61,913 nucleotides of DNA. It comes from Bacteroidales bacterium (lineage in GTDB: Bacteria > Bacteroidota > Bacteroidia > Bacteroidales > ML635J-15). The notes beneath the pieces were generated by a model that was given only the letters and a program-made list of their open reading frames with translations, was not told the origin of the DNA and did no database searches. Made by a program: the position numbers and the translations under genes. The stretch spans positions 1 to 61,913 of the forward strand of contig JBGUHW010000099.1 of NCBI GenBank assembly GCA_045112395.1. The letters are read 5' to 3'. Below, piece after piece: positions 1 through 61,913 of the stretch; within the stretch, counting starts at the first letter, position 1; every line of letters starts with the position of its first letter.

Positions 1-399
1 GAATGCAAGCTTCTCCTTGTTGCAATCGGGAATAACAAAATTTCCAAGTATGAACGAAAATGCTGTTATTATCACACAACCAATAAAATAAGGATACAAC
101 AGTCGGATCTTGCTTACTCCACTGGCAAAAACAGCCACAAACTCCGATTTGCTTGCCATCTTCGACGTGAAAAATATCACTGATATGAAAACAAAGAGTG
201 AACAAAACAAATTAGCGAAGTTGGGAATAAAGTTTAAATAATACTTGAGAATAATATCAGAAACGCTGGCACCTTTATCAATAAAGTTATCTATCTTCTC
301 CGAAACGTCAAAAACCACGGCTACACATACAATCAAAGAAATAGCAAGTGTGAACGTGCCAAGAAATTTACGAAGAATATACCAGTCCAGCTTTCTCAA
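1..399 (-). CDS. LptF/LptG (YjgP/YjgQ) family permease, N-terminal part; runs off the window edge
   Basis: The minus frame is open from 399 to the window edge. My translation reads (TTG)RKLDWYILRKFLGTFTLAISLIVCVAVVFDVSEKIDNF..., a typical LptF/LptG N-terminus. The TTG at 399-397 abuts the tgt stop at 400-402. It is absent from the ORF track because it has no in-window stop. Confidence 0.6.
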   Translation of the reverse strand, partial: MRKLDWYILRKFLGTFTLAISLIVCVAVVFDVSEKIDNFIDKGASVSDIILKYYLNFIPNFANLFCSLFVFISVIFFTSKMASKSEFVAVFASGVSKIRLLYPYFIGCVIITAFSFILGNFVIPDCNKEKLAF

Positions 400-1530
400 C
401 TATAATCTCCTTCCCAATTTTTCAATCATCATTCTCTTCCAATCGGCAAAAGTACCATCGGCAATATGCTCGCGAGCAAGATCGACAAGATGCAGATAGA
501 AGCCAAGGTTATGAATACTTGCAATTTGCGCCGCAAGCATTTCGCCAGCAATAACAAGATGACGCAAATATGCCTTCGAGTAGAACGAATCGACAATTGT
601 AGTTCCGTTTTCGTCAAGTGGCGAAAAGTCATCTTTCCACTTTTCGTTGCGCATGTTCATCGTGCCTTCCATCGTAAAAAGCATTCCGTTACGAGCATTG
701 CGAGTAGGCATTACGCAATCGAACATGTCAATTCCGCGTGCAATTCCTTCGAGTATATTAGCAGGAGTTCCCACGCCCATAAGGTATCGAGGCTTATCCT
801 GAGGCAAATGTTCGTTTACGATTTCAATCATATCGTACATCTGCTGAGTTGGCTCGCCAACCGACAATCCGCCAATTGCATTGCCCTCAGCTCCGATGTC
901 AGCGACATATTTTGCCGATTCAACGCGCAAATCCTCGTAGGTGGAACCTTGCACAATGGGGAAGAATGCCTGCTTGTAACCATACAAGCCTTCTGTCTCG
1001 TTGAAATGCTTCCAGCCTCGCGAAAGCCATGAATTGGTAAGTTTCAGCGACTTGGCAGCATACTTGTACTCACATGGATACGGAGTACACTCATCGAAAG
1101 CCATCATTATGTCGGCTCCGATGTTACGCTGAATGTCAACTACCCGTTCAGGCGTAAAAATATGCTTCGAGCCATCAATATGGCTTCTGAAAATTGCACC
1201 ATCAGCTGTAAGTTTACGGCAATCGGCCATAGAGAACACTTGGAATCCTCCACTGTCGGTAAGAATCGGTCTGTCCCAGCCATTGAATTTGTGCAGACCA
1301 CCAGCCTTATTGATGATTTCGATACCTGGACGCAAATACAAATGATAGGTGTTACCTAGTATTATTTGCGCATTGATTTCGTTCTTAATCTCGTAAGTAT
1401 GAACGCCCTTTACAGTTCCGCATGTACCTACTGGCATGAATATTGGCGTCTGTATCTCGCCGTGGTCGGTTGTTATAACACCACGACGAGCATTGGTCTT
1501 GTCGTCCTTATGTAAAATCGTAAAATTCAT
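400..1530 (-). CDS. tgt: queuine tRNA-ribosyltransferase (tRNA-guanine transglycosylase)
   Basis: 376-aa ORF with TTDHGEIQTPIFMPVGT, LTDSGGFQVFS and MFDCVMPTRNARNG, the hallmark Tgt blocks. Confidence 0.95.
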   Translation of the reverse strand: MNFTILHKDDKTNARRGVITTDHGEIQTPIFMPVGTCGTVKGVHTYEIKNEINAQIILGNTYHLYLRPGIEIINKAGGLHKFNGWDRPILTDSGGFQVFSMADCRKLTADGAIFRSHIDGSKHIFTPERVVDIQRNIGADIMMAFDECTPYPCEYKYAAKSLKLTNSWLSRGWKHFNETEGLYGYKQAFFPIVQGSTYEDLRVESAKYVADIGAEGNAIGGLSVGEPTQQMYDMIEIVNEHLPQDKPRYLMGVGTPANILEGIARGIDMFDCVMPTRNARNGMLFTMEGTMNMRNEKWKDDFSPLDENGTTIVDSFYSKAYLRHLVIAGEMLAAQIASIHNLGFYLHLVDLAREHIADGTFADWKRMMIEKLGRRL

Positions 1531-1534
1531 GGTG

Positions 1535-1542
1535 CAAAGATA
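1535..1542 (-). promoter_or_regulatory. Bacteroides-type -7 box (TATCTTTG) upstream of tgt
   Basis: The reverse complement of caaagata is TATCTTTG, which matches TAnnTTTG. It ends only 4 nt before the tgt ATG. Confidence 0.4.
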
Positions 1543-1550
1543 AGATAAAT

Positions 1551-1615
1551 TTAAGGATTAGCTTCGCTGATTTATATTTAAGGATTCAAAGATTTGAAAA
1601 TCTGAATAGATCTCC
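1551..1615. repeat. word-like intergenic repeat (AAGGATT / TTCAAAGATTTGAAAA type)
   Basis: The segment reads ttaaggatt...ttaaggattcaaagatttgaaaatctgaa. It shares attcaaagatttga with 59395-59485. Confidence 0.5.
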
Positions 1616-1638
1616 CCAAAATCCAGAAACGGCGAAAT

Positions 1639-1672
1639 AAAAAAACTGCGCGGCACAAATTGCACCGCGCAG
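1639..1672 (-). terminator. rho-independent terminator after rnfA
   Basis: Minus strand: ctgcgcgg-N11-ccgcgcag, an 8-bp GC stem, followed by a T7 run (plus-strand A-run at 1639-1645). Confidence 0.6.
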
Positions 1673-1693
1673 CTACATTATGAAAACAAAACT

Positions 1694-2290
1694 TTATACA
1701 AGTCCTGAGAATCCCATGAAAGCAAGAGCAAGGATACCTGCAACTACGAGAGCTGCTGGAACGCCCTTCATACCTTCTGGAATAGGGAGCTTTGCCAGAT
1801 GTTCGCGGATACCTGCGAAAATCACAAGTGCAAGCATGAAGCCCAAAGCGGTACCTATTGCAAACACTATAGCCGGCAAAAGCGAAGTTGCATCGAGTCC
1901 CATCGAGTTGTATGTTCCGTTGCCAACCAATATTGCAACACCAAGAATTGCACAGTTGGTGGTGATAAGCGGGAGGAAAATACCGAGTGCCTGATACAGC
2001 GACGGGCTTATCTTCTTGAGGATAATCTCGACCATCTGTACGAGTGCAGCAATGATGAGGATGAATGCAACTGTCTGCATAAACTGAATTCCCAACGGAT
2101 TGAGGATGTAGGTCTGCACGAGCCATGTCACAATGGTTGCAAGAGTCATTACGAACAGGACTGCGCTTCCCATTCCTACAGCCGTCTTAACCTTTCCCGA
2201 TACGCCAAGGAACGGGCATATTCCGAGAAACTGGGCAAGCACGATGTTATTTACGAGCATTGCCGATATTATGATGAGTATGTATGCCAT
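1694..2290 (-). CDS. rnfA: Rnf electron transport complex subunit A
   Basis: 198-aa polytopic protein. MAYILIIISAMLVNNIVLAQFLGICPFLGVS matches the RnfA/RsxA N-terminus. It is the last gene of the rnf operon. Confidence 0.92.
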   Translation of the reverse strand: MAYILIIISAMLVNNIVLAQFLGICPFLGVSGKVKTAVGMGSAVLFVMTLATIVTWLVQTYILNPLGIQFMQTVAFILIIAALVQMVEIILKKISPSLYQALGIFLPLITTNCAILGVAILVGNGTYNSMGLDATSLLPAIVFAIGTALGFMLALVIFAGIREHLAKLPIPEGMKGVPAALVVAGILALAFMGFSGLV

Positions 2291-2301
2291 AGTCGTAAAT
2301 T

Positions 2302-2880
2302 TTATTTGTTAAACCTTCTTACTACTGCTATAAAATATGCCAATCCGAAGAATGCACCCGGAGCAAGCACGAATACGAGGATTCCGTCGGCCTGAATGAA
2401 CTGCCATCCGAAAATTGACAGGCTACCGAGAACTTCGCGAACAGCACCCAGAATCATAAGTGCAAGTGCGTATCCGAGACCCATTCCCAAACCATCGACG
2501 CAGGATGCCCATACGCCGTTCTTCGATGCAAATGCCTCGGCACGACCGAGAACTATGCAGTTTACAACGATAAGCGGAATGAACAAGCCCAATGTTTCGT
2601 AAATACCCGGCAAGTAAGCCTGCATAAGCAGGTCGATTACCGTTACAAACGATGCGATTACAACGATGTACGATGGAATACGCACCTTGTCGGGGATAAG
2701 GTTCTTGATTAGCGATATTACTATGTTGGAGCATACGAGGACGAATGTCGTCGCAAGACCCATGCTCAAGCCGTTGATTGCCGATGTGGTGGTTCCCAAT
2801 GTTGGGCAGCAACCGAGCAACATTACCAATACGGGGTTCTCCTTTATGAAACCCTTAGTGAAATTCTTCCAATTATTCAT
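2302..2880 (-). CDS. rnfE: Rnf electron transport complex subunit E
   Basis: MNNWKNFTKGFIKENPVLVMLLGCCPTLGTTTS matches the RnfE/RsxE N-terminus. I chose the ATG at 2880, which gives an ATGAATAA overlap with the rnfG stop. The track start at 3078 would read through rnfG. Confidence 0.9.
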   Translation of the reverse strand: MNNWKNFTKGFIKENPVLVMLLGCCPTLGTTTSAINGLSMGLATTFVLVCSNIVISLIKNLIPDKVRIPSYIVVIASFVTVIDLLMQAYLPGIYETLGLFIPLIVVNCIVLGRAEAFASKNGVWASCVDGLGMGLGYALALMILGAVREVLGSLSIFGWQFIQADGILVFVLAPGAFFGLAYFIAVVRRFNK

Positions 2881-3535
2881 TGTCCTGTCCTCCTTCATTT
2901 TCTGCAACTTCGGTTGGTTCTGCAGTTGCTTCAGCCTTTGCCTCTTCTGCTGCAGGTTGTGCTTCGGTTGCTGTGTTTGACGATTGAGAAGCTGTGTAGG
3001 TTGCGTAAGCCCTATTGAGAGCATCGCAGAAAGCACGCGACGAGATTGTTGCTGCTGTGATAGCGTCAACATCGCCACCGTCCTTCTTTACCTTTGCAGG
3101 GGTAGAAAGGTCCTTGCCAATAACATTGCCCTTTCCGCCTTCCTGGAACCAGTCGCCCATCTTCGAGCCAAGACCGGCGGTTTCCTTATGTTCCAGAACG
3201 GTGTATCCGAAAATCTTGCCTTCGGTATCGAAGCCGACCAAAACCTTCACATCGCCGCCGAAACCCTTGTCGGTAACAACCTCGATAGCTGTACCAACTA
3301 GCTGTTCGTTAGCGTCGAATGCCTTGTAGGTAGGAACGCCATCAACTTCTTCGGCTACCTGATGGTCGAATGTCGGGAGCACCTGCATAAGACCTTCGTT
3401 CAACTTCTTTTCTTTTACAAGTGAAATAGGCTCCTTGGTAAAGTAATAAACGAAACCGAGAGCCACGGCTGCTACTGTTGTAATCACGAACAACGTGAGC
3501 ACCATATTTATTAAAGAACTTTGTTTCTTTGCCAT
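2873..3535 (-). CDS. rnfG: Rnf complex subunit G (FMN-binding), with Ala/Glu-rich C-terminal tail
   Basis: N-terminal membrane anchor and an FMN-attachment-type motif (DAITAATISSRA). It sits between rnfD and rnfE. Confidence 0.85.
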   Translation of the reverse strand: MAKKQSSLINMVLTLFVITTVAAVALGFVYYFTKEPISLVKEKKLNEGLMQVLPTFDHQVAEEVDGVPTYKAFDANEQLVGTAIEVVTDKGFGGDVKVLVGFDTEGKIFGYTVLEHKETAGLGSKMGDWFQEGGKGNVIGKDLSTPAKVKKDGGDVDAITAATISSRAFCDALNRAYATYTASQSSNTATEAQPAAEEAKAEATAEPTEVAENEGGQDNE

Positions 3536-3560
3536 GATAATTCTTTTTTAGGTTCCACAA

Positions 3561-4556
3561 TTATTTCTTTACCTCTTCCTTTGGCGGTTTTACAACCTCG
3601 CCGAAACGTTTCGGCTTGCACCAGTTGTTAATCAGCGGAACAAGTGCGTTCATAATAAGAATTGCGAACGACATACCTTCCGGATACGAACCCCAGGTTC
3701 TGATTAAGATGGTGATGATACCGATACCAACACCATAAATCAACATTCCCTTGCCAGTCATTGGCGAAGTTACCATATCGGTTGCCATGTAGATAGCACC
3801 GAGCAGGGCACCACCAGCGAGGATATGGAACAGCGGGTCGGCATACTTGGTCGGATCAACGCCCCAGAGGATTGCCGAGAAAGCTGCCATAGTTCCGAGA
3901 ACTGCAACTGGAATATGCCAGGTTATAACCTTGCGGATAAGCAGGAAGATACCGCCGATGAGCAATGCTATTGCCGACATTTCGCCGAGCGAACCGCCCA
4001 TGTTGCCGATAAACATATCCATATAGTTGTAGTCAACCATCTGACCTTCGTTGAGAAGTCCCAGTGGAGTTGGTCCTGTTACTGCATCGAGAGCCTTGAT
4101 GTCCCAAATCGGCTGAGGAGTTGGCCAGGTGGTCATCTGCGACGGGAACGAAATGAGCAAGAATACACGACCTACGATTGCAGGGTTGAACGGGTTGTTG
4201 CCAAGTCCGCCGAAAGTCATCTTTGCGATGCCTATTGCGACGATTGCACCTATAACAATAATCCACCAGTCGAGGTTTGCCGGAACGTTGAATGCCAGAA
4301 GCATACCTGTAACGATTGCCGAACCGTCGCAAATGGTGGTCTTTCCCTTCAATAAGAACTTCTGAATCAGCCATTCAACAGCCATACAAGCAACTATCGA
4401 GATTAATGTAACCCTGATAGCGTTGAGTCCGAAGAAGTAAACCGATACGCAGAAGGCTGGTAACAGCGCAATTACCACGCTGTACATTATCTTTTTCACC
4501 GACTCGTTGCTGTGAACGTGCGGTGACATTGCGATTGCTAATCTATTTTCTGCCAT
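3561..4556 (-). CDS. rnfD: Rnf complex subunit D
   Basis: 331-aa polytopic NqrB/RnfD-type protein with SPHVHS, AVTGPTPLG and MATDMVTSPMT. Confidence 0.9.
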   Translation of the reverse strand: MAENRLAIAMSPHVHSNESVKKIMYSVVIALLPAFCVSVYFFGLNAIRVTLISIVACMAVEWLIQKFLLKGKTTICDGSAIVTGMLLAFNVPANLDWWIIVIGAIVAIGIAKMTFGGLGNNPFNPAIVGRVFLLISFPSQMTTWPTPQPIWDIKALDAVTGPTPLGLLNEGQMVDYNYMDMFIGNMGGSLGEMSAIALLIGGIFLLIRKVITWHIPVAVLGTMAAFSAILWGVDPTKYADPLFHILAGGALLGAIYMATDMVTSPMTGKGMLIYGVGIGIITILIRTWGSYPEGMSFAILIMNALVPLINNWCKPKRFGEVVKPPKEEVKK

Positions 4557-4564
4557 AGCTGTTA

Positions 4565-5893
4565 CTATTTTTTAGACCTTAAAATTTTTGTTACTGTCGC
4601 TTTACCGTAGCGGATGTAGTCGGTAATAGGAATTCCTGCTGGGCAGGTGAAGCTGCACGAACCGCATTCGATGCAGTCGAGCACTCTTTCTTCCTTCAAA
4701 GCGTCGAAGTCGCGAATCTTGGCGAGGTTCTTGAGCAAGTAAGGTTCAAGACCCATACAGCAAGCGCTTACGCACTTTCCGCAGCGGATGCAAGCATTTT
4801 CTTCCATACGGACGCTTTCGCTCTGCTTGAACATCAGCACACCTGATGTACCCTTTGTTACAGGTACTTCGAGTGACTTCACAGCCTTACCCATCATAGG
4901 TCCGCCGTTTACTACCTTGCCGGTGTCTTCGGGAAGTCCGCCAACTGCTGCAATGAGATGGCTCAATGGAGTACCAACTCTTGCAAGTATGTTCTTCGGC
5001 GACTTTACCGACTTACCAGTTACAGTTACAACACGCTCGAACAGAGGTTTGTTCTTCTGTACTGCCTCGTAGATAGCGAAGGTAGAACCAACATTCTGTA
5101 CAACGCAACCAACATCGATAGGCAATGCTGGAGGAGCAGGGATTTCGCGGTTTACGGTAGCCTTGATAAGCTGCTTTTCACCACCTTGCGGATATTTAAC
5201 CTTCAAAGGCATAACGATGATTCCGTATTTCTTTGCAGCCTCGGTCATCTTGGCTATTGCGTCGGGCTTGTTGTTCTCAATACCGATGATAATCTTTTCG
5301 GCACCGGTAGCCTTCTGTATAATCTTGCAGCCAACCATAATTTCTTCGGTATGCTCGAGCATAAGACGGTGGTCGGCAGTAAGGTAAGGTTCGCACTCGA
5401 CACCATTTATAATAAGGTGCTCGCACTTCTTTCCCTGTGGGATCGACAACTTAACATGAGCCGGGAATGTTGCACCGCCTGTACCAACTATACCGCATTC
5501 GGCAATCTTGGCGCGGATTTCTTCGGCCGACATTGTGATTTCGGTCTTCAGGTCTGGAGTACGGTCGATGGTTTCGAGCCATTCGTCACCCTCAACATTG
5601 ATGAAGATACAAGTATTCTTGTAGCCCGATGTGTCGATGGTCTTCTCTATCTTTGCAACAGTACCTGATACCGAAGAATGTATGTTTGCCGATACGAATC
5701 CAGTGCTCTTGGCGATGAGCTGACCGACCTTTACGGTGTCGCCCTTTGCAACAACCGGTTCGGCAGGAGCACCTATGTGCTGAGCAATAGGAATCATGAC
5801 CTGCTTGGGCAGTTCTATTCTTTCGATAGGATTTCCTTTTGAAATCTTATTTTCTTGTGGATGAACACCACCTTTTGGAAAAGTTCTTAACAC
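4565..5893 (-). CDS. rnfC: Rnf complex subunit C
   Basis: FPKGGVHP N-terminus, GTGGATFPAHVK, and two 4Fe-4S motifs (CIRCGKCVSAC, CIECGSCSFTCP). The start codon is GTG. Confidence 0.9.
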   Translation of the reverse strand: MLRTFPKGGVHPQENKISKGNPIERIELPKQVMIPIAQHIGAPAEPVVAKGDTVKVGQLIAKSTGFVSANIHSSVSGTVAKIEKTIDTSGYKNTCIFINVEGDEWLETIDRTPDLKTEITMSAEEIRAKIAECGIVGTGGATFPAHVKLSIPQGKKCEHLIINGVECEPYLTADHRLMLEHTEEIMVGCKIIQKATGAEKIIIGIENNKPDAIAKMTEAAKKYGIIVMPLKVKYPQGGEKQLIKATVNREIPAPPALPIDVGCVVQNVGSTFAIYEAVQKNKPLFERVVTVTGKSVKSPKNILARVGTPLSHLIAAVGGLPEDTGKVVNGGPMMGKAVKSLEVPVTKGTSGVLMFKQSESVRMEENACIRCGKCVSACCMGLEPYLLKNLAKIRDFDALKEERVLDCIECGSCSFTCPAGIPITDYIRYGKATVTKILRSKK

Positions 5894-5910
5894 GATGAGT
5901 CCTCCTGAGT

Positions 5911-6831
5911 TTAGTTGTTATTTACATTGTTTTCTACCACTGTAGCTTCGGCTGGTGCTGCTGGTGCAGGAGCTGGCTGTGCTTCGGGCTTTGGAGCTGG
6001 CGGAGTTGCCGGCTTAGGCGGGAAGTTTACAGCGTTGATTGCACCTGTCGGGCATTCTGCTACGCACTTGCGGCACATCTTGCACTTTGTGAAGTCGATA
6101 TATGCAACATTGTTCTCGACGGTGATAGCCTCGAACGGACAAGCCTTTGCGCACTTACCGCAACCGATACAAGCAGCCTTGCAGGCCTTCATAGCCTCGC
6201 CGCCCTTGTCCTTGTTGATACAGCCGACATAAACGCGACGGTCGTTCTTGCCACGGGCGCGAACCTCGATGACACCGCGCGGGCACATCTTGGCGCAACC
6301 ACCACAACCACCACACTTGTCGTAGTCGATTTCGGGAAGTCCCGTTTCCTGGTTAATAGATATTGCACCGAAATGGCATCCGGCAACGCAGTCGCCATAG
6401 CCAAGGCAACCGTACTGGCAACCGGTGTCGCCACTCGATGTAGCGTGAGCGATAGCGCAGGTCTTGGCTCCGTCGTAGGTCGAAGTCTGCGGACGCTTGT
6501 CGTGTGAACCGCAGCATCTAACGACTGCAACCATAGGTTCCTTTTCCTCGGCTACAAGTCCCATAACGGCAGCAACCTTACTCATGGCAGCATTACCGCC
6601 TGCAGGGCAGTACTTGCCATCGAGATTACCGCTTTTCACAACGGCTTCCGACAAACCCCTACAACCGGGGAATCCGCATCCACCGCAATTTGCACCCGGC
6701 AGGCACGCTTCCACTTCGTCGATGCGCGGGTCCTCTTCTACCTTGAATTTCTTGGCGACAAAGAACAGTATTATTGCTAACACTATTCCTAGCGCACACA
6801 AAGGTATCACAGTCCAAATTACAATCTCCAT
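5911..6831 (-). CDS. rnfB: Rnf complex subunit B (polyferredoxin) with Pro/Ala-rich tail
   Basis: N-terminal TM helix, CGGCGFPGC cluster and repeated CxxCxxCxxxCP motifs (CGGCGGCAKMCP, CIGCGKCAKACP, CKMCRKCVAECP). Confidence 0.87.
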   Translation of the reverse strand: MEIVIWTVIPLCALGIVLAIILFFVAKKFKVEEDPRIDEVEACLPGANCGGCGFPGCRGLSEAVVKSGNLDGKYCPAGGNAAMSKVAAVMGLVAEEKEPMVAVVRCCGSHDKRPQTSTYDGAKTCAIAHATSSGDTGCQYGCLGYGDCVAGCHFGAISINQETGLPEIDYDKCGGCGGCAKMCPRGVIEVRARGKNDRRVYVGCINKDKGGEAMKACKAACIGCGKCAKACPFEAITVENNVAYIDFTKCKMCRKCVAECPTGAINAVNFPPKPATPPAPKPEAQPAPAPAAPAEATVVENNVNNN

Positions 6832-6887
6832 AAATTCACTGATTTTAAATTATTAATTTTTGTTTCTGATTTCTTTTTCTATATCTC

Positions 6888-7409
6888 CTAGCTTTTAGGT
6901 TGAGACGCAAAATTTTGCGTCTTTACATTATTTTCGTTTTCCATACTATGAATTTCGCTCCCTGAGCCTGTCGAAGTGGCGAAAGAAAGGCTTTTCTCAA
7001 TTCTAAAGTTAAAAACCTTCTTTATTCTGTCCCGCAGCAAATACAGCACCACATAATATGCCGTGAGCAGTACCAACGACACCAAGGCGGCGATACCCTC
7101 GTTCACACCGATGCCAATCAGCACGAAAAGCCCAATCATCACCACCACAAACGGAAGCGCATAGCCGATAAGCACAGCCTTTGTGCCCATCGTCTGCGTC
7201 ATCTTCACATTCACCTCGTCGCCTACGGAAAATTCCTGTCCTTGCATAAGCTGAGCCTCGACGACCCTGCTGCCCGATTCGCTTGAACCGCAGAACGATG
7301 TGGCCTTGCAGGTGGCGCAAGCCGACGACACCATAATCTCAACGATGGCGGTGCTGCCAGCGATTGACTTCACAGTTCCCTTGTGCGATATTTCTGCCGA
7401 TTCGGGCAT
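6888..7409 (-). CDS. RseC/MucC (SoxR-reducing system) family protein
   Basis: The N-terminal domain has SACATCKATSFCG, followed by two TM helices. It lies directly upstream of rnfB, as is usual in Bacteroidota. Confidence 0.7.
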   Translation of the reverse strand: MPESAEISHKGTVKSIAGSTAIVEIMVSSACATCKATSFCGSSESGSRVVEAQLMQGQEFSVGDEVNVKMTQTMGTKAVLIGYALPFVVVMIGLFVLIGIGVNEGIAALVSLVLLTAYYVVLYLLRDRIKKVFNFRIEKSLSFATSTGSGSEIHSMENENNVKTQNFASQPKS

Positions 7410-7498
7410 TTTACAATTCCAATAATAACGATTGCAAAAATAGATTAATAAATGTTTTTATGCAATAATAAATTTAAGGAAATTTTAAGTTCATCATC

Positions 7499-7530
7499 AA
7501 TCGTAAATCGTGCTTCGTAAATCGTAAATA
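7499..7530. repeat. CGTAAAT-word intergenic repeat
   Basis: aatcgtaaatcgtgcttcgtaaatcgtaaat carries three CGTAAAT words. The same words occur, inverted, at 15431-15463 and 58332-58366. Confidence 0.55.
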
Positions 7531-7535
7531 ATATT

Positions 7536-7543
7536 TACTTTTG
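7536..7543 (+). promoter_or_regulatory. -7 box TACTTTTG
   Basis: Matches TAnnTTTG. It ends 5 nt before the ATG at 7549. Confidence 0.4.
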
Positions 7544-7548
7544 CGCCG

Positions 7549-8184
7549 ATGAACGAAACAAAAATCATATCGCTTTTGCCAAAGTTCGACACCACTTTCT
7601 TCGAAAGGTACGCCAAGATCGTGCTTGTTGATTTGCTCGGCGAGAAATACGCAAACCTCGTCAACCGCGACCGTCCAGACTTGCAAGACAACGAGGCTGG
7701 CATAGGCATAGAAGTTACCCGTGCAATGGTAACTGGCCGCGACGATGCAATTTCGCTCATAGCCGACATGGCTGGTGCAGACGATATTTCCGACAGCGAC
7801 ATCGAACGCATCAGACGCTACGGTTACAGCTACGGTATCCACCGCAGACTGATGGGTAAGGTCGAAGAAGAATTCTGGTCTCTGGCAATTCCGCTCAAGC
7901 GCATAATAGAAAGCAAAGTGTGCAAGGTGGCAAACGGATTTTACGGAAGTTTCCACGAATTCGGGCTGTTTGTATTCTCGAAGGACGAACTTTCGCTCGA
8001 ATACGCCACGCAAACTATGGACTACACCATCGAAATACAGCAGGAAAACGCCACAAAGTACGCCACTATGTTCATTTTCGACACCCACTCGCTTTTCGTC
8101 TGCGACCTCGTGAACGACCTCATAACGCAGATTAATGTGAATGCTGAACAATGCGAAAGATATTATATGGAAGCATTGAAATAG
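7549..8184 (+). CDS. hypothetical protein
   Basis: 211-aa ORF with protein-like composition. I recognise no family. The DRPDL...IGIEVTRA stretch is only loosely reminiscent of PD-(D/E)xK. The opposite-strand ORF 7474-8151 looks like a shadow frame. Confidence 0.55.
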   Translation: MNETKIISLLPKFDTTFFERYAKIVLVDLLGEKYANLVNRDRPDLQDNEAGIGIEVTRAMVTGRDDAISLIADMAGADDISDSDIERIRRYGYSYGIHRRLMGKVEEEFWSLAIPLKRIIESKVCKVANGFYGSFHEFGLFVFSKDELSLEYATQTMDYTIEIQQENATKYATMFIFDTHSLFVCDLVNDLITQINVNAEQCERYYMEALK

Positions 8185-8224
8185 TCAAAACGGTTTTCTC
8201 CTTCATAGTAATCACAAATTGAAT

Positions 8225-8232
8225 TATCTTTG
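8225..8232 (+). promoter_or_regulatory. -7 box TATCTTTG
   Basis: Matches TAnnTTTG, 18 nt upstream of the ATG at 8251. The track start at 8230 lies inside this box. Confidence 0.45.
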
Positions 8233-8250
8233 CCGACAAACAATTGCACG

Positions 8251-9144
8251 ATGTCAGAAAACAAACCGATGAGAGTTGATGTTGCCGAAATAATCAGGAC
8301 AAAAAGTCCGAAATTGGCAAAGAAAATACCTCGCTTCGTCGTAAATATTCTGAGGCGGTTAGTCCATGAAAACGATGTAAACGAAATACTTACCATAGCA
8401 AACGGAGCAACAGGCATCGACTTTGTGAACATTGGTGTTGAATGCTTGGAACTGAAACGCAAAGTCATTGGATTGGAAAACATACCCTCGGAAGGTCGCT
8501 TCATCTTCGTTGCCAACCATCCGCTTGGCGGACTCGAAAGCCTTGTCATGATGCAGACAATCGATGAAAAATTCAGCGACTTCATGTTTGTTGTCAACGA
8601 CTTGCTGATGGCTTTGGAACCGCTGCGTCCAGTTTTTATACCCATAAACAAAGTCGGCAAGCAATCGCGCAACAATGCCGAACAACTTAATGCTCTCTAC
8701 GCATCCGACAAACAGGTTTTGTATTTCCCAGCCGGACTATGCTCGCGAAAAATCAAAGGCAAAATCGTTGACTTGCAATGGCAGAAAAACTTCATTGTCA
8801 AGGCAGTGGAATACCAGCGCGACATAATTCCAATTTACATCGGCGGACGAAACTCAAACTTTTTCTACCGCCTTGCCAATTGGCGCAAACGACTGAAAAT
8901 AAAGTTCAACATCGAGATGCTTTTTCTCGTGGATGAAATGTTCAAACAACGCGGACAAACAATCTCGCTGACAATTGGCAAGCCTATCCCCTATACCACC
9001 TTCGACAAATCCAAAACTCCAACCGAATGGGCAGAATGGGTGAAAACAGAAACTTATAAAATGGCTGAAAGGCTAAAAGAAGAAAAGGCTAAAAGCCGTC
9101 TTCAAGACTTTGAGCCTTCTAGCCCCAAGCAACCAGAAACCTAG
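8251..9144 (+). CDS. PlsC/lysophospholipid acyltransferase family protein
   Basis: FIFVANHPLGGLES is an HX4(D/E)-type acyltransferase block, and there are downstream FPAG-type blocks (YFPAGLCSR). The last ~25 codons are built from an intergenic repeat family (see findings). Confidence 0.72.
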   Translation: MSENKPMRVDVAEIIRTKSPKLAKKIPRFVVNILRRLVHENDVNEILTIANGATGIDFVNIGVECLELKRKVIGLENIPSEGRFIFVANHPLGGLESLVMMQTIDEKFSDFMFVVNDLLMALEPLRPVFIPINKVGKQSRNNAEQLNALYASDKQVLYFPAGLCSRKIKGKIVDLQWQKNFIVKAVEYQRDIIPIYIGGRNSNFFYRLANWRKRLKIKFNIEMLFLVDEMFKQRGQTISLTIGKPIPYTTFDKSKTPTEWAEWVKTETYKMAERLKEEKAKSRLQDFEPSSPKQPET

Positions 9145-9192
9145 AAACGGGCGTAGCCCATGAAACCAGAAACATGAAACATTGAAACCACC
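9064..9192. repeat. composite of two intergenic repeat families (AGGCTAAAAGAAGA/CTTCAAG..TTTGAGC type, then GAAAC words)
   Basis: 9064-9126 shares aggctaaaagaaga, cttcaag.ctttgagc and gccttctagcc with 15472-15609. 9131-9192 (ccagaaacctagaaacgggcgtagcccatgaaaccagaaacatgaaacattgaaacc) is the inverse of the GTTTC family at 24819-25013. Confidence 0.6.
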
Positions 9193-9194
9193 CC

Positions 9195-9701
9195 ATGACC
9201 GACATCTTCAGCACCGAGAAACGCTCCGACATAATGTCGAAAATCCGCTCTAAAAACACGAAGCCCGAAGTTAAGCTTCGCAAGGCTCTTTTTGCAAGAG
9301 GATTCCGCTATCGCACAAACGACAAGCGACTTCCCGGAACGCCCGACATAGTACTGAGGAAATATGGAACTGTTATATTCGTGAACGGTTGCTTCTGGCA
9401 CCACCACCCCGACTGCAAAATAGCCACTATGCCAAAAACAAACACCGAATTCTGGCAAAGCAAAATCAAACGCAACCGCCAACGCGACTTGGAAAACTAC
9501 TGGAAATTAGGTGAATTGGGATGGGAAGTCATAGTTGTATGGGAATGCGAACTAAACCATGCACACGCAGCAGAAGCCGTAGCCGACAAGATTGCAGAAC
9601 GCCTGCATCGAAAATTGTCTCCGACACCTATCACCTACGACATTCCAGAGGAATCTGAAATCAGAATTGCCGCTGAAGATAATGCTGAATATGGTAAATA
9701 A
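9195..9701 (+). CDS. vsr: very short patch repair endonuclease
   Basis: RSKNTKPEVKLRKALFARGFRYR, PGTPDIVL, FVNGCFWHHH, EFWQSKIKRNRQRD and GWEVIVVWECEL together match Vsr. Confidence 0.9.
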   Translation: MTDIFSTEKRSDIMSKIRSKNTKPEVKLRKALFARGFRYRTNDKRLPGTPDIVLRKYGTVIFVNGCFWHHHPDCKIATMPKTNTEFWQSKIKRNRQRDLENYWKLGELGWEVIVVWECELNHAHAAEAVADKIAERLHRKLSPTPITYDIPEESEIRIAAEDNAEYGK

Positions 9702-9705
9702 TGCC

Positions 9706-10683
9706 TTAATAGTTTCTCGACCTCATCGAATCCATATATGAGCGAAGTACATTTTTCTGCGATTCCGGCAAACTGACTTTTTGCAAATAACTATCGGCAA
9801 TAGCATAGCACTCATCAATCTTCGCGACTGTCAATTCCTTGATTTTCAAGTTATCGTATATAGCTCTTACCGCATTGTACTTTTCGGTTCTGTCAAAATT
9901 TTCTTTTGAGATCCATGCCAATAGTTCCGACTTTGCATTGTCTGTTGCCTTGTTCATGGCATTGATTAGCAAAAAAGTCTTTTTGTTCTCTGCAATGTCG
10001 CCACCGATAGGCTTACCAAAAACCTTCGCATCACCGTATGTATCAAGCAAATCGTCCTGCAACTGAAATGCAAGTCCCGCATACCTGCCATACTCGTATA
10101 TGTTCTCACAATCGGCCTGCGATGCATTAGCAATAAGAGCACCTATTTTCAGACTTCCAGCAAGCAGTACGGCGGTTTTCAGGTTTATCATCTTCATGTA
10201 GTCATCAACGGTAACATTATCATCGGTTTCAAAGTCCATGTCGTACTGCTGACCTTCGCAAATTTCAATTGCCGTCTGCAAAAATACATCAAGAACCGCC
10301 TTGCTGTTAGTTGCAGTCTTCGAGGCACAACGACAAGCCACAAGCGACATAAGGTCGCCAGATAGTATAGCGATATTCTCTGTCCACTTCTTATGCACGG
10401 TTGGGCGGCCCCGCCTCATGTCCGACTTGTCCATTATGTCGTCGTGAAGCAAGGTGAAATTATGGAAAACCTCCAAACCAAGCGCTGCATCAACAGCCAT
10501 TTCGGGCTTTGCACCAAACATCTCAGCCGACATTAGGCACAAAACCGGACGAATCCGCTTCCCTCCTGCCGACAAGGCATACTTTACAGGGTCGTAAAGA
10601 TACTTCGGTTCGCTTTTTACCTCATCCAAAAAACGAGAAAGACTCGTCTTGAAATAATCCAGATAATATTCTTGTGTATTCAT
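9706..10683 (-). CDS. polyprenyl diphosphate synthase
   Basis: Two Asp-rich motifs: LLHDDIMDKSDMRRGRPT and FQLQDDLLD. Confidence 0.9.
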   Translation of the reverse strand: MNTQEYYLDYFKTSLSRFLDEVKSEPKYLYDPVKYALSAGGKRIRPVLCLMSAEMFGAKPEMAVDAALGLEVFHNFTLLHDDIMDKSDMRRGRPTVHKKWTENIAILSGDLMSLVACRCASKTATNSKAVLDVFLQTAIEICEGQQYDMDFETDDNVTVDDYMKMINLKTAVLLAGSLKIGALIANASQADCENIYEYGRYAGLAFQLQDDLLDTYGDAKVFGKPIGGDIAENKKTFLLINAMNKATDNAKSELLAWISKENFDRTEKYNAVRAIYDNLKIKELTVAKIDECYAIADSYLQKVSLPESQKNVLRSYMDSMRSRNY

Positions 10684-10686
10684 ATC

Positions 10687-11682
10687 CTAAAAAATCATGT
10701 CGAAATACATAACCTGCAGTATCTGCGATACAACTATACAGATTAACAATCCATAAAATACAAGTCGCTGAATAGCAATTCGGCGAGAGTTAACAATTAT
10801 ATTCGAAAGCAAATAGCACAATGGGAAATACATAAGCCATACCGACTCGTTGGACGAAAAAGGCGAAAGCATGAAAATCCCCGAATATGCAGTCAGGAAT
10901 AATAAAGAATGGTAATACTTCATTTCGGCGGTCTTACGAAATACCTTCAGCACAAACACAGAAAGTAGCGATACTAAAACAGCAAAAAGCACCGGAAGTC
11001 CAAAAAGATAATTGAGGTAATTATACTTTTCGCCTATTACCAATTTCAATGCTTCCGACTTTACTGAAGAAAGAAGTTCCTCCCAGTCGCCATATAGCCA
11101 TACCATACAAAAGGCAACGCCCACGACAAATAACAAGGAGACAAACATTGAAACCAAGTCGCGCCACGACAAAGGTTTGACAATGGCAACAACAACAATA
11201 AGCGCAGGCAAAAGAAGAACATATTTGTAGGCAAATATAATCGAAAGACCAAACAAAAGGCCTACATCCAGACTTCTTGGCAAATCTTCGTGCTTGTTGT
11301 ACATGCCAAAAATCCTCAATACAGCCAACGCCAAAAATAGTGTTCCAACCATTTCGGGTATGCACCTTTGTGCATTTATTATGCTTCCTGTCAGCAAAGC
11401 AAAAAACAATGATGGCAACTGATAACCAGACTCAACTATCTGGTAGTGGAAATTTATCTTCGACGCATAACAAGCAAAAGCAAAAGCCAACGCAAATGCA
11501 AATGCCGTATAAATGTACTGATACAAAGATGCTTCGTACAAAAACCTGAAAAAATACGATTGCATTCCACCTCCATCCACAGCCGTAGGCATAGCAATGA
11601 ACTTGTACGCCCACAATGCCGCCATGATTATAAATATCAGCAGATAATTGGCAGGATTATTCGATTTCAGCAACCTTAGCAT
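10687..11682 (-). CDS. polytopic integral membrane protein, unknown function
   Basis: 331-aa ORF with about 9 hydrophobic segments, tightly packed between the polyprenyl synthase gene and purD. Confidence 0.65.
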   Translation of the reverse strand: MLRLLKSNNPANYLLIFIIMAALWAYKFIAMPTAVDGGGMQSYFFRFLYEASLYQYIYTAFAFALAFAFACYASKINFHYQIVESGYQLPSLFFALLTGSIINAQRCIPEMVGTLFLALAVLRIFGMYNKHEDLPRSLDVGLLFGLSIIFAYKYVLLLPALIVVVAIVKPLSWRDLVSMFVSLLFVVGVAFCMVWLYGDWEELLSSVKSEALKLVIGEKYNYLNYLFGLPVLFAVLVSLLSVFVLKVFRKTAEMKYYHSLLFLTAYSGIFMLSPFSSNESVWLMYFPLCYLLSNIIVNSRRIAIQRLVFYGLLICIVVSQILQVMYFDMIF

Positions 11683-11692
11683 CTAAATATTC

Positions 11693-12964
11693 CTATTTCA
11701 AGTCAAAACCCAAGTCGGTACGATAGTAGCACTTGTCAAACGAAATGCAACCGGCCGATTCATACGATGTCTTGAGTGCATTAAAAATTGTATCACCATA
11801 ACTGCTCAATGCAATTACTCGACCACCCGAAGTAACAACATCATCACCAGACATTTTTGTTCCCGCATGGAAACAAACACTTGATTTTACTGCATCCAAT
11901 CCGCTAATGACTTTACCTTTTTCGTACGCTTCAGGATAACCTCCCGACACCATCATAACAGTTGCTGCGGAACGTTCATCAAAATCCACTGTCTTACCCG
12001 AAAGCTTGCGCTTGGCTGCTGCTTCAAGCAATTCCACCAAATCGGACTTTATGCGAAGCATTACCGACTCGGTTTCGGGATCGCCCATGCGGACATTATA
12101 TTCAATCACATACGGGTTGCCATCTACATTCATCAGACCAAAGAAAACAAAGCCTCGATAATCCATGCCTTCGGCATTAATACCATCAATGGTTGGCTTC
12201 ACTATTCTTTCCTCGACCTTGCGAGCAAAATCCGTATCGTAGAATGGTACTGGCGAAACCGACCCCATACCTCCTGTATTCAATCCAGTATTTCCTTCAC
12301 CTATACGCTTGTAGTCCTTTGCCTCTGGCAGAAGCACATACGAACTACCATCAGTAATTGCAAAGACAGAACATTCGATACCATCGAGGTACTGCTCAAG
12401 CACAACCTTGTTGCCAGCATTGCCAAATTTTCCGTCAAGTATATTTCTTAGTTCGCGCTTTGCTTCATCAATATTGTCAATTATAAGCACGCCCTTGCCT
12501 GCTGCAAGTCCGTCTGCCTTAAGCACGTAGGGCGGTTTTACGGATTCAAGGAATCGCTCGCCATTAGCAATATTTTCGGATGTAACCGAAAGGAATCCTG
12601 CCGTTGGTATGCCATATTTCATCATGAACTTCTTTGCGAACTCCTTGCTGCCCTCGAGCTGTGCCGAAAACTTGTCGGGACCAATAACCATAAGGTCGGC
12701 AAATTCGGGTTTCGATGCAAAATAATCAACAATACCTTTTACCAAAGGATCTTCTGGTCCAACTACGACCATATTTATATTTGCCTTGCGGACAAAATCG
12801 GCTACCGCATCAAAATCATCTGCCTTAATTGCCACATTTTCAGCTATTGCACTTGTTCCTGGATTTCCTGGCGCAACATACAACTTGTCGACTTTAGGAC
12901 TTGATGATATCTTCCATGTCAATGCATGTTCCCTTCCGCCTGAACCTAATACCAAAATGTTCAT
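11693..12964 (-). CDS. purD: phosphoribosylamine--glycine ligase
   Basis: MNILVLGSGGREHALTWK N-terminus plus an ATP-grasp body; 423 aa. Confidence 0.95.
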   Translation of the reverse strand: MNILVLGSGGREHALTWKISSSPKVDKLYVAPGNPGTSAIAENVAIKADDFDAVADFVRKANINMVVVGPEDPLVKGIVDYFASKPEFADLMVIGPDKFSAQLEGSKEFAKKFMMKYGIPTAGFLSVTSENIANGERFLESVKPPYVLKADGLAAGKGVLIIDNIDEAKRELRNILDGKFGNAGNKVVLEQYLDGIECSVFAITDGSSYVLLPEAKDYKRIGEGNTGLNTGGMGSVSPVPFYDTDFARKVEERIVKPTIDGINAEGMDYRGFVFFGLMNVDGNPYVIEYNVRMGDPETESVMLRIKSDLVELLEAAAKRKLSGKTVDFDERSAATVMMVSGGYPEAYEKGKVISGLDAVKSSVCFHAGTKMSGDDVVTSGGRVIALSSYGDTIFNALKTSYESAGCISFDKCYYRTDLGFDLK

Positions 12965-13197
12965 CTTCTTTATGTTTTTTGTTTTCCTTAAAATGTATTG
13001 TCAATCGGATGACTTCCACTATGTTGTGTAGTGTCCACATCGCCGTTGTAAACGGAATAATATTCCTCAGGCGTTATGCGCACCAACTTGTAGTCTGACT
13101 GCACTCCACTATTGTACAACTGCGATATTTTTACCTCGTTTTCTGATACAGAACGAACATGCATCAGTGCGCGACTATTATACTGGTTATAACCGAT

Positions 13198-13497
13198 TTA
13201 ATAACCTTCTACAGCTTTTTCGTAGTAAATGTTCATCTGCTTGCGACGGATCTCCCACTTCATTGTATCCGTATAGTCGTATTTGTAGTATTTAGATGAG
13301 CCATTTGCATTATCTCCGAAATGGAAATAAGGTATAGATGTGCAAAGTTCACCTGTATCCTCGTTCAATGGCTTCCAATAGCCTTTCATCACGCCCTCCC
13401 ACTCAAGGTCGGTCTTGCTAGGTCCGCAACTTGTTGTACTTATAACAAATGCAGGAAACACAATAGCCAATATAAATACCAATCTCTTCATATTCAT
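13198..13497 (-). CDS. small lipoprotein, possibly truncated by an in-frame TAA
   Basis: Signal peptide with a lipobox-like ISTTSCG. The same frame stays open for another 69 codons after the single TAA at 13198-13200 (see findings). Confidence 0.55.
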   Translation of the reverse strand: MNMKRLVFILAIVFPAFVISTTSCGPSKTDLEWEGVMKGYWKPLNEDTGELCTSIPYFHFGDNANGSSKYYKYDYTDTMKWEIRRKQMNIYYEKAVEGY

Positions 13498-15402
13498 TTA
13501 TTTATGCCAAATTATTTTTCGTTCACTGTTATACAATATTTTCTGATTGTCGAATAGCCACTTTATGACATTTATCGTCTTGTTTTCATCTTCGCCAACC
13601 TTATCTATCAATTCATTGTATAGACATGGCGATTCGTTCACAATGCGTTTTACTTTTTCCAACACAATGTCGAACTCGTATTTGCTCAACCCCAATTCGT
13701 TGCGACGCTGACACACATCGCATTCTCCACACCTGTCAACATCCGTCTCGCCAAAATATGCCAAAAGTTGCTGACTGCGACATTTGTTATCACTAGTAGC
13801 ATAGCGAAGCATAGCCTCCATTTTCGACACTACTCTGTCCTTGCGTGATTTAAGCGCCTGCATATCGAAAAACATGTCATTCTCGCGATGCCTTTCCATC
13901 AGCAGACGAATCAACGGCCTGTTTGTCTTAGGAATATAACTGATTATGCCTTGTTTTGCCAGTGCCTTCAGGTATTCATAAACCGACTGCTCCGATATGC
14001 CTGCCTTCTTTGCAATGTACTCTTCGCTAACATTCACAAAATCGGTAAAGAGGCCCGTGTACATTCTCAGTATCAACTTTATGAACTCATCAAGATTCTT
14101 GTTCTCTATCTGGAATTTGTACAAGTCGTCGCGGCGAACTTCAAACATCACCCTCGAAACCGTATTGGTATCTTCCGTATATTCAAGAAAACCAGCAAAC
14201 ATCAAGGTCTTCAAGCAATTATGCACGGTTAGCACATCTATGTGCGAATGTGCAGAAAAATTGAATATATCGAAAGGAACATCCTGATTGGCACCACATT
14301 CGTACGGAATGCCCAGATAACTGCACACTTCCGAATAAACTTCCTTCACCTTTGGCAACTCGGGAAACGAGGTTGTTATATTCTTCTTGACCTGCGCCTT
14401 GTCGGCATTGTTGGTAAGCAGAAAAGCGTATGCCCTCTTGCCGTCCCTGCCTGCGCGTCCTGCCTCCTGGAAATAAGCTTCGGGCGAATCGGGCAAGTCA
14501 AGGTGAATGACCAAACGCACATCGGGCTTATCGATTCCCATGCCGAAAGCATTGGTACAAACCATAATGCGAATCTGATTCTTCTGCCAAGCCTCCTGCT
14601 TTTCGGAACGCTCCTGCGCCGACAAGCCAGCATGGTAAAAATCTGCCGAAATTCCGTTCTGCTGAAGCAACATGGCATACTCACGCGTCTTTTTACGATT
14701 GCGCACATAGAAAACACCAGATCCTTGCACCTTGTTTACTATATACAAAAGTTTCCGAACCTTATCCTCGGTGTTAATTACATAGTAAACAAGATTCTTC
14801 CGCTCGAAACTTTTCTGGAATACATTGTGTACTGGAAATTTCAGTCTGTCCTGAATATCATCCACAACCTCAGGAGTTGCCGTTGCAGTAAGAGCCAGCA
14901 CTGGCACATCGGGAAGTATTTCGCGAATTTCGGCAATTTCAAGGTAAGGCGGACGGAAATCGTAGCCCCACTGCGATATACAATGCGCCTCATCAACAGT
15001 TATCAAGTTGACATGCATGACCTTGAGCCGTTCACGGAAATAATAGTTCTTAAGTCGCTCTGGCGAAAGATACAGAAACTTATAGTCGCCGTATGTTGCA
15101 TTGTCAACAGCCACCTCTATTTCGTGCTGAGTCATTCCAGAATAAATGGCAACCGCTTTGATTCCACGTTTCTGCAAATTTGCCACCTGATCCTTCATAA
15201 GTGCAATCAACGGAGTAATGACAAGGCACACCCCGCTATTTGCCATGCTGAACACCTGAAAAGTTATCGACTTGCCACCGCCGGTCGGCATCAGTCCAAG
15301 CGTATCTTTTCCCTCCGAGACCGACTTGATAATCTCCTCCTGCGGATAACGAAATGCATCGTATCCCCAATATTTCAGCAATATTTCGCGAAACTGACTC
15401 AT
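13498..15402 (-). CDS. recQ: RecQ-family ATP-dependent DNA helicase
   Basis: MPTGGGKS, VDEAHCISQWGYDFRPPY, LTATAT and a C-terminal Zn cluster (CRSQQLL...DRCGECDVC). I chose the ATG at 15402 (MSQFREILLKYWGYD). The track start at 15417 is a TTG inside the -7 box. Confidence 0.9.
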   Translation of the reverse strand: MSQFREILLKYWGYDAFRYPQEEIIKSVSEGKDTLGLMPTGGGKSITFQVFSMANSGVCLVITPLIALMKDQVANLQKRGIKAVAIYSGMTQHEIEVAVDNATYGDYKFLYLSPERLKNYYFRERLKVMHVNLITVDEAHCISQWGYDFRPPYLEIAEIREILPDVPVLALTATATPEVVDDIQDRLKFPVHNVFQKSFERKNLVYYVINTEDKVRKLLYIVNKVQGSGVFYVRNRKKTREYAMLLQQNGISADFYHAGLSAQERSEKQEAWQKNQIRIMVCTNAFGMGIDKPDVRLVIHLDLPDSPEAYFQEAGRAGRDGKRAYAFLLTNNADKAQVKKNITTSFPELPKVKEVYSEVCSYLGIPYECGANQDVPFDIFNFSAHSHIDVLTVHNCLKTLMFAGFLEYTEDTNTVSRVMFEVRRDDLYKFQIENKNLDEFIKLILRMYTGLFTDFVNVSEEYIAKKAGISEQSVYEYLKALAKQGIISYIPKTNRPLIRLLMERHRENDMFFDMQALKSRKDRVVSKMEAMLRYATSDNKCRSQQLLAYFGETDVDRCGECDVCQRRNELGLSKYEFDIVLEKVKRIVNESPCLYNELIDKVGEDENKTINVIKWLFDNQKILYNSERKIIWHK

Positions 15403-15414
15403 GAGCAGAAAAGG

Positions 15415-15422
15415 CAAAGATA
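15415..15422 (-). promoter_or_regulatory. -7 box TATCTTTG upstream of recQ
   Basis: The reverse complement of caaagata is TATCTTTG, 12 nt upstream of the ATG at 15402. Confidence 0.45.
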
Positions 15423-15430
15423 ATGAGAAA

Positions 15431-15463
15431 TTTTGGATTTACGAAGTACGATTTTGGATTTAC
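15431..15463. repeat. CGTAAAT-word repeat (inverted orientation)
   Basis: ttttggatttacgaagtacgattttggatttac; the reverse complement contains cgtaaatcc twice. Confidence 0.5.
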
Positions 15464-15471
15464 TATTTTTT

Positions 15472-15609
15472 AGGCTAGAAGGCTAAAAGAAGACCAGTCC
15501 AACGGAAGACCAGTATTTCTGTCGGCAAGACTATAAGCAGCAAGACGGTAAACTTCTAGACTGTTAGCCTTCGAGCCTGTCAGCCTTCAAGCCTTTGAGC
15601 TCGCCAGCC
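15472..15609. repeat. GGCT../CAGTCT/ACTGGTCTTC-word intergenic repeat element (inverted copy)
   Basis: The reverse complement reads ...aggctgacaggctcgaaggctaacagtctag...actggtcttccgttggactggtcttctt. It shares words with 20662-20748, 21284-21352 and 22573-22685. Confidence 0.6.
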
Positions 15610-16446
15610 TTACCTGCACAAATTCAGTTTTTCGCAAATCTTCAATGCCTCAACAGCTTCGGTGACATCGTGAACGCGAAGAATGCTTGCACCTTTTGTC
15701 AATGCAATTGTATTTAGTACGGTTGTTCCGTTAAGCGATTGTTCCACGGAGATATTCAGATACCGCCAAAGCATCGACTTGCGCGAAATGCCCACCAGCA
15801 GGGGCAATTCAAAAATGTCGAAATCGCCAAGGTGCTCCATTAGCTCGTAGTTCTGGTCAACTGTCTTAGAAAAGCCAAATCCAGGATCGACAATGATGTC
15901 GGAAACGCCAAACGAATGCAACTTATTTACCTTTTCGGAAAAGAAATGCAGAATATCGTTCATGAACGATTTGTATTCGGTACTGGTGTGTAATGCTGTC
16001 GGATCTGGTGCCCCATGCATAATAATATATGGTGCATGAGTGTCGGCAACGACACCGAACATTTTTGGGTCGGCATCGCCAGCACTTATGTCATTTATTA
16101 TGGAAATGCCATAATCGACAACAGCACGACGGGCAATCTCGGCGCGGAAAGTATCGAGAGAGAAAATATGGTCGGAAAAATGCTTTGCAACAATCTCCAA
16201 TGCTGGCACGAGCCTGCGCCATTCCTCATCGGCAGAAATCACCTCGCAGTTCGGTCGCGTCGACATTCCGCCAAAGTCAATCATGTCGGCACCGTCGGCA
16301 AACATTTTTTCAATGCGTTCTTTGATTTCGCCATTGTCGACCACACGGCTCGCAGGATTGAATGAGTCGGGCGTAAAATTCAAAATCCCCATAATGCGGG
16401 GATTTGAAAAGTCATAAAGCTTACCTTTGATGTTTATGCTGTGCAT
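15610..16446 (-). CDS. folP: dihydropteroate synthase
   Basis: ILNFTPDSF, DFGGMSTRP and GISRKS are pterin-binding DHPS blocks. Confidence 0.92.
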   Translation of the reverse strand: MHSINIKGKLYDFSNPRIMGILNFTPDSFNPASRVVDNGEIKERIEKMFADGADMIDFGGMSTRPNCEVISADEEWRRLVPALEIVAKHFSDHIFSLDTFRAEIARRAVVDYGISIINDISAGDADPKMFGVVADTHAPYIIMHGAPDPTALHTSTEYKSFMNDILHFFSEKVNKLHSFGVSDIIVDPGFGFSKTVDQNYELMEHLGDFDIFELPLLVGISRKSMLWRYLNISVEQSLNGTTVLNTIALTKGASILRVHDVTEAVEALKICEKLNLCR

Positions 16447-17093
16447 TATCTCATGTCAATTATATCGGCATCGGGATACAAAGCCTTGTTGAACTTAACT
16501 TCGGAATCTGAAATTGTTGGATTTTCAAGCATCTTGTCAATCTCAATCAAATAATTTACGCCATCCTTTCCAACATAACGAACCGAGAAAATCTGCTTCT
16601 TGGTCTTGTCGATGCGAATTGTAATCTTCGAATATTTCTTGTTTTCGATCTGCTTCGGGAAAAAGTCGAATTCCAATAAGGCTCTGTTTTTCTCAAACTT
16701 GTCGGAAATGAAATTTACCTTGAATTTCGACTTATAGTCCTTTAGGATTGCCTGCGGATTTGTCATGAAAGCCTCGTTGTCGCCATTGTTTGTAATGCTA
16801 ATCTCCTCGGCATCCCTTAGATATGTCCAGTTTGTCTTTCCATCGGAATAAACCACCTGACCCATAATGTCCATTTTGTACAGGCCTGTCTTGTATATTG
16901 CATTTCCTTTGTATGAATCGCGTTTTGCATTATGCAAATTTTCGACATATAAAGTAAAATCTATTTTCAGTCCGACATATTTTTCGGTCTTTGCTGCTAC
17001 CTGATCAAGAATTTCCATCTGGGGAACAGAACCTTGAGCTACTAGCAAGAGAGTAGCGAACAAACTTATAATCAACAATGTAACCTTTTTCAT
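16446..17093 (-). CDS. LolA-like outer-membrane lipoprotein carrier protein
   Basis: Signal peptide plus a LolA-like beta-rich body, in the conserved position downstream of ftsK. I use the ATG at 17093; the track start at 17099 is a TTG. Confidence 0.72.
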   Translation of the reverse strand: MKKVTLLIISLFATLLLVAQGSVPQMEILDQVAAKTEKYVGLKIDFTLYVENLHNAKRDSYKGNAIYKTGLYKMDIMGQVVYSDGKTNWTYLRDAEEISITNNGDNEAFMTNPQAILKDYKSKFKVNFISDKFEKNRALLEFDFFPKQIENKKYSKITIRIDKTKKQIFSVRYVGKDGVNYLIEIDKMLENPTISDSEVKFNKALYPDADIIDMR

Positions 17094-17114
17094 ATTCAAA
17101 ATTTTTAAATTCTA

Positions 17115-19742
17115 CTAATTATTTCCGTGCAGCACTTCCAAATATCGTTCCAAAGATGTAATATCGTAAAGTACCTGCCTTGCCTTGCTACCTTCGTATG
17201 GTCCAACTATACCCGCCGCTTCGAGCTGATCTATTATCTTTCCTGCCCTATTGTAGCCAATGCTGAACTTGCGCTGAAGCATTGATGTTGAACCTTGCTG
17301 CGATTCGCAAATAAGCCTTGCTGCCTCGTCAAACAGCGGATCGCGATTGTTGGGGTCGAGAGTTGCAGCGCTGTCACCACCTTCTCCGCCTTCACCTTTC
17401 ACTTCAGGCAACTCGTACACGCATGCATATCCTTGCTGAGCACTAATGAAATCGACAAGGCTCTGAACTTCGGGCGTATCGATGAACGCACACTGTACAC
17501 GCGTTATTTCGCCGCCGTACGAAATCAGAAGGTCACCTCGTCCGATAAGCTGATTTGCTCCAGTCTGGTCGAGAATGGTCTTCGAATCTATATAGTTTGT
17601 AACCTTAAATGCAATTCTTGATGGGAAGTTTGCCTTGATTACACCTGTAATTACATTGGTGGATGGACGCTGTGTGGCAACAATAAGGTGTATGCCAATT
17701 GCACGCGCCTTTGCTGCCAGACGCGAAATCGGAGTTTCCACTTGACGGCCTTCCTGTACAATAATGTCGGCAAACTCATCGATTACAACCACAATGTAGA
17801 ACATATAGTAGTGTCCCTTTTCGGGATTGAGCTTGCGCTTAATGAACTTTTCGTTGTACTCATTGATGTTACGGCATCCTGCTTTGGTAAGAAGTTCGTA
17901 TCGCTCGTCCATGAGTATGCAGAGAGAGTTCATTGCCTCGGTAACCTTCGAAACATCGGTAATGATTGCAGGATTGTCGCCTGGCAATTTTGCAAGGTAA
18001 TGCTTTTCGATTGCCTTGTAAATCGAAAGTTCCACCATCTTTGGGTCGACGAGGACGAACTTCAGTTGCGATGGATGCTTTTTGTATAGTAATGATGCAA
18101 TTATCGCATTGATACCTACAGATTTACCTTGTCCGGTTGCACCTGCCACCAACAAGTGTGGAGTCTTGGCGAGGTTGAAAACGTATGTTTCGTTGGTGAT
18201 TGTCTTTCCGAGCGCCACAGGCAGGTCATACTTTGACTCCTGAAATTTCTTAGAAACTATAACCGACCTCATCGATACCGTTTCGGGCTTGGGATTAGGC
18301 ACTTCGATACCAATGGTACCCTTGCCTGGAATAGGCGCAATAATACGGATTCCCAAAGCCGAAAGGCTCAAAGCGATATCATCTTCCAGATTCTTAATCT
18401 TTGAGATTCTCACTCCAGGTGCAGGAACGATTTCGTACAGAGTTACTGTAGGACCTACGGTCGCCGAAATCTTCGATATTGCAATTCCGTAGTCGCTGAG
18501 CGTCTGCACAATCCTATCCTTGTTAGCATTGAGCTGCTTGTTCATTTCCTCGTCCGAAAGCTTGTCCTTTGGCTGTATGTCGGGTAGCAAATCGGCAGTC
18601 GGGAACTTGTAGAACTCCAGATCTTTGGTTGGATCGTAGTCTGGCAAATTATTCCAGTCCTCGGGAGATGCCTGAGGCTCCTCTTCGGGTTTGGTTATAT
18701 CAAGACTCACTTCTGCATTATCATCGGATTTCGGCAAAACATCTTCTTCCACATCTCCTATAATGTCATCGACGGGAACATCCGCATTCTGTTCTTCTGC
18801 ACCTGTATTTATTTCAAGGTCGAGATCATTAGGAACTTCCTTTTTTCTCGGTTTGTCGACTCCATCATGTTCGAGTTCTATCGTGTTTGATGTTTCCTCT
18901 TCGTCTTCAACGACAGGCTGCTCGTCTGTTACGGCTTCGTCAACCTGTTCGTTTGTATTTTCAATCGGCAGTATCGGATCGATAGGCTTTACTGGTTCTG
19001 CTGGATTCTGCGGATCGGCAGGAGTTTCGTCTTCGTCGCCAAGCTTATTCTTAATGTCCTTGATTTTGAAAGCGGAAATTCGTTCCAGAATTTTCTTTAT
19101 TCCCACCACGGAATTTTCGAAACAGAAAATCACGATGAACAGAGCGAGTACAATAATAATGGAGTAAGCCCCAATTCCTCCTACCAAATTGCACATACCC
19201 TTGAAAAGAAAATATCCGTGCTTGCCACCGAGCATAAACAAGCTATCCTTGAAAACAGACGCCAATGCAATGCTGAGCCAAAGCATAATAACCGCACTCT
19301 TTATAATGAACGGCAATATGCGAACTTTCCTTATTTTCAAAAGTCTAAGGCTTATTACCACCAACATTGCCAATATTGCAAAAGATGCAATACCGAATGT
19401 ATCGCGGATAAAGAAATTTGCGATTATGGCGCCCAGTTTCCCAGCCTTGTTTTCGACCTGTATGTCGGAATTGAACAAAGCCTCGAAAAATCCGTAGTTC
19501 GACAACGACTGGTCGCTTTCCCACGTAAAGAAATAGGAAATGAACGATACAATCATTATTATAACAAACGCCAAAAGTAAAACGCCGATGCTGATTTTTA
19601 TCTGATCAGAGCGTTTCACCTTCGATTCGTCATCACTATCGGTTTCCTTGCCCTTTTTCTTGGTATCAGGCTTTTTTGCCTTGCCCTCGTCCTTTGGGCT
19701 ATCGGCTTCGACCTTGTTCTTTTTCTTGGATCTACCTAACAT
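17115..19742 (-). CDS. ftsK: FtsK/SpoIIIE DNA translocase
   Basis: N-terminal TM segments, an acidic/Pro-rich linker, Walker A (GATGQGKS), Walker B (VVVIDEFAD) and a gamma winged-helix domain (SMLQRKFSIGYNRAGKIIDQLE). Confidence 0.93.
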   Translation of the reverse strand: MLGRSKKKNKVEADSPKDEGKAKKPDTKKKGKETDSDDESKVKRSDQIKISIGVLLLAFVIIMIVSFISYFFTWESDQSLSNYGFFEALFNSDIQVENKAGKLGAIIANFFIRDTFGIASFAILAMLVVISLRLLKIRKVRILPFIIKSAVIMLWLSIALASVFKDSLFMLGGKHGYFLFKGMCNLVGGIGAYSIIIVLALFIVIFCFENSVVGIKKILERISAFKIKDIKNKLGDEDETPADPQNPAEPVKPIDPILPIENTNEQVDEAVTDEQPVVEDEEETSNTIELEHDGVDKPRKKEVPNDLDLEINTGAEEQNADVPVDDIIGDVEEDVLPKSDDNAEVSLDITKPEEEPQASPEDWNNLPDYDPTKDLEFYKFPTADLLPDIQPKDKLSDEEMNKQLNANKDRIVQTLSDYGIAISKISATVGPTVTLYEIVPAPGVRISKIKNLEDDIALSLSALGIRIIAPIPGKGTIGIEVPNPKPETVSMRSVIVSKKFQESKYDLPVALGKTITNETYVFNLAKTPHLLVAGATGQGKSVGINAIIASLLYKKHPSQLKFVLVDPKMVELSIYKAIEKHYLAKLPGDNPAIITDVSKVTEAMNSLCILMDERYELLTKAGCRNINEYNEKFIKRKLNPEKGHYYMFYIVVVIDEFADIIVQEGRQVETPISRLAAKARAIGIHLIVATQRPSTNVITGVIKANFPSRIAFKVTNYIDSKTILDQTGANQLIGRGDLLISYGGEITRVQCAFIDTPEVQSLVDFISAQQGYACVYELPEVKGEGGEGGDSAATLDPNNRDPLFDEAARLICESQQGSTSMLQRKFSIGYNRAGKIIDQLEAAGIVGPYEGSKARQVLYDITSLERYLEVLHGNN

Positions 19743-19771
19743 TCAATTCATTCTTTCATTCCATAACAAGC

Positions 19772-19794
19772 AAAAAAATCCCCTTTCGAGGATT
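19772..19794 (-). terminator. rho-independent terminator
   Basis: Minus strand: aatcctc-gaaa-ggggatt, a 7-bp stem with a GNRA loop, followed by T7. Confidence 0.55.
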
Positions 19795-19814
19795 TTTCTG
19801 CCTTAAAATATTTT

Positions 19815-20501
19815 CTACATACCGCCACCGAGCATCTTAGCGAAATCTTCAGGAGAAACCTTCTGGTAGTCGTCTGTAATCATGAACATCGAGTTATTTA
19901 CGCCGCCCTTCTTAACTTCCTTTGCGGTCATTGTCATGTTCATGCCATTAGCCGACATTGTGTATTCCATCGGAACACCCTTTACACCCTTAACCTGCGA
20001 ATTTTCATAGTAGCTTGCCGGCATAGGAATGTCTTCTGTTACGAAAACCTCCATGGTTTCACCATCGGTGGTAACGTTGTACTTGGTACACTTGTAACCA
20101 GCAATTGTCTTGGTTTCGTCGGTTTTCTCAACTACCGGTTCCGAGTCCTTCAAGTCGCCAGATTCCTTTGCGTCTGCCTTAGCCTTTTCTATGTCTTCCT
20201 TTGACTGCTGTGTAGCGAGCTTCTGGCCCATAACATCAATAAGAACGATTGCGCTACCATCTTCAAGGACTACTGAGCCCATAGTGTACATTGGAGAAAC
20301 CTGGTCCATTCTAAACTTTCCGTCCTTAACGTATGTTATCATTTCAGTTGGAACCTGACCCTTGTACTGCGGATCCAAATCTTCATAAGTGATTGCATAC
20401 TTGATAATTCCTGCGAAAGCCTTTTCTTTTTTCTGTGCGCTTACTGAGAACGACACCAACAATGCCATTGCAACGCATAATACTTTAACTAAAGTCTTCA
20501 T
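19815..20501 (-). CDS. secreted hypothetical protein
   Basis: Signal peptide (MKTLVKVLCVAMALLVSFSVSAQ) and no recognised catalytic motif. Confidence 0.62.
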   Translation of the reverse strand: MKTLVKVLCVAMALLVSFSVSAQKKEKAFAGIIKYAITYEDLDPQYKGQVPTEMITYVKDGKFRMDQVSPMYTMGSVVLEDGSAIVLIDVMGQKLATQQSKEDIEKAKADAKESGDLKDSEPVVEKTDETKTIAGYKCTKYNVTTDGETMEVFVTEDIPMPASYYENSQVKGVKGVPMEYTMSANGMNMTMTAKEVKKGGVNNSMFMITDDYQKVSPEDFAKMLGGGM

Positions 20502-20661
20502 ATTCAAAATAAATTTTATTTGTTGTTACTAATTTAATTAAATTCTACCTAAATAATAAAATGTTCGCAAAGATAGTCATTATATTTTTACGGCTGCCAT
20601 TAAAACTTATAAAAAAAACTTAACTTTTGAACAATGCGAGGTATAAAACAAAAATGGTGCC

Positions 20662-20748
20662 GAAGAAGAAAGGCTAACAGACGAACAGGCTGACTGGCGA
20701 ACAGTCTGGCGGTCTGTACGACTGGTCTTCTGTTGAATTGTTGTCTCT
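20662..20748 (+). repeat. CAGTCT/ACTGGTCTTC-word repeat element, copy A (approximate bounds)
   Basis: It contains the 31-nt core cagtctggcggtctgtacgactggtcttctg (20702-20732), which is 29/31 identical to 22638-22668. Confidence 0.65.
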
Positions 20749-20815
20749 ATCCGATATAGAAAACTTGTGAGATATTATATGTGCATCTTTTGTAATTTTA
20801 TTCGAAATTTATATT

Positions 20816-20823
20816 TATATTTG
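20816..20823 (+). promoter_or_regulatory. -7 box TATATTTG
   Basis: Matches TAnnTTTG, 21 nt upstream of the ATG at 20845. Confidence 0.4.
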
Positions 20824-20844
20824 TGGCGTTAATGATTAAATTTC

Positions 20845-21273
20845 ATGAAAAGATTAGCATTATTACTTACAATTTTGATTTTAGTTTTTATCAATGTATC
20901 ATGCAATAAGAACAAATGCGAAATAGCCGCAGTTAGATTGTGTTATCCAGAAATAAAGGATAATGAAACTTTTAAAATTCATATAATTCGAACAGAGCAA
21001 AACGATTTGTCTTCGATTATTGATACTGCAAAATTTGAAGTAAATCATAATTATTTCCCATTAGAACTCGATGGTAATAAATATGATGGCTATATAGGAG
21101 ATTTCAACGACTACATTGTATATATTGAAAATACCGAATATAGAGATACAGTTACAGACATAAAAATAGAGTGGGAAGAACCATGCAAAGTTGCTAGTTG
21201 CCAATATAGATTTAACGGTGAAATTCACAATAGTAATGGCGGTTTTATAGACATTTATCCAAGAGAAAAATAA
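20845..21273 (+). CDS. hypothetical lipoprotein (AT-rich island)
   Basis: Signal peptide plus Cys (LVFINVSCNK) and visibly AT-rich codons. Confidence 0.6.
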   Translation: MKRLALLLTILILVFINVSCNKNKCEIAAVRLCYPEIKDNETFKIHIIRTEQNDLSSIIDTAKFEVNHNYFPLELDGNKYDGYIGDFNDYIVYIENTEYRDTVTDIKIEWEEPCKVASCQYRFNGEIHNSNGGFIDIYPREK

Positions 21274-21283
21274 TTAATTCGAT

Positions 21284-21352
21284 GGACAGGCTCGCAGGCT
21301 TACAGTCTGGTGGTCTATCCGGCTGGTTTTCCGTCAGACTATTGGCTACTCT
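21284..21352 (+). repeat. CAGTCT-word repeat element, copy B (degenerate)
   Basis: cagtctggtggtctatccggctggttttc matches the copy-A core at 24/29 positions, in the same orientation. Confidence 0.55.
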
Positions 21353-21383
21353 ATCAAAATCATTAACATTAAATAATAAAATT

Positions 21384-21926
21384 ATGAAAAATAGTATTTT
21401 AGGTTCAATAATAATAGTTGTAATAATAATTTTTCAAAGTTGTACTCTAGGACCACGAAGAGTAAATTGTTCTGCTTTCCCCGAATGGTTTTGCCAGTAT
21501 GCACCATACGCAGAAGGCTCTCTTATAAGATACACAAATGGTACTGATACAATGCAGTTCGATATTAAATCGGTTTACAAAGGTAAGGAATACAAAAATC
21601 CTGTAGGATGCAAATGTCAATGTTTCAATTACCTTTCTATAAAGGGTGTAACAAGCGATAGTATAACGCTTGATATTAGGATTGACATTAGTGAAACATC
21701 TTTTGTTTACGGATTTGATTGTTATATTTCTGGGGATAATTCTTCCTTAAGGTCAAGTTGTGACAAAAATCCATTCAAGGAAAAAAATTTTGCTGAATTT
21801 GACGACACATTAAGACTTGACAACGAGTATAACAAACGCTTCTGCAATATGGTTATCGTAAAAGGCAAAGGACTTTCCGAATTTTACGACAAGGAGAACA
21901 ACTGCACTTGGAAATTTGTGGAATAA
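21384..21926 (+). CDS. hypothetical lipoprotein (AT-rich island)
   Basis: MKNSILGSIIIVVIIIFQSCTLG is a signal peptide with a lipobox. The track start at 21282 would translate repeat copy B. Confidence 0.6.
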   Translation: MKNSILGSIIIVVIIIFQSCTLGPRRVNCSAFPEWFCQYAPYAEGSLIRYTNGTDTMQFDIKSVYKGKEYKNPVGCKCQCFNYLSIKGVTSDSITLDIRIDISETSFVYGFDCYISGDNSSLRSSCDKNPFKEKNFAEFDDTLRLDNEYNKRFCNMVIVKGKGLSEFYDKENNCTWKFVE

Positions 21927-21987
21927 TGCACAATGATTTGTACGCAACTCCGTTACTCTATTATCAATTATCAAATTTCACAAAACT

Positions 21988-22548
21988 ATGAATAGAATAA
22001 TAATAACAGTAATGATTGTTTCCGCAATCATAACAGGATGTACAGAATATAAAATGAATCACTGCAACTGTGACGATATGCCAGCACAAGAAGTAGGAAC
22101 TGGACTTATTGTCGGCACAGCCACACAAAATAGCGAAAACGACTCATTGGTTAGTGCTTGGAAAATAGGAAGCGGAGTTGTTACATCCGATGAAAATAAT
22201 ATATTCGGCATAGTAAATAAAGATGGTTCTCCTATTGATTTTTCAAGGTACTCTGTATTGTTTAAAAAAACTTTTGGTAATGGCTCTACAAAATTTTTAA
22301 GGGATGTCACCAAAGATGACAATGCAAAAAAATATGTCTATACAATTACAAATTTGGAATGTGACTATTTCTTAGATCTTTTAGGAAATATCAATCTTGT
22401 TATAATTCCAAAGATAGAGGACGGCTATTATGTTGAAATTATAGAAAAGAATGCTCGATGGATTCATCATAAAATCAAAAAAGACGCTCTAATGGAAACT
22501 TATATATTCAAGGAAGATACTGACGGTAACTGGAAACTCGAAAGCTAA
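21988..22548 (+). CDS. hypothetical lipoprotein (AT-rich island)
   Basis: MNRIIITVMIVSAIITGCTEY is a signal peptide with a lipobox. Confidence 0.6.
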   Translation: MNRIIITVMIVSAIITGCTEYKMNHCNCDDMPAQEVGTGLIVGTATQNSENDSLVSAWKIGSGVVTSDENNIFGIVNKDGSPIDFSRYSVLFKKTFGNGSTKFLRDVTKDDNAKKYVYTITNLECDYFLDLLGNINLVIIPKIEDGYYVEIIEKNARWIHHKIKKDALMETYIFKEDTDGNWKLES

Positions 22549-22572
22549 ACAAAACATTAATAACTAGGGATA

Positions 22573-22685
22573 AAAGGCAAACTGTTTTACAGTCTCGCAG
22601 TCTCATAGTCTTACAGTCTAACGGTCTGGCGATCTCTCAGTCTGGCAGTCTGAACGACTGGTCTTCTGATTGACTGTTGGACTTT
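22573..22685 (+). repeat. CAGTCT/ACTGGTCTTC-word repeat element, copy C
   Basis: acagtctcgcagtctcatagtcttacagtctaacggtctgg..., followed by the core cagtctggcagtctgaacgactggtcttctg (22638-22668). Confidence 0.65.
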
Positions 22686-22741
22686 TCTTTCCACCAAAAA
22701 ACAATGCTGAAAAACACTATTGGCGTTTGATAAAAAAAATA

Positions 22742-22749
22742 TAGTTTTG
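22742..22749 (+). promoter_or_regulatory. -7 box TAGTTTTG upstream of arcC
   Basis: Matches TAnnTTTG, 29 nt upstream of the ATG at 22779. Confidence 0.45.
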
Positions 22750-22778
22750 CGGTTTCAAATAAAAAGGAACAAACAATT

Positions 22779-23729
22779 ATGTCGAACAAGAAATTGGCAG
22801 TTGTTGCCTTTGGTGGAAACGCTCTATTGAGAGCCGGTCAGAAAGGCACAATTGAAGAACAGGAATCAAACGTTTACAAGACTTGCGAGAGTCTTTTGGA
22901 TCTCGTAAAACGCGATTACAATATAGTTATAGGTCATGGCAACGGACCGCAGGTTGGCAACATCCTTCTGCAGAACAACGCCGGCGAAAAGGTTTACGGA
23001 CTTCCCGAAATGCCACTGGCAGTGTGCGGCGCATACTCGCAAGGGTTCATCGGATACGTAATCGAACAGCAGTTCAAGAACGTACTCACAAGCCACAAGC
23101 TTAACAAGAACATCGTTACCTTAGTAACTCAGGTTGTTGTTGACAAGAACGACAAGGGCTTTGCAAATCCGACCAAGCCTATCGGTCCATACTACACCGA
23201 AGAGGAAATGAACGCTTTGAAGGCAAAGAATCCGCAGGATTCATACGCAAAGGACCCGAAAGGCAAAGGATGGAGAAAGGTCGTAGCATCGCCTAAGCCT
23301 ATCGAAATCAACAACAAGGACATCGTAAAGGACCTTGCTGAAAAGGGTAACATTGTTGTAACCGTCGGTGGTGGTGGAATCCCTGTTTATGTAAACGACA
23401 AGGGCGAATACCACGGAATAGACGCAGTTATTGACAAGGACTTGGCTTCGTCGTTGCTGGCAATACAGATTGGTGCCGACGAGTTCTACATCCTTACCGA
23501 TGTTCCTAAGGTTTGCCTCAACTTCCACACACCAGATGAGAAGCAGCTGGACACTATCACCGTTGAGGAAGCAAAGAAATACCTCGCTGAAGGACATTTT
23601 ACCGAAGGTAGCATGGCTCCGAAGATTCGCGCAGCATTGTACTTCGTGGAAAACGGAGGAAAATCGTGCATAATCACCGAAGCAGGACTGCTCGGCAACC
23701 CCGACGCAGGAACAAGAATAGTGAAATAA
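22779..23729 (+). CDS. arcC: carbamate kinase
   Basis: The VVAFGGNALL N-terminus, GHGNGPQVG and the overall 316-aa layout match carbamate kinase. Confidence 0.92.
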   Translation: MSNKKLAVVAFGGNALLRAGQKGTIEEQESNVYKTCESLLDLVKRDYNIVIGHGNGPQVGNILLQNNAGEKVYGLPEMPLAVCGAYSQGFIGYVIEQQFKNVLTSHKLNKNIVTLVTQVVVDKNDKGFANPTKPIGPYYTEEEMNALKAKNPQDSYAKDPKGKGWRKVVASPKPIEINNKDIVKDLAEKGNIVVTVGGGGIPVYVNDKGEYHGIDAVIDKDLASSLLAIQIGADEFYILTDVPKVCLNFHTPDEKQLDTITVEEAKKYLAEGHFTEGSMAPKIRAALYFVENGGKSCIITEAGLLGNPDAGTRIVK

Positions 23730-23759
23730 TTTTTTAAAGTACTTTAAATAAAATTAGTT

Positions 23760-24761
23760 ATGGCTTTTAATTTAAGAAACAGAAGTTTCCTGAAGTTATT
23801 GGACTTCACACCAAAAGAGATTCAGTATATGCTTGATTTGGCTCGCGACCTTAAGAGAGCAAAGTATGCTGGAACAGAACAACCGACAATGAAGGGCAAG
23901 AACATCGCCCTCATATTCGAAAAGACCTCGACTCGTACCCGTTGCGCATTCGAAACCGCAGCTTACGACCAGGGTGCACACGTAACCTACCTCGGACCTA
24001 CAGGTTCGCAGATTGGCGTTAAGGAATCGATGAAGGATACTGCTCGCGTTCTCGGTAGAATGTATGATGGTATCGAATACCGTGGTTTCAAGCAGGAAAC
24101 CGTTGAAGAACTTGCTAAGTACGCTGGTGTACCAGTATGGAACGGCTTGACCAACGAATTCCACCCGACACAGATACTTGCCGACTTCCTCACTATGAGC
24201 GAACACGTTGACAAGCCTCTCAACCAGGTTACTTTCGCATACCTCGGCGATGCTCGTTTCAACATGGGTAACTCGTTGATGGTTGGTGGTGCAAAGATGG
24301 GTATGGACGTTCGTATCGTTGCTCCTAAGAAATTGCAGCCGAGCAAGGAACTCATCGACACCTGCAAGAAGATTGCAAAGGAAACCGGCGCTAAGGTAAC
24401 TGTTACCGACGACGTTGCAAAGGGTGTTAAGGGTTGCGACTTCCTCTATACCGATGTTTGGGTATCGATGGGCGAACCAGTAGAAGTTTGGAAAGAACGT
24501 ATCAAACTCTTGAAGCCTTACCAGGTTAACAAGGAAACCATGAAGATGACGGGCAATCCGAAGTGCAAGTTCATGCACTGCTTGCCAGCATACCACAACC
24601 TCGAAACTCAGGTTGGCCGCGACGTTAACAAGCAGTTCGGTCTCGACGGCATCGAAGTTACCGAAGATGTATTCGAATCAGAAGCATCAATCGTATTCGA
24701 CGAAGCTGAAAACCGTATGCACACCATCAAGGCTGTCATGGTAGCAACCTTGGGTGACTAA
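23760..24761 (+). CDS. argF: ornithine carbamoyltransferase (arcB-like context next to arcC)
   Basis: [17 protein letters not shown] and HCLPA motifs. It is collinear throughout with enterobacterial ArgI/ArgF as I recall them. Confidence 0.93.
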
Positions 24762-24785
24762 TTAGCCCTCCTTTTTATTATTATA

Positions 24786-24818
24786 GTGGTCATGCTCTCG
24801 GGTGTGACCATTTTTTTT
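24786..24818 (+). terminator. rho-independent terminator after argF
   Basis: gtggtca-N12-tgaccat hairpin followed by T8. Confidence 0.55.
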
Positions 24819-25013
24819 GGCTGACGCCGTTTAAAAGTTTCACGTTTCATGTTTCAAAGTTTCTATGGCTTCGCCGTTTAAATGTTTCACGTTTCAAGGT
24901 TTCTAGGGCTTCGCCGTTTCTATGTTTAATGTTGTTCAATGTTCAAAAGGTTAAGGTTTCAATGGCTGGCGGTTGCTGAGCTTGTCGAAGCACGCCGTTT
25001 CTGGTTTTTCCGC
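24819..25013 (+). repeat. degenerate tandem repeat, about 3.5 units of 40-57 nt (GGCTnCGCCGTTT + GTTTCA words)
   Basis: Units begin at 24819, 24867, 24907 and 24964 with ggctgacgccgttta, ggcttcgccgttta, ggcttcgccgtttc and ggctggcggttgc. The bodies are made of gtttcacgtttca(t/a)g.tttc words. Confidence 0.7.
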
Positions 25014-25016
25014 CAT

Positions 25017-25048
25017 CTGTAGAGACGTTGCGCGCAACATCTCTACAG
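25017..25048. repeat. 32-nt near-perfect palindrome
   Basis: ctgtagagacgttgcg|cgcaacatctctacag, 16-nt arms with 15 Watson-Crick pairs and one C/A mismatch. Confidence 0.75.
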
Positions 25049-25078
25049 AAATTAGAAATCAGAAACAATTAATTTTTC

Positions 25079-25086
25079 TACCTTTG
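25079..25086 (+). promoter_or_regulatory. -7 box TACCTTTG
   Basis: Matches TAnnTTTG, 26 nt upstream of the ATG at 25113. Confidence 0.45.
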
Positions 25087-25112
25087 CATTTCAAACAAAA
25101 AATTCAACACAG

Positions 25113-25541
25113 ATGAAAAGGACAATAATCATAATCGCAGCCGTAACGGCAATGCTAGTTGCAGGCAACACAGCAAAGGCTCAAGAAACACCAGAAGACA
25201 TCATGGCAAAGTTCTTCACAATGTTCAACGATGATGTAAACAAAGCCATCGACTACTTGTTTTCAACAAACGAATGGCTCGAAAGCAACAAGGAAGGGAC
25301 TTCCGCAATGAAGGAAAAGTTCGAGGCATCACGCAAACTCCTTGGCAACTTCAACGGCTACGAACTTGCAGGGAAATACTATCTCGCTCAGTCGTATGCA
25401 AAGTATGTGTATGTACTAAAGTACGACCGACAGCCTGTGGAATTTGTTGTAACAATGTACCGTCCCGACAAAGTCTGGAAACTGCAAAACATGAACTTCC
25501 ACAGCGATTTCGAAAAAGACATGGTGAAAGTTGAAAATTAA
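25113..25541 (+). CDS. secreted hypothetical protein
   Basis: Signal peptide (MKRTIIIIAAVTAMLVAGNTAKAQ); 142 aa; no recognised motif. Confidence 0.62.
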   Translation: MKRTIIIIAAVTAMLVAGNTAKAQETPEDIMAKFFTMFNDDVNKAIDYLFSTNEWLESNKEGTSAMKEKFEASRKLLGNFNGYELAGKYYLAQSYAKYVYVLKYDRQPVEFVVTMYRPDKVWKLQNMNFHSDFEKDMVKVEN

Positions 25542-25574
25542 AAATTTTCAACCATGTGTGTCAGCTAAAAATGA

Positions 25575-25740
25575 ATCGTCATTCCACAAAGCTGAGTGAA
25601 CCGACTAAGGAATGTGTCGTGTGAACTCGCTTATGCGGAATCTCCTTGATTATTATAATTATTGGAGATTACGGATAGCAGTCTTCACAACGCTCCCCGT
25701 TCCGTCTCGCGTGTTTCGACTAGCTTCCGAAATGACGAGC
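25575..25740. ncRNA. candidate structured RNA or long imperfect inverted repeat (~166 nt rod); strand undetermined
   Basis: Closing helix tcgtcatt(25576-25583)/aatgacga(25730-25737). Inner helices tgtgaa/ttcaca, ggaatg/cgttcc and gcggaatctcc/ggagattacgg surround an AU-rich apical loop (25646-25663). T-rich runs flank it on both strands. Confidence 0.3.
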
Positions 25741-25784
25741 CCTTTTTTATTTTTAGCAATACAATAATATTTTGAATCTTCATG

Positions 25785-27356
25785 TCACTTTTCCAACACT
25801 TCCCTAGCCTTATCCATATAGGGATCGTCTTCGAGTAGAATTGCATTAGCAACATTCAAATCCAAGCAGTAGCTTGCTATCTGATACCTCAGCACCTTAT
25901 TAAGGTATTTGCCAGAACGAGCCAAATCGGTCTGCGAATACGATATGCTGTCGGACTGAAGCCTGCCGAGGAACTTTTCAAACATATTGTCACTAGCGAG
26001 AAAAGCATCCAAACTTTTTGTCGATGAAATGCCGGACATCTTGCTACGATTCCTGTCGAAATACTCCACACAGAAGTCACTTATCACATTTGTACGACCT
26101 ATGGCGACAAGCATATCCGAAACATACGAGGTGTCGTGCTCAATGGTAATATCGGGCATAAGTCCATCTCCTTCGTAAACCTTGCGCTTCTTGTTCAAGG
26201 TGTAGAACACCTTGGAACTGTCGACACTCTGCTTGTTCTTGCCGTAGTTCAAATAGTAGTTCTCAAGGTACGAAATATATCCATCGCTATAACTACGCTG
26301 AATGCATCGTCCCGATGGAAGATAGTAGCGAGATACTGTCAGCCTAACCGATGATCCATCGGACAAGTTGAACATTCTCTGAACAAGACCTTTGCCAAAT
26401 GTTACATTACCTATTACAGTACCTATGTCGTAGTCCTGAATTACACCTGCCGTTATTTCTGATGCCGATGCCGAACTTTCGTTTACCAACACGACCAAGG
26501 GATAACCAGCGCATACGCCATTGCGTCCTGTCGAATACACTTCTTCGCGCCGTGAATTTGCTCCTTCGGTATATACAAGCAACTTCTTTTCTGTAAAGAA
26601 ATTATCCAGAATACCCTGCGCAGAATACATAAATCCGCCACTATTGTCACGCAAATCGACAACCAACGATTTTACTTTCAAGAACATGAGCATTTTCAGC
26701 GCATCATCAAACTGTTCAACAGTATTGCTGTTGAACGAAGTAACCTTTATGTAACCGATATCGTTAAGCTTTGTATAATATACGCTTTCCACCTCCACAG
26801 GCGCACGACGAATATCGAAGTCCATAAATTTGCCATCACGCTGAATTTTAATCTTTACAATCTTACCTTCTTCGCCAAGTATACGTCCGCGTACACTATC
26901 GTTGCTTATGCCTATTCCCGACATCGGACGACCATCGACATCAATAATCCTATCGCCAACCATTAAGCCGACCTTTTCCGATGCTCCACCAGGAATTATG
27001 TTGGTGATAATGACTGTATCATGCATGACATAGAACCGTATACCTATTCCTACAAAATTTCCAGTCAGTTCCGTCTCTACCTCCGATGTTTCCTTAGCCG
27101 TCATATACGATGAATGAGGATCGAGATTATGAAGGAAATCGGAAATCATAATATCCTCAATGCTGTCGCTATTTATATCATCCACATAATACGTGTCAAT
27201 AAGGTTCATCACATCCTGGATTTTGCCTTCAGACTGCCCATACATTCCAGAATCCTGCCTGAAAAGCATAGATATAAACATTCCTACGACAACAGAAACC
27301 GCAACTATCAGCGGAATCAAAATAGCGAACTTGGTATTATTATATTTCATCGCCAT
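25785..27356 (-). CDS. S41 family carboxy-terminal processing peptidase (PDZ domain)
   Basis: N-terminal anchor, a PDZ region (GGASEKVGLMVGDRIIDVDG), and S41 catalytic blocks (LVNESSASASEI, GNVTFGKG). Confidence 0.87.
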   Translation of the reverse strand: MAMKYNNTKFAILIPLIVAVSVVVGMFISMLFRQDSGMYGQSEGKIQDVMNLIDTYYVDDINSDSIEDIMISDFLHNLDPHSSYMTAKETSEVETELTGNFVGIGIRFYVMHDTVIITNIIPGGASEKVGLMVGDRIIDVDGRPMSGIGISNDSVRGRILGEEGKIVKIKIQRDGKFMDFDIRRAPVEVESVYYTKLNDIGYIKVTSFNSNTVEQFDDALKMLMFLKVKSLVVDLRDNSGGFMYSAQGILDNFFTEKKLLVYTEGANSRREEVYSTGRNGVCAGYPLVVLVNESSASASEITAGVIQDYDIGTVIGNVTFGKGLVQRMFNLSDGSSVRLTVSRYYLPSGRCIQRSYSDGYISYLENYYLNYGKNKQSVDSSKVFYTLNKKRKVYEGDGLMPDITIEHDTSYVSDMLVAIGRTNVISDFCVEYFDRNRSKMSGISSTKSLDAFLASDNMFEKFLGRLQSDSISYSQTDLARSGKYLNKVLRYQIASYCLDLNVANAILLEDDPYMDKAREVLEK

Positions 27357-27780
27357 TAAAATTTACTACTTCAATGCCTGCTCTCTTCAAAAGTTCAATT
27401 CCTTCCGACATACGGTATTCCTCGGCATAAACCACACGGACAATTCCCGCCTGTATTATCAGCTTGGCGCACTCGATACATGGAGCTGTTGTTATATACA
27501 AGGTCGCGCCTTCGCTACTATTGCCAGACTTAGCCACCTTTGTTATCGCATTTGCCTCGGCATGAAGCACATACGGCTTTGTTGTATTGTTTTCATCCTC
27601 GCACTGGTTCTCGAAACCCGATGGTGTTCCGTTGAATCCATCCGATATTATCATCCTGTTCTTAACAAGCAAAGCACCAACCTGACGACGCTTGCAATAC
27701 GAATTCTTAGCCCATATTGCAGCCATATCCAAATAGTTCTTATCGAACATTCTCTTTCTATCTTCATTCTGACTTTCCAT
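27340..27780 (-). CDS. dCMP deaminase
   Basis: HAEANAI and PCIECAKLI zinc-binding motifs; 146 aa. Confidence 0.88.
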   Translation of the reverse strand: MESQNEDRKRMFDKNYLDMAAIWAKNSYCKRRQVGALLVKNRMIISDGFNGTPSGFENQCEDENNTTKPYVLHAEANAITKVAKSGNSSEGATLYITTAPCIECAKLIIQAGIVRVVYAEEYRMSEGIELLKRAGIEVVNFNGDEI

Positions 27781-27791
27781 ATCCCTACAAA

Positions 27792-29387
27792 TTAAAATGG
27801 TGGTTCGTCAATTCCTCCCGACTTCGAGAAACCATCAAGAGGAATATTTTCAAAACTATTGTCTCCTATTAAACTCGTACTACCATTTGATGCATTTGCA
27901 CCAAAATCCTGACTATTCATCTTGGAACCATGTACCTGATATTCCGTATCGGACGATGGCAACATTTCGCTAATTCCATCTTCCAAATCCTTGAACTTCG
28001 CAAGTTCCTTAATGAACCTAAGGTTTACATCATCAACGGCACCGTTACGATGCTTTGCTACAATTACCGTAGCCAACCCCATAGTGGAACGTCCATTGCT
28101 ATCTTCTTTGAGTCCGTAATATTCTGGACGATGAATAAAGCCTACAATATCAGCATCCTGCTCAATTGCACCCGATTCACGCAAGTCGGATAGCTGCGGA
28201 CGCTTGTCGTTACCTCTTGTCTCAACACCACGGTTAAGCTGCGAAAGTGCTATAATCGGCACATCAAGTTCCTTGGCAATAGCCTTGAGCGAACGCGATA
28301 TGGTACTTACCTCCTGCTCACGGCTTCCCTTGTTGTCCACGCCTGATGTCATAAGCTGCAGGTAGTCGATTATTATGATGTCGAGACCCTCCTTGCTTTC
28401 TTTCTGGCGGCGGCACTTGGAACGCAATTCAAAAACCGACATTGCCGGAGTATCGTCAATAAATAGCGGAGCAGAACCCAATCTTTCTAGCTTTGAATCG
28501 AAGCAACGCCAGTCCTCCTCGCTAAGTTCACCATTTCTGATTGCTTCGCCCGACACCTCTATTTCTGCCGCTATAAGTCTGTTTACAAGCGACATAGATG
28601 ACATTTCAAGCGAAAAGAAAACAACTGTCTTGTGATGATCTACGGCCATATTACGAGCCATCGACAACACAAATGCGGTCTTACCCATTGAAGGACGAGC
28701 GGCTATAATTATAAGGTCTGACGGCTGCCAACCTGAGGTAAGCCTGTCGAGGTCGGTAAATCCAGATGGCACACCACGCAATTGGCCTTTGTTTTTTGCG
28801 GCCTTGTCGATAGCATTCTTGGCAGGTTCCATCAACGAACCAATTCTTGTCAAATCCTTCTTTATCGAGCCTTCCGAGATTTTGAATATTTCACCTTCGG
28901 CAAATTGTATAAGCTCGTCGACATCCTTCGTCTCGTCATACGACATCTTCTGTATTTCGGTAGATGCCTTTATGAGTTCGCGCTGTATGTATTTCTGCTG
29001 CACTATCCTGGCATGGTATTCCAAATGAGCAGCTGTACCTATAAGTTCGGTAAGCTCCAAAATGTACGGAAGACCGCCAACCTCTTCGAGCTGACCTTTG
29101 ATGCGAAGTTCTTCCGACAAGGTTATAGAATCAATCGGCTTCTGCGCTTGCATAAGGGATATCATTGTGGCAAATATGGTCTGGTGCGCCGGAATATAGA
29201 AACTGTCGGGCTTGATGATATTCATAATATCATATATTGCACTCGACTGTATAAGAATTGCACCCAACACTGCTTTCTCCAATTCAGGCGATTGCGGAGG
29301 AATCTTGCCCAAAAGGGTATTCAATTCATCCAAAACATCAGCGCCACGCTTCTTCCCTTTCTTCGATGTATCTTTTTCCTGTGCCAT
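27792..29387 (-). CDS. dnaB: replicative DNA helicase
   Basis: PPQSPELEKAVLGAIL N-domain, Walker A (ARPSMGKTAF), IIIDYLQLM and ALSQLNR. Confidence 0.95.
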   Translation of the reverse strand: MAQEKDTSKKGKKRGADVLDELNTLLGKIPPQSPELEKAVLGAILIQSSAIYDIMNIIKPDSFYIPAHQTIFATMISLMQAQKPIDSITLSEELRIKGQLEEVGGLPYILELTELIGTAAHLEYHARIVQQKYIQRELIKASTEIQKMSYDETKDVDELIQFAEGEIFKISEGSIKKDLTRIGSLMEPAKNAIDKAAKNKGQLRGVPSGFTDLDRLTSGWQPSDLIIIAARPSMGKTAFVLSMARNMAVDHHKTVVFFSLEMSSMSLVNRLIAAEIEVSGEAIRNGELSEEDWRCFDSKLERLGSAPLFIDDTPAMSVFELRSKCRRQKESKEGLDIIIIDYLQLMTSGVDNKGSREQEVSTISRSLKAIAKELDVPIIALSQLNRGVETRGNDKRPQLSDLRESGAIEQDADIVGFIHRPEYYGLKEDSNGRSTMGLATVIVAKHRNGAVDDVNLRFIKELAKFKDLEDGISEMLPSSDTEYQVHGSKMNSQDFGANASNGSTSLIGDNSFENIPLDGFSKSGGIDEPPF

Positions 29388-29583
29388 AAATCTTTTTTTT
29401 AGGACTGCAAAATTACTATTTTCCGACCAAGTACTTTCTTGCTTTTATCAACGGAGACGCGCCCAACCCCATACATTATTAACAAAAATAAGACTTTAAT
29501 CTTGATTAAAAACAAATTGCAATGTTAATATCAACATACGACCACTCAAGCCCCCAAACATCAACACACTATTACACAATAAC

Positions 29584-30372
29584 TTACAAAATCTTAACAA
29601 ACTTCACCCTTATAGATTCCACATCTTTTTTCAAAGATGGAGAAGCCGCACCATTTTCTTCAAGTTTTCCGAAATCGCCTTTCATATTCTCGATTACATC
29701 CTCATCGGAAAGTTGAGCAAGAAGTTCATTAATCTGGTGCAATACAGCAAAATGGTTTTCCATAGAATTAACATTCGCATCATTTTCTGCCACTTCGCTA
29801 TCAAGGCCAAGGTATGTAACCTCCAACCAGAATCCGCAGATGAACATTGCCGAAACTCCATACTTCTCGTTTTCGGACGGCACAATGACATCTGCATCAA
29901 GCAAACTGTCGATGGTTGCAAAAATCACTTGCTCGTCGTTAAGATTTTCCTCTATCCGAGGCACATATTCCGAAAACACATCGCTTTCAACCGCCAGTTT
30001 TTCCGCTGCCATCTTTGTAGCATCAAGTATGTCGGTGCAAATTTGCACCCTCTCGAAGTACCTGGCATAGCCGAGGTCAGCAACCAGCATTCCCATAGCT
30101 ACGGCAGTTTCTTTAGAGTTTTGATACAAGTCAATGGTTCTGACATCAAAAAGGATGTCGGCATTGAACTTTACATTGTTAAGACGGATGTTCTTGCAAA
30201 TTTCGGAATACTTCGGCAACTGGTTCAGTATGCTGTCGATATGGCTTTTGTCGGCGGTGGATTCAACGTTGCTGAAATCATCGCTTACTTGCTTGTAGTG
30301 CAAGCTATTGCTACACGACAAAAGCAATGTAGCAAGCATTATCACAAGGCAATATGCCCTAATTCTATCCAT
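29584..30372 (-). CDS. hypothetical lipoprotein
   Basis: MDRIRAYCLVIMLATLLLSCSNS is a signal peptide with a lipobox. The ATG at 30372 overlaps the rfbD stop by 8 nt; an alternative ATG lies at 30393. Confidence 0.58.
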   Translation of the reverse strand: MDRIRAYCLVIMLATLLLSCSNSLHYKQVSDDFSNVESTADKSHIDSILNQLPKYSEICKNIRLNNVKFNADILFDVRTIDLYQNSKETAVAMGMLVADLGYARYFERVQICTDILDATKMAAEKLAVESDVFSEYVPRIEENLNDEQVIFATIDSLLDADVIVPSENEKYGVSAMFICGFWLEVTYLGLDSEVAENDANVNSMENHFAVLHQINELLAQLSDEDVIENMKGDFGKLEENGAASPSLKKDVESIRVKFVKIL

Positions 30373-31243
30373 TAAGCTTGCTATACCTATCAATCATCTC
30401 TCTCAGCGAATCGGTCCAGTACGGTATGTTGATGCCAAAAGTTTCCGAAATCTTTCTTGTGTTCAGCACGCTGTATGTCGGACGAGTTGCCTTGGTGGGA
30501 TATTCGCTTGTAAGCAAAGGTTTTACCTCGGCATCAATCTTCGTCAATCTAAATATGTGCATGGTGAAATCGTACCACGAACATACGCCGCGGTTGGTGA
30601 AATGATATATTCCGCCGTGCCATTCGTTTTTGTTTAGATAAATATCCGAAATCTTCAACAATGCCTTTGCAAGGTCGCCGGCATAGGTCGGAGTGCCAAC
30701 CTGGTCGAACACAACACCTTTTATCTTGCCTTCGCTACCGAGGCGAATCATTGTCTTCACATAGTTGTTGCCGTATTCGCTGTAAAGCCATGCAGTACGA
30801 ACAATCACCGCATCGCAGTTCTCTGCAATTATGTTCTTCTCGCCATCAAGCTTTGTCCTGCCGTATGCCGACTGCGGATTTGTCGGTGCATCCTCGCAGT
30901 ATGGAGTGTTTGCCTTCCCGTCGAAAACATAATCGGTAGAAACATGTATAAGCTTGAATCCGAACTTGTTGGAGCATTGTGCAAGATTGCGCGGAGCAAT
31001 GGCATTTGCCAAGGTTGCATTTTCGAGGTCATCCTCTGCTTTTTCAACTGCAGTGTAAGCTGCGCAGTTTATTACGACGTCAAAATGCTGACCGCTGAAA
31101 AAGCTAGTTGTTGCCTCAAGATTTGATATATCAAGTTTGTCAATGTCAACATATTCGAATTCAGCATTTGCAACCATTTCGTGGTTATCGCGAATCTTGC
31201 TGCCTAGTTGTCCGTTGCAACCGATGACGAGTATTCTTTTCAT
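30365..31243 (-). CDS. rfbD: dTDP-4-dehydrorhamnose reductase
   Basis: MKRILVIGCNGQLG Rossmann N-terminus, STDYVFDG and the YGRTK catalytic motif. Confidence 0.9.
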   Translation of the reverse strand: MKRILVIGCNGQLGSKIRDNHEMVANAEFEYVDIDKLDISNLEATTSFFSGQHFDVVINCAAYTAVEKAEDDLENATLANAIAPRNLAQCSNKFGFKLIHVSTDYVFDGKANTPYCEDAPTNPQSAYGRTKLDGEKNIIAENCDAVIVRTAWLYSEYGNNYVKTMIRLGSEGKIKGVVFDQVGTPTYAGDLAKALLKISDIYLNKNEWHGGIYHFTNRGVCSWYDFTMHIFRLTKIDAEVKPLLTSEYPTKATRPTYSVLNTRKISETFGINIPYWTDSLREMIDRYSKLNG

Positions 31244-31245
31244 TT

Positions 31246-31794
31246 TTAGAAGTTTAATTTTGCATCTTTTAATGTTGGATGATTCATGTCTCTTTCAGAG
31301 AAAATCATCTTATCCTGCGGAATCTTCCAATCGATGGCAAGTTCCGGGTCGTTGAAGATTATACCGCCTTCGCTTTCCTTGTTGTATGCATTGTCGCAAA
31401 GATATGCGAACACAGCATAGTCGGACAGCACCGAAAATCCATGTGCAAATCCACGAGGAATGAGGAACTGACGCTTGTTTTCATCTGAAAGTTCCACCGA
31501 AAGATGCTTGCCGTATGTCGGCGAACCCTTGCGGACATCAACTGCCACATCGAGAACCTTACCAACAACGCAACGCACGAGCTTTGCCTGCGAATATGGG
31601 TTCAGCTGGAAATGCAATCCGCGCACAACGCCGTATGTAGAGCTTGATTCGTTCTGCTGAACAGGGACAAAGTTTATTCCTGCCGCCTCGAAAACGGATT
31701 TATTCCATGTCTCAAAGAAATAACCTCTCTGGTCGCCGAAAACTTTCGGTTCAATAATCTTCAAATCCTTTATAAAGGTATCTGTTACAGTCAT
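31246..31794 (-). CDS. rfbC: dTDP-4-dehydrorhamnose 3,5-epimerase
   Basis: FGDQRGYFFE, RGLHFQ and PRGFAHGF are cupin blocks typical of RmlC. Confidence 0.93.
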   Translation of the reverse strand: MTVTDTFIKDLKIIEPKVFGDQRGYFFETWNKSVFEAAGINFVPVQQNESSSTYGVVRGLHFQLNPYSQAKLVRCVVGKVLDVAVDVRKGSPTYGKHLSVELSDENKRQFLIPRGFAHGFSVLSDYAVFAYLCDNAYNKESEGGIIFNDPELAIDWKIPQDKMIFSERDMNHPTLKDAKLNF

Positions 31795-31799
31795 TTCTG

Positions 31800-32672
31800 C
31801 TATTTTTCGTTTACAATTCTCAACAAATATTTTCCGTAGTTGCTCTTCGAAAGTTTTTCGGCTAGAACAGCAAGCTGTTCTTTGTTTATGAAGCCTTTAC
31901 GATAAGCAATCTCCTCAATGCATGATGCCTTCAAGCCCTGACGGTGCTCGATTGTCTCAATGAAGTTTGATGCCTGCAACAGGCTGTCGGGTGTACCGGT
32001 ATCGAGCCATGCAAAACCACGACCTAGAAGTTTGATTTGCAACCTGTCTTCTTTTAGGTACAAGTTGTTGAGGTCGGTAATTTCAAGTTCACCACGCTTC
32101 GATGGTTTCAAACTCTTTGCCTTAGCAACTACATCATTCGAGTAGAAGTAAAGTCCTGTTACAGCGTAGTTTGACTTTGGATGTTCCGGCTTTTCCTCGA
32201 TGGAAATAACTTTGCCATCCTTATCGAATTCAGCGACACCGTATCTTTCAGGATCGTTAACATAGTAACCGAAAATTATTGCGCCATCCTCTATTTTTGC
32301 AGCATCAGTCAATTGCTGACCGAAACTCTGACCATAGAAAATATTGTCGCCTAGCACGAGGCAAACCTTATCGTTGCCAATGAATTCCTCACCGAGTATG
32401 AATGCCTGCGCAAGTCCATCGGGAGATGGTTGAATCTTGTATTGTATGTTCATTCCGAGTTGCGAACCATCACCGAAAAGCTTTTCGTACAGACCAATAT
32501 CCTGCGGAGTTGAAATTATCAAAACTTCGCGAATTCCCGCCAACATCAGCGTAGAAAGCGGATAGTAAATCATCGGCTTGTCGTAAACTGGAATTATTTG
32601 CTTCGAAATGCTTATTGTCATCGGGTGCAGACGAGTTCCGGCACCACCTGCTAAAATTATACCTTTCATCAT
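31800..32672 (-). CDS. rfbA: glucose-1-phosphate thymidylyltransferase
   Basis: [20 protein letters not shown]-terminus. The track start at 32720 adds 16 unlikely residues. Confidence 0.93.
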
Positions 32673-32848
32673 GTTTCGTTTTAGTGTCTGCAAATATATA
32701 CATTTAATATAAGGTGGCAATACAAAAAATCAGCAGAAATGCATAACATAATACTAAAATATGTCAAGCAGATTATTAAATTCTGCCCAGAACACAATAA
32801 TTTGAAACAAAAATAGTTTATTATACGATAATTATAAATACATTTATT

Positions 32849-33469
32849 ATGAGGACATTATTTTTAACCGTTTTGGTTTTTGCGACAATGACGATTTTTG
32901 CACAGAATGTCAAGGTAAAGGACATAGAAAAGTCGCTGGTGAAAATTTCCGACAATGCTTATGTGTCGAAGTATGATGTGAGCAACGAAATGTACAGTCA
33001 ATTTCTTTCCGATTTGAAAAATAGCGGCAAAACTGATTTATACGCTGCATGTTATCCAGACACGACAAAGTGGCGCACAAAATTTGCCTATTACGAACCA
33101 TTTGTAACTTTATATCATGCTCATCCTGCCTACCTCAACTATCCAGCAGTAAATATCGACAAGAAATCGGCAGAAGAATTTTGCAAATGGTTGACCACCA
33201 AATACAACGATGGGAAAAAGCACAAGTTCGAGAACATAGAGTTCCGTCTGCCAACCGAAGCAGAATGGATGACTTTTGCATCAAAATGCAAAGAAGTGGC
33301 AAAACGCACCGGCGAAGAACTTGGTCCATACGACAATACCGCCATGACTATTGGTAATGTCTCAGAAATGACATCGGACGGCTCGGCAATGGGCGACAAC
33401 TGGGCAAACAAGGAGTCCACAACGCCATCGCCTTGGGTTGGGTTCAGGATTGTCGCTACTGTAAAGTAG
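32849..33469 (+). CDS. secreted formylglycine-generating-enzyme (SUMF1) family domain protein
   Basis: Signal peptide; YPAVNIDKKSAEEFCKWL, RLPTEAEWM, GNVSEMT and WVGFRIV match FGE-sulfatase domain blocks. Confidence 0.72.
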   Translation: MRTLFLTVLVFATMTIFAQNVKVKDIEKSLVKISDNAYVSKYDVSNEMYSQFLSDLKNSGKTDLYAACYPDTTKWRTKFAYYEPFVTLYHAHPAYLNYPAVNIDKKSAEEFCKWLTTKYNDGKKHKFENIEFRLPTEAEWMTFASKCKEVAKRTGEELGPYDNTAMTIGNVSEMTSDGSAMGDNWANKESTTPSPWVGFRIVATVK

Positions 33470-33571
33470 GGTACTTTTTGTTTGCATATGTAAAGAACTG
33501 CATCGCAAATAACCGCTATTAACTTGTAGAAAACTCCATATTTTTTGTAAAGAACCTTTGTGATTTTTGCT

Positions 33572-33579
33572 TACATTTG
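33572..33579 (+). promoter_or_regulatory. -7 box TACATTTG upstream of LytTR paralog 1
   Basis: Matches TAnnTTTG, 17 nt upstream of the ATG at 33597. The context tttgtaaacaaaaa resembles that of paralog 2 (tttgcaaacaaaaa). Confidence 0.45.
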
Positions 33580-33596
33580 TAAACAAAAATTGAACT

Positions 33597-34175
33597 ATGG
33601 AAATCTTTCTGACAGTACTTTTTAGCGTTATCGGGACAATTGTAATTGTATGCCTGTTAAGCGTTACCATTCCAGACCTGAAACTTATGTTCAGCCGCAA
33701 AGCACGGGCAGAGGAAAAAACAATGAAAATCCGGGTTGCCGAACTCGAAGCAAAGGTCGAAACGCTTGAGCAACAGCTTGTCGCATTGCAGCAGAAAGAA
33801 ACGCATATAGTATTGAGTGAAAAGGACACATCAGGCAAACAACTCTTGAATGTAAGCAACTTAAAAGTAAATGCCACATCCATAACACATATTTCATCGC
33901 AGACGTTCGAGCAGTCGGGTGCAGGCGATTCGCGCGTGAAGATTATACATTATGCCGACCAGCAGAAGACCGACTCGGTCTATAGCAGTTTCGATGCTAT
34001 ACTCGAACAGCTTGCTGGCAATTTCCTGCAAATCAACAAGAACCAAATCATAAACCTTGATTATATACATAAGGTACAGGGCGAAGAAATTTATTTGAAG
34101 AATGTTTCAAAACCGTTTTATGTGTCGGAAGGACGGAAAGCAGAGTTTGATATGAGGATAGGAAAGCAAAGATAA
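33597..34175 (+). CDS. membrane-anchored coiled-coil LytTR-domain protein, paralog 1
   Basis: One N-terminal TM helix, a heptad-like segment (KIRVAELEAKVETLEQQLVALQQKE), and a C-terminal LytTR-like block (SFDAILEQLAGNFLQINKNQIINLDYIHKVQGEEIYL). Confidence 0.75.
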   Translation: MEIFLTVLFSVIGTIVIVCLLSVTIPDLKLMFSRKARAEEKTMKIRVAELEAKVETLEQQLVALQQKETHIVLSEKDTSGKQLLNVSNLKVNATSITHISSQTFEQSGAGDSRVKIIHYADQQKTDSVYSSFDAILEQLAGNFLQINKNQIINLDYIHKVQGEEIYLKNVSKPFYVSEGRKAEFDMRIGKQR

Positions 34176-34213
34176 ACCAATGATAATCTGTATCATATAC
34201 TGAAACAAATGTA

Positions 34214-34320
34214 CGACCTCTCCGAGGTCGCTGTTATTGTCATACAAATTTTCTATACATATCCGACCTCGCTGAGGTCGTTATGTATATGTCGTTTGAA
34301 ATCAGACCTCGGAGAGGTCA
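34214..34320. repeat. array of three GACCTC-N3-GAGGTC palindromes
   Basis: cgacctc-tcc-gaggtcg (34214-34230), cgacctc-gct-gaggtcg (34264-34280) and gacctc-gga-gaggtc (34305-34319). The outer two are inverted copies that include the flanks acaaatgt/acatttgt. Confidence 0.8.
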
Positions 34321-34350
34321 AACATTTGTCCCCTTTAACTACATATTTTC

Positions 34351-34382
34351 CCGTGATGTTTACACAAATTGCCGTGATGTTT
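34351..34382 (+). promoter_or_regulatory. perfect 11-bp direct repeat CCGTGATGTTT x2 with 21-bp period (LytTR-box-like)
   Basis: The copies lie at 34351-34361 and 34372-34382, separated by a 10-bp spacer. They sit 32 nt upstream of an imperfect -7 box (GACCTTTG, 34415-34422). Confidence 0.45.
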
Positions 34383-34448
34383 TCGTCAATGATTTTCTAT
34401 AATCCTAATTTGCTGACCTTTGCGCCCGTAAAATTTTATTTTAACTAA

Positions 34449-34478
34449 AAAACCGCTGGGCCGATGGGATATAACTGG
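34449..34478 (+). promoter_or_regulatory. conserved 30-nt leader motif, copy 1
   Basis: aaaaccgctgggccgatgggatataactgg, ending exactly 11 nt before the ATG at 34490. It is 26/30 identical to copy 2. It contains the uORF ATG at 34464 (MGYNWHERK), whose TGA (34491-34493) overlaps the main ATG. Confidence 0.6.
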
Positions 34479-34489
34479 CATGAAAGGAA

Positions 34490-35008
34490 ATGAAAAGGAA
34501 GGCATTGCTTTGGTTGTTTATTGCATTGGCAGTTTTTGTTTTACCTTCTTGCATTAGTGTCAAGGAAGTTGGAAAGGTAAGTATGATTTCTACAAGAAAT
34601 GTTTCAATGAAGACGGATTATGTATTAGTGTCATCGTATTCAGGAGGTTCAAAATCTGATTTGAAAAAGTCGAAGGCAACCAATATTGAAGAAGCTGTAG
34701 ATCAAACAGTACGAAAAGTTCCCGGGGGTGAATTTCTGATGAATGCGAAAATCAATTTGGTTTACCACAGGGTATCTGGCAAGGCTTTTTTTGCAATAGA
34801 GGGTGATGTTTATGGAAACAAGTCTGCTAATGGAGGAGCAGAAAGGTCTTATCGTGGATTTCAAACTGGTGACAAAGTAAGTTGGGGTAATAAATTAACA
34901 GGTTTTAAGTCGGGCACAATAAAGTCGCTCAAGGATGACAAGACTTGTCTGGTGGAAACAGAAGATGGCAGGACCGTGGAAAAGAAATACGATGAGTTAA
35001 GCAAGTAA
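34490..35008 (+). CDS. hypothetical lipoprotein
   Basis: MKRKALLWLFIALAVFVLPSCIS is a signal peptide with a lipobox; 172 aa. Confidence 0.65.
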   Translation: MKRKALLWLFIALAVFVLPSCISVKEVGKVSMISTRNVSMKTDYVLVSSYSGGSKSDLKKSKATNIEEAVDQTVRKVPGGEFLMNAKINLVYHRVSGKAFFAIEGDVYGNKSANGGAERSYRGFQTGDKVSWGNKLTGFKSGTIKSLKDDKTCLVETEDGRTVEKKYDELSK

Positions 35009-35041
35009 TTAGCACTGTATATTTCAATAATTTAACTGATT

Positions 35042-35071
35042 AAAACCGATGTACCAATGGGATATAACTGG
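35042..35071 (+). promoter_or_regulatory. conserved 30-nt leader motif, copy 2
   Basis: aaaaccgatgtaccaatgggatataactgg, ending 11 nt before the ATG at 35083. The uORF starts at ATG 35057 (MGYNWEKQE), and its TGA (35084-35086) overlaps the main ATG. Confidence 0.6.
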
Positions 35072-35082
35072 GAAAAACAGGA

Positions 35083-35319
35083 ATGAAAAAGTTTTTGTTT
35101 GGAATTTTGGTTATTGCAGGACTATTATTAGGCATGTCGTCTTGTCATAAATATTGCCAATGCAAATATTATGAATCTGGAGTCGTAGTCCTTGAAGATG
35201 AAGTGGAAGACGTTAGTGGGGTTTACAAGAATTGTGCGGAATACACAGTTGACCTTCATAATGCAGACCCAGATTATAATGGGAACGATAAGACAGGATG
35301 GTATTGTTACAAATACTAA
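35083..35319 (+). CDS. small Cys/Tyr-rich lipoprotein
   Basis: MKKFLFGILVIAGLLLGMSSCHKYCQC is a signal peptide with a lipobox; 78 aa. Confidence 0.55.
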   Translation: MKKFLFGILVIAGLLLGMSSCHKYCQCKYYESGVVVLEDEVEDVSGVYKNCAEYTVDLHNADPDYNGNDKTGWYCYKY

Positions 35320-35478
35320 ATTTCGATTAAGGGCAAGAAAGTTACTCCGCTTGCCAATCTTTACAATGCGTTGGGTGAGGTTACGGAATGAAAAACAAAA
35401 GCATTATCAAGACGTAAAGGGCAGGTTTATGCATGTACCTCCCACAGAGAACGCAAAAGTCTTATTTTAAAGACAATT

Positions 35479-35511
35479 AACTGCATGGAAGGAATATTCC
35501 ATGCAGTTTTG
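35479..35511 (+). terminator. rho-independent terminator
   Basis: Perfect 12-bp stem aactgcatggaa/ttccatgcagtt with a 6-nt loop, ending in a T run. Confidence 0.7.
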
Positions 35512-35594
35512 TTCAAACTATAATTTGCAACGAAACACAATTTATTTGTAATCGCGAGCAATTTTTTTGCTAATTGATGTCGCGCAAATTTGCT

Positions 35595-35602
35595 TATTTT
35601 TG
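35595..35602 (+). promoter_or_regulatory. -7 box TATTTTTG upstream of LytTR paralog 2
   Basis: Matches TAnnTTTG, 14 nt upstream of the ATG at 35617. The track start at 35590 is a TTG just 5' of this box (ORF reads through it). Confidence 0.45.
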
Positions 35603-35616
35603 CAAACAAAAAAGCT

Positions 35617-36198
35617 ATGTTCGACACTATTCTAAACATTTCATTGGTTCTCCTATTTTTCACGCTTTCAATATTCTTTATAGCGGTAACTTTCCCAACC
35701 ATAAGGGATTTCGTAAGGGGGAAAAAGAACGACAGCAACAACGATGAAGCGCTTGCCCGCAAAATATCCGACATGGAATCGCGACTAAATGCTCTCGAAC
35801 AGCAATTGTCAGTTTCAAAAGAAATGCATATAGTTGTAAACGAAAAGGAAGAGCAATCAAAACAACTGCTCAATCTCAATAACCTGAAAATAAAGGCAAT
35901 ATCAATATCTTACATAGCATCACAAGTGTTCGAGATTCCAGAAGGCGGTGATTCGAGAATAAAGGTAATCCACTATTCCGGCACCTCAAAAACAGACTCA
36001 GTATACAGCACTTTCGATGCAATACTCGAGCAACTTTCGGGAAACTTCATGCAAATCAACAAGAACCAGATTGTTAACCTCGACAAGATACACAAGATTC
36101 AAGGCAACGAAATTTATCTTGCAGGAATGTCGAAACCATTTTTCGTATCGGAAAACCGCAAGGACGAATTCGATGTAAGAATCGGAAAAATCAATTAG
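35617..36198 (+). CDS. membrane-anchored coiled-coil LytTR-domain protein, paralog 2
   Basis: Same architecture as 33597-34175, with long shared stretches (KTDSVYSTFDAILEQLSGNFMQINKNQIVNLDKIHKIQGNEIYL). Confidence 0.75.
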   Translation: MFDTILNISLVLLFFTLSIFFIAVTFPTIRDFVRGKKNDSNNDEALARKISDMESRLNALEQQLSVSKEMHIVVNEKEEQSKQLLNLNNLKIKAISISYIASQVFEIPEGGDSRIKVIHYSGTSKTDSVYSTFDAILEQLSGNFMQINKNQIVNLDKIHKIQGNEIYLAGMSKPFFVSENRKDEFDVRIGKIN

Positions 36199-36330
36199 CA
36201 CTCGCAATTCATAAATTGCAAATTACAAAAAGCAAACCTCAGATGTCGTTTTTGTGGCATCAAATTGCAAACCACACATTACATTCGTGCAATTACGACA
36301 CATTTGCATCGTCAAATAAATTAATAATTT

Positions 36331-36363
36331 AAAACCGATGGAGCCGCATGGTATATAACTCGG
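36331..36363 (+). promoter_or_regulatory. conserved leader motif, copy 3 (33 nt, with small insertions)
   Basis: aaaaccgatggagccgcatggtatataactcgg, ending 11 nt before the ATG at 36375. Here the internal ATG (36348) is in frame with the main ORF (MVYNSARCK-MKRC...). Confidence 0.55.
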
Positions 36364-36374
36364 CACGATGTAAA

Positions 36375-36857
36375 ATGAAAAGATGTGTATTTTTTATTAT
36401 TGGCGTTATGATTGCATTAGTATTTGCTTCTGGATGCACAAAAGTTGTTACACAAAGTACTGTCCATGAATTCAACGTCACATTCAGCAATGTAGCCAAC
36501 AAACAAATAGTGTCAGAAGGTTATACAGGACTGAAGGGCTGTGTATGTTCATCCGATGCCATACTAGTATATGTTTATTTTGGAAATACATCAGGCGAAG
36601 ATATATGGATGCCTCTGCCCGCAACCATTAACACAGCATTATACGACTACGCTTATACTGATAACGGCATATTTATATTTAATGCCGATGCAGGCGTTGG
36701 TAATGTTTGGATAAATGATTTCTCGTTGAAGTACAGGGTTATCCAGATACCAAGAACTGCCGTTGTTTCAAAATCGATTGAAGAACTCAAGGCTGACGAC
36801 TACAATGAAGTAATAAAAGAATTAGACCTGTACAATGCTCCTATTATGCGCAAGTAG
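36375..36857 (+). CDS. hypothetical lipoprotein
   Basis: MKRCVFFIIGVMIALVFASGCTK is a signal peptide with a lipobox. An alternative in-frame ATG lies at 36348. Confidence 0.6.
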   Translation: MKRCVFFIIGVMIALVFASGCTKVVTQSTVHEFNVTFSNVANKQIVSEGYTGLKGCVCSSDAILVYVYFGNTSGEDIWMPLPATINTALYDYAYTDNGIFIFNADAGVGNVWINDFSLKYRVIQIPRTAVVSKSIEELKADDYNEVIKELDLYNAPIMRK

Positions 36858-36882
36858 GAACTATATTGTAATCTAAAAACAA

Positions 36883-36916
36883 ACGGCGGGAATGAAAATC
36901 ATTCTCGCCGTTTTTA
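36883..36916. terminator. bidirectional rho-independent terminator
   Basis: acggcgggaatg-aaaat-cattctcgccgt, a 12-bp stem with one G-U pair, flanked by an A-run and a T-run. It lies between convergent genes. Confidence 0.65.
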
Positions 36917-36932
36917 TTTTGCTTGACAGATT

Positions 36933-37163
36933 CTATATAGCCACAACTTCCTTAACCTGCGGAACATCGGTCTTAAGTTTGTCCTCAACGCCGAGTTTCA
37001 AGGTCTGGATACGATATGGGCACGAACCGCAAGCACCCTGCAATCTTACCTTTACTGTAAAATCTGGAGTAACCTCAATAAGTTCTATGTCGCCACCATC
37101 CTGCTGAAGGAAAGGCTTAATCTCGTCAATAGATGCTTGGATTTTCTTTACTATTTCTTCCAT
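36933..37163 (-). CDS. NifU-like (Nfu) Fe-S cluster domain protein
   Basis: 76 aa with IKPFLQQDGGDIELIEV and GACGSCPY, both typical of a NifU C-terminal domain. Confidence 0.85.
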   Translation of the reverse strand: MEEIVKKIQASIDEIKPFLQQDGGDIELIEVTPDFTVKVRLQGACGSCPYRIQTLKLGVEDKLKTDVPQVKEVVAI

Positions 37164-37174
37164 ATTAAATAAAT

Positions 37175-38269
37175 TTACTTTGTTTCAACCATTTTTGTCG
37201 GAGGCAAAGTTGCATTGCGCTTTTCTACAGCCTTTACCAGATTCTCAGCAAGCTGAGCAAACAACTTTCCTACTATGCTTGCAAACTCCATTGATGCCGG
37301 CATACCCTTGTCGCCACTGTCGCAAATCGACTTCACAATAGGAATCTGTCCGAGCAATTCGGTGTCCATAGCCTTTGCTAACTCCACACCACCGTCCTTG
37401 CCAAAGAGATAATACTTGTTGTCGGGCAGTTCGGCTGGCGTAAACCACGACATATTCTCGACAATACCCAGAATCGGCACATTTATGTCCTTCATACGGA
37501 ACAAAGAAACAGCCTTACGTGCATCGGCTATTGCAACCTGCTGCGGGGTGCAAACGACAACAACGCCTGTTACCGGAACCGTCTGAACCAATGTAAGGTG
37601 GATATCACCAGTTCCTGGAGGCATATCGAAAAGCAGGTAGTCTAGTTCGCCCCACTTAGTGTTCTGTATGAACTGCCTCATAACGCCGGCAGCCATAGGT
37701 CCGCGCCAGATTGCAGCACTACCAGGTGCAACAAAGTAACCAACCGAAAGCAATTTTATTCCGTACTGCTCAATTGGCATAATTATTTCGCGACCTTCGG
37801 CATCGGCTTCCGCCAAAGGCTGCGCATCTTCGGTATTGAACATCTTTGGAACACTCGGTCCAAAAATATCGGCATCAAGCAAACCGACCTTGTAGCCTTT
37901 CTGCGCCAACGAAATTGCAAGGTTCACCGCAACCGTTGATTTACCGACACCACCCTTGCCACCTGCAACAGCGATAATGTTCTTCACCTTGCCCACTCCA
38001 CATTCAGCGGGTTTTGCTTTCACTTCTTTAGGTTTTACCTTTGTAGTTACGTTTACCACCACATCACCGAAATGAGCTTCCAAAGCATCCTTTACATCGC
38101 GCCTAATTGATGCAAGAAATGGATCGGTAGCCTTTGTGAACAAAAGAGTTACATTTATTTCTTTTCCACAAACTTCAATGTCACCAATCATACCCTCAGC
38201 TTCGAGTGGCTTACCAGTTTCGGGGTAGCACACAGCACCAAGGACTTCTATAATATCGTCTCTATTCAT
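37175..38269 (-). CDS. Mrp/NBP35 (ApbC) family Fe-S cluster carrier ATPase
   Basis: N-terminal MIP18-like domain and the deviant Walker A motif GKGGVGKST. I use the ATG at 38269; the track start at 38293 is a TTG inside the -7 box. Confidence 0.9.
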   Translation of the reverse strand: MNRDDIIEVLGAVCYPETGKPLEAEGMIGDIEVCGKEINVTLLFTKATDPFLASIRRDVKDALEAHFGDVVVNVTTKVKPKEVKAKPAECGVGKVKNIIAVAGGKGGVGKSTVAVNLAISLAQKGYKVGLLDADIFGPSVPKMFNTEDAQPLAEADAEGREIIMPIEQYGIKLLSVGYFVAPGSAAIWRGPMAAGVMRQFIQNTKWGELDYLLFDMPPGTGDIHLTLVQTVPVTGVVVVCTPQQVAIADARKAVSLFRMKDINVPILGIVENMSWFTPAELPDNKYYLFGKDGGVELAKAMDTELLGQIPIVKSICDSGDKGMPASMEFASIVGKLFAQLAENLVKAVEKRNATLPPTKMVETK

Positions 38270-38290
38270 TACAAATGTTTTTAATGATTG

Positions 38291-38298
38291 CAAAAGTA
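38291..38298 (-). promoter_or_regulatory. -7 box TACTTTTG upstream of mrp
   Basis: The reverse complement of caaaagta is TACTTTTG, 21 nt upstream of the ATG at 38269. Confidence 0.45.
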
Positions 38299-38334
38299 AA
38301 CATTAAAAACCTATCCGCAAAATGTTTTTGGTGA

Positions 38335-38865
38335 CTACTCCAAATACAAATCTATCAGTCCTGCTGGAGCATCAATGTAAACTTCCTGCTTGTCGTCGTC
38401 GATGCCAACGACTATGTCTTCTGTGTATGGAATAATTATTGTCTTGCTGTTGAAGTCGGTTTCGAAGACTGGATTTCCTGGAATAAGGTTGAAATCCGCA
38501 ATTTCTCCGACATATCCGTGATGAGCATCGAAAACCTTGTAGCCAATGAGGTCCATTTCCTCATCGTATTCTTCATCGTCCTGCACATCATCAGCAAAGA
38601 CAAGCACCTTGCAACCCACATATTTTTCGGCAGTTTCGGCGCCATCTATGTATCTAAACTTTGTGGCGACATATCCGCCCGAGTTTTTGTAGTCTTCTAC
38701 AAAAAAAGGAACCGGTATCCCTTCAATAAGTAGGAATACCGGTATTTCTTCGTCAAGCAAGTCGTCGGAGAAACTGTTGTCGAACTTTAGGCTGAGATGA
38801 CCATTGAGTCCGTAGGTTTTGGCAACCTGAGCAATTTCGACCAACTCCTTGTTGTCAAACAGCAT
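38335..38865 (-). CDS. rimM: 16S rRNA processing protein RimM
   Basis: VAKTYGLNGHLSLKF N-terminus plus a PRC-barrel C-terminus, directly downstream of rpsP. Confidence 0.88.
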   Translation of the reverse strand: MLFDNKELVEIAQVAKTYGLNGHLSLKFDNSFSDDLLDEEIPVFLLIEGIPVPFFVEDYKNSGGYVATKFRYIDGAETAEKYVGCKVLVFADDVQDDEEYDEEMDLIGYKVFDAHHGYVGEIADFNLIPGNPVFETDFNSKTIIIPYTEDIVVGIDDDKQEVYIDAPAGLIDLYLE

Positions 38866-38868
38866 AGC

Positions 38869-39426
38869 TTATTCTGCTGGGGTTTCAGCTGGAGCTTCTG
38901 CAGTTTCGTCTGCACCTTCAGCCTCAGCAGCTGCTGCCTTTGCTTCTGCTTCGAGAGCAGCCATTGCTTCAGCACGCTTCTTAGCGATAGCTTCTGCTCT
39001 TTGTTCCTTAACCTTGGTTTCAGCTTCAAGTCTTGCCTTTTCGTCAGCCTTCTTAGCTGCTGCGATTTCGCTCTTCTTGTTGCTAACCTTGATGTTCTTT
39101 TCGTCCATCCATGCATTGAAACGTCTTTCTGCTTCTGCCTCGTTGAAAGCACCCTTCTTAACGCCTTCGAGCAAGTGTTTCTTCATCAGAACGCCCTTGT
39201 ACGAAAGAATGCGTCTTACTGTTTCGGTTGGCTGTGCGCCCTTCTGGAGCCATGCCAATGCAGAATCGAAGTTCAATTCGATTGTTGCAGGATTTGTCAT
39301 CGGATTGTAGGTTCCGAGTTTTTCAATAAATCTACCATCACGTGGTGATCTGCTGTCGGCAACGACGATGTGGTAGAATGCTCTTGCCTTACGACCGTGC
39401 CTTGAAAGTCTTACTTTTACTGACAT
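38869..39426 (-). CDS. rpsP: 30S ribosomal protein S16 with long Ala/Glu/Lys-rich tail
   Basis: [42 protein letters not shown]. The long C-terminal extension is the Bacteroidota type. Confidence 0.95.
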
Positions 39427-39484
39427 AAAATAAATTAATTTTTAATAATTAAACTAAAACTCGCAGTTACCCGAACTGCGGGCG

Positions 39485-39492
39485 CAAAAGTA
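39485..39492 (-). promoter_or_regulatory. -7 box TACTTTTG upstream of rpsP, followed by a leader hairpin
   Basis: The reverse complement of caaaagta is TACTTTTG. The leader contains cgcagtt-cgggt-aactgcg (plus-strand 39462-39480). Confidence 0.45.
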
Positions 39493-39691
39493 CAACATTT
39501 TTCTTAAACGGCTAATCTTTTTATGAAAAACTTTTCTGCAACATTAATATCATGTAAACCAAAATGTTATACTGAACAAATAAAGTCATTGTACTACTTT
39601 TCGAATATAATAATACACAGCATGTTGTACTAAAATAATATATATAAGCTAAACATTTTCGCATTTTCTTTGGAAAACAATCAGTTATAAC

Positions 39692-39699
39692 TACCTTTG
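39692..39699 (+). promoter_or_regulatory. -7 box TACCTTTG upstream of the radical-SAM cassette
   Basis: Matches TAnnTTTG, 24 nt upstream of the ATG at 39724. The track start at 39697 is a TTG inside this box. Confidence 0.45.
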
Positions 39700-39723
39700 C
39701 ATACAAAAATCCCGACAAAGGAT

Positions 39724-41139
39724 ATGGTAAAGTTTTGTACAGCATACGAACCAATACGACAGCAAGTGCAACGCATTGCTAACAACCTGCACTACAAGCG
39801 ACACATTGCCCGCGATGTAGAAGATAGTGTTTTTCGGGAAAAGTTAATCGATTACAACAGGCAACGCACACTCGGTTGCGACCCTACAGTATGCCATGTT
39901 CCGTTGCGTAGCCTATATTTCGGGTTCGATGGAATTGTAACCGCATGCTGCTTCAACCGTAATTTTGTGCTGGGGAAATTTCCAGAAAACTCTATTGATG
40001 AAATAATTCATGGGGAAAGACGGAAAACATTGCAGAAACATATCTCAGAAACCAACTTTTCGTATGGTTGCCAATACTGCAAAAATATGATTACAGCAGG
40101 AAACTATATGTCTGTAGGTGCAAGATTTGCAGATGTCTTTCCCGATAAGGGCGACATCCCGTCCGAAATGGTTTTCGAACTCGACAACACCTGCAACCTG
40201 CGATGCGAGATGTGCAATGCAAAATTCTCGTCGGCACACAATGGTGGCAAACGCATTGTCGCTCCATACGACACCAATGAATTCATTGAGCAACTGAAAC
40301 CGTTCATCCCGCATCTTGCAAAAACACGTTTTTTAGGTGGAGAACCGTTTCTTAGCGACATATACCCGAAAATATGGGAACTTATAATAGAACTTAACCC
40401 AAAATGCAAGATTAGTTTACAGAGTAACGGCACTATACTAAACGAAAAAATCAAATCTATCCTACAACGAGGAAATTTCCATATAGGACTATCAATAGAC
40501 ACTCTAAATCCTGCACACTACGAAAGAATCAGAAGTGGTGCAAAAATTGAAAGAACATTAGAAAATCTTGAGTTTTTCAATTATATCTGTCAGAAGAACA
40601 ACGACCACGCAAGCATATCTGTTTGCCCGATGAAAGAAAACCGCCTAGATATTCCAGAACTTGTTGACTTTTGCAACAAAAAAGGCATTTACATATATTT
40701 CAACGATGTGATTACCGAAGGTTTTTCCATTAGCGAACTGTCGGTACAAGAACTTGATGAACTCTCAGCATATTACAAAAAAAACAATCGGAAAGGGCAT
40801 AATTATATTTCAATCCACAACCACATATCATTTTCTAACCTCATAAGAAAAGTTGAATATCATAGGGACCAACGCAAGCAAAAAATCTACATGGACGAAA
40901 CAATCCCTTGTACGCGAAAGGAATTTGTTGAAATGCTAACTACTATTATTTCGGAAGATGAAAGCATAGATATTAAGGAAGCGAAATACTTGGTGGATTA
41001 TATTCCTGAAAACTTTCTGATAAAACGAAGCGAATACCTGTACATAAAAAACGAAATGAAAATAGACAGCATAAAGAACTTTATAAGTCAGTCCAAAGAA
41101 AAACAAATGGAGCACTTAAACAAAATACTTCACATTTAA
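39724..41139 (+). CDS. radical SAM protein, paralog 1, with N-terminal SPASM/twitch-like Cys-rich domain
   Basis: CxxxCxxC motif (DNTCNLRCEMC). It is preceded by CHVPLRSLYFGFDGIVTACC...SIDEIIHG...YGCQYC, which follows the SPASM-type C..G-x4-C..C-x2-C pattern. A ~130-aa Cys-free helical tail follows. Confidence 0.85.
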   Translation: MVKFCTAYEPIRQQVQRIANNLHYKRHIARDVEDSVFREKLIDYNRQRTLGCDPTVCHVPLRSLYFGFDGIVTACCFNRNFVLGKFPENSIDEIIHGERRKTLQKHISETNFSYGCQYCKNMITAGNYMSVGARFADVFPDKGDIPSEMVFELDNTCNLRCEMCNAKFSSAHNGGKRIVAPYDTNEFIEQLKPFIPHLAKTRFLGGEPFLSDIYPKIWELIIELNPKCKISLQSNGTILNEKIKSILQRGNFHIGLSIDTLNPAHYERIRSGAKIERTLENLEFFNYICQKNNDHASISVCPMKENRLDIPELVDFCNKKGIYIYFNDVITEGFSISELSVQELDELSAYYKKNNRKGHNYISIHNHISFSNLIRKVEYHRDQRKQKIYMDETIPCTRKEFVEMLTTIISEDESIDIKEAKYLVDYIPENFLIKRSEYLYIKNEMKIDSIKNFISQSKEKQMEHLNKILHI

Positions 41140-41149
41140 ATATCTGGCA

Positions 41150-42562
41150 ATGAATATTTTGAAACTCTTCAAGAGAAATAAGTGGCACATACCCAACAGA
41201 ACCTTATCGGAATACAACAAGTTAAGGGGAAAAGATAAAACGCGGTTCTGCTATGCTCCATACCATTCATTGACATTCAAGCCAGATGGCTGCATATATG
41301 CATGTTTTGACAATATTCGTAAAAAACTTGGAGAATATCCGCAAAACTCCATCGCGGAAATATGGAACGGGAAAGAAATAAAAAAACTTCGTGAAAGAAT
41401 TTCCCGCAACTGCCTGGACTATGGCTGCGAAGAATGTTTCAACCAACTTGCACTCAAGAACTTCTACTCAGTAAAAGCATGGCACTACGATTATATCCGC
41501 CCCATTCATAAAAGCACAGATCAACCGACAGCATTTGATTTCCAGCTCAGCAATATATGCAACTACGAATGCATAATGTGTAGCGGAGAACTTTCGACCA
41601 GCATAAGAAGCAACCGCGAACATTCGCCACTTTACGGCTGCCCATACGATGACAAATTCATTGAACAACTGCGACCTTATATTCCCAACTTGCAAAACGC
41701 CTCTTTCACCGGCGGAGAAACATTCCTGAATCCTTTGTACTACAAGATTTGGGACATCATAGCAGAAGAAAATCCTCAGTGCATAATATCAGTTTCAACA
41801 AACGGAAGCATACTCGATGAGCGTATAAAATCATATTTGGAGAAACTGAAATTCAACATTACCATTTCGATAAACGCGGTTAATGAAGACATATACAAGT
41901 CGATACACATTGGCGGAGATATGCACCACGTGCTCGACAACTTCATATATTTCCGCGACTACTGCAAGAAGGCAGGAACCAATTTGATGATAAAGATTTG
42001 TCCGCTCAGGCAAAACATTTACCACATTCCAGCACTGATGGATTATTTCAACGCAAACGACACTTGCATATCGTTCAACAAGGTAATGTATCCCCCACAC
42101 TGCTCGTTATGGAATCTGCCAGCAGACGAACTTGGCAAAATCGTTGAATTTTTGAAGCAGAATAGAATAGACGCGAAAACCGAGATAGAACGACTTAATA
42201 ATGCTCGCTACGATACACTCATAAACCAATTGAGCAGATGGCAAAAAGATGGCGAAGAACAGGAGAAACTGAAACTTAAAGACAAGTCAAACGGCGAGCT
42301 AGTAACAATGTTTGAAAAGAAAATTAGGGATTATTATTCAACTTTAAATATGGATTCATCAGAATCCGAAACTGAAATCAAATCTATATTAGTGAAAATT
42401 GAAGAACTAGATAAAACATTGAATAATAATATCTTCAAGGAATTTATTATCTATATTACAGCACTTCCTACGAGTTTTGTCGTTCCCCACCTGAAACAGA
42501 AAAGTGTGGAAATGCTGAAACAGCGGTTACAATATTCTTTTCAAAACACAGAAACCAAATGA
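41150..42562 (+). CDS. radical SAM protein, paralog 2, same architecture
   Basis: CYAPYHSLTFKPDGCIYAC...SIAEIWNG...YGCEEC, followed by SNICNYECIMC. It is collinear with paralogs 1 and 3 (FIEQLRPYIP, GGETFL, STNGSIL). Confidence 0.85.
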   Translation: MNILKLFKRNKWHIPNRTLSEYNKLRGKDKTRFCYAPYHSLTFKPDGCIYACFDNIRKKLGEYPQNSIAEIWNGKEIKKLRERISRNCLDYGCEECFNQLALKNFYSVKAWHYDYIRPIHKSTDQPTAFDFQLSNICNYECIMCSGELSTSIRSNREHSPLYGCPYDDKFIEQLRPYIPNLQNASFTGGETFLNPLYYKIWDIIAEENPQCIISVSTNGSILDERIKSYLEKLKFNITISINAVNEDIYKSIHIGGDMHHVLDNFIYFRDYCKKAGTNLMIKICPLRQNIYHIPALMDYFNANDTCISFNKVMYPPHCSLWNLPADELGKIVEFLKQNRIDAKTEIERLNNARYDTLINQLSRWQKDGEEQEKLKLKDKSNGELVTMFEKKIRDYYSTLNMDSSESETEIKSILVKIEELDKTLNNNIFKEFIIYITALPTSFVVPHLKQKSVEMLKQRLQYSFQNTETK

Positions 42563-43950
42563 GTATGGCAAAGACCGACAAAAACATCATAAAGGAATTT
42601 AATGCGACACGAAGAAGCAAAAAATTTTTGTGCAATGCACCATTTTGCGCCATGCGGTTCAGCATAAGCGGACTTGTTTCCCCCTGCTGCCACTCTTTTG
42701 GATTAAACGACTGCTATCCCAACAGAAATATCCGGCAAATATGGGACGGAAGCATTTTTAAGGAATACCGCAAAAGCATACGAAATGGACAATTGCCAAA
42801 CTCATGCACATATTGTGAAAGCAGGCTAAAATCAAAGGAATTTTCACTAATTCCAATCCGACAATTCGACGACTTCAATGTCAAACGCATAGGATTCAAC
42901 AAACTCCAAACCCTCCAATTGGCAATAAGCAACAGATGCAACCTTAAATGCCCAATGTGCAATGAAATGTTTTCATCACAATACGATCAAACTGACACAT
43001 TCGGCAACAATAACATTTATGATGAAGCATTTATCAATGAACTTTACGAATACATTCCATATCTGAATGAATTGATATGCCTTGGAGGAGAACCTTTCCT
43101 AATCAATGAATATTATGACATCTGGGATAAAATAATAAATGAAAATCCGTCATGCAGAATCAGTGTCGTTACGAATGGAACAATACTTAATGACAGGATA
43201 AAACGGCTACTTGAATTAGGAAATTTCAGCATAAACCTCTCTTTCGAAACTATAGTAAAGGAAACATACGAAAAAATTCGTGTCAATGCCAACTACGACA
43301 CCGTGATTTCCAATATGGAGTATTTTGCCAAAGTGTTAAGGCAGCAGGGAAAAACATTGCAGATTCCTGCCTGTGCATTAAAGAGCAACTGTAAAGAGAT
43401 TCCTGATTTAGTGAGATTTTGCAACGAAAAAGAATATCACCTGACAATATTAACCACATACAGGGACATAGATGTTGCAATGTGGAGCTTATCTTCGAGC
43501 CAGTTGAAAGAATTGAAGGATTATTATCTCCAGCAAACATTTACAACCCACGACTGGAACTCGAACGACAATGTGTCGAATTTCAAAAACTTCATATCTA
43601 CAGTTGACAGATGGATTAATGATGCCGAAAAGAAAGAAAACTTTCAGAATATATTCGACCTGAAAACCGACAAGGTTGCCGACCTAAAGAATAGGCTATT
43701 TTCCAATATGGAAAAAAGTCTAAAAGAAACATCCCTGTCGGAAAATGACTTCTGCAAGAAGAGAGAATATGTTTTCGAAAAATGGAAACGCATAATGGAT
43801 AGTTTGCCCGAATATTTTGAAAGCAACCACTTATACAAAATACTATTGCAGGTTTCTCCATATATCATTGTTGAATATATGCTGAGGTGCAATAGCCAGA
43901 CAATGGCAAAAACATTAGAAGAAGGCTTTTATTACGGATTTACACATTGA
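42559..43950 (+). CDS. radical SAM protein, paralog 3, same architecture
   Basis: CNAPFCAMRFSISGLVSPCC...IRQIWDG...SCTYC, followed by SNRCNLKCPMC. There is an ATGA start/stop overlap with paralog 2. Confidence 0.85.
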   Translation: MSMAKTDKNIIKEFNATRRSKKFLCNAPFCAMRFSISGLVSPCCHSFGLNDCYPNRNIRQIWDGSIFKEYRKSIRNGQLPNSCTYCESRLKSKEFSLIPIRQFDDFNVKRIGFNKLQTLQLAISNRCNLKCPMCNEMFSSQYDQTDTFGNNNIYDEAFINELYEYIPYLNELICLGGEPFLINEYYDIWDKIINENPSCRISVVTNGTILNDRIKRLLELGNFSINLSFETIVKETYEKIRVNANYDTVISNMEYFAKVLRQQGKTLQIPACALKSNCKEIPDLVRFCNEKEYHLTILTTYRDIDVAMWSLSSSQLKELKDYYLQQTFTTHDWNSNDNVSNFKNFISTVDRWINDAEKKENFQNIFDLKTDKVADLKNRLFSNMEKSLKETSLSENDFCKKREYVFEKWKRIMDSLPEYFESNHLYKILLQVSPYIIVEYMLRCNSQTMAKTLEEGFYYGFTH

Positions 43951-43972
43951 AACAATTTACAAAAAATAAATT

Positions 43973-44572
43973 ATGATTATCGCAGGAGCAGGTTCGGCAG
44001 GAATTGAAACATTGGGAATATATCTTTCGACAGGAAAGACAGATATCGTTTTGTTCGATGACAAATCAAACACAAATGTTGAATTTTTAGGACAACAATA
44101 CAAAATTATCAGCACCGAAGAAGATTTGCTGTGCAAAATATCAAGAAATCCAGAATTTTGTGTTGCCGTTGGAAATCCAAGAATGCGAGAGAAACTTTTC
44201 GAAAGGCTTATCGCACTTGGTGGGAAGCCAACAAACATAGTAAATAGCAAGTTTTTATATTGCATATCCGACTTACCACAAAACGGATCCATTATACAGC
44301 CAGGCGTAAACATATCCTACGGCTTCGAAATGGGGAAATCGTGCATGCTTCACGCCAACTCAACTATCGGACACAAGGTCAAGCTTGGGAACTTTATAAA
44401 TGTTGGCCCCTCATGCGCCATCATCGGACCTTGCGAAATAGGCGACTATTCATATATAGGTGCAGGAAGCGTAATTCTTCCGCATCACAAAATTGGAAGA
44501 AATGTCGTTGTTTCGGCAGGAAGCGTTGTAAACAAAGACCTAACGGATTATGAAACATTTTCACAAGTATAA
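43973..44572 (+). CDS. NeuD/PglD-family sugar acyltransferase (left-handed beta-helix)
   Basis: N-terminal Rossmann-like IIAGAGSAG...VAVGNP, followed by hexapeptide repeats (IGHKVKLGNFINVGPSCAIIGPCEIGDYSYIGAGSVI). Confidence 0.8.
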   Translation: MIIAGAGSAGIETLGIYLSTGKTDIVLFDDKSNTNVEFLGQQYKIISTEEDLLCKISRNPEFCVAVGNPRMREKLFERLIALGGKPTNIVNSKFLYCISDLPQNGSIIQPGVNISYGFEMGKSCMLHANSTIGHKVKLGNFINVGPSCAIIGPCEIGDYSYIGAGSVILPHHKIGRNVVVSAGSVVNKDLTDYETFSQV

Positions 44573-44617
44573 CTTATGCATTTTGCGTAAAAAATTCATT
44601 TTTTCTGTTTTATAATG

Positions 44618-45358
44618 TTACTCCGCTTTCCTTGTTCCGTTACATTCTGGATACGATGAGCAACTCCAAAATTCTTTGCCTAAGTTGATGCCTTTTTTAG
44701 CAATACGCTTTATCATAGGTTTCCCACATTTTGGACATAATGGAGATTCTGTTTGAATACTTTGTTCAGTGCGGTAGGCAAGTCTTTCTGCTGTCAAGCC
44801 TTCAGTAAATCCACCTTCTTCACGAAAAGATGAAAGTAAAGTTTCAATTTGCTTGCCCAGCATTGATATTAGACGGTTACAAAGTGTCAGTATGCATCTG
44901 GCTTCGGTCATTGAATCGTTAGAATTGAACCATTCGTCCCACTTGTGTTTTTGTGTCAGTATGTGAATGCTGCTCAGATATTGGACATCTTCCTTGTAGT
45001 TTGCTCTATCAAGAAAGATTGCATTTACTTTTTTGTGTTCATCAGAATGAATTGACCAAGGAAGTTGTTCGTGCTGTAACAACCAATTTACATAGTCATT
45101 GGCCAATTCTGCAAGACTAGCTCTGGCAACATCAGTAAGTTTCATTTCCGTTTCCTTTGAAGTGGAATGGCGTGAGTTGCCTTCCGCAATGTTGGCAGGT
45201 ACAGAACGAGCGGCTTGTGTCATCTGGTCATATTGACGACCACAAGGGTCATTTGAGCGGTTAAGATAGCGTTTACAGAAATCTTGGGTGGCAAGTTGAA
45301 TTATGTTTGCCAAAACCCATGTGTCAAGCCAGAAATATGCTTGTCGAAATATTTTCAT
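44618..45358 (-). CDS. four-helix-bundle (23S rRNA IVS protein-like) protein fused to a topoisomerase-type C4 zinc finger
   Basis: QMTQAARSVPANIAEGNSRHSTSKE is the signature of the four-helix-bundle/S23p family. The C-terminus CPKCGKPM...FWSCSSYPECNG is a zf-C4-topoisomerase-like motif. Confidence 0.7.
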   Translation of the reverse strand: MKIFRQAYFWLDTWVLANIIQLATQDFCKRYLNRSNDPCGRQYDQMTQAARSVPANIAEGNSRHSTSKETEMKLTDVARASLAELANDYVNWLLQHEQLPWSIHSDEHKKVNAIFLDRANYKEDVQYLSSIHILTQKHKWDEWFNSNDSMTEARCILTLCNRLISMLGKQIETLLSSFREEGGFTEGLTAERLAYRTEQSIQTESPLCPKCGKPMIKRIAKKGINLGKEFWSCSSYPECNGTRKAE

Positions 45359-45374
45359 TCAGTTTCTTTTTTTG

Positions 45375-45382
45375 CAAAAATA
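45375..45382 (-). promoter_or_regulatory. -7 box TATTTTTG
   Basis: The reverse complement of caaaaata is TATTTTTG, 16 nt upstream of the ATG at 45358. Confidence 0.45.
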
Positions 45383-45406
45383 AATATTTTTCTCCAATCG
45401 AGTACC

Positions 45407-45463
45407 TTGTCATTGTGTCTTATGTCATTATGTAGATACTATGACATCGTGACACAATGACAA
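45407..45463. repeat. 57-nt nested imperfect palindrome
   Basis: ttgtcattgtgtc(45407-45419)...gacacaatgacaa(45451-45463), with the inner pair atgtcat(45422-45428)/atgacat(45441-45447). Confidence 0.7.
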
Positions 45464-45494
45464 AAAAACGAGCGATATTGTCGCTCGTTTTTTT
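45462..45494 (-). terminator. rho-independent terminator after mutB
   Basis: A7-cgagcga-tattg-tcgctcg-T7, symmetric and therefore potentially bidirectional. Confidence 0.7.
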
Positions 45495-45515
45495 GCATTA
45501 TGCTGTTTTCCTTTT

Positions 45516-47645
45516 TTATTCTGCCATCAACAGTTCCAGCATGCTGATTGCTGACTTCGAAACAGGTGTTCCAGGACCGTAGATTGCTGCTACGCCTGCA
45601 TCGTAGAGGAACTGATAGTCCTGAGCTGGGATAACACCGCCAGCGGTAACCATGATGTCGTCACGACCCAACTTCTTGAGTTCTTCTATCAAGGCTGGAA
45701 TCAAGGTCTTGTGACCTGCTGCCAAAGATGATACACCAACAATGTGGACATCGTTCTCAACAGCCTGCTTTGCTGCTTCTTCAGGAGTCTGGAACAATGG
45801 TCCCATATCGACGTCGAAACCGCAGTCGGCGTAACCGGTTGCAACAACCTTTGCGCCACGGTCGTGTCCGTCCTGACCCATCTTAACAACCATAATACGA
45901 GGCTGACGGCCTTCTTTCTTCGCAAACTCACGACAAAGTTCCTTTGCCCTTTCAAATTCGGCGTCGTTCTTGGTTTCCGAAGAATATACGCCAGAGATAG
46001 TCTTAATCACAGCTTTATGTCTTCCTACAATTTTTTCACATGCATCCGAAATTTCACCCAACGAAGCGCGAACCTTTGCTGCTTCAACAGCGAGTTCGAG
46101 CAAGTTGCCTTCGCCAGTTTCAACGCATCTTGTAATAGCATCCAATGCTCGGCGAACATCGTCGTTGTTGCGGTTTGCCCTCAATTCCTGCAATCTTCTT
46201 ACCTGCTGGTTTCTAACTGCGGTGTTGTCAACTGCGAGAATATCAATCGGGTCTTCCTTTTCGAGACGATACTTGTTAATACCAACAATTGTCTGGTTTC
46301 CGCTGTCGATGCGAGCCTGGGTGCGAGCTGCAGCCTCTTCGATACGCAACTTTGGAATACCGCTGTCGATTGCCTTTGCCATACCGCCAAGCTCTTCAAC
46401 TTCCTGAATGTGCTTCCAAGCGCGGTGTGCAAGGTCGTTGGTGAGGCTTTCAATGTAGTAAGAACCAGCCCACGGGTCGATTGAACGGCAAACGTTGGTT
46501 TCTTCCTGGATGTAAATCTGGGTGTTACGAGCGATACGTGCCGAGAAGTCGGTTGGCAAAGCGATTGCCTCGTCGAGAGCGTTGGTGTGCAACGACTGGG
46601 TGTGTCCCAAAGCAGCGCCCATTGCTTCGATACAAGTACGTGTAACATTGTTGAACGGGTCCTGTTCGGTAAGCGACCAACCCGATGTCTGGCTGTGTGT
46701 ACGCAGCGACAACGACTTCGGATTCTTCGGGTTGAACTGCTTTACAATCTTTGCCCACAGCATACGTGCTGCACGCATCTTTGCAATCTCCATGAAGTGG
46801 TTCATACCTATTGCCCAGAAGAACGACAGACGCGGTGCGAAAGCGTCAACATCGATGCCAGCCTTGACACCTGTACGAAGGTATTCGAGACCGTCGGCAA
46901 GAGTGTATGCCATTTCGATGTCGTTGGTTGCACCTGCTTCCTGCATGTGGTAGCCCGAAATCGAAATCGAATTGAACTTAGGCATATACTTCGATGTGTA
47001 GGCAAATATATCACCGATGATACGCATTGAGAACTCAGGCGGATATATATAGGTATTACGAACCATGAATTCCTTGAGGATGTCGTTCTGGATTGTACCA
47101 GCCATTTCCTCTTGCTTTACGCCCTGTTCCAAACCTGCCACGATGTAGAATGCAAGAATCGGCAATACTGCGCCGTTCATTGTCATTGATACCGACATCT
47201 TGCCCAATGGAATCTGGTCGAACAGAATCTTCATATCCTCAACCGAGCAGATGCTAACACCAGCCTTACCAACATCACCTACAACGCGCGGATGATCGGC
47301 GTCGTAGCCACGGTGGGTCGGGAGGTCGAATGCAACCGACAGACCTTTCTGACCTGCTGCAAGGTTACGGCGGTAGAATGCGTTAGATTCTTCTGCTGTC
47401 GAGAAACCTGCATACTGGCGGATTGTCCACGGCTTCTGCACGTACATTGTTGAGTAAGGACCACGAAGGAAAGGCGGCACACCTGCTGCATAGTTCAGAT
47501 GTTCCATTCCTGCAAGGTCGTCGGCAGTGTAGATGCCCTTTACGCTAATTTGTTCGGGGGTTGTCCAGAGCGACTGGTCGCTGTTGTTTCCGCAGCATTC
47601 AGCTGCTTTGCCCGTATATTTTATATCTTTGAAATTCGGTCTCAT
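45516..47645 (-). CDS. mutB: methylmalonyl-CoA mutase large (catalytic, B12-binding) subunit
   Basis: [28 protein letters not shown] and a C-terminal B12 domain with [11 protein letters not shown]. Confidence 0.95.
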
Positions 47646-47653
47646 GGCTTCTG

Positions 47654-49555
47654 TTATAATTCGTTAATACCCAACATTTTTTGATATTCCTTCAAGGTTT
47701 CAAGCACATTGCACTTTACGTGGATGTAGTTCTTGATGCCCTTTTCTTCGAGTGCGGGACGGCATTCGGGGTCGCCGGCAACAACAAGTATTGCCTTGTC
47801 GCCAATGAGTTCGGCAATCTGCGGAACTGCTTCGGCGTATTCGTCGTCCGACGAGCAGGCAACAACTATCTGAGCCTTCGATTCCAAAGCTGCCTTTGCG
47901 CCTTCCTCGATTGTTGCGAAGCGGTTGTTGTCCATAACCTTCATGCCAGCCACTGCGAAGAAGTTCGACGAGAACTGAGCTCTTGCACGGCACATTGCCA
48001 GGTTGCCGAATGTAAGCATGAATGCCTTCGGTTCTACACCACTACGGTCGGTAGCAAGACGAAGTGCCTCGAATGCTTCGGCACCACGGTAAGGCTTCAA
48101 TGGTTCGGCTATCTTTTCGTGCGAGCAGCAGTCGGCTTCTTCCATCTTCATGCCCATCATTGTAGGAATGTCGCGCGATACGATTTCCTTGGTAATGTTG
48201 GCTTCGGCTCTCTCGTTGAAGTTCGGGAACTGGTTGGTTCCAAGCAATGTTTCGCGGCGGGTTGCGATGTTCTTGTCGCGCTTGTCCGAAACAACCTTGA
48301 TTTCCGATTGTACGAAGCCTTCCTTGAACTTAACTACGAATCCGCCACCGTCTTCAACAGTCTTGAAGAGGTTCCAAGCGGTGTCGGCTATCGAGTTTGT
48401 AAGGTTTTCGATGTAGTACGAACCAGCAGCAGGGTCAACAACCTTGTCGAAGTGCGATTCTTCCTTGAGGATAGTCTGCACATTGCGAGCGATACGGTTC
48501 GAGAAGTCGGTAGGAACTTCGAACGGGTAGTCGTAAGGAAGAACTTCGAGGTAATCGACACCGGCGATGATTGCGCTCATAGCCTCGGTAGTTCCGCGAA
48601 GCATATTTACGTATGCATCGTAAACTGTCTGGTTCCATTCGCTGGTGGTTGCAGCAATCTGCATCTTCTTTGCGCATTCCGAATCGCAACCGTAAGCCTC
48701 AACTATGTTTGCCCACAGCATTCTTGCGGCGCGGAACTTAGCAATTTCCATGAAGTAGGTACTTCCAACACCAAACAGGAATACCATCTTCTTTGCGACT
48801 TCTTCGGCGGTCAAGCCTTCGTCGGTGAGGCGCGACAGGTATTCGCTACCTTCCGAAAGGGTGAAAGCAAGTTCCTGAACCGATGATGAGCCAGCGCTAT
48901 TGAAAGTGTATCCGTCAACGCAGATAACGCGAACGCGCTTGTAGTCCTTAGCCATCTTTACGCATTCGGCAAGCAACTTGAAAGCCTTGTCCTCGCAGAG
49001 GAAACCTTTGTTGGTGAGGTTTCGCAGCGGGTTGAAGTCGAAGTTGGCTCTAATCTCGTTCTTGTCGATTCCGAGAGAATCAACGTATGCGAGGAAATTC
49101 TTCAAGGTTTCCATGGTCTTGAGGCAGCAACCGATGAATGTAACCGGAGTCTTGTCCAGCTTGATGTCGGCGAGCAGAGCCTCGAAATCGGCCTTGGTCT
49201 GAACCTTTGTATTGTCGATGTAGAAACCGAGCGATTCGATTCCCTTTGTCAGCAGCATTTTTGCGGTAGCGTTGGCTTTCTTGTAGTCACCGTCGCAGCA
49301 GCAGATGCCGTGGTGTATGAACCAGTTGTTGTTATTCTTGGTTCCACGGACAAATGGGAACTCACCTGGCTTCGAGTCCAAATATTTTATGTCATTTAGG
49401 TTGTCGGCGCGGTAGTATGGGCGGACATTGAATCCTTCCTGAGTTTTCCATACGAGTTTCTTCTCGTAGTCGGCGCCTTTTAAGTCCTTGATTATTACAT
49501 CCTCCCATTCTTGGGTCGGCACGGGAGGAAATTCTTGAAACAATTTATTATCCAT
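47654..49555 (-). CDS. mutA: methylmalonyl-CoA mutase small subunit
   Basis: 633 aa with mutase-fold similarity ([22 protein letters not shown]). It lacks the DxHxxG B12 ligand motif and lies upstream of mutB. Confidence 0.9.
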
Positions 49556-49577
49556 CTGTACAGAAATTTTTAGGGTG

Positions 49578-49585
49578 CAAAGTTA
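49578..49585 (-). promoter_or_regulatory. -7 box TAACTTTG upstream of mutA
   Basis: The reverse complement of caaagtta is TAACTTTG, 22 nt upstream of the ATG at 49555. Confidence 0.45.
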
Positions 49586-49632
49586 ATACCTTTTTTTATT
49601 ATAAGGTATATGTTTTTGATTTATATACGCAT

Positions 49633-49662
49633 AAAAAAAATCGGACAGCCGAAACTGCCCGA
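49633..49662 (-). terminator. rho-independent terminator after the giant adhesin gene
   Basis: Minus strand: tcgggcag-tttcgg-ctgtccga (7 of 8 bp paired) followed by T8. Confidence 0.6.
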
Positions 49663-49688
49663 TTTTATTGGAAATAAGTTTGTTAAAT

Positions 49689-52600
49689 TTAGTACAAAAT
49701 TGATACTGTACCAGTGTAAGCCCTGTCTTTTTCAAGGTTTTCGAGGTTTACAATGTACAAGTAGACACCTGATGGCACATAATGTCCACGATAGCGTCCG
49801 TCCCATGGCTCGTCAGTACCACGTCCTTCGTACAGCAACTGTCCCCAACGGTTGTAAACATAAATGTATGCTTCGGGGAACATTCCTATATTCTCGATTA
49901 CCCAAGTGTCGTTCACACCGTCCTCGTTTGGTGTAAATACATTAGGAATCTTTATACATTCACCCACATGATCATACATTGAAAGTGCATTCATAGTTAT
50001 GCGACAATCGTTTGCATCGGTAATAGTTATGCTGTATGTTCCCTGAACAAGGTCTGTCATCATATTGGTTTCGTTTGCCGAATTTGCCCACGAGTATGTG
50101 TACGGAGCTTCACCACCAGTAACCTCCAATTCGATGCTTCCATCGCGTCCGCCAGTACATGAAGGAGGTATAATTAGCGGTGTTACCTTTATCTGTTCCG
50201 GCTCGGCTATACTTGTAGTTACAGATACTGTACATCCGTATACATCGGTGACAACCACCGAGTATATTCCTGCACTAAGTCCATCAAATATAGGACCACC
50301 TGTCATGGTCAAGTTGCCATAATGCATAGAATATTCTATTGGCGATGTTCCACCGCTGGCAGTTGCACTGATTTTTCCGCCTCTGCCGCCATAACATTGG
50401 ATGTCTGTAGTTTCGGCACTTACCAATAATCGTTCTGGCCATGTTATTGTATAGGTGCTTACGTTGGTACAACCATTACCATCAGAGATGGTTAGCGAGT
50501 AGCTTCCTGCTCCTAGTTCATTTATGCTGGAGTTGTGCGTTCCGTTGCTCCATGAATAGCTATATGGTTCTGTTCCTCCACTGACACTAACAGCGACCGT
50601 ACCGGCACGTTCTCCGAAACATTTTGGATTGCCTGAAGTTGAATTAATAGTTAGCGGACGCGGTTCGGTAACATCGTATGTTGCAGTACCTTCGCAACCC
50701 CATGCATCGGTAATAGTTACAGAATATGTGCCTGCGCCAACATTGAAGTTTGTCTGGTAGGTTGCTCCGTTGCTCCAGATGCAACTCTGGAATGGCATTG
50801 CAGCACTTTCTGATGTTACGACAAGAACACCAGTGTTGTTTCCGTTGCATGATATTGGATTCTGCTCTTCTATTACAGCAGGTATTATGCCGATATTCCT
50901 TATTGTTGCATTCTGTGCAAGCGTACAATTGTTTCCATCGGTTACTGTTACAGAATAATCTCCACTTGTAAGGTTAGAAATTGCATCTGCATCCGATCCA
51001 TTTGTCCATCTGTACTGATATGGAGTCTGACCGCCGTCAACACTAACCGATACGTTACCCAGCGATATTCCGCACTGTACATCCGCATGTGTCATGTTAA
51101 TTCGCATTGCATCTGGTTGCGATATTGTAGTTGAAGCCGTAGATGTACATCCTGTCGAATTATCGGTTACAGTTACATTATAGGTATTAGGTTCGAGAGA
51201 TGTTATGTTGGCCGAAGTCTGATTGTTTGACCATACATACGAATACGAGCCCGACCCACCAGTTACACTAGTCGTAATTATACCATTTCCAAAGCCATAG
51301 CATGTCACATCTGCAGGTGTAATTGTTATGGTCGGATTTGGATTTACAGTTAAGTTCAGTGTTACAACACTATCACATCCGTTTACAGTCAGCAAGTCCT
51401 GTACATAAGTACCGCGCACACTTTCGTTGAAGCCGTTTTCTGTATAAGTCTCACCTTCACAAATACTAGCATTGATTACCGGGTGATATGTTGGGTTTAC
51501 AGTTATTACACGTGTTGTTGGCTGCGCATTAGTACCAGTAAGGGCAATTCGGATGATATTTTCACCTGGTGTTGTCCATTCTACCTCTATTGTTTCTGTT
51601 CCTTGTCCCGAAATTATGTTTCCACCCTGAACAGTCCAGTTGTAATAACTTCCAGGAACTACAGTAGAGTAGGTTACTATGTCGCCTTGGCATACTGGGC
51701 TTGGTCCGTCAATTGGAATATCGCAGTAGTCAATGTTTATTGTACCGCTAACCGAAGTTTCATTGCAAGCTACATTTTGTCCTGTCGTTGTTATAGTGTA
51801 GTCGATTCTACCTACTCCACTAGCATTTCCACTGATAGTTATCTGGTTTCCTTCTTCGGAATAATCGATTCCGTATGCCGGGAATCCTGTTACCGATACA
51901 CCAGTAGCCCCACCTCCGTACTCGAAAGTGAGTTCGGTAATATCGTATAGGAAGCACGCGTCAAGTGGATTTACCGAGGATGGGGTTATCGTAGGTGGTG
52001 TTGCAAATGTTATTGTAACATCGTCCGAAACAACAGTAGATGGACAATGAACATTTTCGAAGCGCCATGTCATTGTAGCATCGTACGGATAGGTTGTTCC
52101 ATTATATGTTATTGTTGCAATAGGAGAACTTGCATCAGAAATACTTACATTTGCTGGCAAGTTCGTCCAACCGCCTATCCAATCCGAACTAGGCCACGAA
52201 GCATCAAGTGTATATTCGTTTGCACATACATTGTCATCGTCACCAGCTAATATCTCTGTAATATCATTGTACAATTCAAGATTATACATCTGGTTAAGTT
52301 GTGCCGAACAACCATTAGGAACCGAAATCGACGTTATGGTGAGTAGCATGGTTTCGGTTATCGTGTGTGATGCTTGATATGGTGTCGTAACAGTATAGTT
52401 TTCTGAATTTTCACCAGCAGAAATCGTGTATGTGACAGTAGCTCCTGAAGGATACGAGTTTATCATGAAATTCGAAGAACTTCCAGAGCACACAGGCGTA
52501 ATGCCAGTTACTTCAACTGTAGGAGACGGATTGATTGTGACATTGGCTTCTGCCGATTCGATTCCGCAGTCGTTAACGACATATGCAGTATATATTCCTG

Positions 52601-55600
52601 AGCTAATCGGACTTACATTTGTAAGTTCCAATGTATGGGTATTCGAATTTCCTATTTCTACTCCATTGAGCCTCCATTGGTATGCTGGATTGCAAAGGAG
52701 ATCTTCGTCAACATCTATACTTAGAGTTACATTTTCTCCTTCACAAGCAACTACATCGTTAATACTAAACGTTTCTACTTCAGGTTTAACTGTTACCGTA
52801 TCAAGAAGCACCTTTATTATACCACAGCAAGATGTCGAAAGTTCTGCTCGAACGATTGCCTGCTGTATTTGACCTGTAGTGTTATTGAATGCAACATTAA
52901 CACATCGTCCTGTTGTTACACTAGTAATTTCTGCTACTGTAGATGTGATGTCCCAATTTATGACTATTGATGGATCGAGTGCCACATCTGTTATGCAATA
53001 TTCGTGAACACTTGCACAACAAACGACATCATCGCCTTCCATTGTGACCTGAGGAAGAGATGGTGCTGCCTGAATCATAGTAATGAAATTAGTATAGTTA
53101 CCAGAAGATCCTGCAGGAGTTTTTAATCCTGTTGTAGAGTACGAAACAACGGTTCCACTAGCACCGCTAGTTGGGGTTGCTCCTGCTCCGAATGATGTAT
53201 ACGAAATACCACTCATTGCTATTCCAATGCCAGTACAACTTGCGATTGGGTGCTCGTCAGAACCAGCAATAATTTCAGTTTGATTTTCAAGGTTAAAGTT
53301 GTAGCCTGTTGATACCGATGATTGCAATCCTGCGTTGGTAACATTAGCGATCTTGAAAGCTACACCAGTTGCACCTTGTCCACCTTGACCGCCACGACCG
53401 CCTGCGCCGCCGTTGCCGCCTCTACCTCCAGTGCCTCCATAGGCAGTACCGCCGCAAGTATAACTGCAGCGAGAACCACCGACTCCTGCTCCACCTTGAC
53501 CACCGGCACCGCCATTTCCACCGGAACCACCAGCACCGCCTTGACCTCCTGTTCCTGTAAATATGTTACAATCAATTATACCTTCTGTATTTAAAGGTGT
53601 ATTATATAGGTATAATCCGAATGTGGAGCCACCGCCATAACCGCCGTAGCCGCCGTAGCCGCCGCCACCGCCGCCGCCACCGGCACCGCCAGGACCACCA
53701 CTTGATGTGGTTTCACTAAATGAAAGGAATTGCGAACAAGCTGCAGTACCGCCAGTGCCACCAGCACCGCCACCGCCACCACCGTAGCCACTGCCTCCTT
53801 GTCCCGATATGTTCGGTTTAAAGTATTCGTCGTAGTCAGTATTAACGATTTGCCTTGTCGTACCAGTTGCGCCTGCTATACCAGCAGAACCAGCACTACC
53901 AACTCCGCCAGTTCCACCATCTTCACTTTCGCAGCTTCCTACGTCACTTGTGGTATAGTTGGTTCCCGTTGAACCTTTGCTGCCGCCCTTGCCATTAGTA
54001 CTATTGTAATTTGAAGCATTGCCACCTGTAGAGCCTCCAGCTTGTGCTCCACTACCACCTCGCTGATCTCCTGTACCGCCTGGAGTCATGCCGTTTCCAG
54101 CTGCCCCAGCCGCACCTTGAATTCCCTGCTTGCCTGTTCCACCTGTTCCTGGCTTCAACTGGCATCTTACAATTTCGTAGTCATTACAATTTTTCAAGTG
54201 TACCGCATAGTTCGATATTCCATAGTTGGTTGCGGTTACTACTTGTTCATCAGTTGGAACCAAGTCGGCAGGAGAAAACCTATACACAAGTCCATTTGCA
54301 GGCTTGCATGTCTCGTTGAATGTACAGCCTACTGCCGATGCCACCTGTGTTGGGTTTGACCAGTCAGATGAAACACTGATATATTTTGACGAACCGGTCT
54401 GCCCGTCGCGAACACCTACACGAGGCGTCAATGTGGTTTCGGTACACGGATTAATACTTCCGTAGCAAATTTCAATCACATTTGTGTTTTCGTAGAGTTT
54501 TATTTGGAAACTTTCCGAATATGTCGAAGTACGACAGCTTGTTGAATATGGTACTAAGTTGAACCATTCTATTGTAAGTACTCCACCACTGTAATTTGAA
54601 TATATATTTCCGCTATATGGTGGATAAAGGTCATGAAGCAATGCTAACACTGAACTTGTGCTAGGAGCAGAAAGCGTTCCCGAAGGTGCATCACCAAAGG
54701 TTATAAATCCATTGGAGCAAACATACAATGTCGAGCCACTGAAATAGGTTGTTCCGCACAAAGTGAAGTCGAAAGGAAGAGTTATTGGCAATGATGCATC
54801 GTCGCCAAACGAACCTATTACATTTGATGTGTTGTGTGGAATATTGGAATATGCCCTTGTGACCGTCTCGAAGTTCCATCCACTGCAACTGTAGAGATAC
54901 GAAACTTGACTACCGCCTGGCAAATCGTTTCGTGCATCTTGTGTTTCGATTGTCAAGTCCTGCAGACGGAATCCACTTACTGCATCACCCTTCACAGCAA
55001 CAACCGCAGGAGAATTGGCACTACCAAGCGCGTATGTATTTGTACGACGAATAGTCGTTGCTCCTGCCCTTGATGTCTTCTTGTTGAAGTTGTCGAAATA
55101 ACCACCTTCAATCGTCACATTACTTACAAGATCTAGCGGATAGTCGAGTTCGTATGTGCCTTCTGCCATTCTTATTATAGCACCTGAACATTCCGACATT
55201 CTAAGTGCAGAAATAATATTTGTAGGGTCGGAAGGCGTCATTCCACTGCCATCACCATTTACATCAACATACACAACATTGCACTCGTTCATCGAGTTTA
55301 CATCAATTACCTCCACTACAACATCCGTTTCGCCAGTACAACCCAGAGGAGTGCTAACTGTTACTTGGTATGTTGTTGTTGCAGACGGAGCCACACTTAT
55401 TTCAGGAGCATGTTCTCCACTTGACCATGAATAAGAACAGTTGTCACAATTTGAGACCACAGTTGACAGAGTAACATTGGTGCCACCGCAAAGCCTTACA
55501 TATCCGGGCTGAATTGCCACTGTTGGACTAGGATGAGCCGTAATGCTTGCGCTAGAAATATCAGAACAAGTGTTTGTTACAGAAGAATTTGTCTGTGGAT

Positions 55601-56819
55601 TATTTACTGTTGTCGTGTTCGATACCGTCACATAGTATCTTGTGGAAGATGTTGGATTGTCCGTTGCATTTTGAGTGTTCGCTCCAGTAGACCACGCATA
55701 AGCCGTTGCGTTAGTTGCAGATACAGAAAGTTGTATTTGATCGCCGGAACAAATTTCAGAAGGAGTTGCGCTTAGCGATGTAATGCTTGGCTTTGGCGTT
55801 ACAATCACGTATGTGTAAAACGAATTGGTTCTGCTTGCTGTCGAAATTTGCAGTTCGTACCAGCCCGTCATGGCAGTAGTTGCATTTGGCCGTGATACAG
55901 CAGTTCCTGTTCCGATTTGAGTTCCAGTAGCAGTTTGATTTGCACCGTTAAAGTACCATCTATAGGATGTTGCATTGTTTACATTCGAGCACGAAAGTGT
56001 TATAGTTGCACCTTCGCATACGGGAGAATTGGAAGTCACATTGGCTATAATATTGCAGTCGGTAGTTGCCTGACCATTTAGCCAGCTTTGGTGCTGCGAG
56101 TTAAAAAGAATTGTTCCAGCCTGCTTTGAATAGTTTGTAATCAGGAAGATGTACCATTGTCCAGCTTGAGCATTAGGTATGTAGCACCATTCTGTATCTT
56201 CTGTGGTATAACTACAGTCGATGATATTTCCATCAGGATAGCCACCCATGTCACCCGAGTGGTTTCCGTTGCTTGGACGGTGGCTTCCGTTGCTTGTGCT
56301 TGTATTAAGTCCACCTGTACATCTTGTCCTGACAAGTTCCTCGGCACTTGCGGCAGTGAAAGGCCCCCAGCAAACAAAATCTATGTCGTAGCCATTGCTA
56401 TGTTCCATGTATATAAGCAAGTCGCCGGGATTGTCGATTCGCATATAGAACCATGCTGGCGAAGGTGTTGTATAACAGCAGGCAATGTCTTCTCCTCCAC
56501 TACTGAAGTCGGTTGCCTGGGTACTACTTGTTCCGGCAGGGAACGAGTAAGAACCCTCGTCGGTACAGAATGCAAGTGCCTCGTTGCAGAAGTCAGCACT
56601 AACACCACCACTTCGCAGTTGCTTAAACTGATTTTCAGTATAAAACTGCACATCAACTCCAGAAGCTTTCAGAAATGCGTATTCTTCACGTTCATCTGCA
56701 GTCATTTCGTCAAGCGGTTTTGCCCTAAGCAATTCCAACCGCTGATAGTCTATTTTCGACTGAGAAAATAGCCATGGCGACAACAAAACGAGTGTCAAGC
56801 AGGTTATAACTTTTTCCAT
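49689..56819 (-). CDS. giant T9SS-secreted cell-surface protein (SprB-repeat/Ig-like adhesin with type-B C-terminal sorting domain)
   Basis: Signal peptide MEKVITCLTLVLLSPWLFSQ (ATG at 56819). Many Ig-like modules, a ~266-aa Gly-rich block, and about 8 SprB-type repeats (e.g. CYGFGNGIITTSVTGGSGSYSYVWSN...VTVTD..GCT). The C-terminus IPNVFTPNEDGVNDTWVI...YNRWGQLLYE...WDG...PSGVYLYIV is the gliding-motility/T9SS type-B CTD. Confidence 0.9.
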   Translation of the reverse strand: MEKVITCLTLVLLSPWLFSQSKIDYQRLELLRAKPLDEMTADEREEYAFLKASGVDVQFYTENQFKQLRSGGVSADFCNEALAFCTDEGSYSFPAGTSSTQATDFSSGGEDIACCYTTPSPAWFYMRIDNPGDLLIYMEHSNGYDIDFVCWGPFTAASAEELVRTRCTGGLNTSTSNGSHRPSNGNHSGDMGGYPDGNIIDCSYTTEDTEWCYIPNAQAGQWYIFLITNYSKQAGTILFNSQHQSWLNGQATTDCNIIANVTSNSPVCEGATITLSCSNVNNATSYRWYFNGANQTATGTQIGTGTAVSRPNATTAMTGWYELQISTASRTNSFYTYVIVTPKPSITSLSATPSEICSGDQIQLSVSATNATAYAWSTGANTQNATDNPTSSTRYYVTVSNTTTVNNPQTNSSVTNTCSDISSASITAHPSPTVAIQPGYVRLCGGTNVTLSTVVSNCDNCSYSWSSGEHAPEISVAPSATTTYQVTVSTPLGCTGETDVVVEVIDVNSMNECNVVYVDVNGDGSGMTPSDPTNIISALRMSECSGAIIRMAEGTYELDYPLDLVSNVTIEGGYFDNFNKKTSRAGATTIRRTNTYALGSANSPAVVAVKGDAVSGFRLQDLTIETQDARNDLPGGSQVSYLYSCSGWNFETVTRAYSNIPHNTSNVIGSFGDDASLPITLPFDFTLCGTTYFSGSTLYVCSNGFITFGDAPSGTLSAPSTSSVLALLHDLYPPYSGNIYSNYSGGVLTIEWFNLVPYSTSCRTSTYSESFQIKLYENTNVIEICYGSINPCTETTLTPRVGVRDGQTGSSKYISVSSDWSNPTQVASAVGCTFNETCKPANGLVYRFSPADLVPTDEQVVTATNYGISNYAVHLKNCNDYEIVRCQLKPGTGGTGKQGIQGAAGAAGNGMTPGGTGDQRGGSGAQAGGSTGGNASNYNSTNGKGGSKGSTGTNYTTSDVGSCESEDGGTGGVGSAGSAGIAGATGTTRQIVNTDYDEYFKPNISGQGGSGYGGGGGGAGGTGGTAACSQFLSFSETTSSGGPGGAGGGGGGGGYGGYGGYGGGSTFGLYLYNTPLNTEGIIDCNIFTGTGGQGGAGGSGGNGGAGGQGGAGVGGSRCSYTCGGTAYGGTGGRGGNGGAGGRGGQGGQGATGVAFKIANVTNAGLQSSVSTGYNFNLENQTEIIAGSDEHPIASCTGIGIAMSGISYTSFGAGATPTSGASGTVVSYSTTGLKTPAGSSGNYTNFITMIQAAPSLPQVTMEGDDVVCCASVHEYCITDVALDPSIVINWDITSTVAEITSVTTGRCVNVAFNNTTGQIQQAIVRAELSTSCCGIIKVLLDTVTVKPEVETFSINDVVACEGENVTLSIDVDEDLLCNPAYQWRLNGVEIGNSNTHTLELTNVSPISSGIYTAYVVNDCGIESAEANVTINPSPTVEVTGITPVCSGSSSNFMINSYPSGATVTYTISAGENSENYTVTTPYQASHTITETMLLTITSISVPNGCSAQLNQMYNLELYNDITEILAGDDDNVCANEYTLDASWPSSDWIGGWTNLPANVSISDASSPIATITYNGTTYPYDATMTWRFENVHCPSTVVSDDVTITFATPPTITPSSVNPLDACFLYDITELTFEYGGGATGVSVTGFPAYGIDYSEEGNQITISGNASGVGRIDYTITTTGQNVACNETSVSGTINIDYCDIPIDGPSPVCQGDIVTYSTVVPGSYYNWTVQGGNIISGQGTETIEVEWTTPGENIIRIALTGTNAQPTTRVITVNPTYHPVINASICEGETYTENGFNESVRGTYVQDLLTVNGCDSVVTLNLTVNPNPTITITPADVTCYGFGNGIITTSVTGGSGSYSYVWSNNQTSANITSLEPNTYNVTVTDNSTGCTSTASTTISQPDAMRINMTHADVQCGISLGNVSVSVDGGQTPYQYRWTNGSDADAISNLTSGDYSVTVTDGNNCTLAQNATIRNIGIIPAVIEEQNPISCNGNNTGVLVVTSESAAMPFQSCIWSNGATYQTNFNVGAGTYSVTITDAWGCEGTATYDVTEPRPLTINSTSGNPKCFGERAGTVAVSVSGGTEPYSYSWSNGTHNSSINELGAGSYSLTISDGNGCTNVSTYTITWPERLLVSAETTDIQCYGGRGGKISATASGGTSPIEYSMHYGNLTMTGGPIFDGLSAGIYSVVVTDVYGCTVSVTTSIAEPEQIKVTPLIIPPSCTGGRDGSIELEVTGGEAPYTYSWANSANETNMMTDLVQGTYSITITDANDCRITMNALSMYDHVGECIKIPNVFTPNEDGVNDTWVIENIGMFPEAYIYVYNRWGQLLYEGRGTDEPWDGRYRGHYVPSGVYLYIVNLENLEKDRAYTGTVSILY

Positions 56820-57165
56820 TGTGCGTATTTCTTTATAAAAAATCTTCATAATCTTCATAATTATTACATAAAAGCAACTGCATAAATAGCTGGTTTTCCT
56901 TATGTTACAAACGCAACATCCGAAAAATGTCACTACATATAACGACCGCAATTTAAAACTTTTTTAAGAAATAGGCAAGTTTTTTTGCTTATTTTCTAAT
57001 AGTCATAACGATTAACTGAAAAATAGGTTGCCTGATCGCTTTAGATTTTCATTTTCTAAAAGCAAATCCAGTTTTAGTTTTGATTAGTTTTTTATGATTG
57101 CATGCCGCATATTTTGCATTATTGCATAACAATTATTGGATGGCGAATGACAAGTCCACGCAAAT

Positions 57166-57181
57166 GCGTTTTGCAAAACGC
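57166..57181. repeat. perfect 16-nt palindrome GCGTTTTGCAAAACGC
   Basis: It lies in the divergent intergenic region between the giant adhesin gene and rpsT. Confidence 0.7.
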
Positions 57182-57260
57182 TATAATTCAGCATTTTGTG
57201 TCAGAACATAAAAAATGGAAAAAATATTGTTTTAAAAAATTGCATTGACAAAAAAAGTAG

Positions 57261-57268
57261 TATCTTTG
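57261..57268 (+). promoter_or_regulatory. -7 box TATCTTTG upstream of rpsT
   Basis: Matches TAnnTTTG, 53 nt upstream of the ATG at 57322. Confidence 0.45.
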
Positions 57269-57321
57269 CAGTCCAAAATTTTTGGAAGATTTAAAGTAAA
57301 AATAAATTAAAAAAGTAAGAT

Positions 57322-57576
57322 ATGGCACATCATCAGTCAGCTAAAAAGAAGATTAGACAGATTGAAGCAAGAAGATTACACAACAAGTTTTATGCTCGTA
57401 CTACCCGTAATGCAGTTCGCGCATTGAGAGCTATGTCGGTTAAGTCCGAAGCAGAAACAATGTTACCAAAGGTTGCAAAAATGTTGGACAAGTTGGCAAA
57501 GACCAATGTCATCCACGCTAACAAGGCTGCAAACCTTAAGTCTTCTTTGGCAAAGCACGTTAATCAGTTATCATAA
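57322..57576 (+). CDS. rpsT: 30S ribosomal protein S20
   Basis: [33 protein letters not shown]; 84 aa. Confidence 0.95.
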
Positions 57577-57644
57577 TTGATTAGACGGATTTTTAAAATT
57601 GCTGTTTCGCTTTTGGGTGGAGCAGTTTTTTTGTTTGTACTAGC

Positions 57645-58331
57645 ATGAACAATCGAAAGAGTATAAAGAACTGGGCTGAAGATGAGCGTCCGCGAGAAAA
57701 ACTGATCAACCTTGGACCGAAGTCGCTGACGCAGGCTGAATTATTGGCCATCCTCATAAGTTCGGGCAACAAGCGGAAAAGTGCGCTCGACATAGCTCGC
57801 GAAATTCTTGCCGACTGCGACAACAAGATTGATAACCTTTGCAAACTGTCATACAGCGACCTGCTGAAATACGAGGCTATAGGTGAAGCAAAAGCGGTAA
57901 CTATCGCAGCAGCAGTTGAACTTGGTCGCCGTCGCGAGAATATTGTATCAGAGCAAATTCAAAACAGCCAAGACATCTTCACGACCATTGCACCGAAAGT
58001 GATTGACGAAAGTCGTGAACTGGCATACGCCATATATCTTAACAACTCGAATAGGATTATAAAAATAGCAAATGTCGGGGTTGGTGGAATCGACAAAACT
58101 TTGGTCGACGTTAGGATTGTAATCGGTGAAGCCTTGCGCTTGAATGCGGTCGCATTGGCTCTTGTCCACAATCATCCATCGGGAAATATGTCGCCAAGCA
58201 AGGAGGACGATTTTCTGACGCGCACAATGTCCGATGCATGTTCGCTAATGAACATAAGGTTTGTCGACCATGTGATAATCAGTAGCAACGGCAAGGATTA
58301 CTATAGTTATCACGATAAAGGAAGAATCTAA
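57645..58331 (+). CDS. radC: RadC-family JAB/MPN domain protein
   Basis: ERPREKL, LTQAELLAILISSG and the JAMM motif HNHPSGNMSPSKED. Confidence 0.9.
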   Translation: MNNRKSIKNWAEDERPREKLINLGPKSLTQAELLAILISSGNKRKSALDIAREILADCDNKIDNLCKLSYSDLLKYEAIGEAKAVTIAAAVELGRRRENIVSEQIQNSQDIFTTIAPKVIDESRELAYAIYLNNSNRIIKIANVGVGGIDKTLVDVRIVIGEALRLNAVALALVHNHPSGNMSPSKEDDFLTRTMSDACSLMNIRFVDHVIISSNGKDYYSYHDKGRI

Positions 58332-58366
58332 GGGATTTACGATTTTCGAATTACGATTTACGATTG
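58332..58366. repeat. CGTAAAT-word repeat (inverted orientation)
   Basis: gggatttacgattttcgaattacgatttacgattg. Its reverse complement shares aatcgtaaatcgt with 7499-7511. Confidence 0.55.
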
Positions 58367-58394
58367 TTGCTGACAAAATGCAAAAATAGTTAAT

Positions 58395-58496
58395 AGCTAA
58401 AAGTTAAGGGTTAAAAGTTGTTGACGTTGAACATTGAACGTTAAACGTTGAACCAGAACCGCGAAGCCCTCAACGAAGTTAAACGGACGTCAGCCC
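58395..58496 (-). repeat. GGCTGACG.CCGTTTAA / GTTCAATGTTCAA-word repeat, inverted copy of the 24819-25013 family
   Basis: The reverse complement reads ggggctgacgtccgtttaacttcgttgagggcttcgcggttctggttcaacgtttaacgttcaatgttcaacg..., which parallels ggctgacgccgtttaa...gggcttcgccgtttc...gttcaatgttcaa. Confidence 0.6.
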
Positions 58497-59375
58497 CTAC
58501 ACGTTGTATCCAAAATTACTTAGGTTCCTGTCGTTGTTGCGCCAATCCTTTTCGACCTTGACGAATGTTTCGAGGAAAACCTTCTTGCCGAAGAATTTTT
58601 CGATGTCGAGACGAGCCTGCGTGCCAACCTTCTTTATTGCAGCACCCTTGTTGCCAATGATAATGCCCTTTTGCGACTGACGTTCAACGATTATCACAGA
58701 TTTTATACGTATTAGGTCGGGACTTTCCTTGAATTCCTCGATGGCAACTTCGCACGAATATGGTATCTCCTTCTGGTAGTTGAGCAGGATTTTTTCGCGG
58801 ATGATTTCCGAGACAATAAAGCGTTCGGTCTTGTCGGTAAGCTGATCCTTTGGAAACCAAGCAGGACCTTCGGGCAGAAGCGATACAATTTCATTGAATA
58901 CCGTGTCGAGGTTGGTGCCGTTGAGTGCCGAAATTTCAAAAATCTTGGCGTTTGGCAGGCGACTTTCCCAGAAAAGACGCAGGTTTTCAATCTCCTCGGT
59001 GCTCGCTATGTCAATCTTGTTTATTAGACAAAGCACCGGAATTTTCACTTTGCTAAGACGCTCAATGTATTCGGCGTTCTTTTCGGCCGATTCAACCACA
59101 TCGGTAACATATAGAAAAACATCGGCATCATCGAACGAAAGCGATACAAAGTCCATCATCTTTTCCTGCAACTTGTAGTTGGGCTTTATGATTCCGGGCG
59201 TGTCGCTGTAAACAATCTGGAAATCTTCTCCATTGACTATGCCAAGAATGCGGTGGCGCGTAGTCTGCGACTTCGATGTGATGATTGATATTCTTTCGCC
59301 TACCAGGGCGTTCATGAGCGTTGACTTTCCGACATTCGGGTTGCCAATAATGTTTACAAATCCTGACCTATGCAT
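58497..59375 (-). CDS. era: GTPase Era
   Basis: G1 GNPNVGKST, G3 DTPG, NKID and a C-terminal KH domain. Confidence 0.95.
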   Translation of the reverse strand: MHRSGFVNIIGNPNVGKSTLMNALVGERISIITSKSQTTRHRILGIVNGEDFQIVYSDTPGIIKPNYKLQEKMMDFVSLSFDDADVFLYVTDVVESAEKNAEYIERLSKVKIPVLCLINKIDIASTEEIENLRLFWESRLPNAKIFEISALNGTNLDTVFNEIVSLLPEGPAWFPKDQLTDKTERFIVSEIIREKILLNYQKEIPYSCEVAIEEFKESPDLIRIKSVIIVERQSQKGIIIGNKGAAIKKVGTQARLDIEKFFGKKVFLETFVKVEKDWRNNDRNLSNFGYNV

Positions 59376-59394
59376 TGCTGTAATTTTGGAACAA

Positions 59395-59485
59395 AGGTAA
59401 GAAATTCAAAGATTTGATGATTCAAAAATTTGAAAAATTGAAAATTTAGCTGCGCAAAGCTAAAGGTTGAAAAATTGATAATTAT
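59395..59485. repeat. TTCAAAGATTTGA / TTGAAAAATTGA-word repeat
   Basis: aattcaaagatttgatgattcaaaaatttgaaaaattgaaaatttagctgcgcaaagctaaaggttgaaaaattgataatt. It shares attcaaagatttga with 1551-1615. Confidence 0.5.
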
Positions 59486-59528
59486 ACATTGTTAAATCTC
59501 TGGTGAAAACTACCGATTATTTTGCTTT

Positions 59529-59882
59529 TTAGCGAGCAAACTTTTCCACAATTTCAAGAAGCTGACTCCTATTTATAGGCTTTGAAATAAAGTCGTTGAA
59601 AAGCAAATATTCGTTTCGTTCCATATTGTTTATGGCCGAAGATGCGACAATATTGGTATCTGGTTTTATCTTTTTTATTTGCCTTGAAGTTTCAACACCA
59701 TTTATTTCCGGCATCTTCAAGTCCATGATTATCAAATTGTAATTATTTATAGTGGCCATTTCTATTGCATTATGTCCATTTGATGCATAATCGACAAAAT
59801 ATCCTTCGCGTTCCAATATTGCATTGAGCAACTTGAAATTAATGGGTTCGTCATCGACCACTAAAATCGTGCCTTTTTTCAT
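59529..59882 (-). CDS. stand-alone response-regulator receiver domain protein
   Basis: MKKGTILVVDDEP and the phospho-acceptor context LIIMDLKMP. There is no output domain. The track start at 59963 adds an unlikely extension. Confidence 0.8.
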   Translation of the reverse strand: MKKGTILVVDDEPINFKLLNAILEREGYFVDYASNGHNAIEMATINNYNLIIMDLKMPEINGVETSRQIKKIKPDTNIVASSAINNMERNEYLLFNDFISKPINRSQLLEIVEKFAR

Positions 59883-59977
59883 TAGGTCAGTGTTTGTACA
59901 CCGCAAAATTATAGTTTTTTCAGCATTGCGAAAAATAAAAGTTGATTTTTGTAGCATGTGCATTGTCGGAAAAGTTG

Positions 59978-59985
59978 TATTTTTG
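59978..59985 (+). promoter_or_regulatory. -7 box TATTTTTG
   Basis: Matches TAnnTTTG, 21 nt upstream of the ATG at 60007. Confidence 0.45.
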
Positions 59986-60006
59986 TTAGTCCGTTATTGC
60001 ACGGTT

Positions 60007-60453
60007 ATGAATGAACTTTCGCATAAGATAATCTCGAAACTGCCCTACGGAGATGATTTTCGGTTCGTTGACGAAATTACTTTTGTCAATGATTATCGGA
60101 TTGTCGGGAACTATACATTTAGGGCGGATGCACCATATTATGCTTCTCATTATCCGCATTATGCAGTCACTCCGGGAGTGTTGCTTCTGGAATGCATGGG
60201 ACAAATCGGACTTGTTGCGCATCTTGTATACCTTGAAAAAATATACGAGCGCGAGAATGTCGCGTTGACTCCCTCGTTGTCGAATGTGCATGCATCGTTT
60301 TACTTGCCTGTCGGACAAGGCGAAAAGGTTACTGTTGATGCAACTAAGGTATATTACCGAGCAGGAGTATTGAAGTCGGATATTTTGTTGCAAAATGCAA
60401 AAGGCGAAGAGTGCGCTCGTGCTATTGCCCACCTAAAATTTGTTGAAAAATGA
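60007..60453 (+). CDS. FabZ/FabA-like hotdog-fold 3-hydroxyacyl-ACP dehydratase
   Basis: LPYGDDFRFVDEI, HYPHYAVTPGVLLLECMGQ is a FabZ-type His/Glu active-site context. There is an ATGA overlap with the next gene. Confidence 0.8.
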   Translation: MNELSHKIISKLPYGDDFRFVDEITFVNDYRIVGNYTFRADAPYYASHYPHYAVTPGVLLLECMGQIGLVAHLVYLEKIYERENVALTPSLSNVHASFYLPVGQGEKVTVDATKVYYRAGVLKSDILLQNAKGEECARAIAHLKFVEK

Positions 60454-61718
60454 AAAATCGGGTGGCAATTACTGGCATGGGCGTGGTAAGCCCAATCGGG
60501 TCAAGCATTGCTGATTTCGCAAAATCATTGCGCAATGGAGATTCAGGAGTTTCGTACTCGCAAGAACTGGAGGAGAAAAATTTTGTATGTAGAGTTGCTG
60601 GTATTCCACAAGCAATTCGGCATAATGATTTTACAGATAAATTTTTACCAGAATATAGCGACAAGTCTATAAGGTATGCACTCTCGGCTGCCATTGATGC
60701 TTGGCAGGATGCAGGATTTGTGATTCACGACTTGCTGTCAAATGCTACCGATGACAGGTTGGCTGTGGTTGTTGGAAGCACCTGCGCTGGTTATGATTAT
60801 TTTGCACGGATGAAGTCGCTGATTGATGAAGGGCGTACCAAAAAGTTGGGCAGTTGGTTTGTTGTAAATACTATGCACAGCGGACCGGCAGCGTTTCTTT
60901 CTAGTCTTCTTTCGGCATCGTGCAGAACAGAAAGTGTGTCATCGGCATGTGCATCTGGCACCGAAGCCATCGCAAGGGCTTACGACTTGGTTTCCACTGG
61001 TATTGCTGATGTTGTTGTGACTGGCGGTTGTGACCCAGATTCGCCGTATGTGTGGGCAGGCTTCGATGCAATGCGCCTACTTTGTCGTAATGGAAACGAA
61101 AATCCGCAGTCGGCTAGCCGTCCGCTGAGCGAAAATGCAAGCGGTTTTGTGCCATCTGCAGGTGCGGGAATCCTAGTCGTTGAAAATATGGAGCATGCGC
61201 AATCGCGCGGAGCAAAGATTTATGCCGAGATTGTTGGTGCTTGCGTGAATTCAGGCGGACAACGCAATGGCGGCAGCATGACATCGCCAAACTCGCAAAA
61301 AGCGGTCGAATGCATCCAGAATGCCGTAAAAATGGCAGGAATAAGCCCAACAGAAATTTCGTATATAAACGGACATCTTACTGGTACGATGGCCGATCCA
61401 TTGGAAGTGGCGAACTGGTGTCGTGCTCTTAACCTGAAAAAGGATTTCCCATACATAAATTCCACTAAATCGCTTATCGGTCATGCTCTTGGAGCAGCAG
61501 GAGCAATAGAAACTATTGCTACGGTATTGCAAATGCATCAAGAATTTGTGCATGTTTCCAAAAATTGTATGCCACTTCATGCCGAAATAGCAAAGATTTA
61601 CGATTCTGCAAAAATTCCGCAAAAAACTATTGAAAATCTCAGAATTGAATATGCAGCAAAGGCAAGTTTCGGTTTCGGTGATGTAAATGCTTGTTTGGTT
61701 TTGAAAAAATATAGATAG
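60450..61718 (+). CDS. beta-ketoacyl-ACP synthase (KAS I/II type)
   Basis: RVAITGMGVVSPIG, active-site Cys (SSACASG) and His motifs (NGHLTGT, GHALGAAG). Confidence 0.88.
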   Translation: MKNRVAITGMGVVSPIGSSIADFAKSLRNGDSGVSYSQELEEKNFVCRVAGIPQAIRHNDFTDKFLPEYSDKSIRYALSAAIDAWQDAGFVIHDLLSNATDDRLAVVVGSTCAGYDYFARMKSLIDEGRTKKLGSWFVVNTMHSGPAAFLSSLLSASCRTESVSSACASGTEAIARAYDLVSTGIADVVVTGGCDPDSPYVWAGFDAMRLLCRNGNENPQSASRPLSENASGFVPSAGAGILVVENMEHAQSRGAKIYAEIVGACVNSGGQRNGGSMTSPNSQKAVECIQNAVKMAGISPTEISYINGHLTGTMADPLEVANWCRALNLKKDFPYINSTKSLIGHALGAAGAIETIATVLQMHQEFVHVSKNCMPLHAEIAKIYDSAKIPQKTIENLRIEYAAKASFGFGDVNACLVLKKYR

Positions 61719-61720
61719 AG

Positions 61721-61913
61721 ATGAAGAAAACGGCATTGATATTAGGTGGATTTGGAGGTGTTGGTTACGCTTGTGCAAGCATTTTGGCCGAAAATGGCTA
61801 CAATTTGGTTGTCGTTCATCGAGGACGGCGGGCAAAAGCGGAAGAAAACATGCACAAGGTGCAGGAACTTGAAAAAAAAGGTATCAATGTGGTTGAGATA
61901 AAGGGAAATGCAA
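61721..61913 (+). CDS. short-chain dehydrogenase/reductase, N-terminal part; runs off the window
   Basis: My translation reads MKKTALILGGFGGVGYACASILAENGYNLVVVHRGR..., a Rossmann TGxxxGxG-like motif. The ATG lies 2 nt after the KAS stop. Confidence 0.7.
   Translation, partial: MKKTALILGGFGGVGYACASILAENGYNLVVVHRGRRAKAEENMHKVQELEKKGINVVEIKGNA

What the first reader, a model, noticed from the sequence alone, without database searches (positions are those of the whole stretch)
33572..36857. Duplicated module: membrane-anchored coiled-coil LytTR proteins interleaved with lipoprotein genes
**Seen.** Two paralogs (33597-34175 and 35617-36198) share the same architecture: one N-terminal TM helix, a heptad-like segment, and a C-terminal LytTR-like DNA-binding block. 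They share long near-identical stretches (KTDSVYS.FDAILEQL.GNF.QINKNQI.NLD.IHK.QG.EIYL) and similar promoter contexts (tttgtaaacaaaaa versus tttgcaaacaaaaa). Each is followed by lipoprotein genes: A (172 aa) and B (78 aa) after paralog 1, and C (~160 aa) after paralog 2.

**Established knowledge.** LytTR domains are usually outputs of response regulators (AgrA, ComE, AlgR), or act with a separate membrane inhibitor as in streptococcal LytTR regulatory systems.

**Inference.** A LytTR domain directly tethered to the membrane through a coiled coil, with no receiver domain and no kinase nearby, suggests a one-component, membrane-sensing or proteolytically released regulator. The adjacent lipoproteins would be its regulon.
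Basis: partly seen in the sequence, partly recalled or inferred. Interest (0 to 1): 0.65.

Follow-up and report, generated by a model that had tools for sequence, protein, structure and literature searches.

The report
Membrane-anchored LytTR regulators beside leader-tagged lipoprotein cassettes
Two paralogous DNA-binding proteins of the LytTR type, each fixed to the inner membrane by one helix and a short leucine zipper, probably control their own genes and the variable lipoprotein genes next to them; the "shared leader" in front of those lipoprotein genes is instead a separate, undescribed RNA hairpin used by over a hundred mostly secreted-protein genes in rumen Bacteroidales.

Summary
Two 51%-identical paralogs (33597-34175 and 35617-36198) each have one N-terminal transmembrane helix, a zipper of about 3.5 heptads, a flexible linker and a LytTR domain. 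The LytTR call rests on Pfam (34 bits, cut-off 22.6) and on the predicted fold (matches AgrA and ComE). Three lipoprotein genes follow them.

The family is tiny: 40 hits among 1.84 billion representatives, all from uncultured herbivore-gut Bacteroidales. Upstream of these LytTR genes, in most clades examined, lie direct repeats at exactly a 21-bp period, the canonical LytTR operator geometry (8 of 13 regions; shuffles average 0.4). This supports autoregulation. A conserved 21-bp repeat block also precedes the promoter downstream of LytTR1, whichever cassette follows.

The three shared leaders are not LytTR sites. The motif occurs in at least 120 metagenome stretches, and only 9 of 133 instances have a family LytTR gene in the same fetched locus. 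It lies 13-15 nt before the ATG in most cases, and 79% of the genes it precedes encode exported proteins. It folds into a strongly covarying hairpin with an invariant AUGGKAUAUAAC loop and matches no Rfam family.

Membrane-embedded LytTR regulators are already known (CoxC, HigX). This is a new single-pass, zipper variant of that kind.

The parts
32849..33469 (+). Secreted FGE-sulfatase/GldK-like protein (206 aa). It is the constant upstream neighbour of LytTR1 orthologs. Whether it belongs to the module is unknown.
   Evidence: Pfam PF03781 at 42.9 bits, with partial GldK/GldJ NCBIfam hits far below their cut-offs. Syntenic in L001-L009, L147, L148 and L151.
33523..33556 (+). Candidate LytTR1 operator: direct repeat TTGTAGAAAAC / TTGTAAAGAAC at a 21-bp period, ending about 16 nt before the -7 box.
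   Evidence: 9 of 11 matches at period 21. Conserved in orthologs. The pattern TGTARA-N15-TGTAR hits here.
33572..33579 (+). Bacteroidota-type -7 promoter box (TACATTTG) of LytTR1, followed by a short A-rich leader.
   Evidence: Read from the sequence. The block TTTGCTTACATTTGyAAACAAAAATTGAACTATG is invariant in orthologs. The TAnnTTTG consensus is established knowledge.
33597..34175 (+). LytTR1: TM helix 3-25, zipper about 43-64, disordered linker 68-85, LytTR domain 83-191.
34205..34329 (.). Array of three GACCTCnnnGAGGTC hairpins, bounded by a 25-nt inverted repeat. It is a variable insertion between the LytTR1 stop codon and the conserved promoter block, possibly a terminator or insulator.
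   Evidence: Present in 5 of 10 orthologous spacers. There are 19 copies in 6 loci, all in this spacer, and none elsewhere in about 1 Mb.
34338..34381 (-). On the minus strand it reads TGTAAAC...N...TGTAG, the same cores as the LytTR1 upstream operator. It is the candidate operator for the cassette promoter.
   Evidence: It lies in a block of about 130 nt that is conserved whichever cassette follows.
34415..34422 (+). Promoter -7-like box (GACCTTTG) of the first cassette downstream of LytTR1.
   Evidence: GACyTTTG is conserved in all 10 orthologous spacers. Promoter function is inferred.
34449..34479 (+). Leader element copy 1: AAAACCGCTGG - GCCG - ATGGGATATAAC - TGGC, ending 10 nt before the lipoA ATG.
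34490..35008 (+). lipoA, a lipoprotein (lipobox VLPSC) with a C-terminal SH3-like segment.
   Evidence: Myosin_N SH3-like hit at 23.4 bits, below the cut-off of 27. Orthologs in L001, L004, L007, L009.
35042..35072 (+). Leader element copy 2, with the compensated stem CCA/TGG, 10 nt before the lipoB ATG. No promoter box lies upstream, so lipoB is probably co-transcribed with lipoA.
35083..35319 (+). lipoB, a small Cys-rich lipoprotein (78 aa).
   Evidence: A contig covering 35041-35454 is present in three rumen metatranscriptomes.
35479..35508 (.). Perfect 12-bp palindrome: terminator of the lipoA-lipoB unit.
35524..35577 (+). Candidate LytTR2 operator: three units (TTTGCAACGAAA, TTTGTAATCGCG, TTTGCTAATTGA) at a 21-bp period, ending 18 nt before the -7 box.
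   Evidence: Best tandem site in the whole window with a matrix built only from non-window relatives: 23.2 against 15.7 for the next hit and 18.0 or less in shuffles. The pattern is unique, with 0.01 expected. Conserved in orthologs.
35595..35602 (+). -7 promoter box (TATTTTTG) of LytTR2. It lies inside the longer TTG-start ORF, so the ATG at 35617 is the real start.
35617..36198 (+). LytTR2, paralog with the same architecture.
36213..36229 (-). Invariant block AAATTGCAAATTACAAA just after the LytTR2 stop codon. Its reverse complement, TTTGTAATTTGCAATTT, contains LytTR2-type operator cores.
   Evidence: Invariant in 9 loci, including the other-genus locus L024. A role as a binding site is inferred.
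36299..36306 (+). -7-like box (CACATTTG) of lipoC.
   Evidence: Conserved in orthologs. L024 has a perfect TATATTTG here.
36331..36364 (+). Leader element copy 3 (longer-stem type, GCCG...CGGC), ending 10 nt before the lipoC ATG.
36375..36857 (+). lipoC, a 160-aa beta-sandwich lipoprotein and the most constant partner of LytTR2.
36881..36913 (+). Intrinsic terminator ending the module.
   Evidence: 15-bp stem followed by a T-run.

Best explanation
LytTR1 and LytTR2 are bitopic inner-membrane transcription factors. Each has an N-out/C-in signal-anchor helix with essentially no periplasmic part. A leucine zipper of about 25 residues dimerises the protein just under the membrane. A flexible linker of about 15 residues lets the two C-terminal LytTR domains reach DNA.

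Each paralog binds direct repeats spaced 21 bp apart just upstream of its own promoter, which gives autoregulation. It thereby also controls the exported-protein cassette(s) immediately downstream. That control would come through read-through transcription, through related repeat units in the downstream spacer (34338-34381 for LytTR1, 36213-36229 for LytTR2), or both.

Because there is no extracytoplasmic domain, the input must be sensed within or at the membrane, for example envelope or lipid state, or contact of the TM helix with a partner.

The cassette mRNAs carry a second, independent control layer: a conserved 5'-UTR hairpin about 10 nt upstream of the AUG. This hairpin is shared with many unlinked genes and is not the LytTR target.

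Shown: the architecture, the fold, the family distribution, the repeat geometry and its conservation, the synteny, and the covariation and spread of the leader.
Inferred: DNA binding to those repeats, the direction of regulation, the dimer, the membrane location and the signal.
For: - LytTR HMM above the gathering score, and a LytTR fold.
- A single TM helix with positive-inside flank and a clean heptad register across the family. Coiled-coil-only PDB hits over residues 37-68.
- A direct repeat of at least 9/11 at exactly period 21 in 8 of 13 independent upstream regions. Periods 12-31 otherwise give 0-2, and shuffles give mean 0.42 and maximum 3.
- This geometry is the canonical LytTR site, a pair of 9-bp repeats spaced 10-13 bp (PMC11347149).
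- A matrix built only from non-window relatives ranks the LytTR2 upstream site first in the whole window. The triple unit is unique in the window.
- The promoter block with the 21-nt repeat downstream of LytTR1 is conserved irrespective of which cassette follows and shares the TGTAGA/TGTAAA cores.
- In the distant clade, the 21-bp repeats lie in the intergenic region between the divergent lipoprotein and LytTR genes.
- No terminator is predicted between LytTR2 and lipoC, and RNA contigs run past the LytTR2 stop codon.
- Precedent: HigX, a 4TM-LytTR factor that binds envelope-gene promoters and needs its TM domain (PMC13384398).
Against: - There are no binding or expression data.
- The cassette-promoter repeats were not recovered by the unbiased matrix. 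The pattern linking them to the LytTR1 operator was derived post hoc from the same sites.
- Cassette content varies between close relatives.
- lipoC homologs exist without a LytTR neighbour.
- Leader-tagged genes also follow unrelated small HTH genes, so adjacency could reflect a cassette hot spot.
- The domain is divergent: the Pfam match covers only profile positions 20-96, and there is no sequence-level PDB hit.
- TTTG-rich repeats partly resemble ordinary Bacteroidota promoter elements.
Confidence: 0.55

Rival explanations
1. Neighbours without a regulatory link. The LytTR proteins regulate only themselves or distant genes. The lipoprotein genes are there because this locus is a hot spot where leader-tagged cassettes accumulate and are exchanged by recombination at the conserved leader.
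For: - Cassette content differs among backbones that are 90-99% identical, with breakpoints at or after the leader.
- A mobile element with an integrase-like gene has split the two LytTR units in L007/L010.
- lipoC homologs occur with a leader but without a LytTR gene.
- Leader-tagged genes often occur in tandem elsewhere.
Against: - The promoter-plus-repeat block downstream of LytTR1 belongs to the LytTR unit, not to the cassette.
- A different lipoprotein family is linked to the distant LytTR clade in a divergent arrangement across the intergenic region that holds the repeats.
- LytTR2-lipoC is kept in 9 of 10 loci, including a locus from another genus.
Confidence: 0.25
2. The shared leader is itself the LytTR operator on DNA. 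The two paralogs would then be global regulators of the whole leader-tagged secretome.
For: - Three leader copies cluster beside the two LytTR genes, and there are none in the remaining 59 kb of the window.
- The close LytTR clade and the leader co-occur in the same lineage.
Against: - The stem halves vary in sequence but stay complementary, with G-U pairs tolerated. That is the signature of a folded single strand, not a duplex protein site.
- The distance to the ATG is fixed, whereas the distance to the -7 box is variable.
- The leader does not resemble the 21-bp repeats.
- Only 9 of 133 instances have a LytTR gene in the same locus.
- The distant LytTR clades have no leader.
Confidence: 0.05
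3. Same factor, but held inactive at the membrane and released by regulated proteolysis in the disordered linker. This would resemble a fused version of the streptococcal LytTR regulatory systems, or anti-sigma-type intramembrane proteolysis.
For: - A linker at residues 68-85 with pLDDT below 50 separates the zipper from the LytTR domain.
- LRS membrane proteins act by sequestration (PMC13384398, citing Xie et al. 2020).
Against: - No protease gene is linked.
- The zipper would be lost on cleavage, whereas LytTR sites need two domains.
- In HigX the TM domain is required for activity (PMC13384398), and CoxC binds DNA while in the membrane (PMC11347149).
Confidence: 0.15

Closest known systems
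HigX of Caulobacter crescentus (transmembrane LytTR transcription factor; PMC13384398)
   Same: N-terminal membrane anchor with no periplasmic domain, a low-complexity linker and a C-terminal LytTR domain. There is no receiver domain. Its targets are cell-envelope genes, and it acts from the membrane.
   Different: HigX has a four-helix TM bundle and no coiled coil, and it is alphaproteobacterial and SOS-induced. The proteins here have a single TM helix plus a leucine zipper, are found in Bacteroidales, and are adjacent to lipoprotein cassettes. No detectable sequence relationship exists beyond the LytTR fold.
CoxC of Afipia carboxidovorans (MHYT-LytTR one-component repressor; PMC11347149)
   Same: A single polypeptide that is membrane-bound. 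Its LytTR domain binds three direct repeats overlapping the -35 region, and it is active while in the membrane.
   Different: CoxC senses CO through a seven-helix MHYT domain with copper. The proteins here have no sensor domain at all.
LytTR regulatory systems HdrRM/BrsRM of Streptococcus mutans (PMC6193735)
   Same: A receiver-less LytTR regulator whose activity is tied to the membrane, with autoregulation through direct repeats.
   Different: In LRS the regulator is soluble, and a separate 3-4-TM inhibitor is encoded downstream. Here the anchor is fused to the regulator, and the downstream genes encode lipoproteins with cleavable signal peptides.
AgrA/ComE/AlgR-type response regulators
   Same: LytTR fold (target TM 0.70-0.72 to AgrA and ComE) and the 21-bp-period direct-repeat operator geometry.
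   Different: There is no receiver domain, no cognate kinase and no phosphorylation. Dimerisation would come from a zipper instead of receiver-domain contacts.
For the leader: cis-regulatory 5'-UTR RNA motifs catalogued in Rfam
   Same: A short conserved hairpin with covarying stem and an invariant loop, at a fixed position before the start codon.
   Different: No Rfam 15 family matches and no paper contains the sequence. It is associated with exported-protein genes in a phylum that does not use Shine-Dalgarno pairing.

Membership tests
LytTR DNA-binding domain (Pfam PF04397) | HMM score above the gathering threshold | tested here: met
   34.2 and 34.6 bits against a cut-off of 22.6. The match covers profile positions 20-96 of 98.
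LytTR DNA-binding domain (Pfam PF04397) | Characteristic all-beta LytTR fold | tested here: met
   In the AF2 model, residues 83-191 have pLDDT about 85. Foldseek matches ComE 4cbv, AgrA 4xqn/3bs1/4g4k and B. cereus 3d6w, with probability 1.0 and target TM 0.70-0.72.
LytTR DNA-binding domain (Pfam PF04397) | Target sites are direct repeats of about 9 bp spaced 10-13 bp apart, near the promoter | tested here: met
   Period-21 repeats lie upstream of 8 of 13 independent family genes, with period and shuffle controls. Actual binding cannot be tested here.
LytTR DNA-binding domain (Pfam PF04397) | Base-contacting residues equivalent to those of AgrA | not tested
   No residue-level alignment to AgrA could be obtained, because sequence searches against the PDB found no LytTR chain.
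AgrA/AlgR/ComE-type response regulators | N-terminal receiver (REC) domain and a cognate histidine kinase | tested here: not met
   There is no Response_reg hit. The N-terminus is a TM helix plus a coiled coil. No kinase lies among the neighbours.
LytTR regulatory system (HdrRM/BrsRM) | A soluble LytTR regulator followed by a gene for a 3-4-TM inhibitor | tested here: not met
   The regulator itself carries the TM helix. The downstream genes encode lipoproteins with a single cleavable signal peptide.
Membrane-embedded one-component LytTR regulators (CoxC/HigX kind) | TM region and LytTR domain in one polypeptide, with no receiver | tested here: met
Membrane-embedded one-component LytTR regulators (CoxC/HigX kind) | Multi-pass membrane domain (MHYT 7TM or a 4-helix bundle) acting as sensor | tested here: not met
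   There is only one hydrophobic segment; the next-best KD19 is 0.91 or less. There is no MHYT hit.
ToxR-like transmembrane transcription regulators | N-terminal cytoplasmic winged-helix domain, TM helix and C-terminal periplasmic sensor | tested here: not met
   The topology is the opposite and the DNA-binding fold is different. In the window's two paralogs the extracytoplasmic tail is 2-7 residues; other family members have tails of 0-48 residues.
Known RNA families (Rfam 15), for the leader | Covariance-model match | tested here: not met
   Nothing relevant at E of 1 or less over 32700-37200.
Integron attC cassette sites, considered for the leader | Folded-strand site at the 3' end of cassettes, with a GTTRRRY core and a linked IntI integrase | tested here: not met
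   The element lies at a fixed 13-15 nt before the start codon in most cases, including single isolated genes. The reverse complement GTTATAT does not fit GTTRRRY. No integrase search was made beyond the fetched loci.

The most novel reading that the evidence does not exclude
The shared leader is a previously undescribed structured 5'-UTR RNA. It consists of an invariant AACCGAYGG flank, a covarying 3-5-bp stem and an invariant AUGGKAUAUAAC loop, and it ends about 10 nt before the AUG. It would give post-transcriptional control, probably of translation initiation, to a lineage-wide and largely accessory set of small exported proteins in rumen Bacteroidales. Membrane-tethered LytTR factors, and elsewhere small HTH proteins, would supply the gene-specific transcriptional input. 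Together this would be a two-layer control system for an exchangeable secretome.
Probability: 0.5. Interest if true: 0.75.

Novelty: new variant of a known kind. Interest (0 to 1): 0.55.

Why it matters
How membrane-bound transcription factors work without any external sensor domain is an open question, and only two membrane-embedded LytTR regulators have been studied. This minimal version, with one helix, a zipper and a LytTR domain, comes with predicted operators and an adjacent read-out gene. That makes it a simple model that could be tested in a Bacteroides host.

The leader hairpin may matter more. Bacteroidota do not use Shine-Dalgarno pairing, and how their mRNAs are selected for translation is poorly understood. 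A conserved hairpin at a fixed distance from the AUG of more than 100 genes, mostly for exported proteins, offers a direct handle on that question. It also offers a handle on how gut Bacteroidales regulate a variable surface and periplasmic proteome.

Tried and rejected
- **Leader as promoter or LytTR operator: rejected.** The stem covaries. The distance to the ATG is fixed while the distance to the -7 box is variable. Most copies lack a LytTR neighbour.
- **Leader as a sigma-54-type promoter (TGG-N9-GC): rejected.** The spacing fits only the 4-nt-stem type and shifts by 1 nt in the longer-stem type, and some copies lack the GC (reading).
- **Leader as an integron attC site: rejected.** It sits before the start codon rather than after the cassette, and the core does not fit.
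- **Loop AUG as an obligatory uORF start: not supported.** The frame relation to the main AUG is 80: 39: 18, not fixed, and the offset scales with stem length. A bias towards a 9-codon uORF ending in an AUGA overlap (69 of 137) remains unexplained.
- **Remote homology between lipoC and the distant clade's lipoprotein: inconclusive.** hhalign gives 81% probability over 38 columns.
- **lipoC function from fold: no answer.** There is no significant PDB match.
- **Defence-system or phage origin: no support.** PADLOC gives nothing and PHROGs gives nothing meaningful.
- **Mapping the transcription start: not possible.** The only RNA runs are held as assembled contigs, not reads.
- **Residue-level comparison with AgrA contact residues: not possible.** Sequence searches against the PDB find no LytTR chain.
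- **Third TGTARA-N15-TGTAR hit at 51362:** it lies inside a 2420-aa coding region and is taken as chance.

Full report
**Observation**

The region holds five same-strand genes exactly as described:
- LytTR1, 33597-34175
- lipoA, 34490-35008
- lipoB, 35083-35319
- LytTR2, 35617-36198
- lipoC

The real lipoC start is 36375 (MKRCVFF...ASGC, 160 aa). The longer ORF beginning at 36348 starts at an AUG inside the leader.

The two LytTR proteins are 51% identical, E 5e-69. Both pass the Pfam LytTR gathering score, at 34.2 and 34.6 bits against 22.6.

An AlphaFold model built on a family alignment gives three parts:
- one long N-terminal helix, residues 2-71
- a disordered linker, residues 68-85
- a confident beta domain, residues 83-191

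The beta domain matches the LytTR domains of ComE, AgrA and a B. cereus protein, with target TM-scores of 0.70-0.72.

Across 18 family members there is a single hydrophobic segment (KD19 2.5-3.1) and no second one. In the window's clade the N-terminal tail is 0-7 residues with no Lys or Arg; the most distant clades have tails of 12-48 residues carrying 1-7 Lys/Arg. Three to six Lys/Arg follow within 15 residues of the helix. This predicts an N-out/C-in signal anchor with the LytTR domain in the cytoplasm.

Residues M43-V47-L50-V54-L57-L61-L64 form a clean a/d heptad register. Sequence searches against the PDB hit only designed coiled coils over residues 37-68.

No receiver domain is present. 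The neighbours are housekeeping genes (rmlACD, NifU, Mrp, RimM, S16) plus a short secreted FGE-sulfatase-like protein.

**Distribution**

The family is very small. A word-indexed search finds 79 clusters at 90% identity. A profile search of 1.84 billion representatives finds only 40 hits at E of 0.001 or less, about 25 of them full length.

All 25 genomic loci come from uncultured Bacteroidales MAGs of cattle, buffalo, yak, deer, sheep, goat and horse guts.

Both paralogs have orthologs across the window's genus. A second genus also carries one of each type (L013 and L024), so the duplication is old.

**Linkage to lipoprotein genes**

In close relatives, each LytTR gene is followed on the same strand by one to three small genes for exported proteins. 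The content varies between backbones that are otherwise 90-99% identical. The cassettes seen are lipoA, lipoB, a lipoC-like protein of 155 aa and a 271-aa secreted protein. In one genome, about 15 kb carrying an integrase-like gene separates the two LytTR units.

LytTR2-lipoC is the most constant pair, kept in 9 of 10 loci.

In a distant clade (36-45% identity) there is no downstream cassette. Instead, a different conserved lipoprotein of about 150 aa is transcribed divergently from the LytTR gene. Other distant members have a divergent gene for a secreted protein.

Linkage is therefore a family trait, but it is not obligatory for the partner. Divergent lipoC homologs in L146, L149 and L150 have no LytTR gene within 4 kb.

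lipoC is predicted to be a beta-sandwich with no significant structural relative.

**Candidate operators**

Searching the 160 nt upstream of 13 independent family genes for direct repeats gave a sharp result. Eight regions have a repeat of at least 9/11 at exactly period 21. Every other period from 12 to 31 gives 0-2 regions. Dinucleotide shuffles give a mean of 0.42 and a maximum of 3.

The units resemble TTTGTmAyGAAA. A pair of 9-bp repeats spaced 10-13 bp apart is the canonical LytTR site (PMC11347149).

A matrix built only from relatives outside the window ranks the site upstream of LytTR2 (35524) first in the whole 62-kb window on either strand. It scores 23.2, against 15.7 for the next hit and 18.0 or less in shuffles. 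With the unit at 35566 there are three units, and the pattern is unique in the window.

LytTR1 has TTGTAGAAAAC / TTGTAAAGAAC at 33523-33556.

Downstream of LytTR1, a block of about 130 nt is conserved in all ten orthologous spacers, whichever cassette follows. On the minus strand, the repeat carries the same TGTAAA/TGTAG cores at the same spacing as the upstream operator. The pattern has three hits against 0.2 expected, two of them flanking LytTR1 and the third inside a large coding region. This pattern was derived post hoc from these same sites.

The LytTR2-lipoC spacer begins with an invariant AAATTGCAAATTACAAA, whose reverse complement contains LytTR2-type cores.

In the distant clade, the repeats lie in the intergenic region between the two divergent genes.

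I conclude that autoregulation is well supported by comparative evidence. Control of the adjacent cassette is plausible but inferred.

**The shared leader is something else**

The three lipoprotein genes are each preceded by AAAACCGAYGG-stem-ATGGKATATAAC-stem. This motif occurs three times in the window, all here, against 0.09 expected.

The analysis gave these results:
- Of 133 instances, only 9 have a family LytTR gene in the same locus.
- The ATG follows TATAAC by 13-15 nt in 92 of 111 distinct genes.
- 88 of 111 products (79%) have a signal-peptide-like N-terminus, and the products range from 31 to 1818 aa.
- A Bacteroidota -7 box is enriched 20-28 nt upstream, but at a variable distance.

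The two stem halves were left unconstrained by the search pattern. They vary widely yet remain complementary (GCCG/CGGC, GGCG/CGCC, CTCG/CGAG, GTCA/TGAC, ACTCG/CGAGT). The mean stem is 3.94 bp, against 2.49 +/- 0.08 when the halves are re-paired at random.

On a gap-free alignment of 42 sequences, the three core pairs are formed in 40, 42 and 42 of 42 sequences, with 8, 22 and 2 double-sided changes. The covariation score is 0.533 against 0.170 +/- 0.024, with 0 of 500 shuffles reaching it and all slid controls at 0.112 or less.

Conserved pairing with changing sequence, tolerated G-U pairs, strict orientation and a fixed distance to the AUG all indicate a folded sense-strand RNA in the 5' UTR. 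They do not indicate a duplex DNA site.

Rumen metatranscriptome contigs contain the leader joined to several different downstream ORFs. Because they are assemblies, they cannot fix the transcription start, and DNA carry-over is not excluded.

There is no Rfam match and no paper with the sequence.

The offset to the AUG grows with stem length, so about 10 nt from stem base to AUG is the conserved quantity.

A divergent lipoC homolog with no LytTR neighbour still has a perfect leader. Several leader-tagged genes sit 116-145 nt downstream of small XRE-like HTH genes instead. The leader is thus a general expression platform for cassette genes, with different transcription factors placed upstream.

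**Comparison with what is known**

Membrane-embedded LytTR regulators are a known kind:
- CoxC is an MHYT-LytTR repressor that binds three direct repeats while in the membrane (PMC11347149).
- HigX is a 4TM-linker-LytTR factor that binds envelope-gene promoters and needs its TM domain (PMC13384398). That paper also records that such architectures were noted in the original description of the family.
- Streptococcal LRS use a separate membrane inhibitor (PMC6193735).

The present proteins meet the LytTR criteria and the "TM plus LytTR in one chain" criterion. They fail the receiver, LRS, multi-pass-sensor and ToxR-like criteria.

The single-pass anchor plus zipper is, as far as the held literature shows, undescribed. 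I class it as a new variant of a known kind. The leader hairpin is the more novel element but lies partly outside the finding as given.

**Verdict**

The "three leaders" are not its operators, proteolytic release has no support, and the architecture class is not new.

Noticed in passing
window 34449-34479, 35042-35072, 36331-36364; loci L026-L146: The leader hairpin is a lineage-wide element. It occurs in at least 120 metagenome stretches and precedes 111 distinct genes, 79% of them for exported proteins. The stem covaries strongly, the loop AUGGKAUAUAAC is invariant, and there is no Rfam or literature match. It is a candidate new cis-regulatory RNA.
   Followed up: yes
window 34464 / 35057 / 36348 (the AUG inside the leader loop): The invariant loop AUG is in frame with lipoC, so gene callers start there (169-171 aa instead of 160 aa). 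In 69 of 137 leaders it opens a 9-codon uORF (MGYN...) whose UGA overlaps the main AUG as AUGA. The frame relation is biased (80 : 39 : 18) but not fixed.
   Followed up: partly
window 34205-34329; L001, L004, L007, L008, L106, L131: Arrays of 2-4 GACCTCnnnGAGGTC hairpins occur only in the spacer after LytTR1 orthologs: 19 copies in 6 loci and none elsewhere in about 1 Mb. The stem sequence is conserved, the loop varies, and the copy number is variable. Their role is unknown; they could be terminators or insulators, or a protein-binding palindrome.
   Followed up: partly
L033, L083, L091, L097 (also L056, L084, L099, L110, L114, L122): A small XRE-like HTH protein (75-96 aa) is the most recurrent neighbour of leader-tagged genes. 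In four loci it lies 116-145 nt upstream on the same strand, mirroring the layout of LytTR followed by a cassette.
   Followed up: partly
L007 8547-9686 and L010 (same contig, about 15 kb apart): In one MAG, an insertion of about 15 kb carrying an integrase-like gene separates the LytTR1 unit from the LytTR2 unit. In another MAG (L001 and L011) the two units are on different contigs.
   Followed up: no
L013 6001-6551: The LytTR1-like gene in this MAG is split between two reading frames. This is either a frameshift or an assembly error. An intact version exists as P0020.
   Followed up: no
window 33475-33493 versus 33571-33589: A 19-nt inverted repeat brackets the LytTR1 upstream region. The left arm, just after the FGE-like gene's stop codon, is highly conserved. 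On the minus strand it resembles the LytTR promoter, and it contains a further TGTAAAGAAC unit.
   Followed up: partly
window 32849-33469: A short secreted FGE-sulfatase/GldK-like protein (206 aa) is invariably encoded just upstream of LytTR1 orthologs. It could be a periplasmic partner or could be unrelated.
   Followed up: no
window 49689-56951 (minus strand): A 2420-aa secreted protein with many repeated Ig-like segments, a Gly-rich region and a C-terminal gliding/T9SS-type sorting domain (reading of the translation only).
   Followed up: no
window 39697-41139: A 480-aa ORF with two CxxxCxxC-type cysteine clusters that looks like a radical-SAM/SPASM enzyme (reading of the translation only).
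   Followed up: no

Follow-up and report, generated by a model that had tools for sequence, protein, structure and literature searches.

The three repeats that precede lipoprotein genes in this stretch of Bacteroidales DNA (the window, 61,913 nucleotides) are best explained overall as copies of a structured RNA element in the 5' untranslated region (UTR) of mRNAs, an explanation to which we give about an even chance of being right. That the motif is a structured 5'-UTR RNA element of the sense strand is very likely; that it serves as a translational operator bound by a factor is quite possible, if short of an even chance. The motif may let one factor control the translation of genes for secreted and lipid-anchored proteins. 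The hairpin motif is a previously undescribed small RNA element; we found no description of it in the literature, and Rfam 15 gave no gathering-threshold match in the window and none overlapping any copy at E <= 10 in positions 34380-36480.

All three copies lie on the forward strand where the initial annotation had placed them. A covariance model built from relatives returns only these three matches in the window (44-54 bits, E 4e-10 to 5e-13), in keeping with the earlier remark that no further copy was to be seen there; the next-best match reaches 12.9 bits and falls within coding sequence. Likewise, ATGGKATATAACT has three exact occurrences in the window, and short half-patterns alone, with 1-2 mismatches, are not above chance there; only the full bipartite motif is. 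Copy 1 (34449-34480 in all, parts 34450-34479; 50.5 bits, E 5e-12) consists of the 5' box AAACCGCTG (34450-34458), the stem GCCG/UGGC with a closing G·U pair (34460-34463 / 34476-34479), and the loop, in DNA letters ATGGGATATAAC, given also as AUGGGAUAUAAC (34464-34475). Copy 2 (35042-35072 in all, parts 35043-35071; 54.3 bits) has the box AAACCGATG (35043-35051), a 3-bp stem, CCA/UGG (35054-35056 / 35069-35071), and the loop at 35057-35068; its identity to copy 1 is 26/30, as first counted. Copy 3 (36331-36365 in all, parts 36332-36364; 43.8 bits) combines the same box AAACCGATG (36332-36340) with the stem GCCG/CGGC (36343-36346 / 36361-36364) and the loop ATGGTATATAAC in DNA letters, given also as AUGGUAUAUAAC (36348-36359), beside which sits a C·U mismatch; its left arm is 2 nt longer than those of copies 1 and 2. 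The main ATGs stand at 34490, 35083 and 36375, respectively. Each copy was originally said to end 11 nt before its ATG, which is true of the copies as then delimited, but the figure agrees across the copies only through the 3 extra nt with which copy 3 was drawn; counted from the conserved TATAAC, the spacing is 14, 14 and 15 nt.

The surroundings of the copies, all features again on the forward strand, suggest that they lie in transcribed leaders. Copy 1 leads a gene for a 172-aa lipoprotein (34490..35008) with a signal peptide carrying the lipobox LPSC, a gene missing from the closest related genome (L101). Copy 2 leads a gene for a small Cys-rich lipoprotein of 78 aa (35083..35319), the L101 ortholog of which is likewise motif-led, and copy 3 a gene for a 160-aa lipoprotein (36375..36857) that keeps the motif at the same place in 8/10 orthologous loci. 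About 35 nt upstream of copy 1 the sequence reads GAccTTTG (34415..34422), a near-canonical Bacteroidetes -7 box with 5/6 matches to TAnnTTTG and placed where exact boxes peak across the family; the predicted transcript would start near 34427-34430 and have a 5' UTR of ~60 nt containing the motif. A second near-canonical -7 box, cAcaTTTG (36299..36306, 5/6), lies 34 nt upstream of copy 3. Copy 2 lies 33 nt past the stop of the preceding gene and is therefore internal to a two-gene operon; no terminator was found between the genes led by copies 1 and 2, and a hairpin followed by a T-run (35479..35508) is the likely terminator of this operon. A terminator-like hairpin of 15 pairs (36881..36913) follows the third motif-led gene.

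The motif is far from local, as a search of genomes and metagenomes, advised by the initial annotation, made plain. Two genome scans each yielded at least 119 loci, nearly all from uncultured Bacteroidales metagenome-assembled genomes, and the collected set comprises 330 copies in 2.3 Mb. Hundreds of copies thus occur in uncultured Bacteroidales of gut and rumen, each a short way upstream of a gene for a secreted or lipid-anchored protein. Its parts follow in a set order: a single-stranded box AAACCGAYG, a stem of 3-5 bp (three core pairs and one or two facultative pairs), a near-invariant 12-nt loop AUGGKAUAUAAC, an A-rich spacer of 13-15 nt, and the AUG. The arms measure 4-8 nt (5 nt in 65-76%, 6 nt in 18-23% and 7 nt in 4-10%), and the hairpin spans roughly -33 to -11, where the A-rich initiation region has its upstream border. 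From TATAAC to ATG the distance is 13-15 nt in 79/104 and 109/125 copies, and 12-16 nt across the family; the fixed spacing to the start codon first described thus stands as a tight range and not as a constant. The stretch from -10 to -1 is rich in A, notably at positions -3 and -6/-7, which agrees with the pattern of initiation without a Shine-Dalgarno sequence that Baez et al. reportedly published in 2019 for the Bacteroidetes phylum. The 20 nt upstream of the box are A/T-rich and G-poor.

Within the loop, ~70% of copies carry GGA (AUGGGAU), and the base K is U, giving GGUA, in 41/137 ACG-variant copies and in ~30% of the first set. The first ATG of the loop is often ACG across the family, and divergent copies read ACAGGAU or ACGAUAU and are without a loop ATG. 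Unpaired positions are invariant even in copies outside the selection of the search pattern. Conservation also extends 5' of the short upstream reading frame (uORF) that begins at the loop ATG, and on this point the earlier remark was correct.

Base pairing is borne out by the covariation analysis that had likewise been recommended at the outset. For 82 ungapped copies the covariation score is 0.419 vs 0.154 in shuffled alignments, with shifted-register controls at <=0.115; for 126 distinct model-aligned copies it is 0.493 vs 0.192, and in both sets 0/500 shuffles reach the observed score. The shifted-register controls lie 3-5 times lower than the observed score. The core pairs of the 82-copy set vary in type (GC 56 / CG 17 at one, CG 29 / GC 24 / UA 12 at another), and an independent set, made up of 137 ACG-variant copies, keeps the pairs two to four out from the loop in 97%, 93% and 95% of cases. 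The outer pairs hold in ~50% of copies and only three pairs are strongly kept; where the left arm is longer within its range, the right arm is longer to match. Cells of the stem hold G·U 60 times vs A·C 21 times, or three to one. Such compensatory pairing above controls is what distinguishes a structured cis-regulatory RNA. Among the options offered by the initial annotation, the RNA element of the 5' UTR, in which a short stem encloses the AUGGGAUAUAACU loop, is the one that gains support, from covariation, from the G·U excess and from the promoter boxes upstream. In structure prediction the window copies fold no more stably than shuffled sequence (z -0.24 to +1.8), and pairing of the 3' tail to the loop or box was not found beyond that of shuffled tails, whose best runs are equal (3.90 vs 3.92 and 3.00 vs 2.88).

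Across the family, the motif is met in three settings: downstream of ordinary promoters, within operons, and after a structured leader RNA of ~220 nt. Boxes that match TAnnTTTG exactly are concentrated 24-44 nt ahead of the motif, 24/124 copies having one in this 20-nt span where ~1 is expected (an estimate from base composition); in control genes the box sits 21-50 nt ahead of the ATG. Putative transcription start sites of the motif were placed from such boxes. About two thirds of copies are without an exact -7 box within 120 nt. Copies also lie 6-35 nt past a same-strand stop codon, some of them inside operons, and many directly follow the structured leader RNA, which has its own promoter. 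This leader is a separate element, also undescribed; in 39/72 of its independently found copies the motif comes next, at a constant distance, and no promoter box was found between the two.

The downstream products are diverse in family and mostly carry putative export signals. The 105 downstream proteins form 71 clusters, and include DUF2807, OmpA, CsgG-like, SPFH, secreted DnaJ-type zinc-finger and Tlde1/YkuD-like families, and signal-peptide-like N-termini are found in 94/104 and 110/124 of the products vs 231/591 background ORFs. Overall, ~90% have signal peptides, and these secreted, outer-membrane and lipoproteins belong to many unrelated families. The search for a candidate partner found none: no regulator gene recurs beside the motif loci, and the LytTR genes flanking the window copies form a lineage-specific neighbourhood. 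Among the 119 loci listed from the first genome scan, L101, of the window's own lineage, is the sole one with LytTR genes, and the other 10 LytTR-bearing loci come from a separate scan for LytTR relatives. A binding site for a LytTR regulator consists of 9-bp direct repeats ~21 bp apart centre to centre and has a LytTR gene associated; the motif, in which CGATG recurs at intervals of 8-11 nt, does not fit that description.

What the analysis shows directly is the element with its base pairing, strand, position and associated genes. As a structured 5'-UTR element, the motif may be an operator read by a single partner acting in trans, for which an RNA-binding protein is the likeliest kind. Once bound, the partner would stabilise the hairpin and set the loading of the 30S subunit at the adjacent start site, and control of 30S loading could in turn bring an envelope-protein regulon under joint control. 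We infer a partner because the helix is too weak alone and the 21 unpaired nucleotides are almost invariant; its nature, and whether it would repress or activate, are likewise presumptive.

A farther-reaching reading, which we think unlikely, takes the hairpin, often with the ~220-nt leader RNA, for a new sensing or recruiting device of Bacteroidia translation. It would be either a minimal aptamer, switching an entire surface-protein regulon in response to a signalling molecule, or a structured element docking directly on the 30S subunit to replace the Shine-Dalgarno sequence on a privileged group of mRNAs. Translation initiation in Bacteroidia proceeds without Shine-Dalgarno pairing and, to our knowledge, how mRNAs are selected for control at this step is poorly understood.

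Rather unlikely as well is a very small riboswitch-like aptamer whose box, helix and loop fold around a second messenger or an ion and gate the start site. Near-invariant unpaired nucleotides beside a covarying stem are a classic aptamer signature, the helix is unstable alone, and the size of ~35-44 nt falls in the range of preQ1-I and guanidine-III riboswitches. The diverse set of surface and secreted proteins also resembles the regulons of cyclic-dinucleotide riboswitches. However, the downstream genes have no transporter or biosynthetic theme and none suggests a ligand, no Rfam family matches, and the 3' tail, pairing with loop or box no better than shuffled sequence, does not form the tail-loop helix of an H-type pseudoknot of the preQ1-I kind. 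The ACCG of the box could perhaps pair with the loop UGGK to make an aptamer fold. This pairing amounts to 3-4 bp of invariant bases and is beyond a covariation test because the bases are invariant.

The motif might instead be the shared target of a trans-acting small RNA, its loop kissing a complementary loop or seed, which we find doubtful. An invariant 12-nt loop on a short stem makes a good kissing partner, the motif is genetically linked to a structured RNA that exists in multiple copies, and there is precedent in Bacteroides thetaiotaomicron, where the small RNAs GibS and FopS act on the initiation regions of outer-membrane protein mRNAs (PMC11697453). The linked leader RNA, however, has no conserved anti-box or anti-loop stretch (no 6-8-mer is common to at least 5 of 15 copies), predicted duplexes vary by locus, and no orphan anti-loop sequence occurs in the 2.3 Mb collected. 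Such a target would also make the covarying stem and the separate 5' box superfluous.

The initial annotation had also offered a dedicated promoter. As a compact promoter for an alternative (ECF-type) sigma factor, the motif would have AAACC as -35, TATAAC as -10 and leaders of 6-9 nt. The bipartite layout, the use of one of two spacer lengths in 88-94% of copies, the UP element-like A/T-rich, G-poor 20 nt upstream, an envelope-protein regulon typical of ECF sigma factors and the absence of an exact canonical box ahead of many copies all fit such a promoter. The option is nevertheless quite improbable and is not supported. A promoter has no need of complementarity, and leaves unexplained both the 93-97% complementarity of 'spacer' and 'discriminator' under free sequence change and the bias of G·U over A·C. 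ECF promoters have a spacer fixed to ±1 nt and no complementarity around -10, and the motif, with its arms of 4-8 nt, departs from both. Canonical -7 boxes stand upstream at a preferred distance, copies follow same-strand stop codons by 6-35 nt without a terminator, and the leader RNA brings its own promoter. In B. thetaiotaomicron, a mere 3.7% of 5' UTRs are shorter than 10 nt (PMC7366714).

A signal for RNA processing or stability, in which an endonuclease cut in the single-stranded box frees each cistron from its leader or operon partner, is decidedly improbable. The motif does stand ahead of each cistron in arrays and directly after the long structured leader. Endonuclease sites often consist of a single-stranded, A-rich box with a hairpin behind it; the tight AUG spacing and the 12 invariant loop nucleotides are left unexplained.

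A DNA-level recombination site that folds as a single strand, attC-like, and moves gene cassettes is very improbable. Close relatives gain and lose motif-led genes exactly between motif copies, orthologous loci hold 0-2 motif-led genes in the same gap, and arrays of 3-5 motif-led small genes exist. Ordinary exchange between 44-nt repeats accounts for gain and loss, no recombinase recurs nearby, and many copies stand alone, keep their synteny from species to species and have a promoter to themselves, for example those of a 13-member DUF2807 group. An integron attC is a palindrome of 57-141 nt with R''/L''-L'/R' core sites; the motif measures ~35 nt, lacks the inverted R''/R' core sites and has no GTTRRRY partner for TATAAC.

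Finally, the 9-codon uORFs of copies 1 and 2 (MGYNWHERK and MGYNWEKQE) and the in-frame MVYNSARCK of copy 3, where the loop ATG adds 9 codons to the ORF (listed mechanically as 36348-36857), read exactly as first claimed. Termination-reinitiation coupling through a translated uORF with a stop overlapping the main ATG is a most remote prospect all the same, as it holds for copies 1 and 2 and 25/104 relatives and is no family feature: spacings of 13, 14 or 15 nt put the loop ATG in all three frames, TAA or TAG stands at codon 3 in L047, L068 and L041, divergent copies have no loop ATG, and wobble bases are invariant while residue 2 is Gly, Val or Glu, so that the conserved start, open frame and stop at the main start are not found together across the family.

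A compact, nearly invariant RNA signal near the start codon of hundreds of genes for secreted and surface proteins offers a handle for finding its reader. The motif flags presumably co-regulated, mostly uncharacterised envelope proteins of abundant uncultured rumen and hindgut bacteria, is tied to a second undescribed structured RNA, and can be used as a sequence tag to correct start-codon calls such as that of the copy 3 ORF.

Several known systems share features with the motif. The small pseudoknot riboswitches preQ1-I and guanidine-III resemble it in size, in invariant unpaired bases beside a covarying stem and in an A-rich tail running to the start codon, and cyclic-dinucleotide riboswitches in their diverse surface-protein regulon; unlike these three, it has no detectable tail-loop pairing, ligand-related genes or Rfam match. 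Targets of GibS and FopS are similarly under post-transcriptional control at the initiation regions of envelope mRNAs, in non-Shine-Dalgarno Bacteroidales and by multicopy RNAs, but they are short, unstructured and complementary, whereas the motif is structured and nearly invariant and no complementary RNA was found. ECF promoters are likewise bipartite, contain AAC in their upstream box and serve envelope regulons; the motif differs in its covarying stem, in a G·U bias tied to one strand and in having canonical promoters ahead of it. CsrA/RsmA sites, which present GGA in the loops of 5'-UTR hairpins, likewise mark a regulon-wide hairpin, and GGA is found in the majority of copies noted above. 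The invariant loop GGA of a true CsrA/RsmA site is not seen, however, given the GGUA copies (~30%), and the conserved part measures 12 + 9 nt where theirs is a short core, A(N)GGA. Translational operator hairpins bound by a repressor protein, such as the thrS operator of E. coli and the MS2/R17 coat-protein hairpin, each serve one autoregulated gene, whereas the motif serves dozens of unrelated genes per genome, has an extra conserved single-stranded 5' box, belongs to a phylum without Shine-Dalgarno pairing and has a postulated binder. As in both of these, a short stem shows a conserved loop at roughly -10 to -50, the unpaired sequence matters, and the stem only needs to pair.

The sequence from 34449 to 36377 reads as the initial annotation claimed, with three copies of a bipartite motif (34449-34480, 35042-35072 and 36331-36365) placed before lipoprotein genes that begin at 34490, 35083 and 36375. 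The motif consists of a 5' box AAACCGAYG, a stem of 3-5 bp, a 12-nt loop AUGGKAUAUAAC and a spacer leading to the AUG. It is confined to these three places in the window: ATGGKATATAACT has three exact matches in 61.9 kb, and a covariance model built from relatives scores the three copies at 44-54 bits (E 4e-10 to 5e-13), with no other match in the window above 13 bits and the next ones inside coding sequence. The upstream reading frames (uORFs) of copies 1 and 2 and the in-frame extension of copy 3 are likewise present as described. The distance of exactly 11 nt to the ATG holds for the copies as they had been drawn; counted from the conserved TATAAC, it is 14, 14 and 15 nt. In a mechanically generated ORF list, the third lipoprotein begins at the loop ATG (36348-36857, 169 aa, MVYNSARCKMKR...); its true start, judging by its signal peptide and by the spacing seen across the family, is 36375. 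None of the three products matches a Pfam family above threshold.

Three functions had been put forward for the motif, namely a promoter, an RNA element of the 5'-UTR and a uORF acting by termination-reinitiation. The RNA element is supported by a covarying stem, a G·U bias, nearly invariant unpaired bases and the probable position of the motif within transcripts. In a listing of copies, the variable bases 5' of ATGG complement those 3' of TATAAC (e.g., AGTCG...CGAC, GGGCG...CGCC, GCTCG...CGAG, GACTCA...TGAGT and GTTGAA...TTCAAC). Across 82 ungapped copies, covariation of the five-pair helix is 0.419 versus 0.154 when shuffled, none of 500 shuffles reaches the score, and a shifted partner column gives at most 0.115 as a control; the core pair types in this set are GC 56, CG 17 and GU 4; CG 29, GC 24, UA 12 and AU 2; and CG 78. 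The corresponding values for 126 distinct model-aligned copies are 0.493 versus 0.192. Similarly, in an independent set of ACG variants (n=137), pairs 2-4, counted outward from the loop, form in 97%, 93% and 95% of copies and pairs 1 and 5 in about half. G-C, G·U and G·A are about equally frequent at the closing position, and G·U outnumbers A·C in the stem by 60 to 21, which places the pairing on the gene-bearing strand. A left arm of 5 nt is the commonest (65-76% of copies), ahead of 6 nt (18-23%) and 7 nt (4-10%); arms of 4 or 8 nt are rare, and the right arm lengthens alongside. The unpaired AAACCG-A-Y-G and A-U-G-G-K-A-U-A-U-A-A-C are nearly invariant, including in 26 copies that fall outside the search pattern; because the Y of the box is C in about 40% of these 26, the first "ATG" is not a start codon.

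The hairpin is no more stable than shuffled sequences (MFE folds of the window copies have z of -0.24 to +1.8), which makes a thermometer or a self-sufficient blocking hairpin unlikely; the MFE fold predicted for copy 2 lacks its 3-bp stem altogether. Tail-loop and tail-box pseudoknot pairing is also no better than in shuffles. The helix is weak, yet its pairs and 21 unpaired bases are kept by selection, and this combination points to recognition by a partner. Aptamers show the same pattern of conservation, and a minimal aptamer is a live alternative.

The position of the motif bears on the promoter proposal. In 79 of 104 and in 109 of 125 copies, the A of the start codon follows TATAAC at a distance of 13-15 nt. 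The ten bases that precede the AUG are rich in A, most of all at -3 and -6/-7. The region 5' of the box lacks any signal at a fixed position and is marked only by 20 nt that are A/T-rich and G-poor. Exact copies of the canonical Bacteroidetes -7 box (TAnnTTTG) cluster with their starts 24-44 nt before the motif, and a 20-nt interval contains one in 24 of 124 copies, where by our estimate from base composition about one would be expected; at ordinary genes of the same loci, these boxes peak 21-50 nt before the ATG. In the window, 34415-34422 and 36299-36306 match five of six positions and fall in the same position class. Other motif copies, window copy 2 among them, start 6-35 nt past the stop of a gene on the same strand; the gene of copy 2 and the one preceding it are not separated by a terminator, and terminator-like hairpins follow the motif-led genes at 35479-35508 and 36881-36913. 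The upstream -7 boxes, the copies just past same-strand stops and the lack of a terminator before copy 2 together indirectly place the motif inside transcripts, and we infer start sites that would put promoter-proximal copies about 15-20 nt from the 5' end.

It is therefore very improbable that the motif is itself a promoter. A promoter needs neither complementary bases flanking its -10 box nor a preference for G·U over A·C, and canonical boxes upstream and operon-internal copies oppose it further. The spread in spacer length is not decisive against a promoter on its own, since roughly 90% of copies share two lengths. Coupling through the uORF is not supported as a feature of the family. With the three common spacings, the loop ATG falls into every one of the three frames. 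The TGA overlaps the start as ATGA in 25 of 104 copies and the loop ATG reads into the main frame in 28 of 104; a stop falls at uORF codon 3 in copies with ATGGGATAAAAC or ATGGGATAGAAC; the loop of divergent copies reads ACAGGATAAATAC or ACGATATATAAC; and the wobble bases of the uORF are fixed while codon 2 varies. The uORFs of copies 1 and 2 are thus incidental, arising from a 14-nt spacing and the lysine codon that comes after it.

The motif extends well beyond the window. In a scan of one genome per species, at least 119 loci match AAACCGNTG-N5-9-ATGGNATATAAC, and at least 119 further loci match the AACCGACG variant in a second genome scan. Among the matches listed, almost all hosts are uncultured Bacteroidales whose genomes were assembled from metagenomes of the rumen, the hindgut and the termite gut; they come from many independent studies, with Paludibacteraceae, "Prevotellaceae", Lentimicrobiaceae and the P3 group represented. 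Several genomes give 3-5 loci, up to five copies occur in an 8-kb stretch, and the loop in its motif context occurs 330 times in 2.3 Mb of collected sequence. A phage origin was rejected on the basis of only two matches in 2.9 million viral contigs. At least six Bacillota matches (retrieved loci L005, L034, L088, L095, L106 and L107) were set aside as coincidences; they read AAACCGYTGGCA...TATGGTATATAAC within conserved, apparently permease coding sequence and have neither a stem nor a start codon at the right spacing.

Divergent relatives with the same layout and another box and loop occur at four retrieved loci, L153, L154, L155 (about 60 nt before the ATG) and L169, and read AAACTGYGG...ACAGGATAAATAC and AAACGACG...ACGATATATAAC. 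The covariance model does not detect them, which means that the family extends beyond the consensus on which this analysis is based.

The genes behind the motif are diverse in sequence, and the products of most carry a signal peptide. Their 105 proteins form 71 clusters; a crude test detects a signal peptide in 94 of 104 and in 110 of 124 products versus 231 of 591 motif-free ORFs from the same loci, and 38 of the 104 have a lipobox-like cysteine. Representatives match DUF2807, CsgG-like, secreted DnaJ-type zinc-finger repeat, SPFH/Band 7, Tlde1/YkuD-like and OmpA families, and many have no family match.

At many loci, a second conserved and likewise undescribed RNA lies 25-50 nt upstream of the motif, free of ORFs and with its own canonical promoter (for example, in retrieved loci L013:5405-5720(+), L079:585-901(+) and 2708-3023(+), L061:383-696(-) and L058:1767-2077(+)). 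A 30-nt core pattern finds this leader RNA in 81 loci, all from uncultured Bacteroidales and several per genome; it is absent from the window and has no match in Rfam at either threshold. Its consensus fold is a rod of about 220 nt with 60 predicted pairs, 16 of them with compensatory changes, and its conserved blocks include ATGCACATCATAGAATAGGAAAAAGCGAAGT, CGTTGTAATTGGG, AGGTAGTCnAAGACCTCA and CCGATGAAG. The motif follows at a fixed distance in 39 of the 72 copies with room downstream; the remaining copies run directly into a signal-peptide gene or are followed by a divergent version of the motif. As a lead, we suggest that this is a long structured leader of the same regulatory system. Between leader RNA and motif, some loci (L001:829, L002, L007, L153-L155 and L238) carry another small hairpin, whose loop GAAAAGCCnUAA(U)AGAGUA is conserved and whose flanks differ between copies yet remain complementary (cctgc/gcagg, ccc/ggg); a crude pattern finds only about seven copies.

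Within the window, motif-led genes follow each of two genes for paralogous LytTR proteins (33597-34175 and 35617-36198; Pfam E ~3e-8). Each protein has a single membrane helix at its N-terminus, a coiled coil and, at its C-terminus, the LytTR DNA-binding domain; membrane anchoring of a LytTR regulator is unusual. Relatives of the LytTR genes, retrieved in a scan of their own, show that the arrangement is conserved in the lineage of the window: the pair keeps its synteny in 10 related genomes, with motif-led lipoprotein genes downstream and, in 8 of the 10, a motif copy about 130 nt past the second LytTR gene. Between the two LytTR genes, the orthologous loci (L302-L310 among them) have 0-2 motif-led genes. 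LytTR was rejected as the regulator of the motif, since among the at least 119 first-scan loci listed such genes occur only in L101, the closest relative of the window and of its own lineage. Comparison of 34449-35071 with L101:4451-4839 reveals that a 172-aa gene together with copy 2 was gained in the window or lost in L101 exactly between two motif copies, so motif-led genes come and go as whole units, for which recombination between the 44-nt repeats is a sufficient explanation. L101 has a different motif-led gene, of 271 aa, further on.

Just after the first LytTR gene lie three perfect palindromes GACCTC-N3-GAGGTC (34215-34229, 34265-34279 and 34305-34319), 40-50 nt apart where 0.06 are expected by chance; two score as terminator-like. 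Their segment (34178-34335) has no counterpart in L101 and may represent either the insertion of a repeat element or a stacked terminator. The gene immediately upstream of the LytTR-lipoprotein cluster, at 32849-33469, has no motif copy; it encodes a secreted protein of 206 aa whose FGE-sulfatase / GldK-GldJ-like domain is truncated.

Candidates for the partner of the motif were sought among RNAs and genes. The leader RNA was rejected as an antisense partner, as it has no conserved k-mers complementary to the motif and duplex predictions are inconsistent; no orphan anti-loop sequence in the 2.3 Mb collected is convincing. No regulator gene is common to the motif neighbourhoods, in which the commonest neighbours are tdh/kbl-like and reflect one syntenic leader-RNA locus. 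The hairpin occupies positions of about -11 to -33, just 5' of the A-rich stretch. In well-studied systems (thrS, rpsO), operator hairpins in this zone compete with or trap the 30S subunit, and an A-rich stretch upstream of the AUG reportedly matters for initiation in this phylum. Given the conservation of helix and bases, the failure to find an RNA or self-partner, and this location, our best reading is that the motif is a putative translational operator beside the start codon: a partner factor would bind the hairpin, and the shared operator would bring a regulon of envelope proteins under common control.

Finally, we compared the motif with known systems. It has no Rfam 15 match at either threshold, and literature searches by keyword and by sequence string, together with the first 200 supplementary files of a survey of RNA motifs in the human microbiome, yielded no description of it. 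For B. thetaiotaomicron, a non-canonical promoter called "PM2" is described in the text only as near-palindromic with -10 and -30 boxes. As an ECF-type promoter, coupled uORF, CsrA site, tail-loop pseudoknot aptamer, attC site or LytTR site, the motif fails the defining tests. By its putative mode of action, it would most resemble a translational operator hairpin, and we rate it as a new family of a known general kind that belongs to no described family. That it is a real, widespread and previously undescribed RNA signal in an understudied translation system is well supported.

Follow-up and report, generated by a model that had tools for sequence, protein, structure and literature searches.

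Three N-terminal-twitch radical SAM paralogues and a PglD-like acyltransferase as the probable half of a split surface-glycan locus in a Bacteroidales genome

The window, a stretch of 61,913 nucleotides from a Bacteroidales bacterium (contig JBGUHW010000099.1), carries four tightly packed + strand genes at 39.7-44.6 kb, listed as open reading frames for three radical SAM proteins (rSAM_A, rSAM_B and rSAM_C) and an acyltransferase. The genes and their features are:

39692..39699, + strand: TAnnTTTG box (TACCTTTG), a candidate promoter element of the Bacteroidota -7 type, 32 nt before ATG 39724
39724..41139, + strand: rSAM_A, N-terminal-twitch radical SAM enzyme, 471 aa from the ATG (Pfam SPASM, then Radical_SAM)
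39892..40080, + strand: rSAM_A twitch segment, with a predicted auxiliary [4Fe-4S] cluster (PF13186, aa 66-128 in 480-aa numbering)
41150..42562, + strand: rSAM_B, N-terminal-twitch radical SAM enzyme, 470 aa (Pfam SPASM, then Radical_SAM)
41249..41437, + strand: rSAM_B twitch segment (invariant columns of a 37-sequence alignment)
42559..43950, + strand: rSAM_C, N-terminal-twitch radical SAM enzyme, 463 aa (Pfam; start overlaps the rSAM_B stop in ATGA)
42631..42816, + strand: rSAM_C twitch segment (PF13186, aa 25-86, 18.4 bits, under the 21.5-bit gathering cutoff)
43973..44572, + strand: PglD/PerB/VioB-like left-handed beta-helix N-acyltransferase, 199 aa (PglD_N and Hexapep)

The packing described in an earlier note on this DNA was confirmed: rSAM_A and rSAM_B are separated by a 10-nt gap, rSAM_B and rSAM_C share a 4-nt ATGA overlap (checked in the sequence), and a 22-nt gap precedes the acyltransferase gene. 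No terminator-like sites were found within 39.7-44.6 kb. The listed rSAM_A frame starts at TTG 39697, which sits within the TAnnTTTG box, so that ATG 39724 is probably the true start, giving a 471-aa protein. The box region is 96% conserved in the related locus L009, and the box is a plausible promoter element; the motif counts as supportive evidence, weak by itself, because the window contains 33 copies of it on the + strand and 42 on the - strand. Compared with a 92%-identical relative, all four genes gave dN/dS values of 0.09-0.15 (0.15 for rSAM_A), indicating that they are functional and under purifying selection. Their GC content (0.37-0.40) lies below the window mean (0.43) and the flanks (0.44-0.50), and the AT-richness noted earlier is thus real but modest. 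The accompanying impression of visibly foreign codons is weak: housekeeping neighbours (mrp 0.44, rpsP 0.41, SprB-like gene 0.34) have GC3 values that overlap with those of the cassette (0.37-0.45), so the lower GC would come mostly from amino-acid composition.

The three radical SAM proteins are collinear paralogues with 29-35% pairwise identity. Their auxiliary-cluster domain lies before the core, as had been proposed, an order permuted relative to BtrN and anSME: Pfam places SPASM (PF13186) at aa 66-128, 34-96 and 25-86, and Radical_SAM (PF04055) at aa 164-324, 133-279 and 123-261, of rSAM_A, rSAM_B and rSAM_C, respectively. Orthologues were found for rSAM_A in L009 (84%), L007 (65%) and L003 (60%), for rSAM_B in L009 (93%), L006 (81%) and L008 (67%), and for rSAM_C in L009 (94%), L006 (91%) and L003 (75%). 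Each N-terminal segment has 6-7 Cys, as previously counted, but only four are invariant among 37 homologues, in the pattern C...G-x4-C...CxxC. These are C66, C84, C125 and C128 in rSAM_A and C34, C52 (preceded by G47-x4), C93 and C96 in rSAM_B, while rSAM_C has four Cys aligned with those of its paralogues. The AF2 model of rSAM_B (pLDDT 92.9, pTM 0.90) comprises a twitch hairpin with helices, a (beta/alpha)6 core and, at the C-terminus, a helical domain. In this confident model the C-terminal ~140 aa are all-helical, as the earlier note expected of the tail, although the tail is Cys-free solely in rSAM_B (one Cys in rSAM_A, two in rSAM_C). No fold match to this domain was found in the PDB.

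The closest solved relative of the rSAM_B twitch segment is the twitch domain of BtrN (residues 161-238, E 5e-11), in which all four Cys and the Gly are matched, Cys for Cys, by the rSAM_B pattern. BtrN, the prototype twitch enzyme, is the 2-deoxy-scyllo-inosamine dehydrogenase of the butirosin pathway (PDB 4M7T/4M7S); it abstracts a hydrogen from a carbohydrate-type substrate and then passes an electron to its auxiliary cluster, a chemistry that serves here as the model for the window proteins. The aligned BtrN Cys are the ligands of its single auxiliary [4Fe-4S] cluster, and the correspondence of the four invariant Cys indicates one auxiliary cluster, not two, in the N-terminal twitch domain. 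The earlier description of these segments as SPASM/twitch with 6-7 Cys thus over-reads them. SPASM proper follows the core and has ~7 Cys, which serve two auxiliary clusters. In BtrN the twitch forms the C-terminal part, whereas the window proteins have it at the N-terminus; the window core aligns to the BtrN N-terminus, with only weak similarity between the cores (8-9 bits in that search). BtrN (~250-270 aa) also lacks the helical C-terminal domain and belongs to aminoglycoside biosynthesis, whereas the window proteins would belong to surface-glycan biosynthesis. The window core resembles viperin and MoaA (nucleotide substrates), anSME (peptide substrate) and BtrN to about the same degree, and this similarity therefore does not fix the chemistry. 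The classical rSAM-SPASM enzymes (anSME, PqqE, AlbA/SkfB/CteB) have the radical SAM core fold in common with the window proteins (Foldseek E about 1e-6) and likewise match Pfam SPASM; for the window cassette no peptide substrate or RRE was found.

This architecture, previously regarded as undescribed, is already catalogued as NCBIfam NF033640 ("N_Twi_rSAM"), a bioinformatic subfamily of twitch domain-containing radical SAM proteins with no assigned function and a curated cutoff of 170 bits. NF033640, in which an N-terminal twitch likewise precedes the radical SAM core, is the best NCBIfam match for all three proteins, which align to model positions 2 to ~370 of 398 with scores of 123 (rSAM_A), 148 (rSAM_B) and 141 bits (rSAM_C). 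Like the window proteins, each of the 37 members of the Bacteroidales clade to which they belong falls below the cutoff, and this clade differs in adding its own helical C-terminal domain of ~140 aa. Relatives from the wider family, found with the profile of the window clade, exceed the cutoff (173-194 bits), and at E<=1e-30 the family comprises 1,466 clusters of 50% identity. By profile and architecture, rSAM_A, rSAM_B and rSAM_C are divergent members of this large family, for which literature and structure searches found no paper, solved structure or known reaction.

The fourth gene encodes a NeuD/PglD-type acyltransferase, as first supposed, on the evidence of Pfam, NCBIfam and structure matches. 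It shares the PglD_N domain and left-handed beta-helix of PglD, PerB and VioB (NeuD family, TIGR03570), scores 128.9 bits against TIGR03570, below the cutoff of 160.8, and has PerB, VioB, the PglB acetyltransferase domain and PglD as its closest solved structures. The His of its GHK motif aligns with a PerB His that acts as the catalytic base. Its counterparts in L008 and L009 are 86-94% identical to it.

A breakpoint follows the cassette, and 15.5 kb downstream of it tblastn located three further genes at 60007-61912:

44573..44617, no strand: synteny breakpoint; collinearity with L009 stops at ~44576, right after the PglD stop codon (blastn)
60007..60453, + strand: FabA/FabZ-like dehydratase, displaced partner (PF07977; FabZ-like NCBIfam match)
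60450..61718, + strand: beta-ketoacyl synthase (KS, FabF-like), displaced partner (ketoacyl-synt N and C domains)
61721..61912, + strand: start of an SDR ketoreductase (KR), cut by the window end (86-89% over 64 aa to the L008 and L006 KR)

The KS scores 305 bits against the fabF model, under the equivalog cutoff of 494. In the congener L008 the contiguous order is mrp, rimM, rpsP, two rSAM genes, PglD, cSPASM, KR, KS, FabA, RR, Era, RadC and SprB. The window holds the genes of this locus with the block after PglD inverted (identity to L008: mrp 97%, Era 98%, KS 91%, FabA-like 90%, PglD 86%), and the second rearrangement breakpoint falls outside it. PglD is followed by cSPASM-KR-KS-FabA in L008, by a defence island in L009 and by 4HB-mutBA in the window. 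Since KS, KR and FabA directly adjoin PglD and the rSAM array in L008, at the same rpsP site, the best reading is that the cassette is half of a surface-glycan locus split by chromosomal rearrangement, not an orphan. Synteny predicts a classical C-terminal-SPASM rSAM beyond the KR, past the window end.

Neighbourhoods were surveyed at 63 array loci from several phyla, with unbiased clustering of neighbour proteins. The arrays contain one to seven rSAM genes per locus, with two in L008 against three in its congener, the window. Larger arrays hold orthologues of each window paralogue, in the order A-x-x-x-B-C. Identity between congeners is 44-67% for the rSAMs and 86-100% for the flanks; by these comparisons the locus is hypervariable in rSAM content and sequence. 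Among the neighbours were AsnB and GT8-like proteins (24 loci each), SGNH (19), UbiA (18), Wzt and Wzm (15 each), B12-rSAM and GT_DXD (14 each), GT2 and sulfotransferase (12 each) and PglD (11). The arrays also co-occur with DegT, methyl- and carbamoyl-transferases, AsnB-like amidotransferases and Wzm/Wzt exporters. In related loci they adjoin GT2, an AsnB-like enzyme, DegT, PglD, epimerase, KS, FabA, ACP and PPTase, and in L020, L023, L062 and L081 DegT-PglD and Wzm-Wzt. PglD, KS and FabA stand beside arrays in just 7-11 of the 63 loci, so the link to the N-acyl branch would be clade-specific, and the window lacks the more general AsnB-like and GT8-like partners. Nor was any glycosyltransferase, aminotransferase, exporter or ACP found within it, and we therefore infer the pathway from relatives. 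The earlier judgement that the substrate is not deducible stands: the data establish gene content, domain order, conserved ligands, synteny, co-occurrence and purifying selection, while substrate class and chemistry are predictions.

We consider it reasonably probable that the cassette is a variable module for radical tailoring within a surface-glycan pathway making an N-acylated amino sugar. The KS, KR and dehydratase would assemble a short hydroxy- or enoyl-acyl chain in the manner of a type II FAS, and the PglD/PerB/VioB-like enzyme would move it onto the 4-amino group of an NDP-4-amino-4,6-dideoxyhexose. Because KS/KR/FabA are linked to it in the genome, this enzyme may use an acyl donor longer than acetyl, in which it would differ from the PglD/PerB/VioB N-acetyltransferases. 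Such a scheme would follow one proposed for the Flavobacterium psychrophilum O-polysaccharide, where wfpC-wfpG encode KAS, ACP, KAS, KR and an acyltransferase for 3,5-dihydroxyhexanoyl-Qui2NAc4N (PMC6519341). Both are Bacteroidota systems in which type-II-FAS-like KS/KR genes accompany an acyltransferase, that of wfpC-wfpG acting on a 4-amino-4,6-dideoxy sugar in a surface-polysaccharide locus (PMC6519341). The window counterpart consists of KS, KR, dehydratase and PglD-like acyltransferase and is likened by gene content, not by wfpG sequence. Unlike wfpC-wfpG, whose description names no radical SAM genes (PMC6519341), the window has these and lacks a dedicated ACP. As for the chemistry, each rSAM would carry a [4Fe-4S] cluster at its CxxxCxxC site and one fully Cys-ligated auxiliary [4Fe-4S] cluster in the N-terminal twitch. 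The 5'-deoxyadenosyl radical may take a hydrogen from a sugar or N-acyl side-chain carbon of a nucleotide- or lipid-linked glycan precursor, and the auxiliary cluster would then accept an electron from the substrate radical. The outcome may be a two-electron oxidation of the BtrN/anSME type, or a reaction derived from such an oxidation, either an epimerisation or a dehydration.

A less likely, though still serious, alternative is that the rSAMs act not on a sugar but on a carrier-bound acyl chain (acyl-ACP or acyl-CoA from KS/KR/FabA), which they might, for example, desaturate, cyclise, hydroxylate or cross-link as a fatty- or polyketide-like chain to give a modified lipid or N-acyl group. Arrays of the Bacteroidales clade are tightly linked to KS, FabA, KR, ACP and PPTase, a dedicated ACP family recurs (in only four related loci), and other arrays adjoin arrays of B12-rSAMs, which are typical C-methylases of unactivated carbons. 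However, about 50 of the 63 array loci have glycan genes but no nearby KS, FabA or ACP, and BtrN, the nearest solved twitch relative, acts on a carbohydrate-like substrate.

A reading along the lines of the earlier note is instead that of a self-contained, horizontally acquired, AT-rich orphan with an undescribed permuted SPASM/twitch architecture performing three sequential radical steps. The four genes are indeed tightly packed, probably one operon, with GC below the flanks, their family has no known function, and the A-B-C-PglD unit also occurs without adjacent partners in L009. Yet the window also carries FabA-like, KS and KR genes, which directly adjoin the cassette at the rpsP site of L008, relatives add glycan genes, the architecture is that of NF033640 and GC3 is not distinct; the orphan, undescribed cassette is thus largely refuted, and we regard this reading as improbable. 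A fixed three-step pathway is further opposed by arrays of one to seven genes and by the separate orthologues of each paralogue in A-x-x-x-B-C arrays.

Even less probable is a role as RiPP maturases whose precursor peptides were missed or lie elsewhere. Peptide maturases are common in the rSAM-SPASM/twitch superfamily, the window proteins weakly match SkfB, CteB, anSME and many rSAM peptide-maturase NCBIfams, and AsnB-like enzymes include lasso-peptide cyclases; but the AsnB-like protein matches asparagine-synthase and EPS amidotransferase models with far higher scores than the lasso cyclase model, and the neighbours are glycan genes. The absence of a precursor peptide, claimed earlier, is upheld: the sole small upstream frame (39523-39633) lacks its start codon in L009, and no precursor-like small-ORF family recurs among the 63 loci. 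Nor was an RRE/PqqD-like domain found, and the all-helical C-terminal domain had no PDB match. That the cassette is a decaying remnant of the rearrangement, trimmed relative to the 5-7-gene arrays of L003, L006 and L007 and 15 kb apart from KS/KR, is very hard to credit given three intact rSAM frames with every invariant Cys and the GGE motif kept, the low dN/dS and the unit's conservation in L009.

If, as we favour, the cassette provides variable tailoring in a surface-glycan pathway, each paralogue would add a modification of its own, and the gain, loss and exchange of paralogues may serve to diversify the surface antigen.

The cassette comprises four closely packed genes on the same strand. 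The spacing described in the earlier note was confirmed: a 10-nt gap, an ATGA start/stop overlap that was checked in the sequence, and a 22-nt gap. The reading frames are:

39697/39724-41139, plus strand, rSAM_A, radical SAM protein
41150-42562, plus strand, rSAM_B, radical SAM protein
42559-43950, plus strand, rSAM_C, radical SAM protein
43973-44572, plus strand, PglD-like acyltransferase, 199 aa

The TTG start assigned to rSAM_A by the ORF caller (39697) falls within the TACCTTTG box (39692-39699), and the ATG at 39724 is therefore the likelier start. The TAnnTTTG box is a plausible promoter element of the cassette, on evidence that is not strong; the window has 33 copies of the motif on the plus strand and 42 on the minus strand. 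A terminator scan found no terminator-like site inside the cassette, and Rfam gave no match in the whole window, so that no riboswitch precedes the operon. A sigma-70 promoter scan is uninformative for Bacteroidota. The divergent rpsP/rSAM_A intergenic region carries four copies of a GTACAAC/GTTGTAC motif (39486-39631), among them a 10-nt perfect inverted repeat formed by AGTACAACAT at 39489 and ATGTTGTACT at 39622; the region is 96% conserved in L009, a 92%-identical related locus. The GTACAAC/GTTGTAC repeats may constitute an operator. An invertible promoter upstream of rSAM_A was rejected, as the TAnnTTTG box falls outside the inverted repeat. On the minus strand, ~35 nt upstream of the start codon of rpsP, is a terminator-like hairpin, CGCAGTTCGGGTAACTGCG with a T-run (39462-39480), which has no Rfam match and might serve the rpsP-rimM operon as a leader or attenuator.

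The cassette genes had been described as having AT-rich codons. Their GC content (0.37-0.40) is indeed below the window mean (0.43) and the immediate flanks (0.44-0.50), but in GC3 (0.37-0.45) they are not separate from mrp, rpsP and the SprB-like gene. The AT-richness thus stems more from amino-acid composition than from foreign codon usage, and the possibility of a foreign AT-rich island was rejected, since GC3 overlaps that of housekeeping genes.

In a Pfam search, SPASM (PF13186) was placed at residues 66-128, 34-96 and 25-86, and Radical_SAM (PF04055, E-values 1e-12 to 1e-17) at residues 164-324, 133-279 and 123-261 of rSAM_A, rSAM_B and rSAM_C, respectively, confirming that the auxiliary domain precedes the core in all three proteins. 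The three share 29-35% pairwise identity. Their CxxxCxxC motifs read CNLRCEMC, CNYECIMC and CNLKCPMC, and in an alignment of 37 sequences the CxxxCxxC and the GGE SAM-binding motif (G188, G189, E190) are invariant; together with a (beta/alpha)6 core, these are the hallmarks of the radical SAM superfamily. The 6-7 N-terminal Cys residues reported in the earlier note do contain a twitch pattern, but invariance among the 37 homologues is limited to four (C34, C52, C93 and C96 in rSAM_B numbering), the remaining two or three per protein being unconserved. G47, four residues ahead of C52, is also invariant, giving the pattern C...G-x4-C...CxxC. SPASM domains contain about seven conserved Cys residues (CX9-15GX4C ... 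CX2CX5CX3C ... C) that ligate two clusters, a set absent here with four invariant N-terminal Cys.

In a profile search against the PDB, the N-terminal segment matched the twitch domain at the C-terminus of BtrN (E 5e-11), the invariant Gly and the four Cys each pairing with their BtrN counterparts, while the radical SAM core aligned to the BtrN N-terminus. The matching Cys residues of BtrN are the ligands of its single auxiliary [4Fe-4S] cluster. The N-terminal domain is therefore predicted to be a one-cluster twitch rather than a two-cluster SPASM domain, in an order permuted relative to BtrN: the twitch is C-terminal in BtrN and N-terminal in rSAM_A, rSAM_B, rSAM_C and across their family. 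A confident AlphaFold2 model (pLDDT 92.9, pTM 0.90) consists of a twitch hairpin (strands E40-43 and E48-50) with helices, six beta-alpha units and an all-helical C-terminal domain of ~140 aa. A Foldseek search of the PDB with the full-length model returned no full-length match, only generic radical SAM cores (viperin, SkfB, anSME, MoaA, BlsE and DesII) with TMq of ~0.35. The C-terminal helical domain modelled alone (pLDDT 90) likewise gave no significant PDB match, the best E-value being 2.2. The permuted twitch lends itself to testing how electron transfer depends on where the auxiliary cluster sits relative to the barrel.

This domain order had been proposed as undescribed; it is already catalogued. 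The best NCBIfam match for all three proteins is NF033640 ('N_Twi_rSAM', twitch domain-containing radical SAM protein), aligned nearly end to end (model positions 2 to ~370) with scores of 123.4, 147.8 and 141.4 bits for rSAM_A, rSAM_B and rSAM_C, below the curated cutoff of 170. All 37 close homologues likewise fall short of the cutoff; of ten wider relatives, five exceed it (173-194 bits) and five stay below (153-167 bits). Since scores straddle the cutoff, the family appears to be a continuum around the curated NF033640, with the window genes in its divergent tail. An exhaustive profile scan yielded at least 1,466 clusters at 50% identity (E<=1e-30); a separate scan of one genome per GTDB species gave 478 loci, spread over Bacteroidales, Chitinophagales, Flavobacteriales, Acidobacteriota, Planctomycetota, Gemmatimonadota and others. 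A literature search for N-terminal twitch/SPASM domains, NF033640 and radical SAM enzymes in polysaccharide loci found no paper on the family and no published description of hypervariable radical SAM arrays in glycan loci; the few papers returned were unrelated Xanthomonas and Arcobacter genome studies.

The number of paralogues per locus varies from one to seven (15, 16, 10, 6, 2, 4 and 2 loci, respectively, among 55 loci of at least 15 kb). Orthologues of rSAM_A (60-84% identical) are the first genes of arrays, those of rSAM_C (75-94%) the last, and rSAM_B also has its own orthologues (49-93%). The window array is thus a trimmed A-x-x-x-B-C array of ancient paralogues, and a recent triplication is ruled out by the 29-35% identity among paralogues together with the 60-94% identity to orthologues elsewhere. 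Between the window and the congener locus L008, the radical SAM genes are 44-67% identical amid surroundings that are 86-100% identical, the pattern of a hypervariable surface-antigen locus. Separately, rSAM_A (39724-41139) compared with its L009 counterpart (8575-9990) has a dS of 0.64, roughly double the 0.23-0.38 of its neighbours, and 84% protein identity against 93-99%, so that it may have recombined independently of them within the array. Some family representatives of 870-981 aa (P0062, P0063, P0066 and P0073) contain two complete N-twitch radical SAM units, a hint that neighbouring paralogues cooperate; they may be either true (Rosetta-stone) fusions or artefacts of overlapping start and stop codons.

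Partner genes were counted by unbiased clustering of ORFs from 63 related loci, followed by Pfam annotation.

Partner families of N-twitch radical SAM arrays, with the number of loci (of 63) containing them
24: AsnB-like amidotransferase; GT8-like protein
19: SGNH/GDSL
18: UbiA prenyltransferase
15: Wzt; Wzm
14: B12-rSAM; DXD glycosyltransferase
12: GT2; sulfotransferase
11: PglD; epimerase
9: methyltransferase; GT-C/TPR
8: classical C-terminal-SPASM rSAM; GT4
7: KS; FabA
6: DegT
5: carbamoyltransferase

DegT-PglD and Wzm-Wzt pairs directly adjoin the arrays in several loci, and some of the 15 loci with Wzm/Wzt have these genes next to PglD and the array. The surroundings of the arrays are a surface-polysaccharide assembly and tailoring neighbourhood. 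In the 61.9-kb window itself neither a Wzm/Wzt exporter nor glycosyltransferases were found, the locus running past its end. Three partner families lack a confident Pfam or NCBIfam assignment (L001 20068-21297, L003 13-1167, L001 8765-9988 and L006 3936-5633), the families unk409/384, unk407 and unk565 having no match above 0.001. The three are a protein of ~400 aa with a faint GT8 match (24 of 63 loci), a signal-peptide-bearing lipoprotein of ~410-500 aa that weakly matches a transglutaminase core, and a membrane-anchored protein of ~565 aa. A single-pass membrane peptide of ~50 aa (MEFLKDIWGFLKERKKFWL...) is conserved in five loci (L004 19016-19240, L023 3051-3200, L028, L029 and L077), and in L004 and L023 it adjoins the carbamoyltransferase genes.

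The fourth cassette gene is, as first proposed, a NeuD/PglD-type acyltransferase, with PglD_N (PF17836) and hexapeptide (PF00132) domains. It scores 128.9 bits against TIGR03570 (curated cutoff 160.8), its closest relatives are PerB, VioB, the PglB acetyltransferase domain and PglD, and the His of its GHK motif aligns with that of the PerB DHD motif. It thus appears to have the PglD_N domain, hexapeptide beta-helix and catalytic His of the NeuD/PglD/VioB group. PerB, VioB, the PglB acetyltransferase domain and PglD all N-acetylate NDP-4-amino-4,6-dideoxyhexoses. Near the window end, a further set of genes was located, the last three by tblastn with proteins of a related locus:

59529-59963, response regulator
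60007-60453, FabA/FabZ-like dehydratase (FabA)
60450-61718, FabF-like beta-ketoacyl synthase (KS)
61721-61912, SDR ketoreductase (KR), start only

The window holds KS, KR, dehydratase and acyltransferase genes that may form a type-II-FAS-like N-acyl module. For Flavobacterium psychrophilum, a 3,5-dihydroxyhexanoyl chain is proposed to be assembled and transferred to UDP-Qui2NAc4N by two KAS, a KR, an ACP and an acyltransferase encoded in the O-polysaccharide locus (PMC6519341). Both systems combine KS and KR with an acyltransferase; the F. psychrophilum module has an ACP, and the window yielded no dedicated one.

Considered at the level of the locus, the cassette is probably a tailoring module of a glycan pathway. 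Each radical SAM protein carries two cluster-binding motifs, and the genes are linked to amino-sugar N-acylation and glycan genes. In the proposed route, KS, KR and dehydratase would make a short acyl chain, the PglD-like enzyme would place it on an NDP-4-amino sugar, and each N-twitch enzyme would remove an H atom from a carbon of the sugar or side chain. Oxidation of the radical intermediate by the auxiliary cluster would follow, resulting in BtrN-type dehydrogenation or a derived epimerisation or dehydration, and different paralogues would introduce different modifications. That the chemistry is specifically BtrN-like is doubtful. The radical SAM enzymes might instead act on a carrier-bound acyl chain; four related loci encode a dedicated ACP, but we consider this alternative unlikely.

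An orphan, novel system, as the earlier note had it, is very unlikely. FabA, KS and KR lie in the same window, and in L008 they are contiguous with PglD and the radical SAM genes. L008 comes from a deer-gut Bacteroidales MAG whose housekeeping genes are 91-98% identical to those of the window, and is therefore treated as a congener. At the same chromosomal site it has the order mrp, rimM, rpsP, rSAM, rSAM, PglD, classical SPASM rSAM, KR, KS, FabA, response regulator, Era, RadC, SprB-like. The window order is rpsP, rSAM_A, rSAM_B, rSAM_C, PglD, a four-helix-bundle gene, mutB, mutA, SprB-like, RadC, Era, response regulator, FabA, KS, KR, with the block after PglD inverted relative to L008. The cassette is one half of a rearranged locus. 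A single inversion would explain the split most simply, one of its breakpoints falling immediately behind the stop codon of PglD, and the classical SPASM rSAM is then predicted to lie just beyond the window end. Collinearity with L009 stops at ~44576, and L006 has yet another arrangement, in which mutB abuts the epimerase end of the cluster; the post-PglD junction thus appears rearrangement-prone, as L009 and L006 show. No convincing inverted repeats were found at the boundaries, the second breakpoint lying beyond the window.

Several other features accompany this region. Right after its acyltransferase gene, L009 has a defence island (14206-19613) encoding an AbiEii-like AAA ATPase, RloB, an N6/N4 DNA methylase and an Abi_C protein, in place of which the window has the four-helix-bundle gene and mutBA. 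The former (44618-45358, minus strand, 246 aa), exactly at the synteny breakpoint, encodes a fusion of a four-helix bundle of the 23S rRNA intervening-sequence protein family, a '4helix_suffix' and a topoisomerase-I-type C4 zinc ribbon. Between mutA and RadC lies the SprB-like gene (49689-56951, minus strand, 2,420 aa), labelled as a gliding-motility adhesin type from Pfam labels of its L003 counterpart; over the 915 aa that can be compared, its product shares 85% identity with that of L008.

A role as RiPP maturases is highly improbable. The sole small ORF upstream of rSAM_A (36 aa) is unconserved, its ATG being lost in L009, and no precursor-peptide-like small-ORF family recurs across the 63 loci, in line with the earlier statement that no recognisable precursor peptide is present. 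Nor did Pfam detect an RRE domain in the radical SAM proteins, whose C-terminal domain is helical and without a PDB match; the adjacent precursor gene and RRE domain of RiPP radical SAM maturases are thus both missing from the cassette. That the cassette is a decaying remnant can practically be dismissed, as dN/dS values against L009 of 0.15, 0.09 and 0.10 for rSAM_A, rSAM_B and rSAM_C and 0.13 for the acyltransferase indicate purifying selection and hence that all four genes are functional.

The cassette is therefore neither orphan nor new in architecture, and belongs to a family already catalogued. Radical SAM chemistry has been well studied on aminoglycosides, nucleosides and peptides; to our knowledge, radical SAM tailoring of O-antigen- or capsule-type surface glycans is almost unexplored. 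The N-twitch arrays are variable and lie inside glycan loci of bacteria from gut, rumen, soil and aquatic habitats. We tentatively suggest, with the balance somewhat against it, that they form a widespread and hypervariable module for the 'radical tailoring' of surface glycans in bacteria. Individual paralogues would functionalise C-H bonds of the sugar or N-acyl side chain in different ways, by oxidation, epimerisation, dehydration or C-C/C-X bond formation, and swapping of paralogues would generate antigenic diversity. If true, the arrays would represent a class of glycan-modifying radical enzymes not yet described, present in Bacteroidota and several further phyla. Solving one member would provide annotation for thousands of genes, and could reveal new sugar or N-acyl modifications that bear on serotype diversity, phage receptors and host immune recognition in Bacteroidales.
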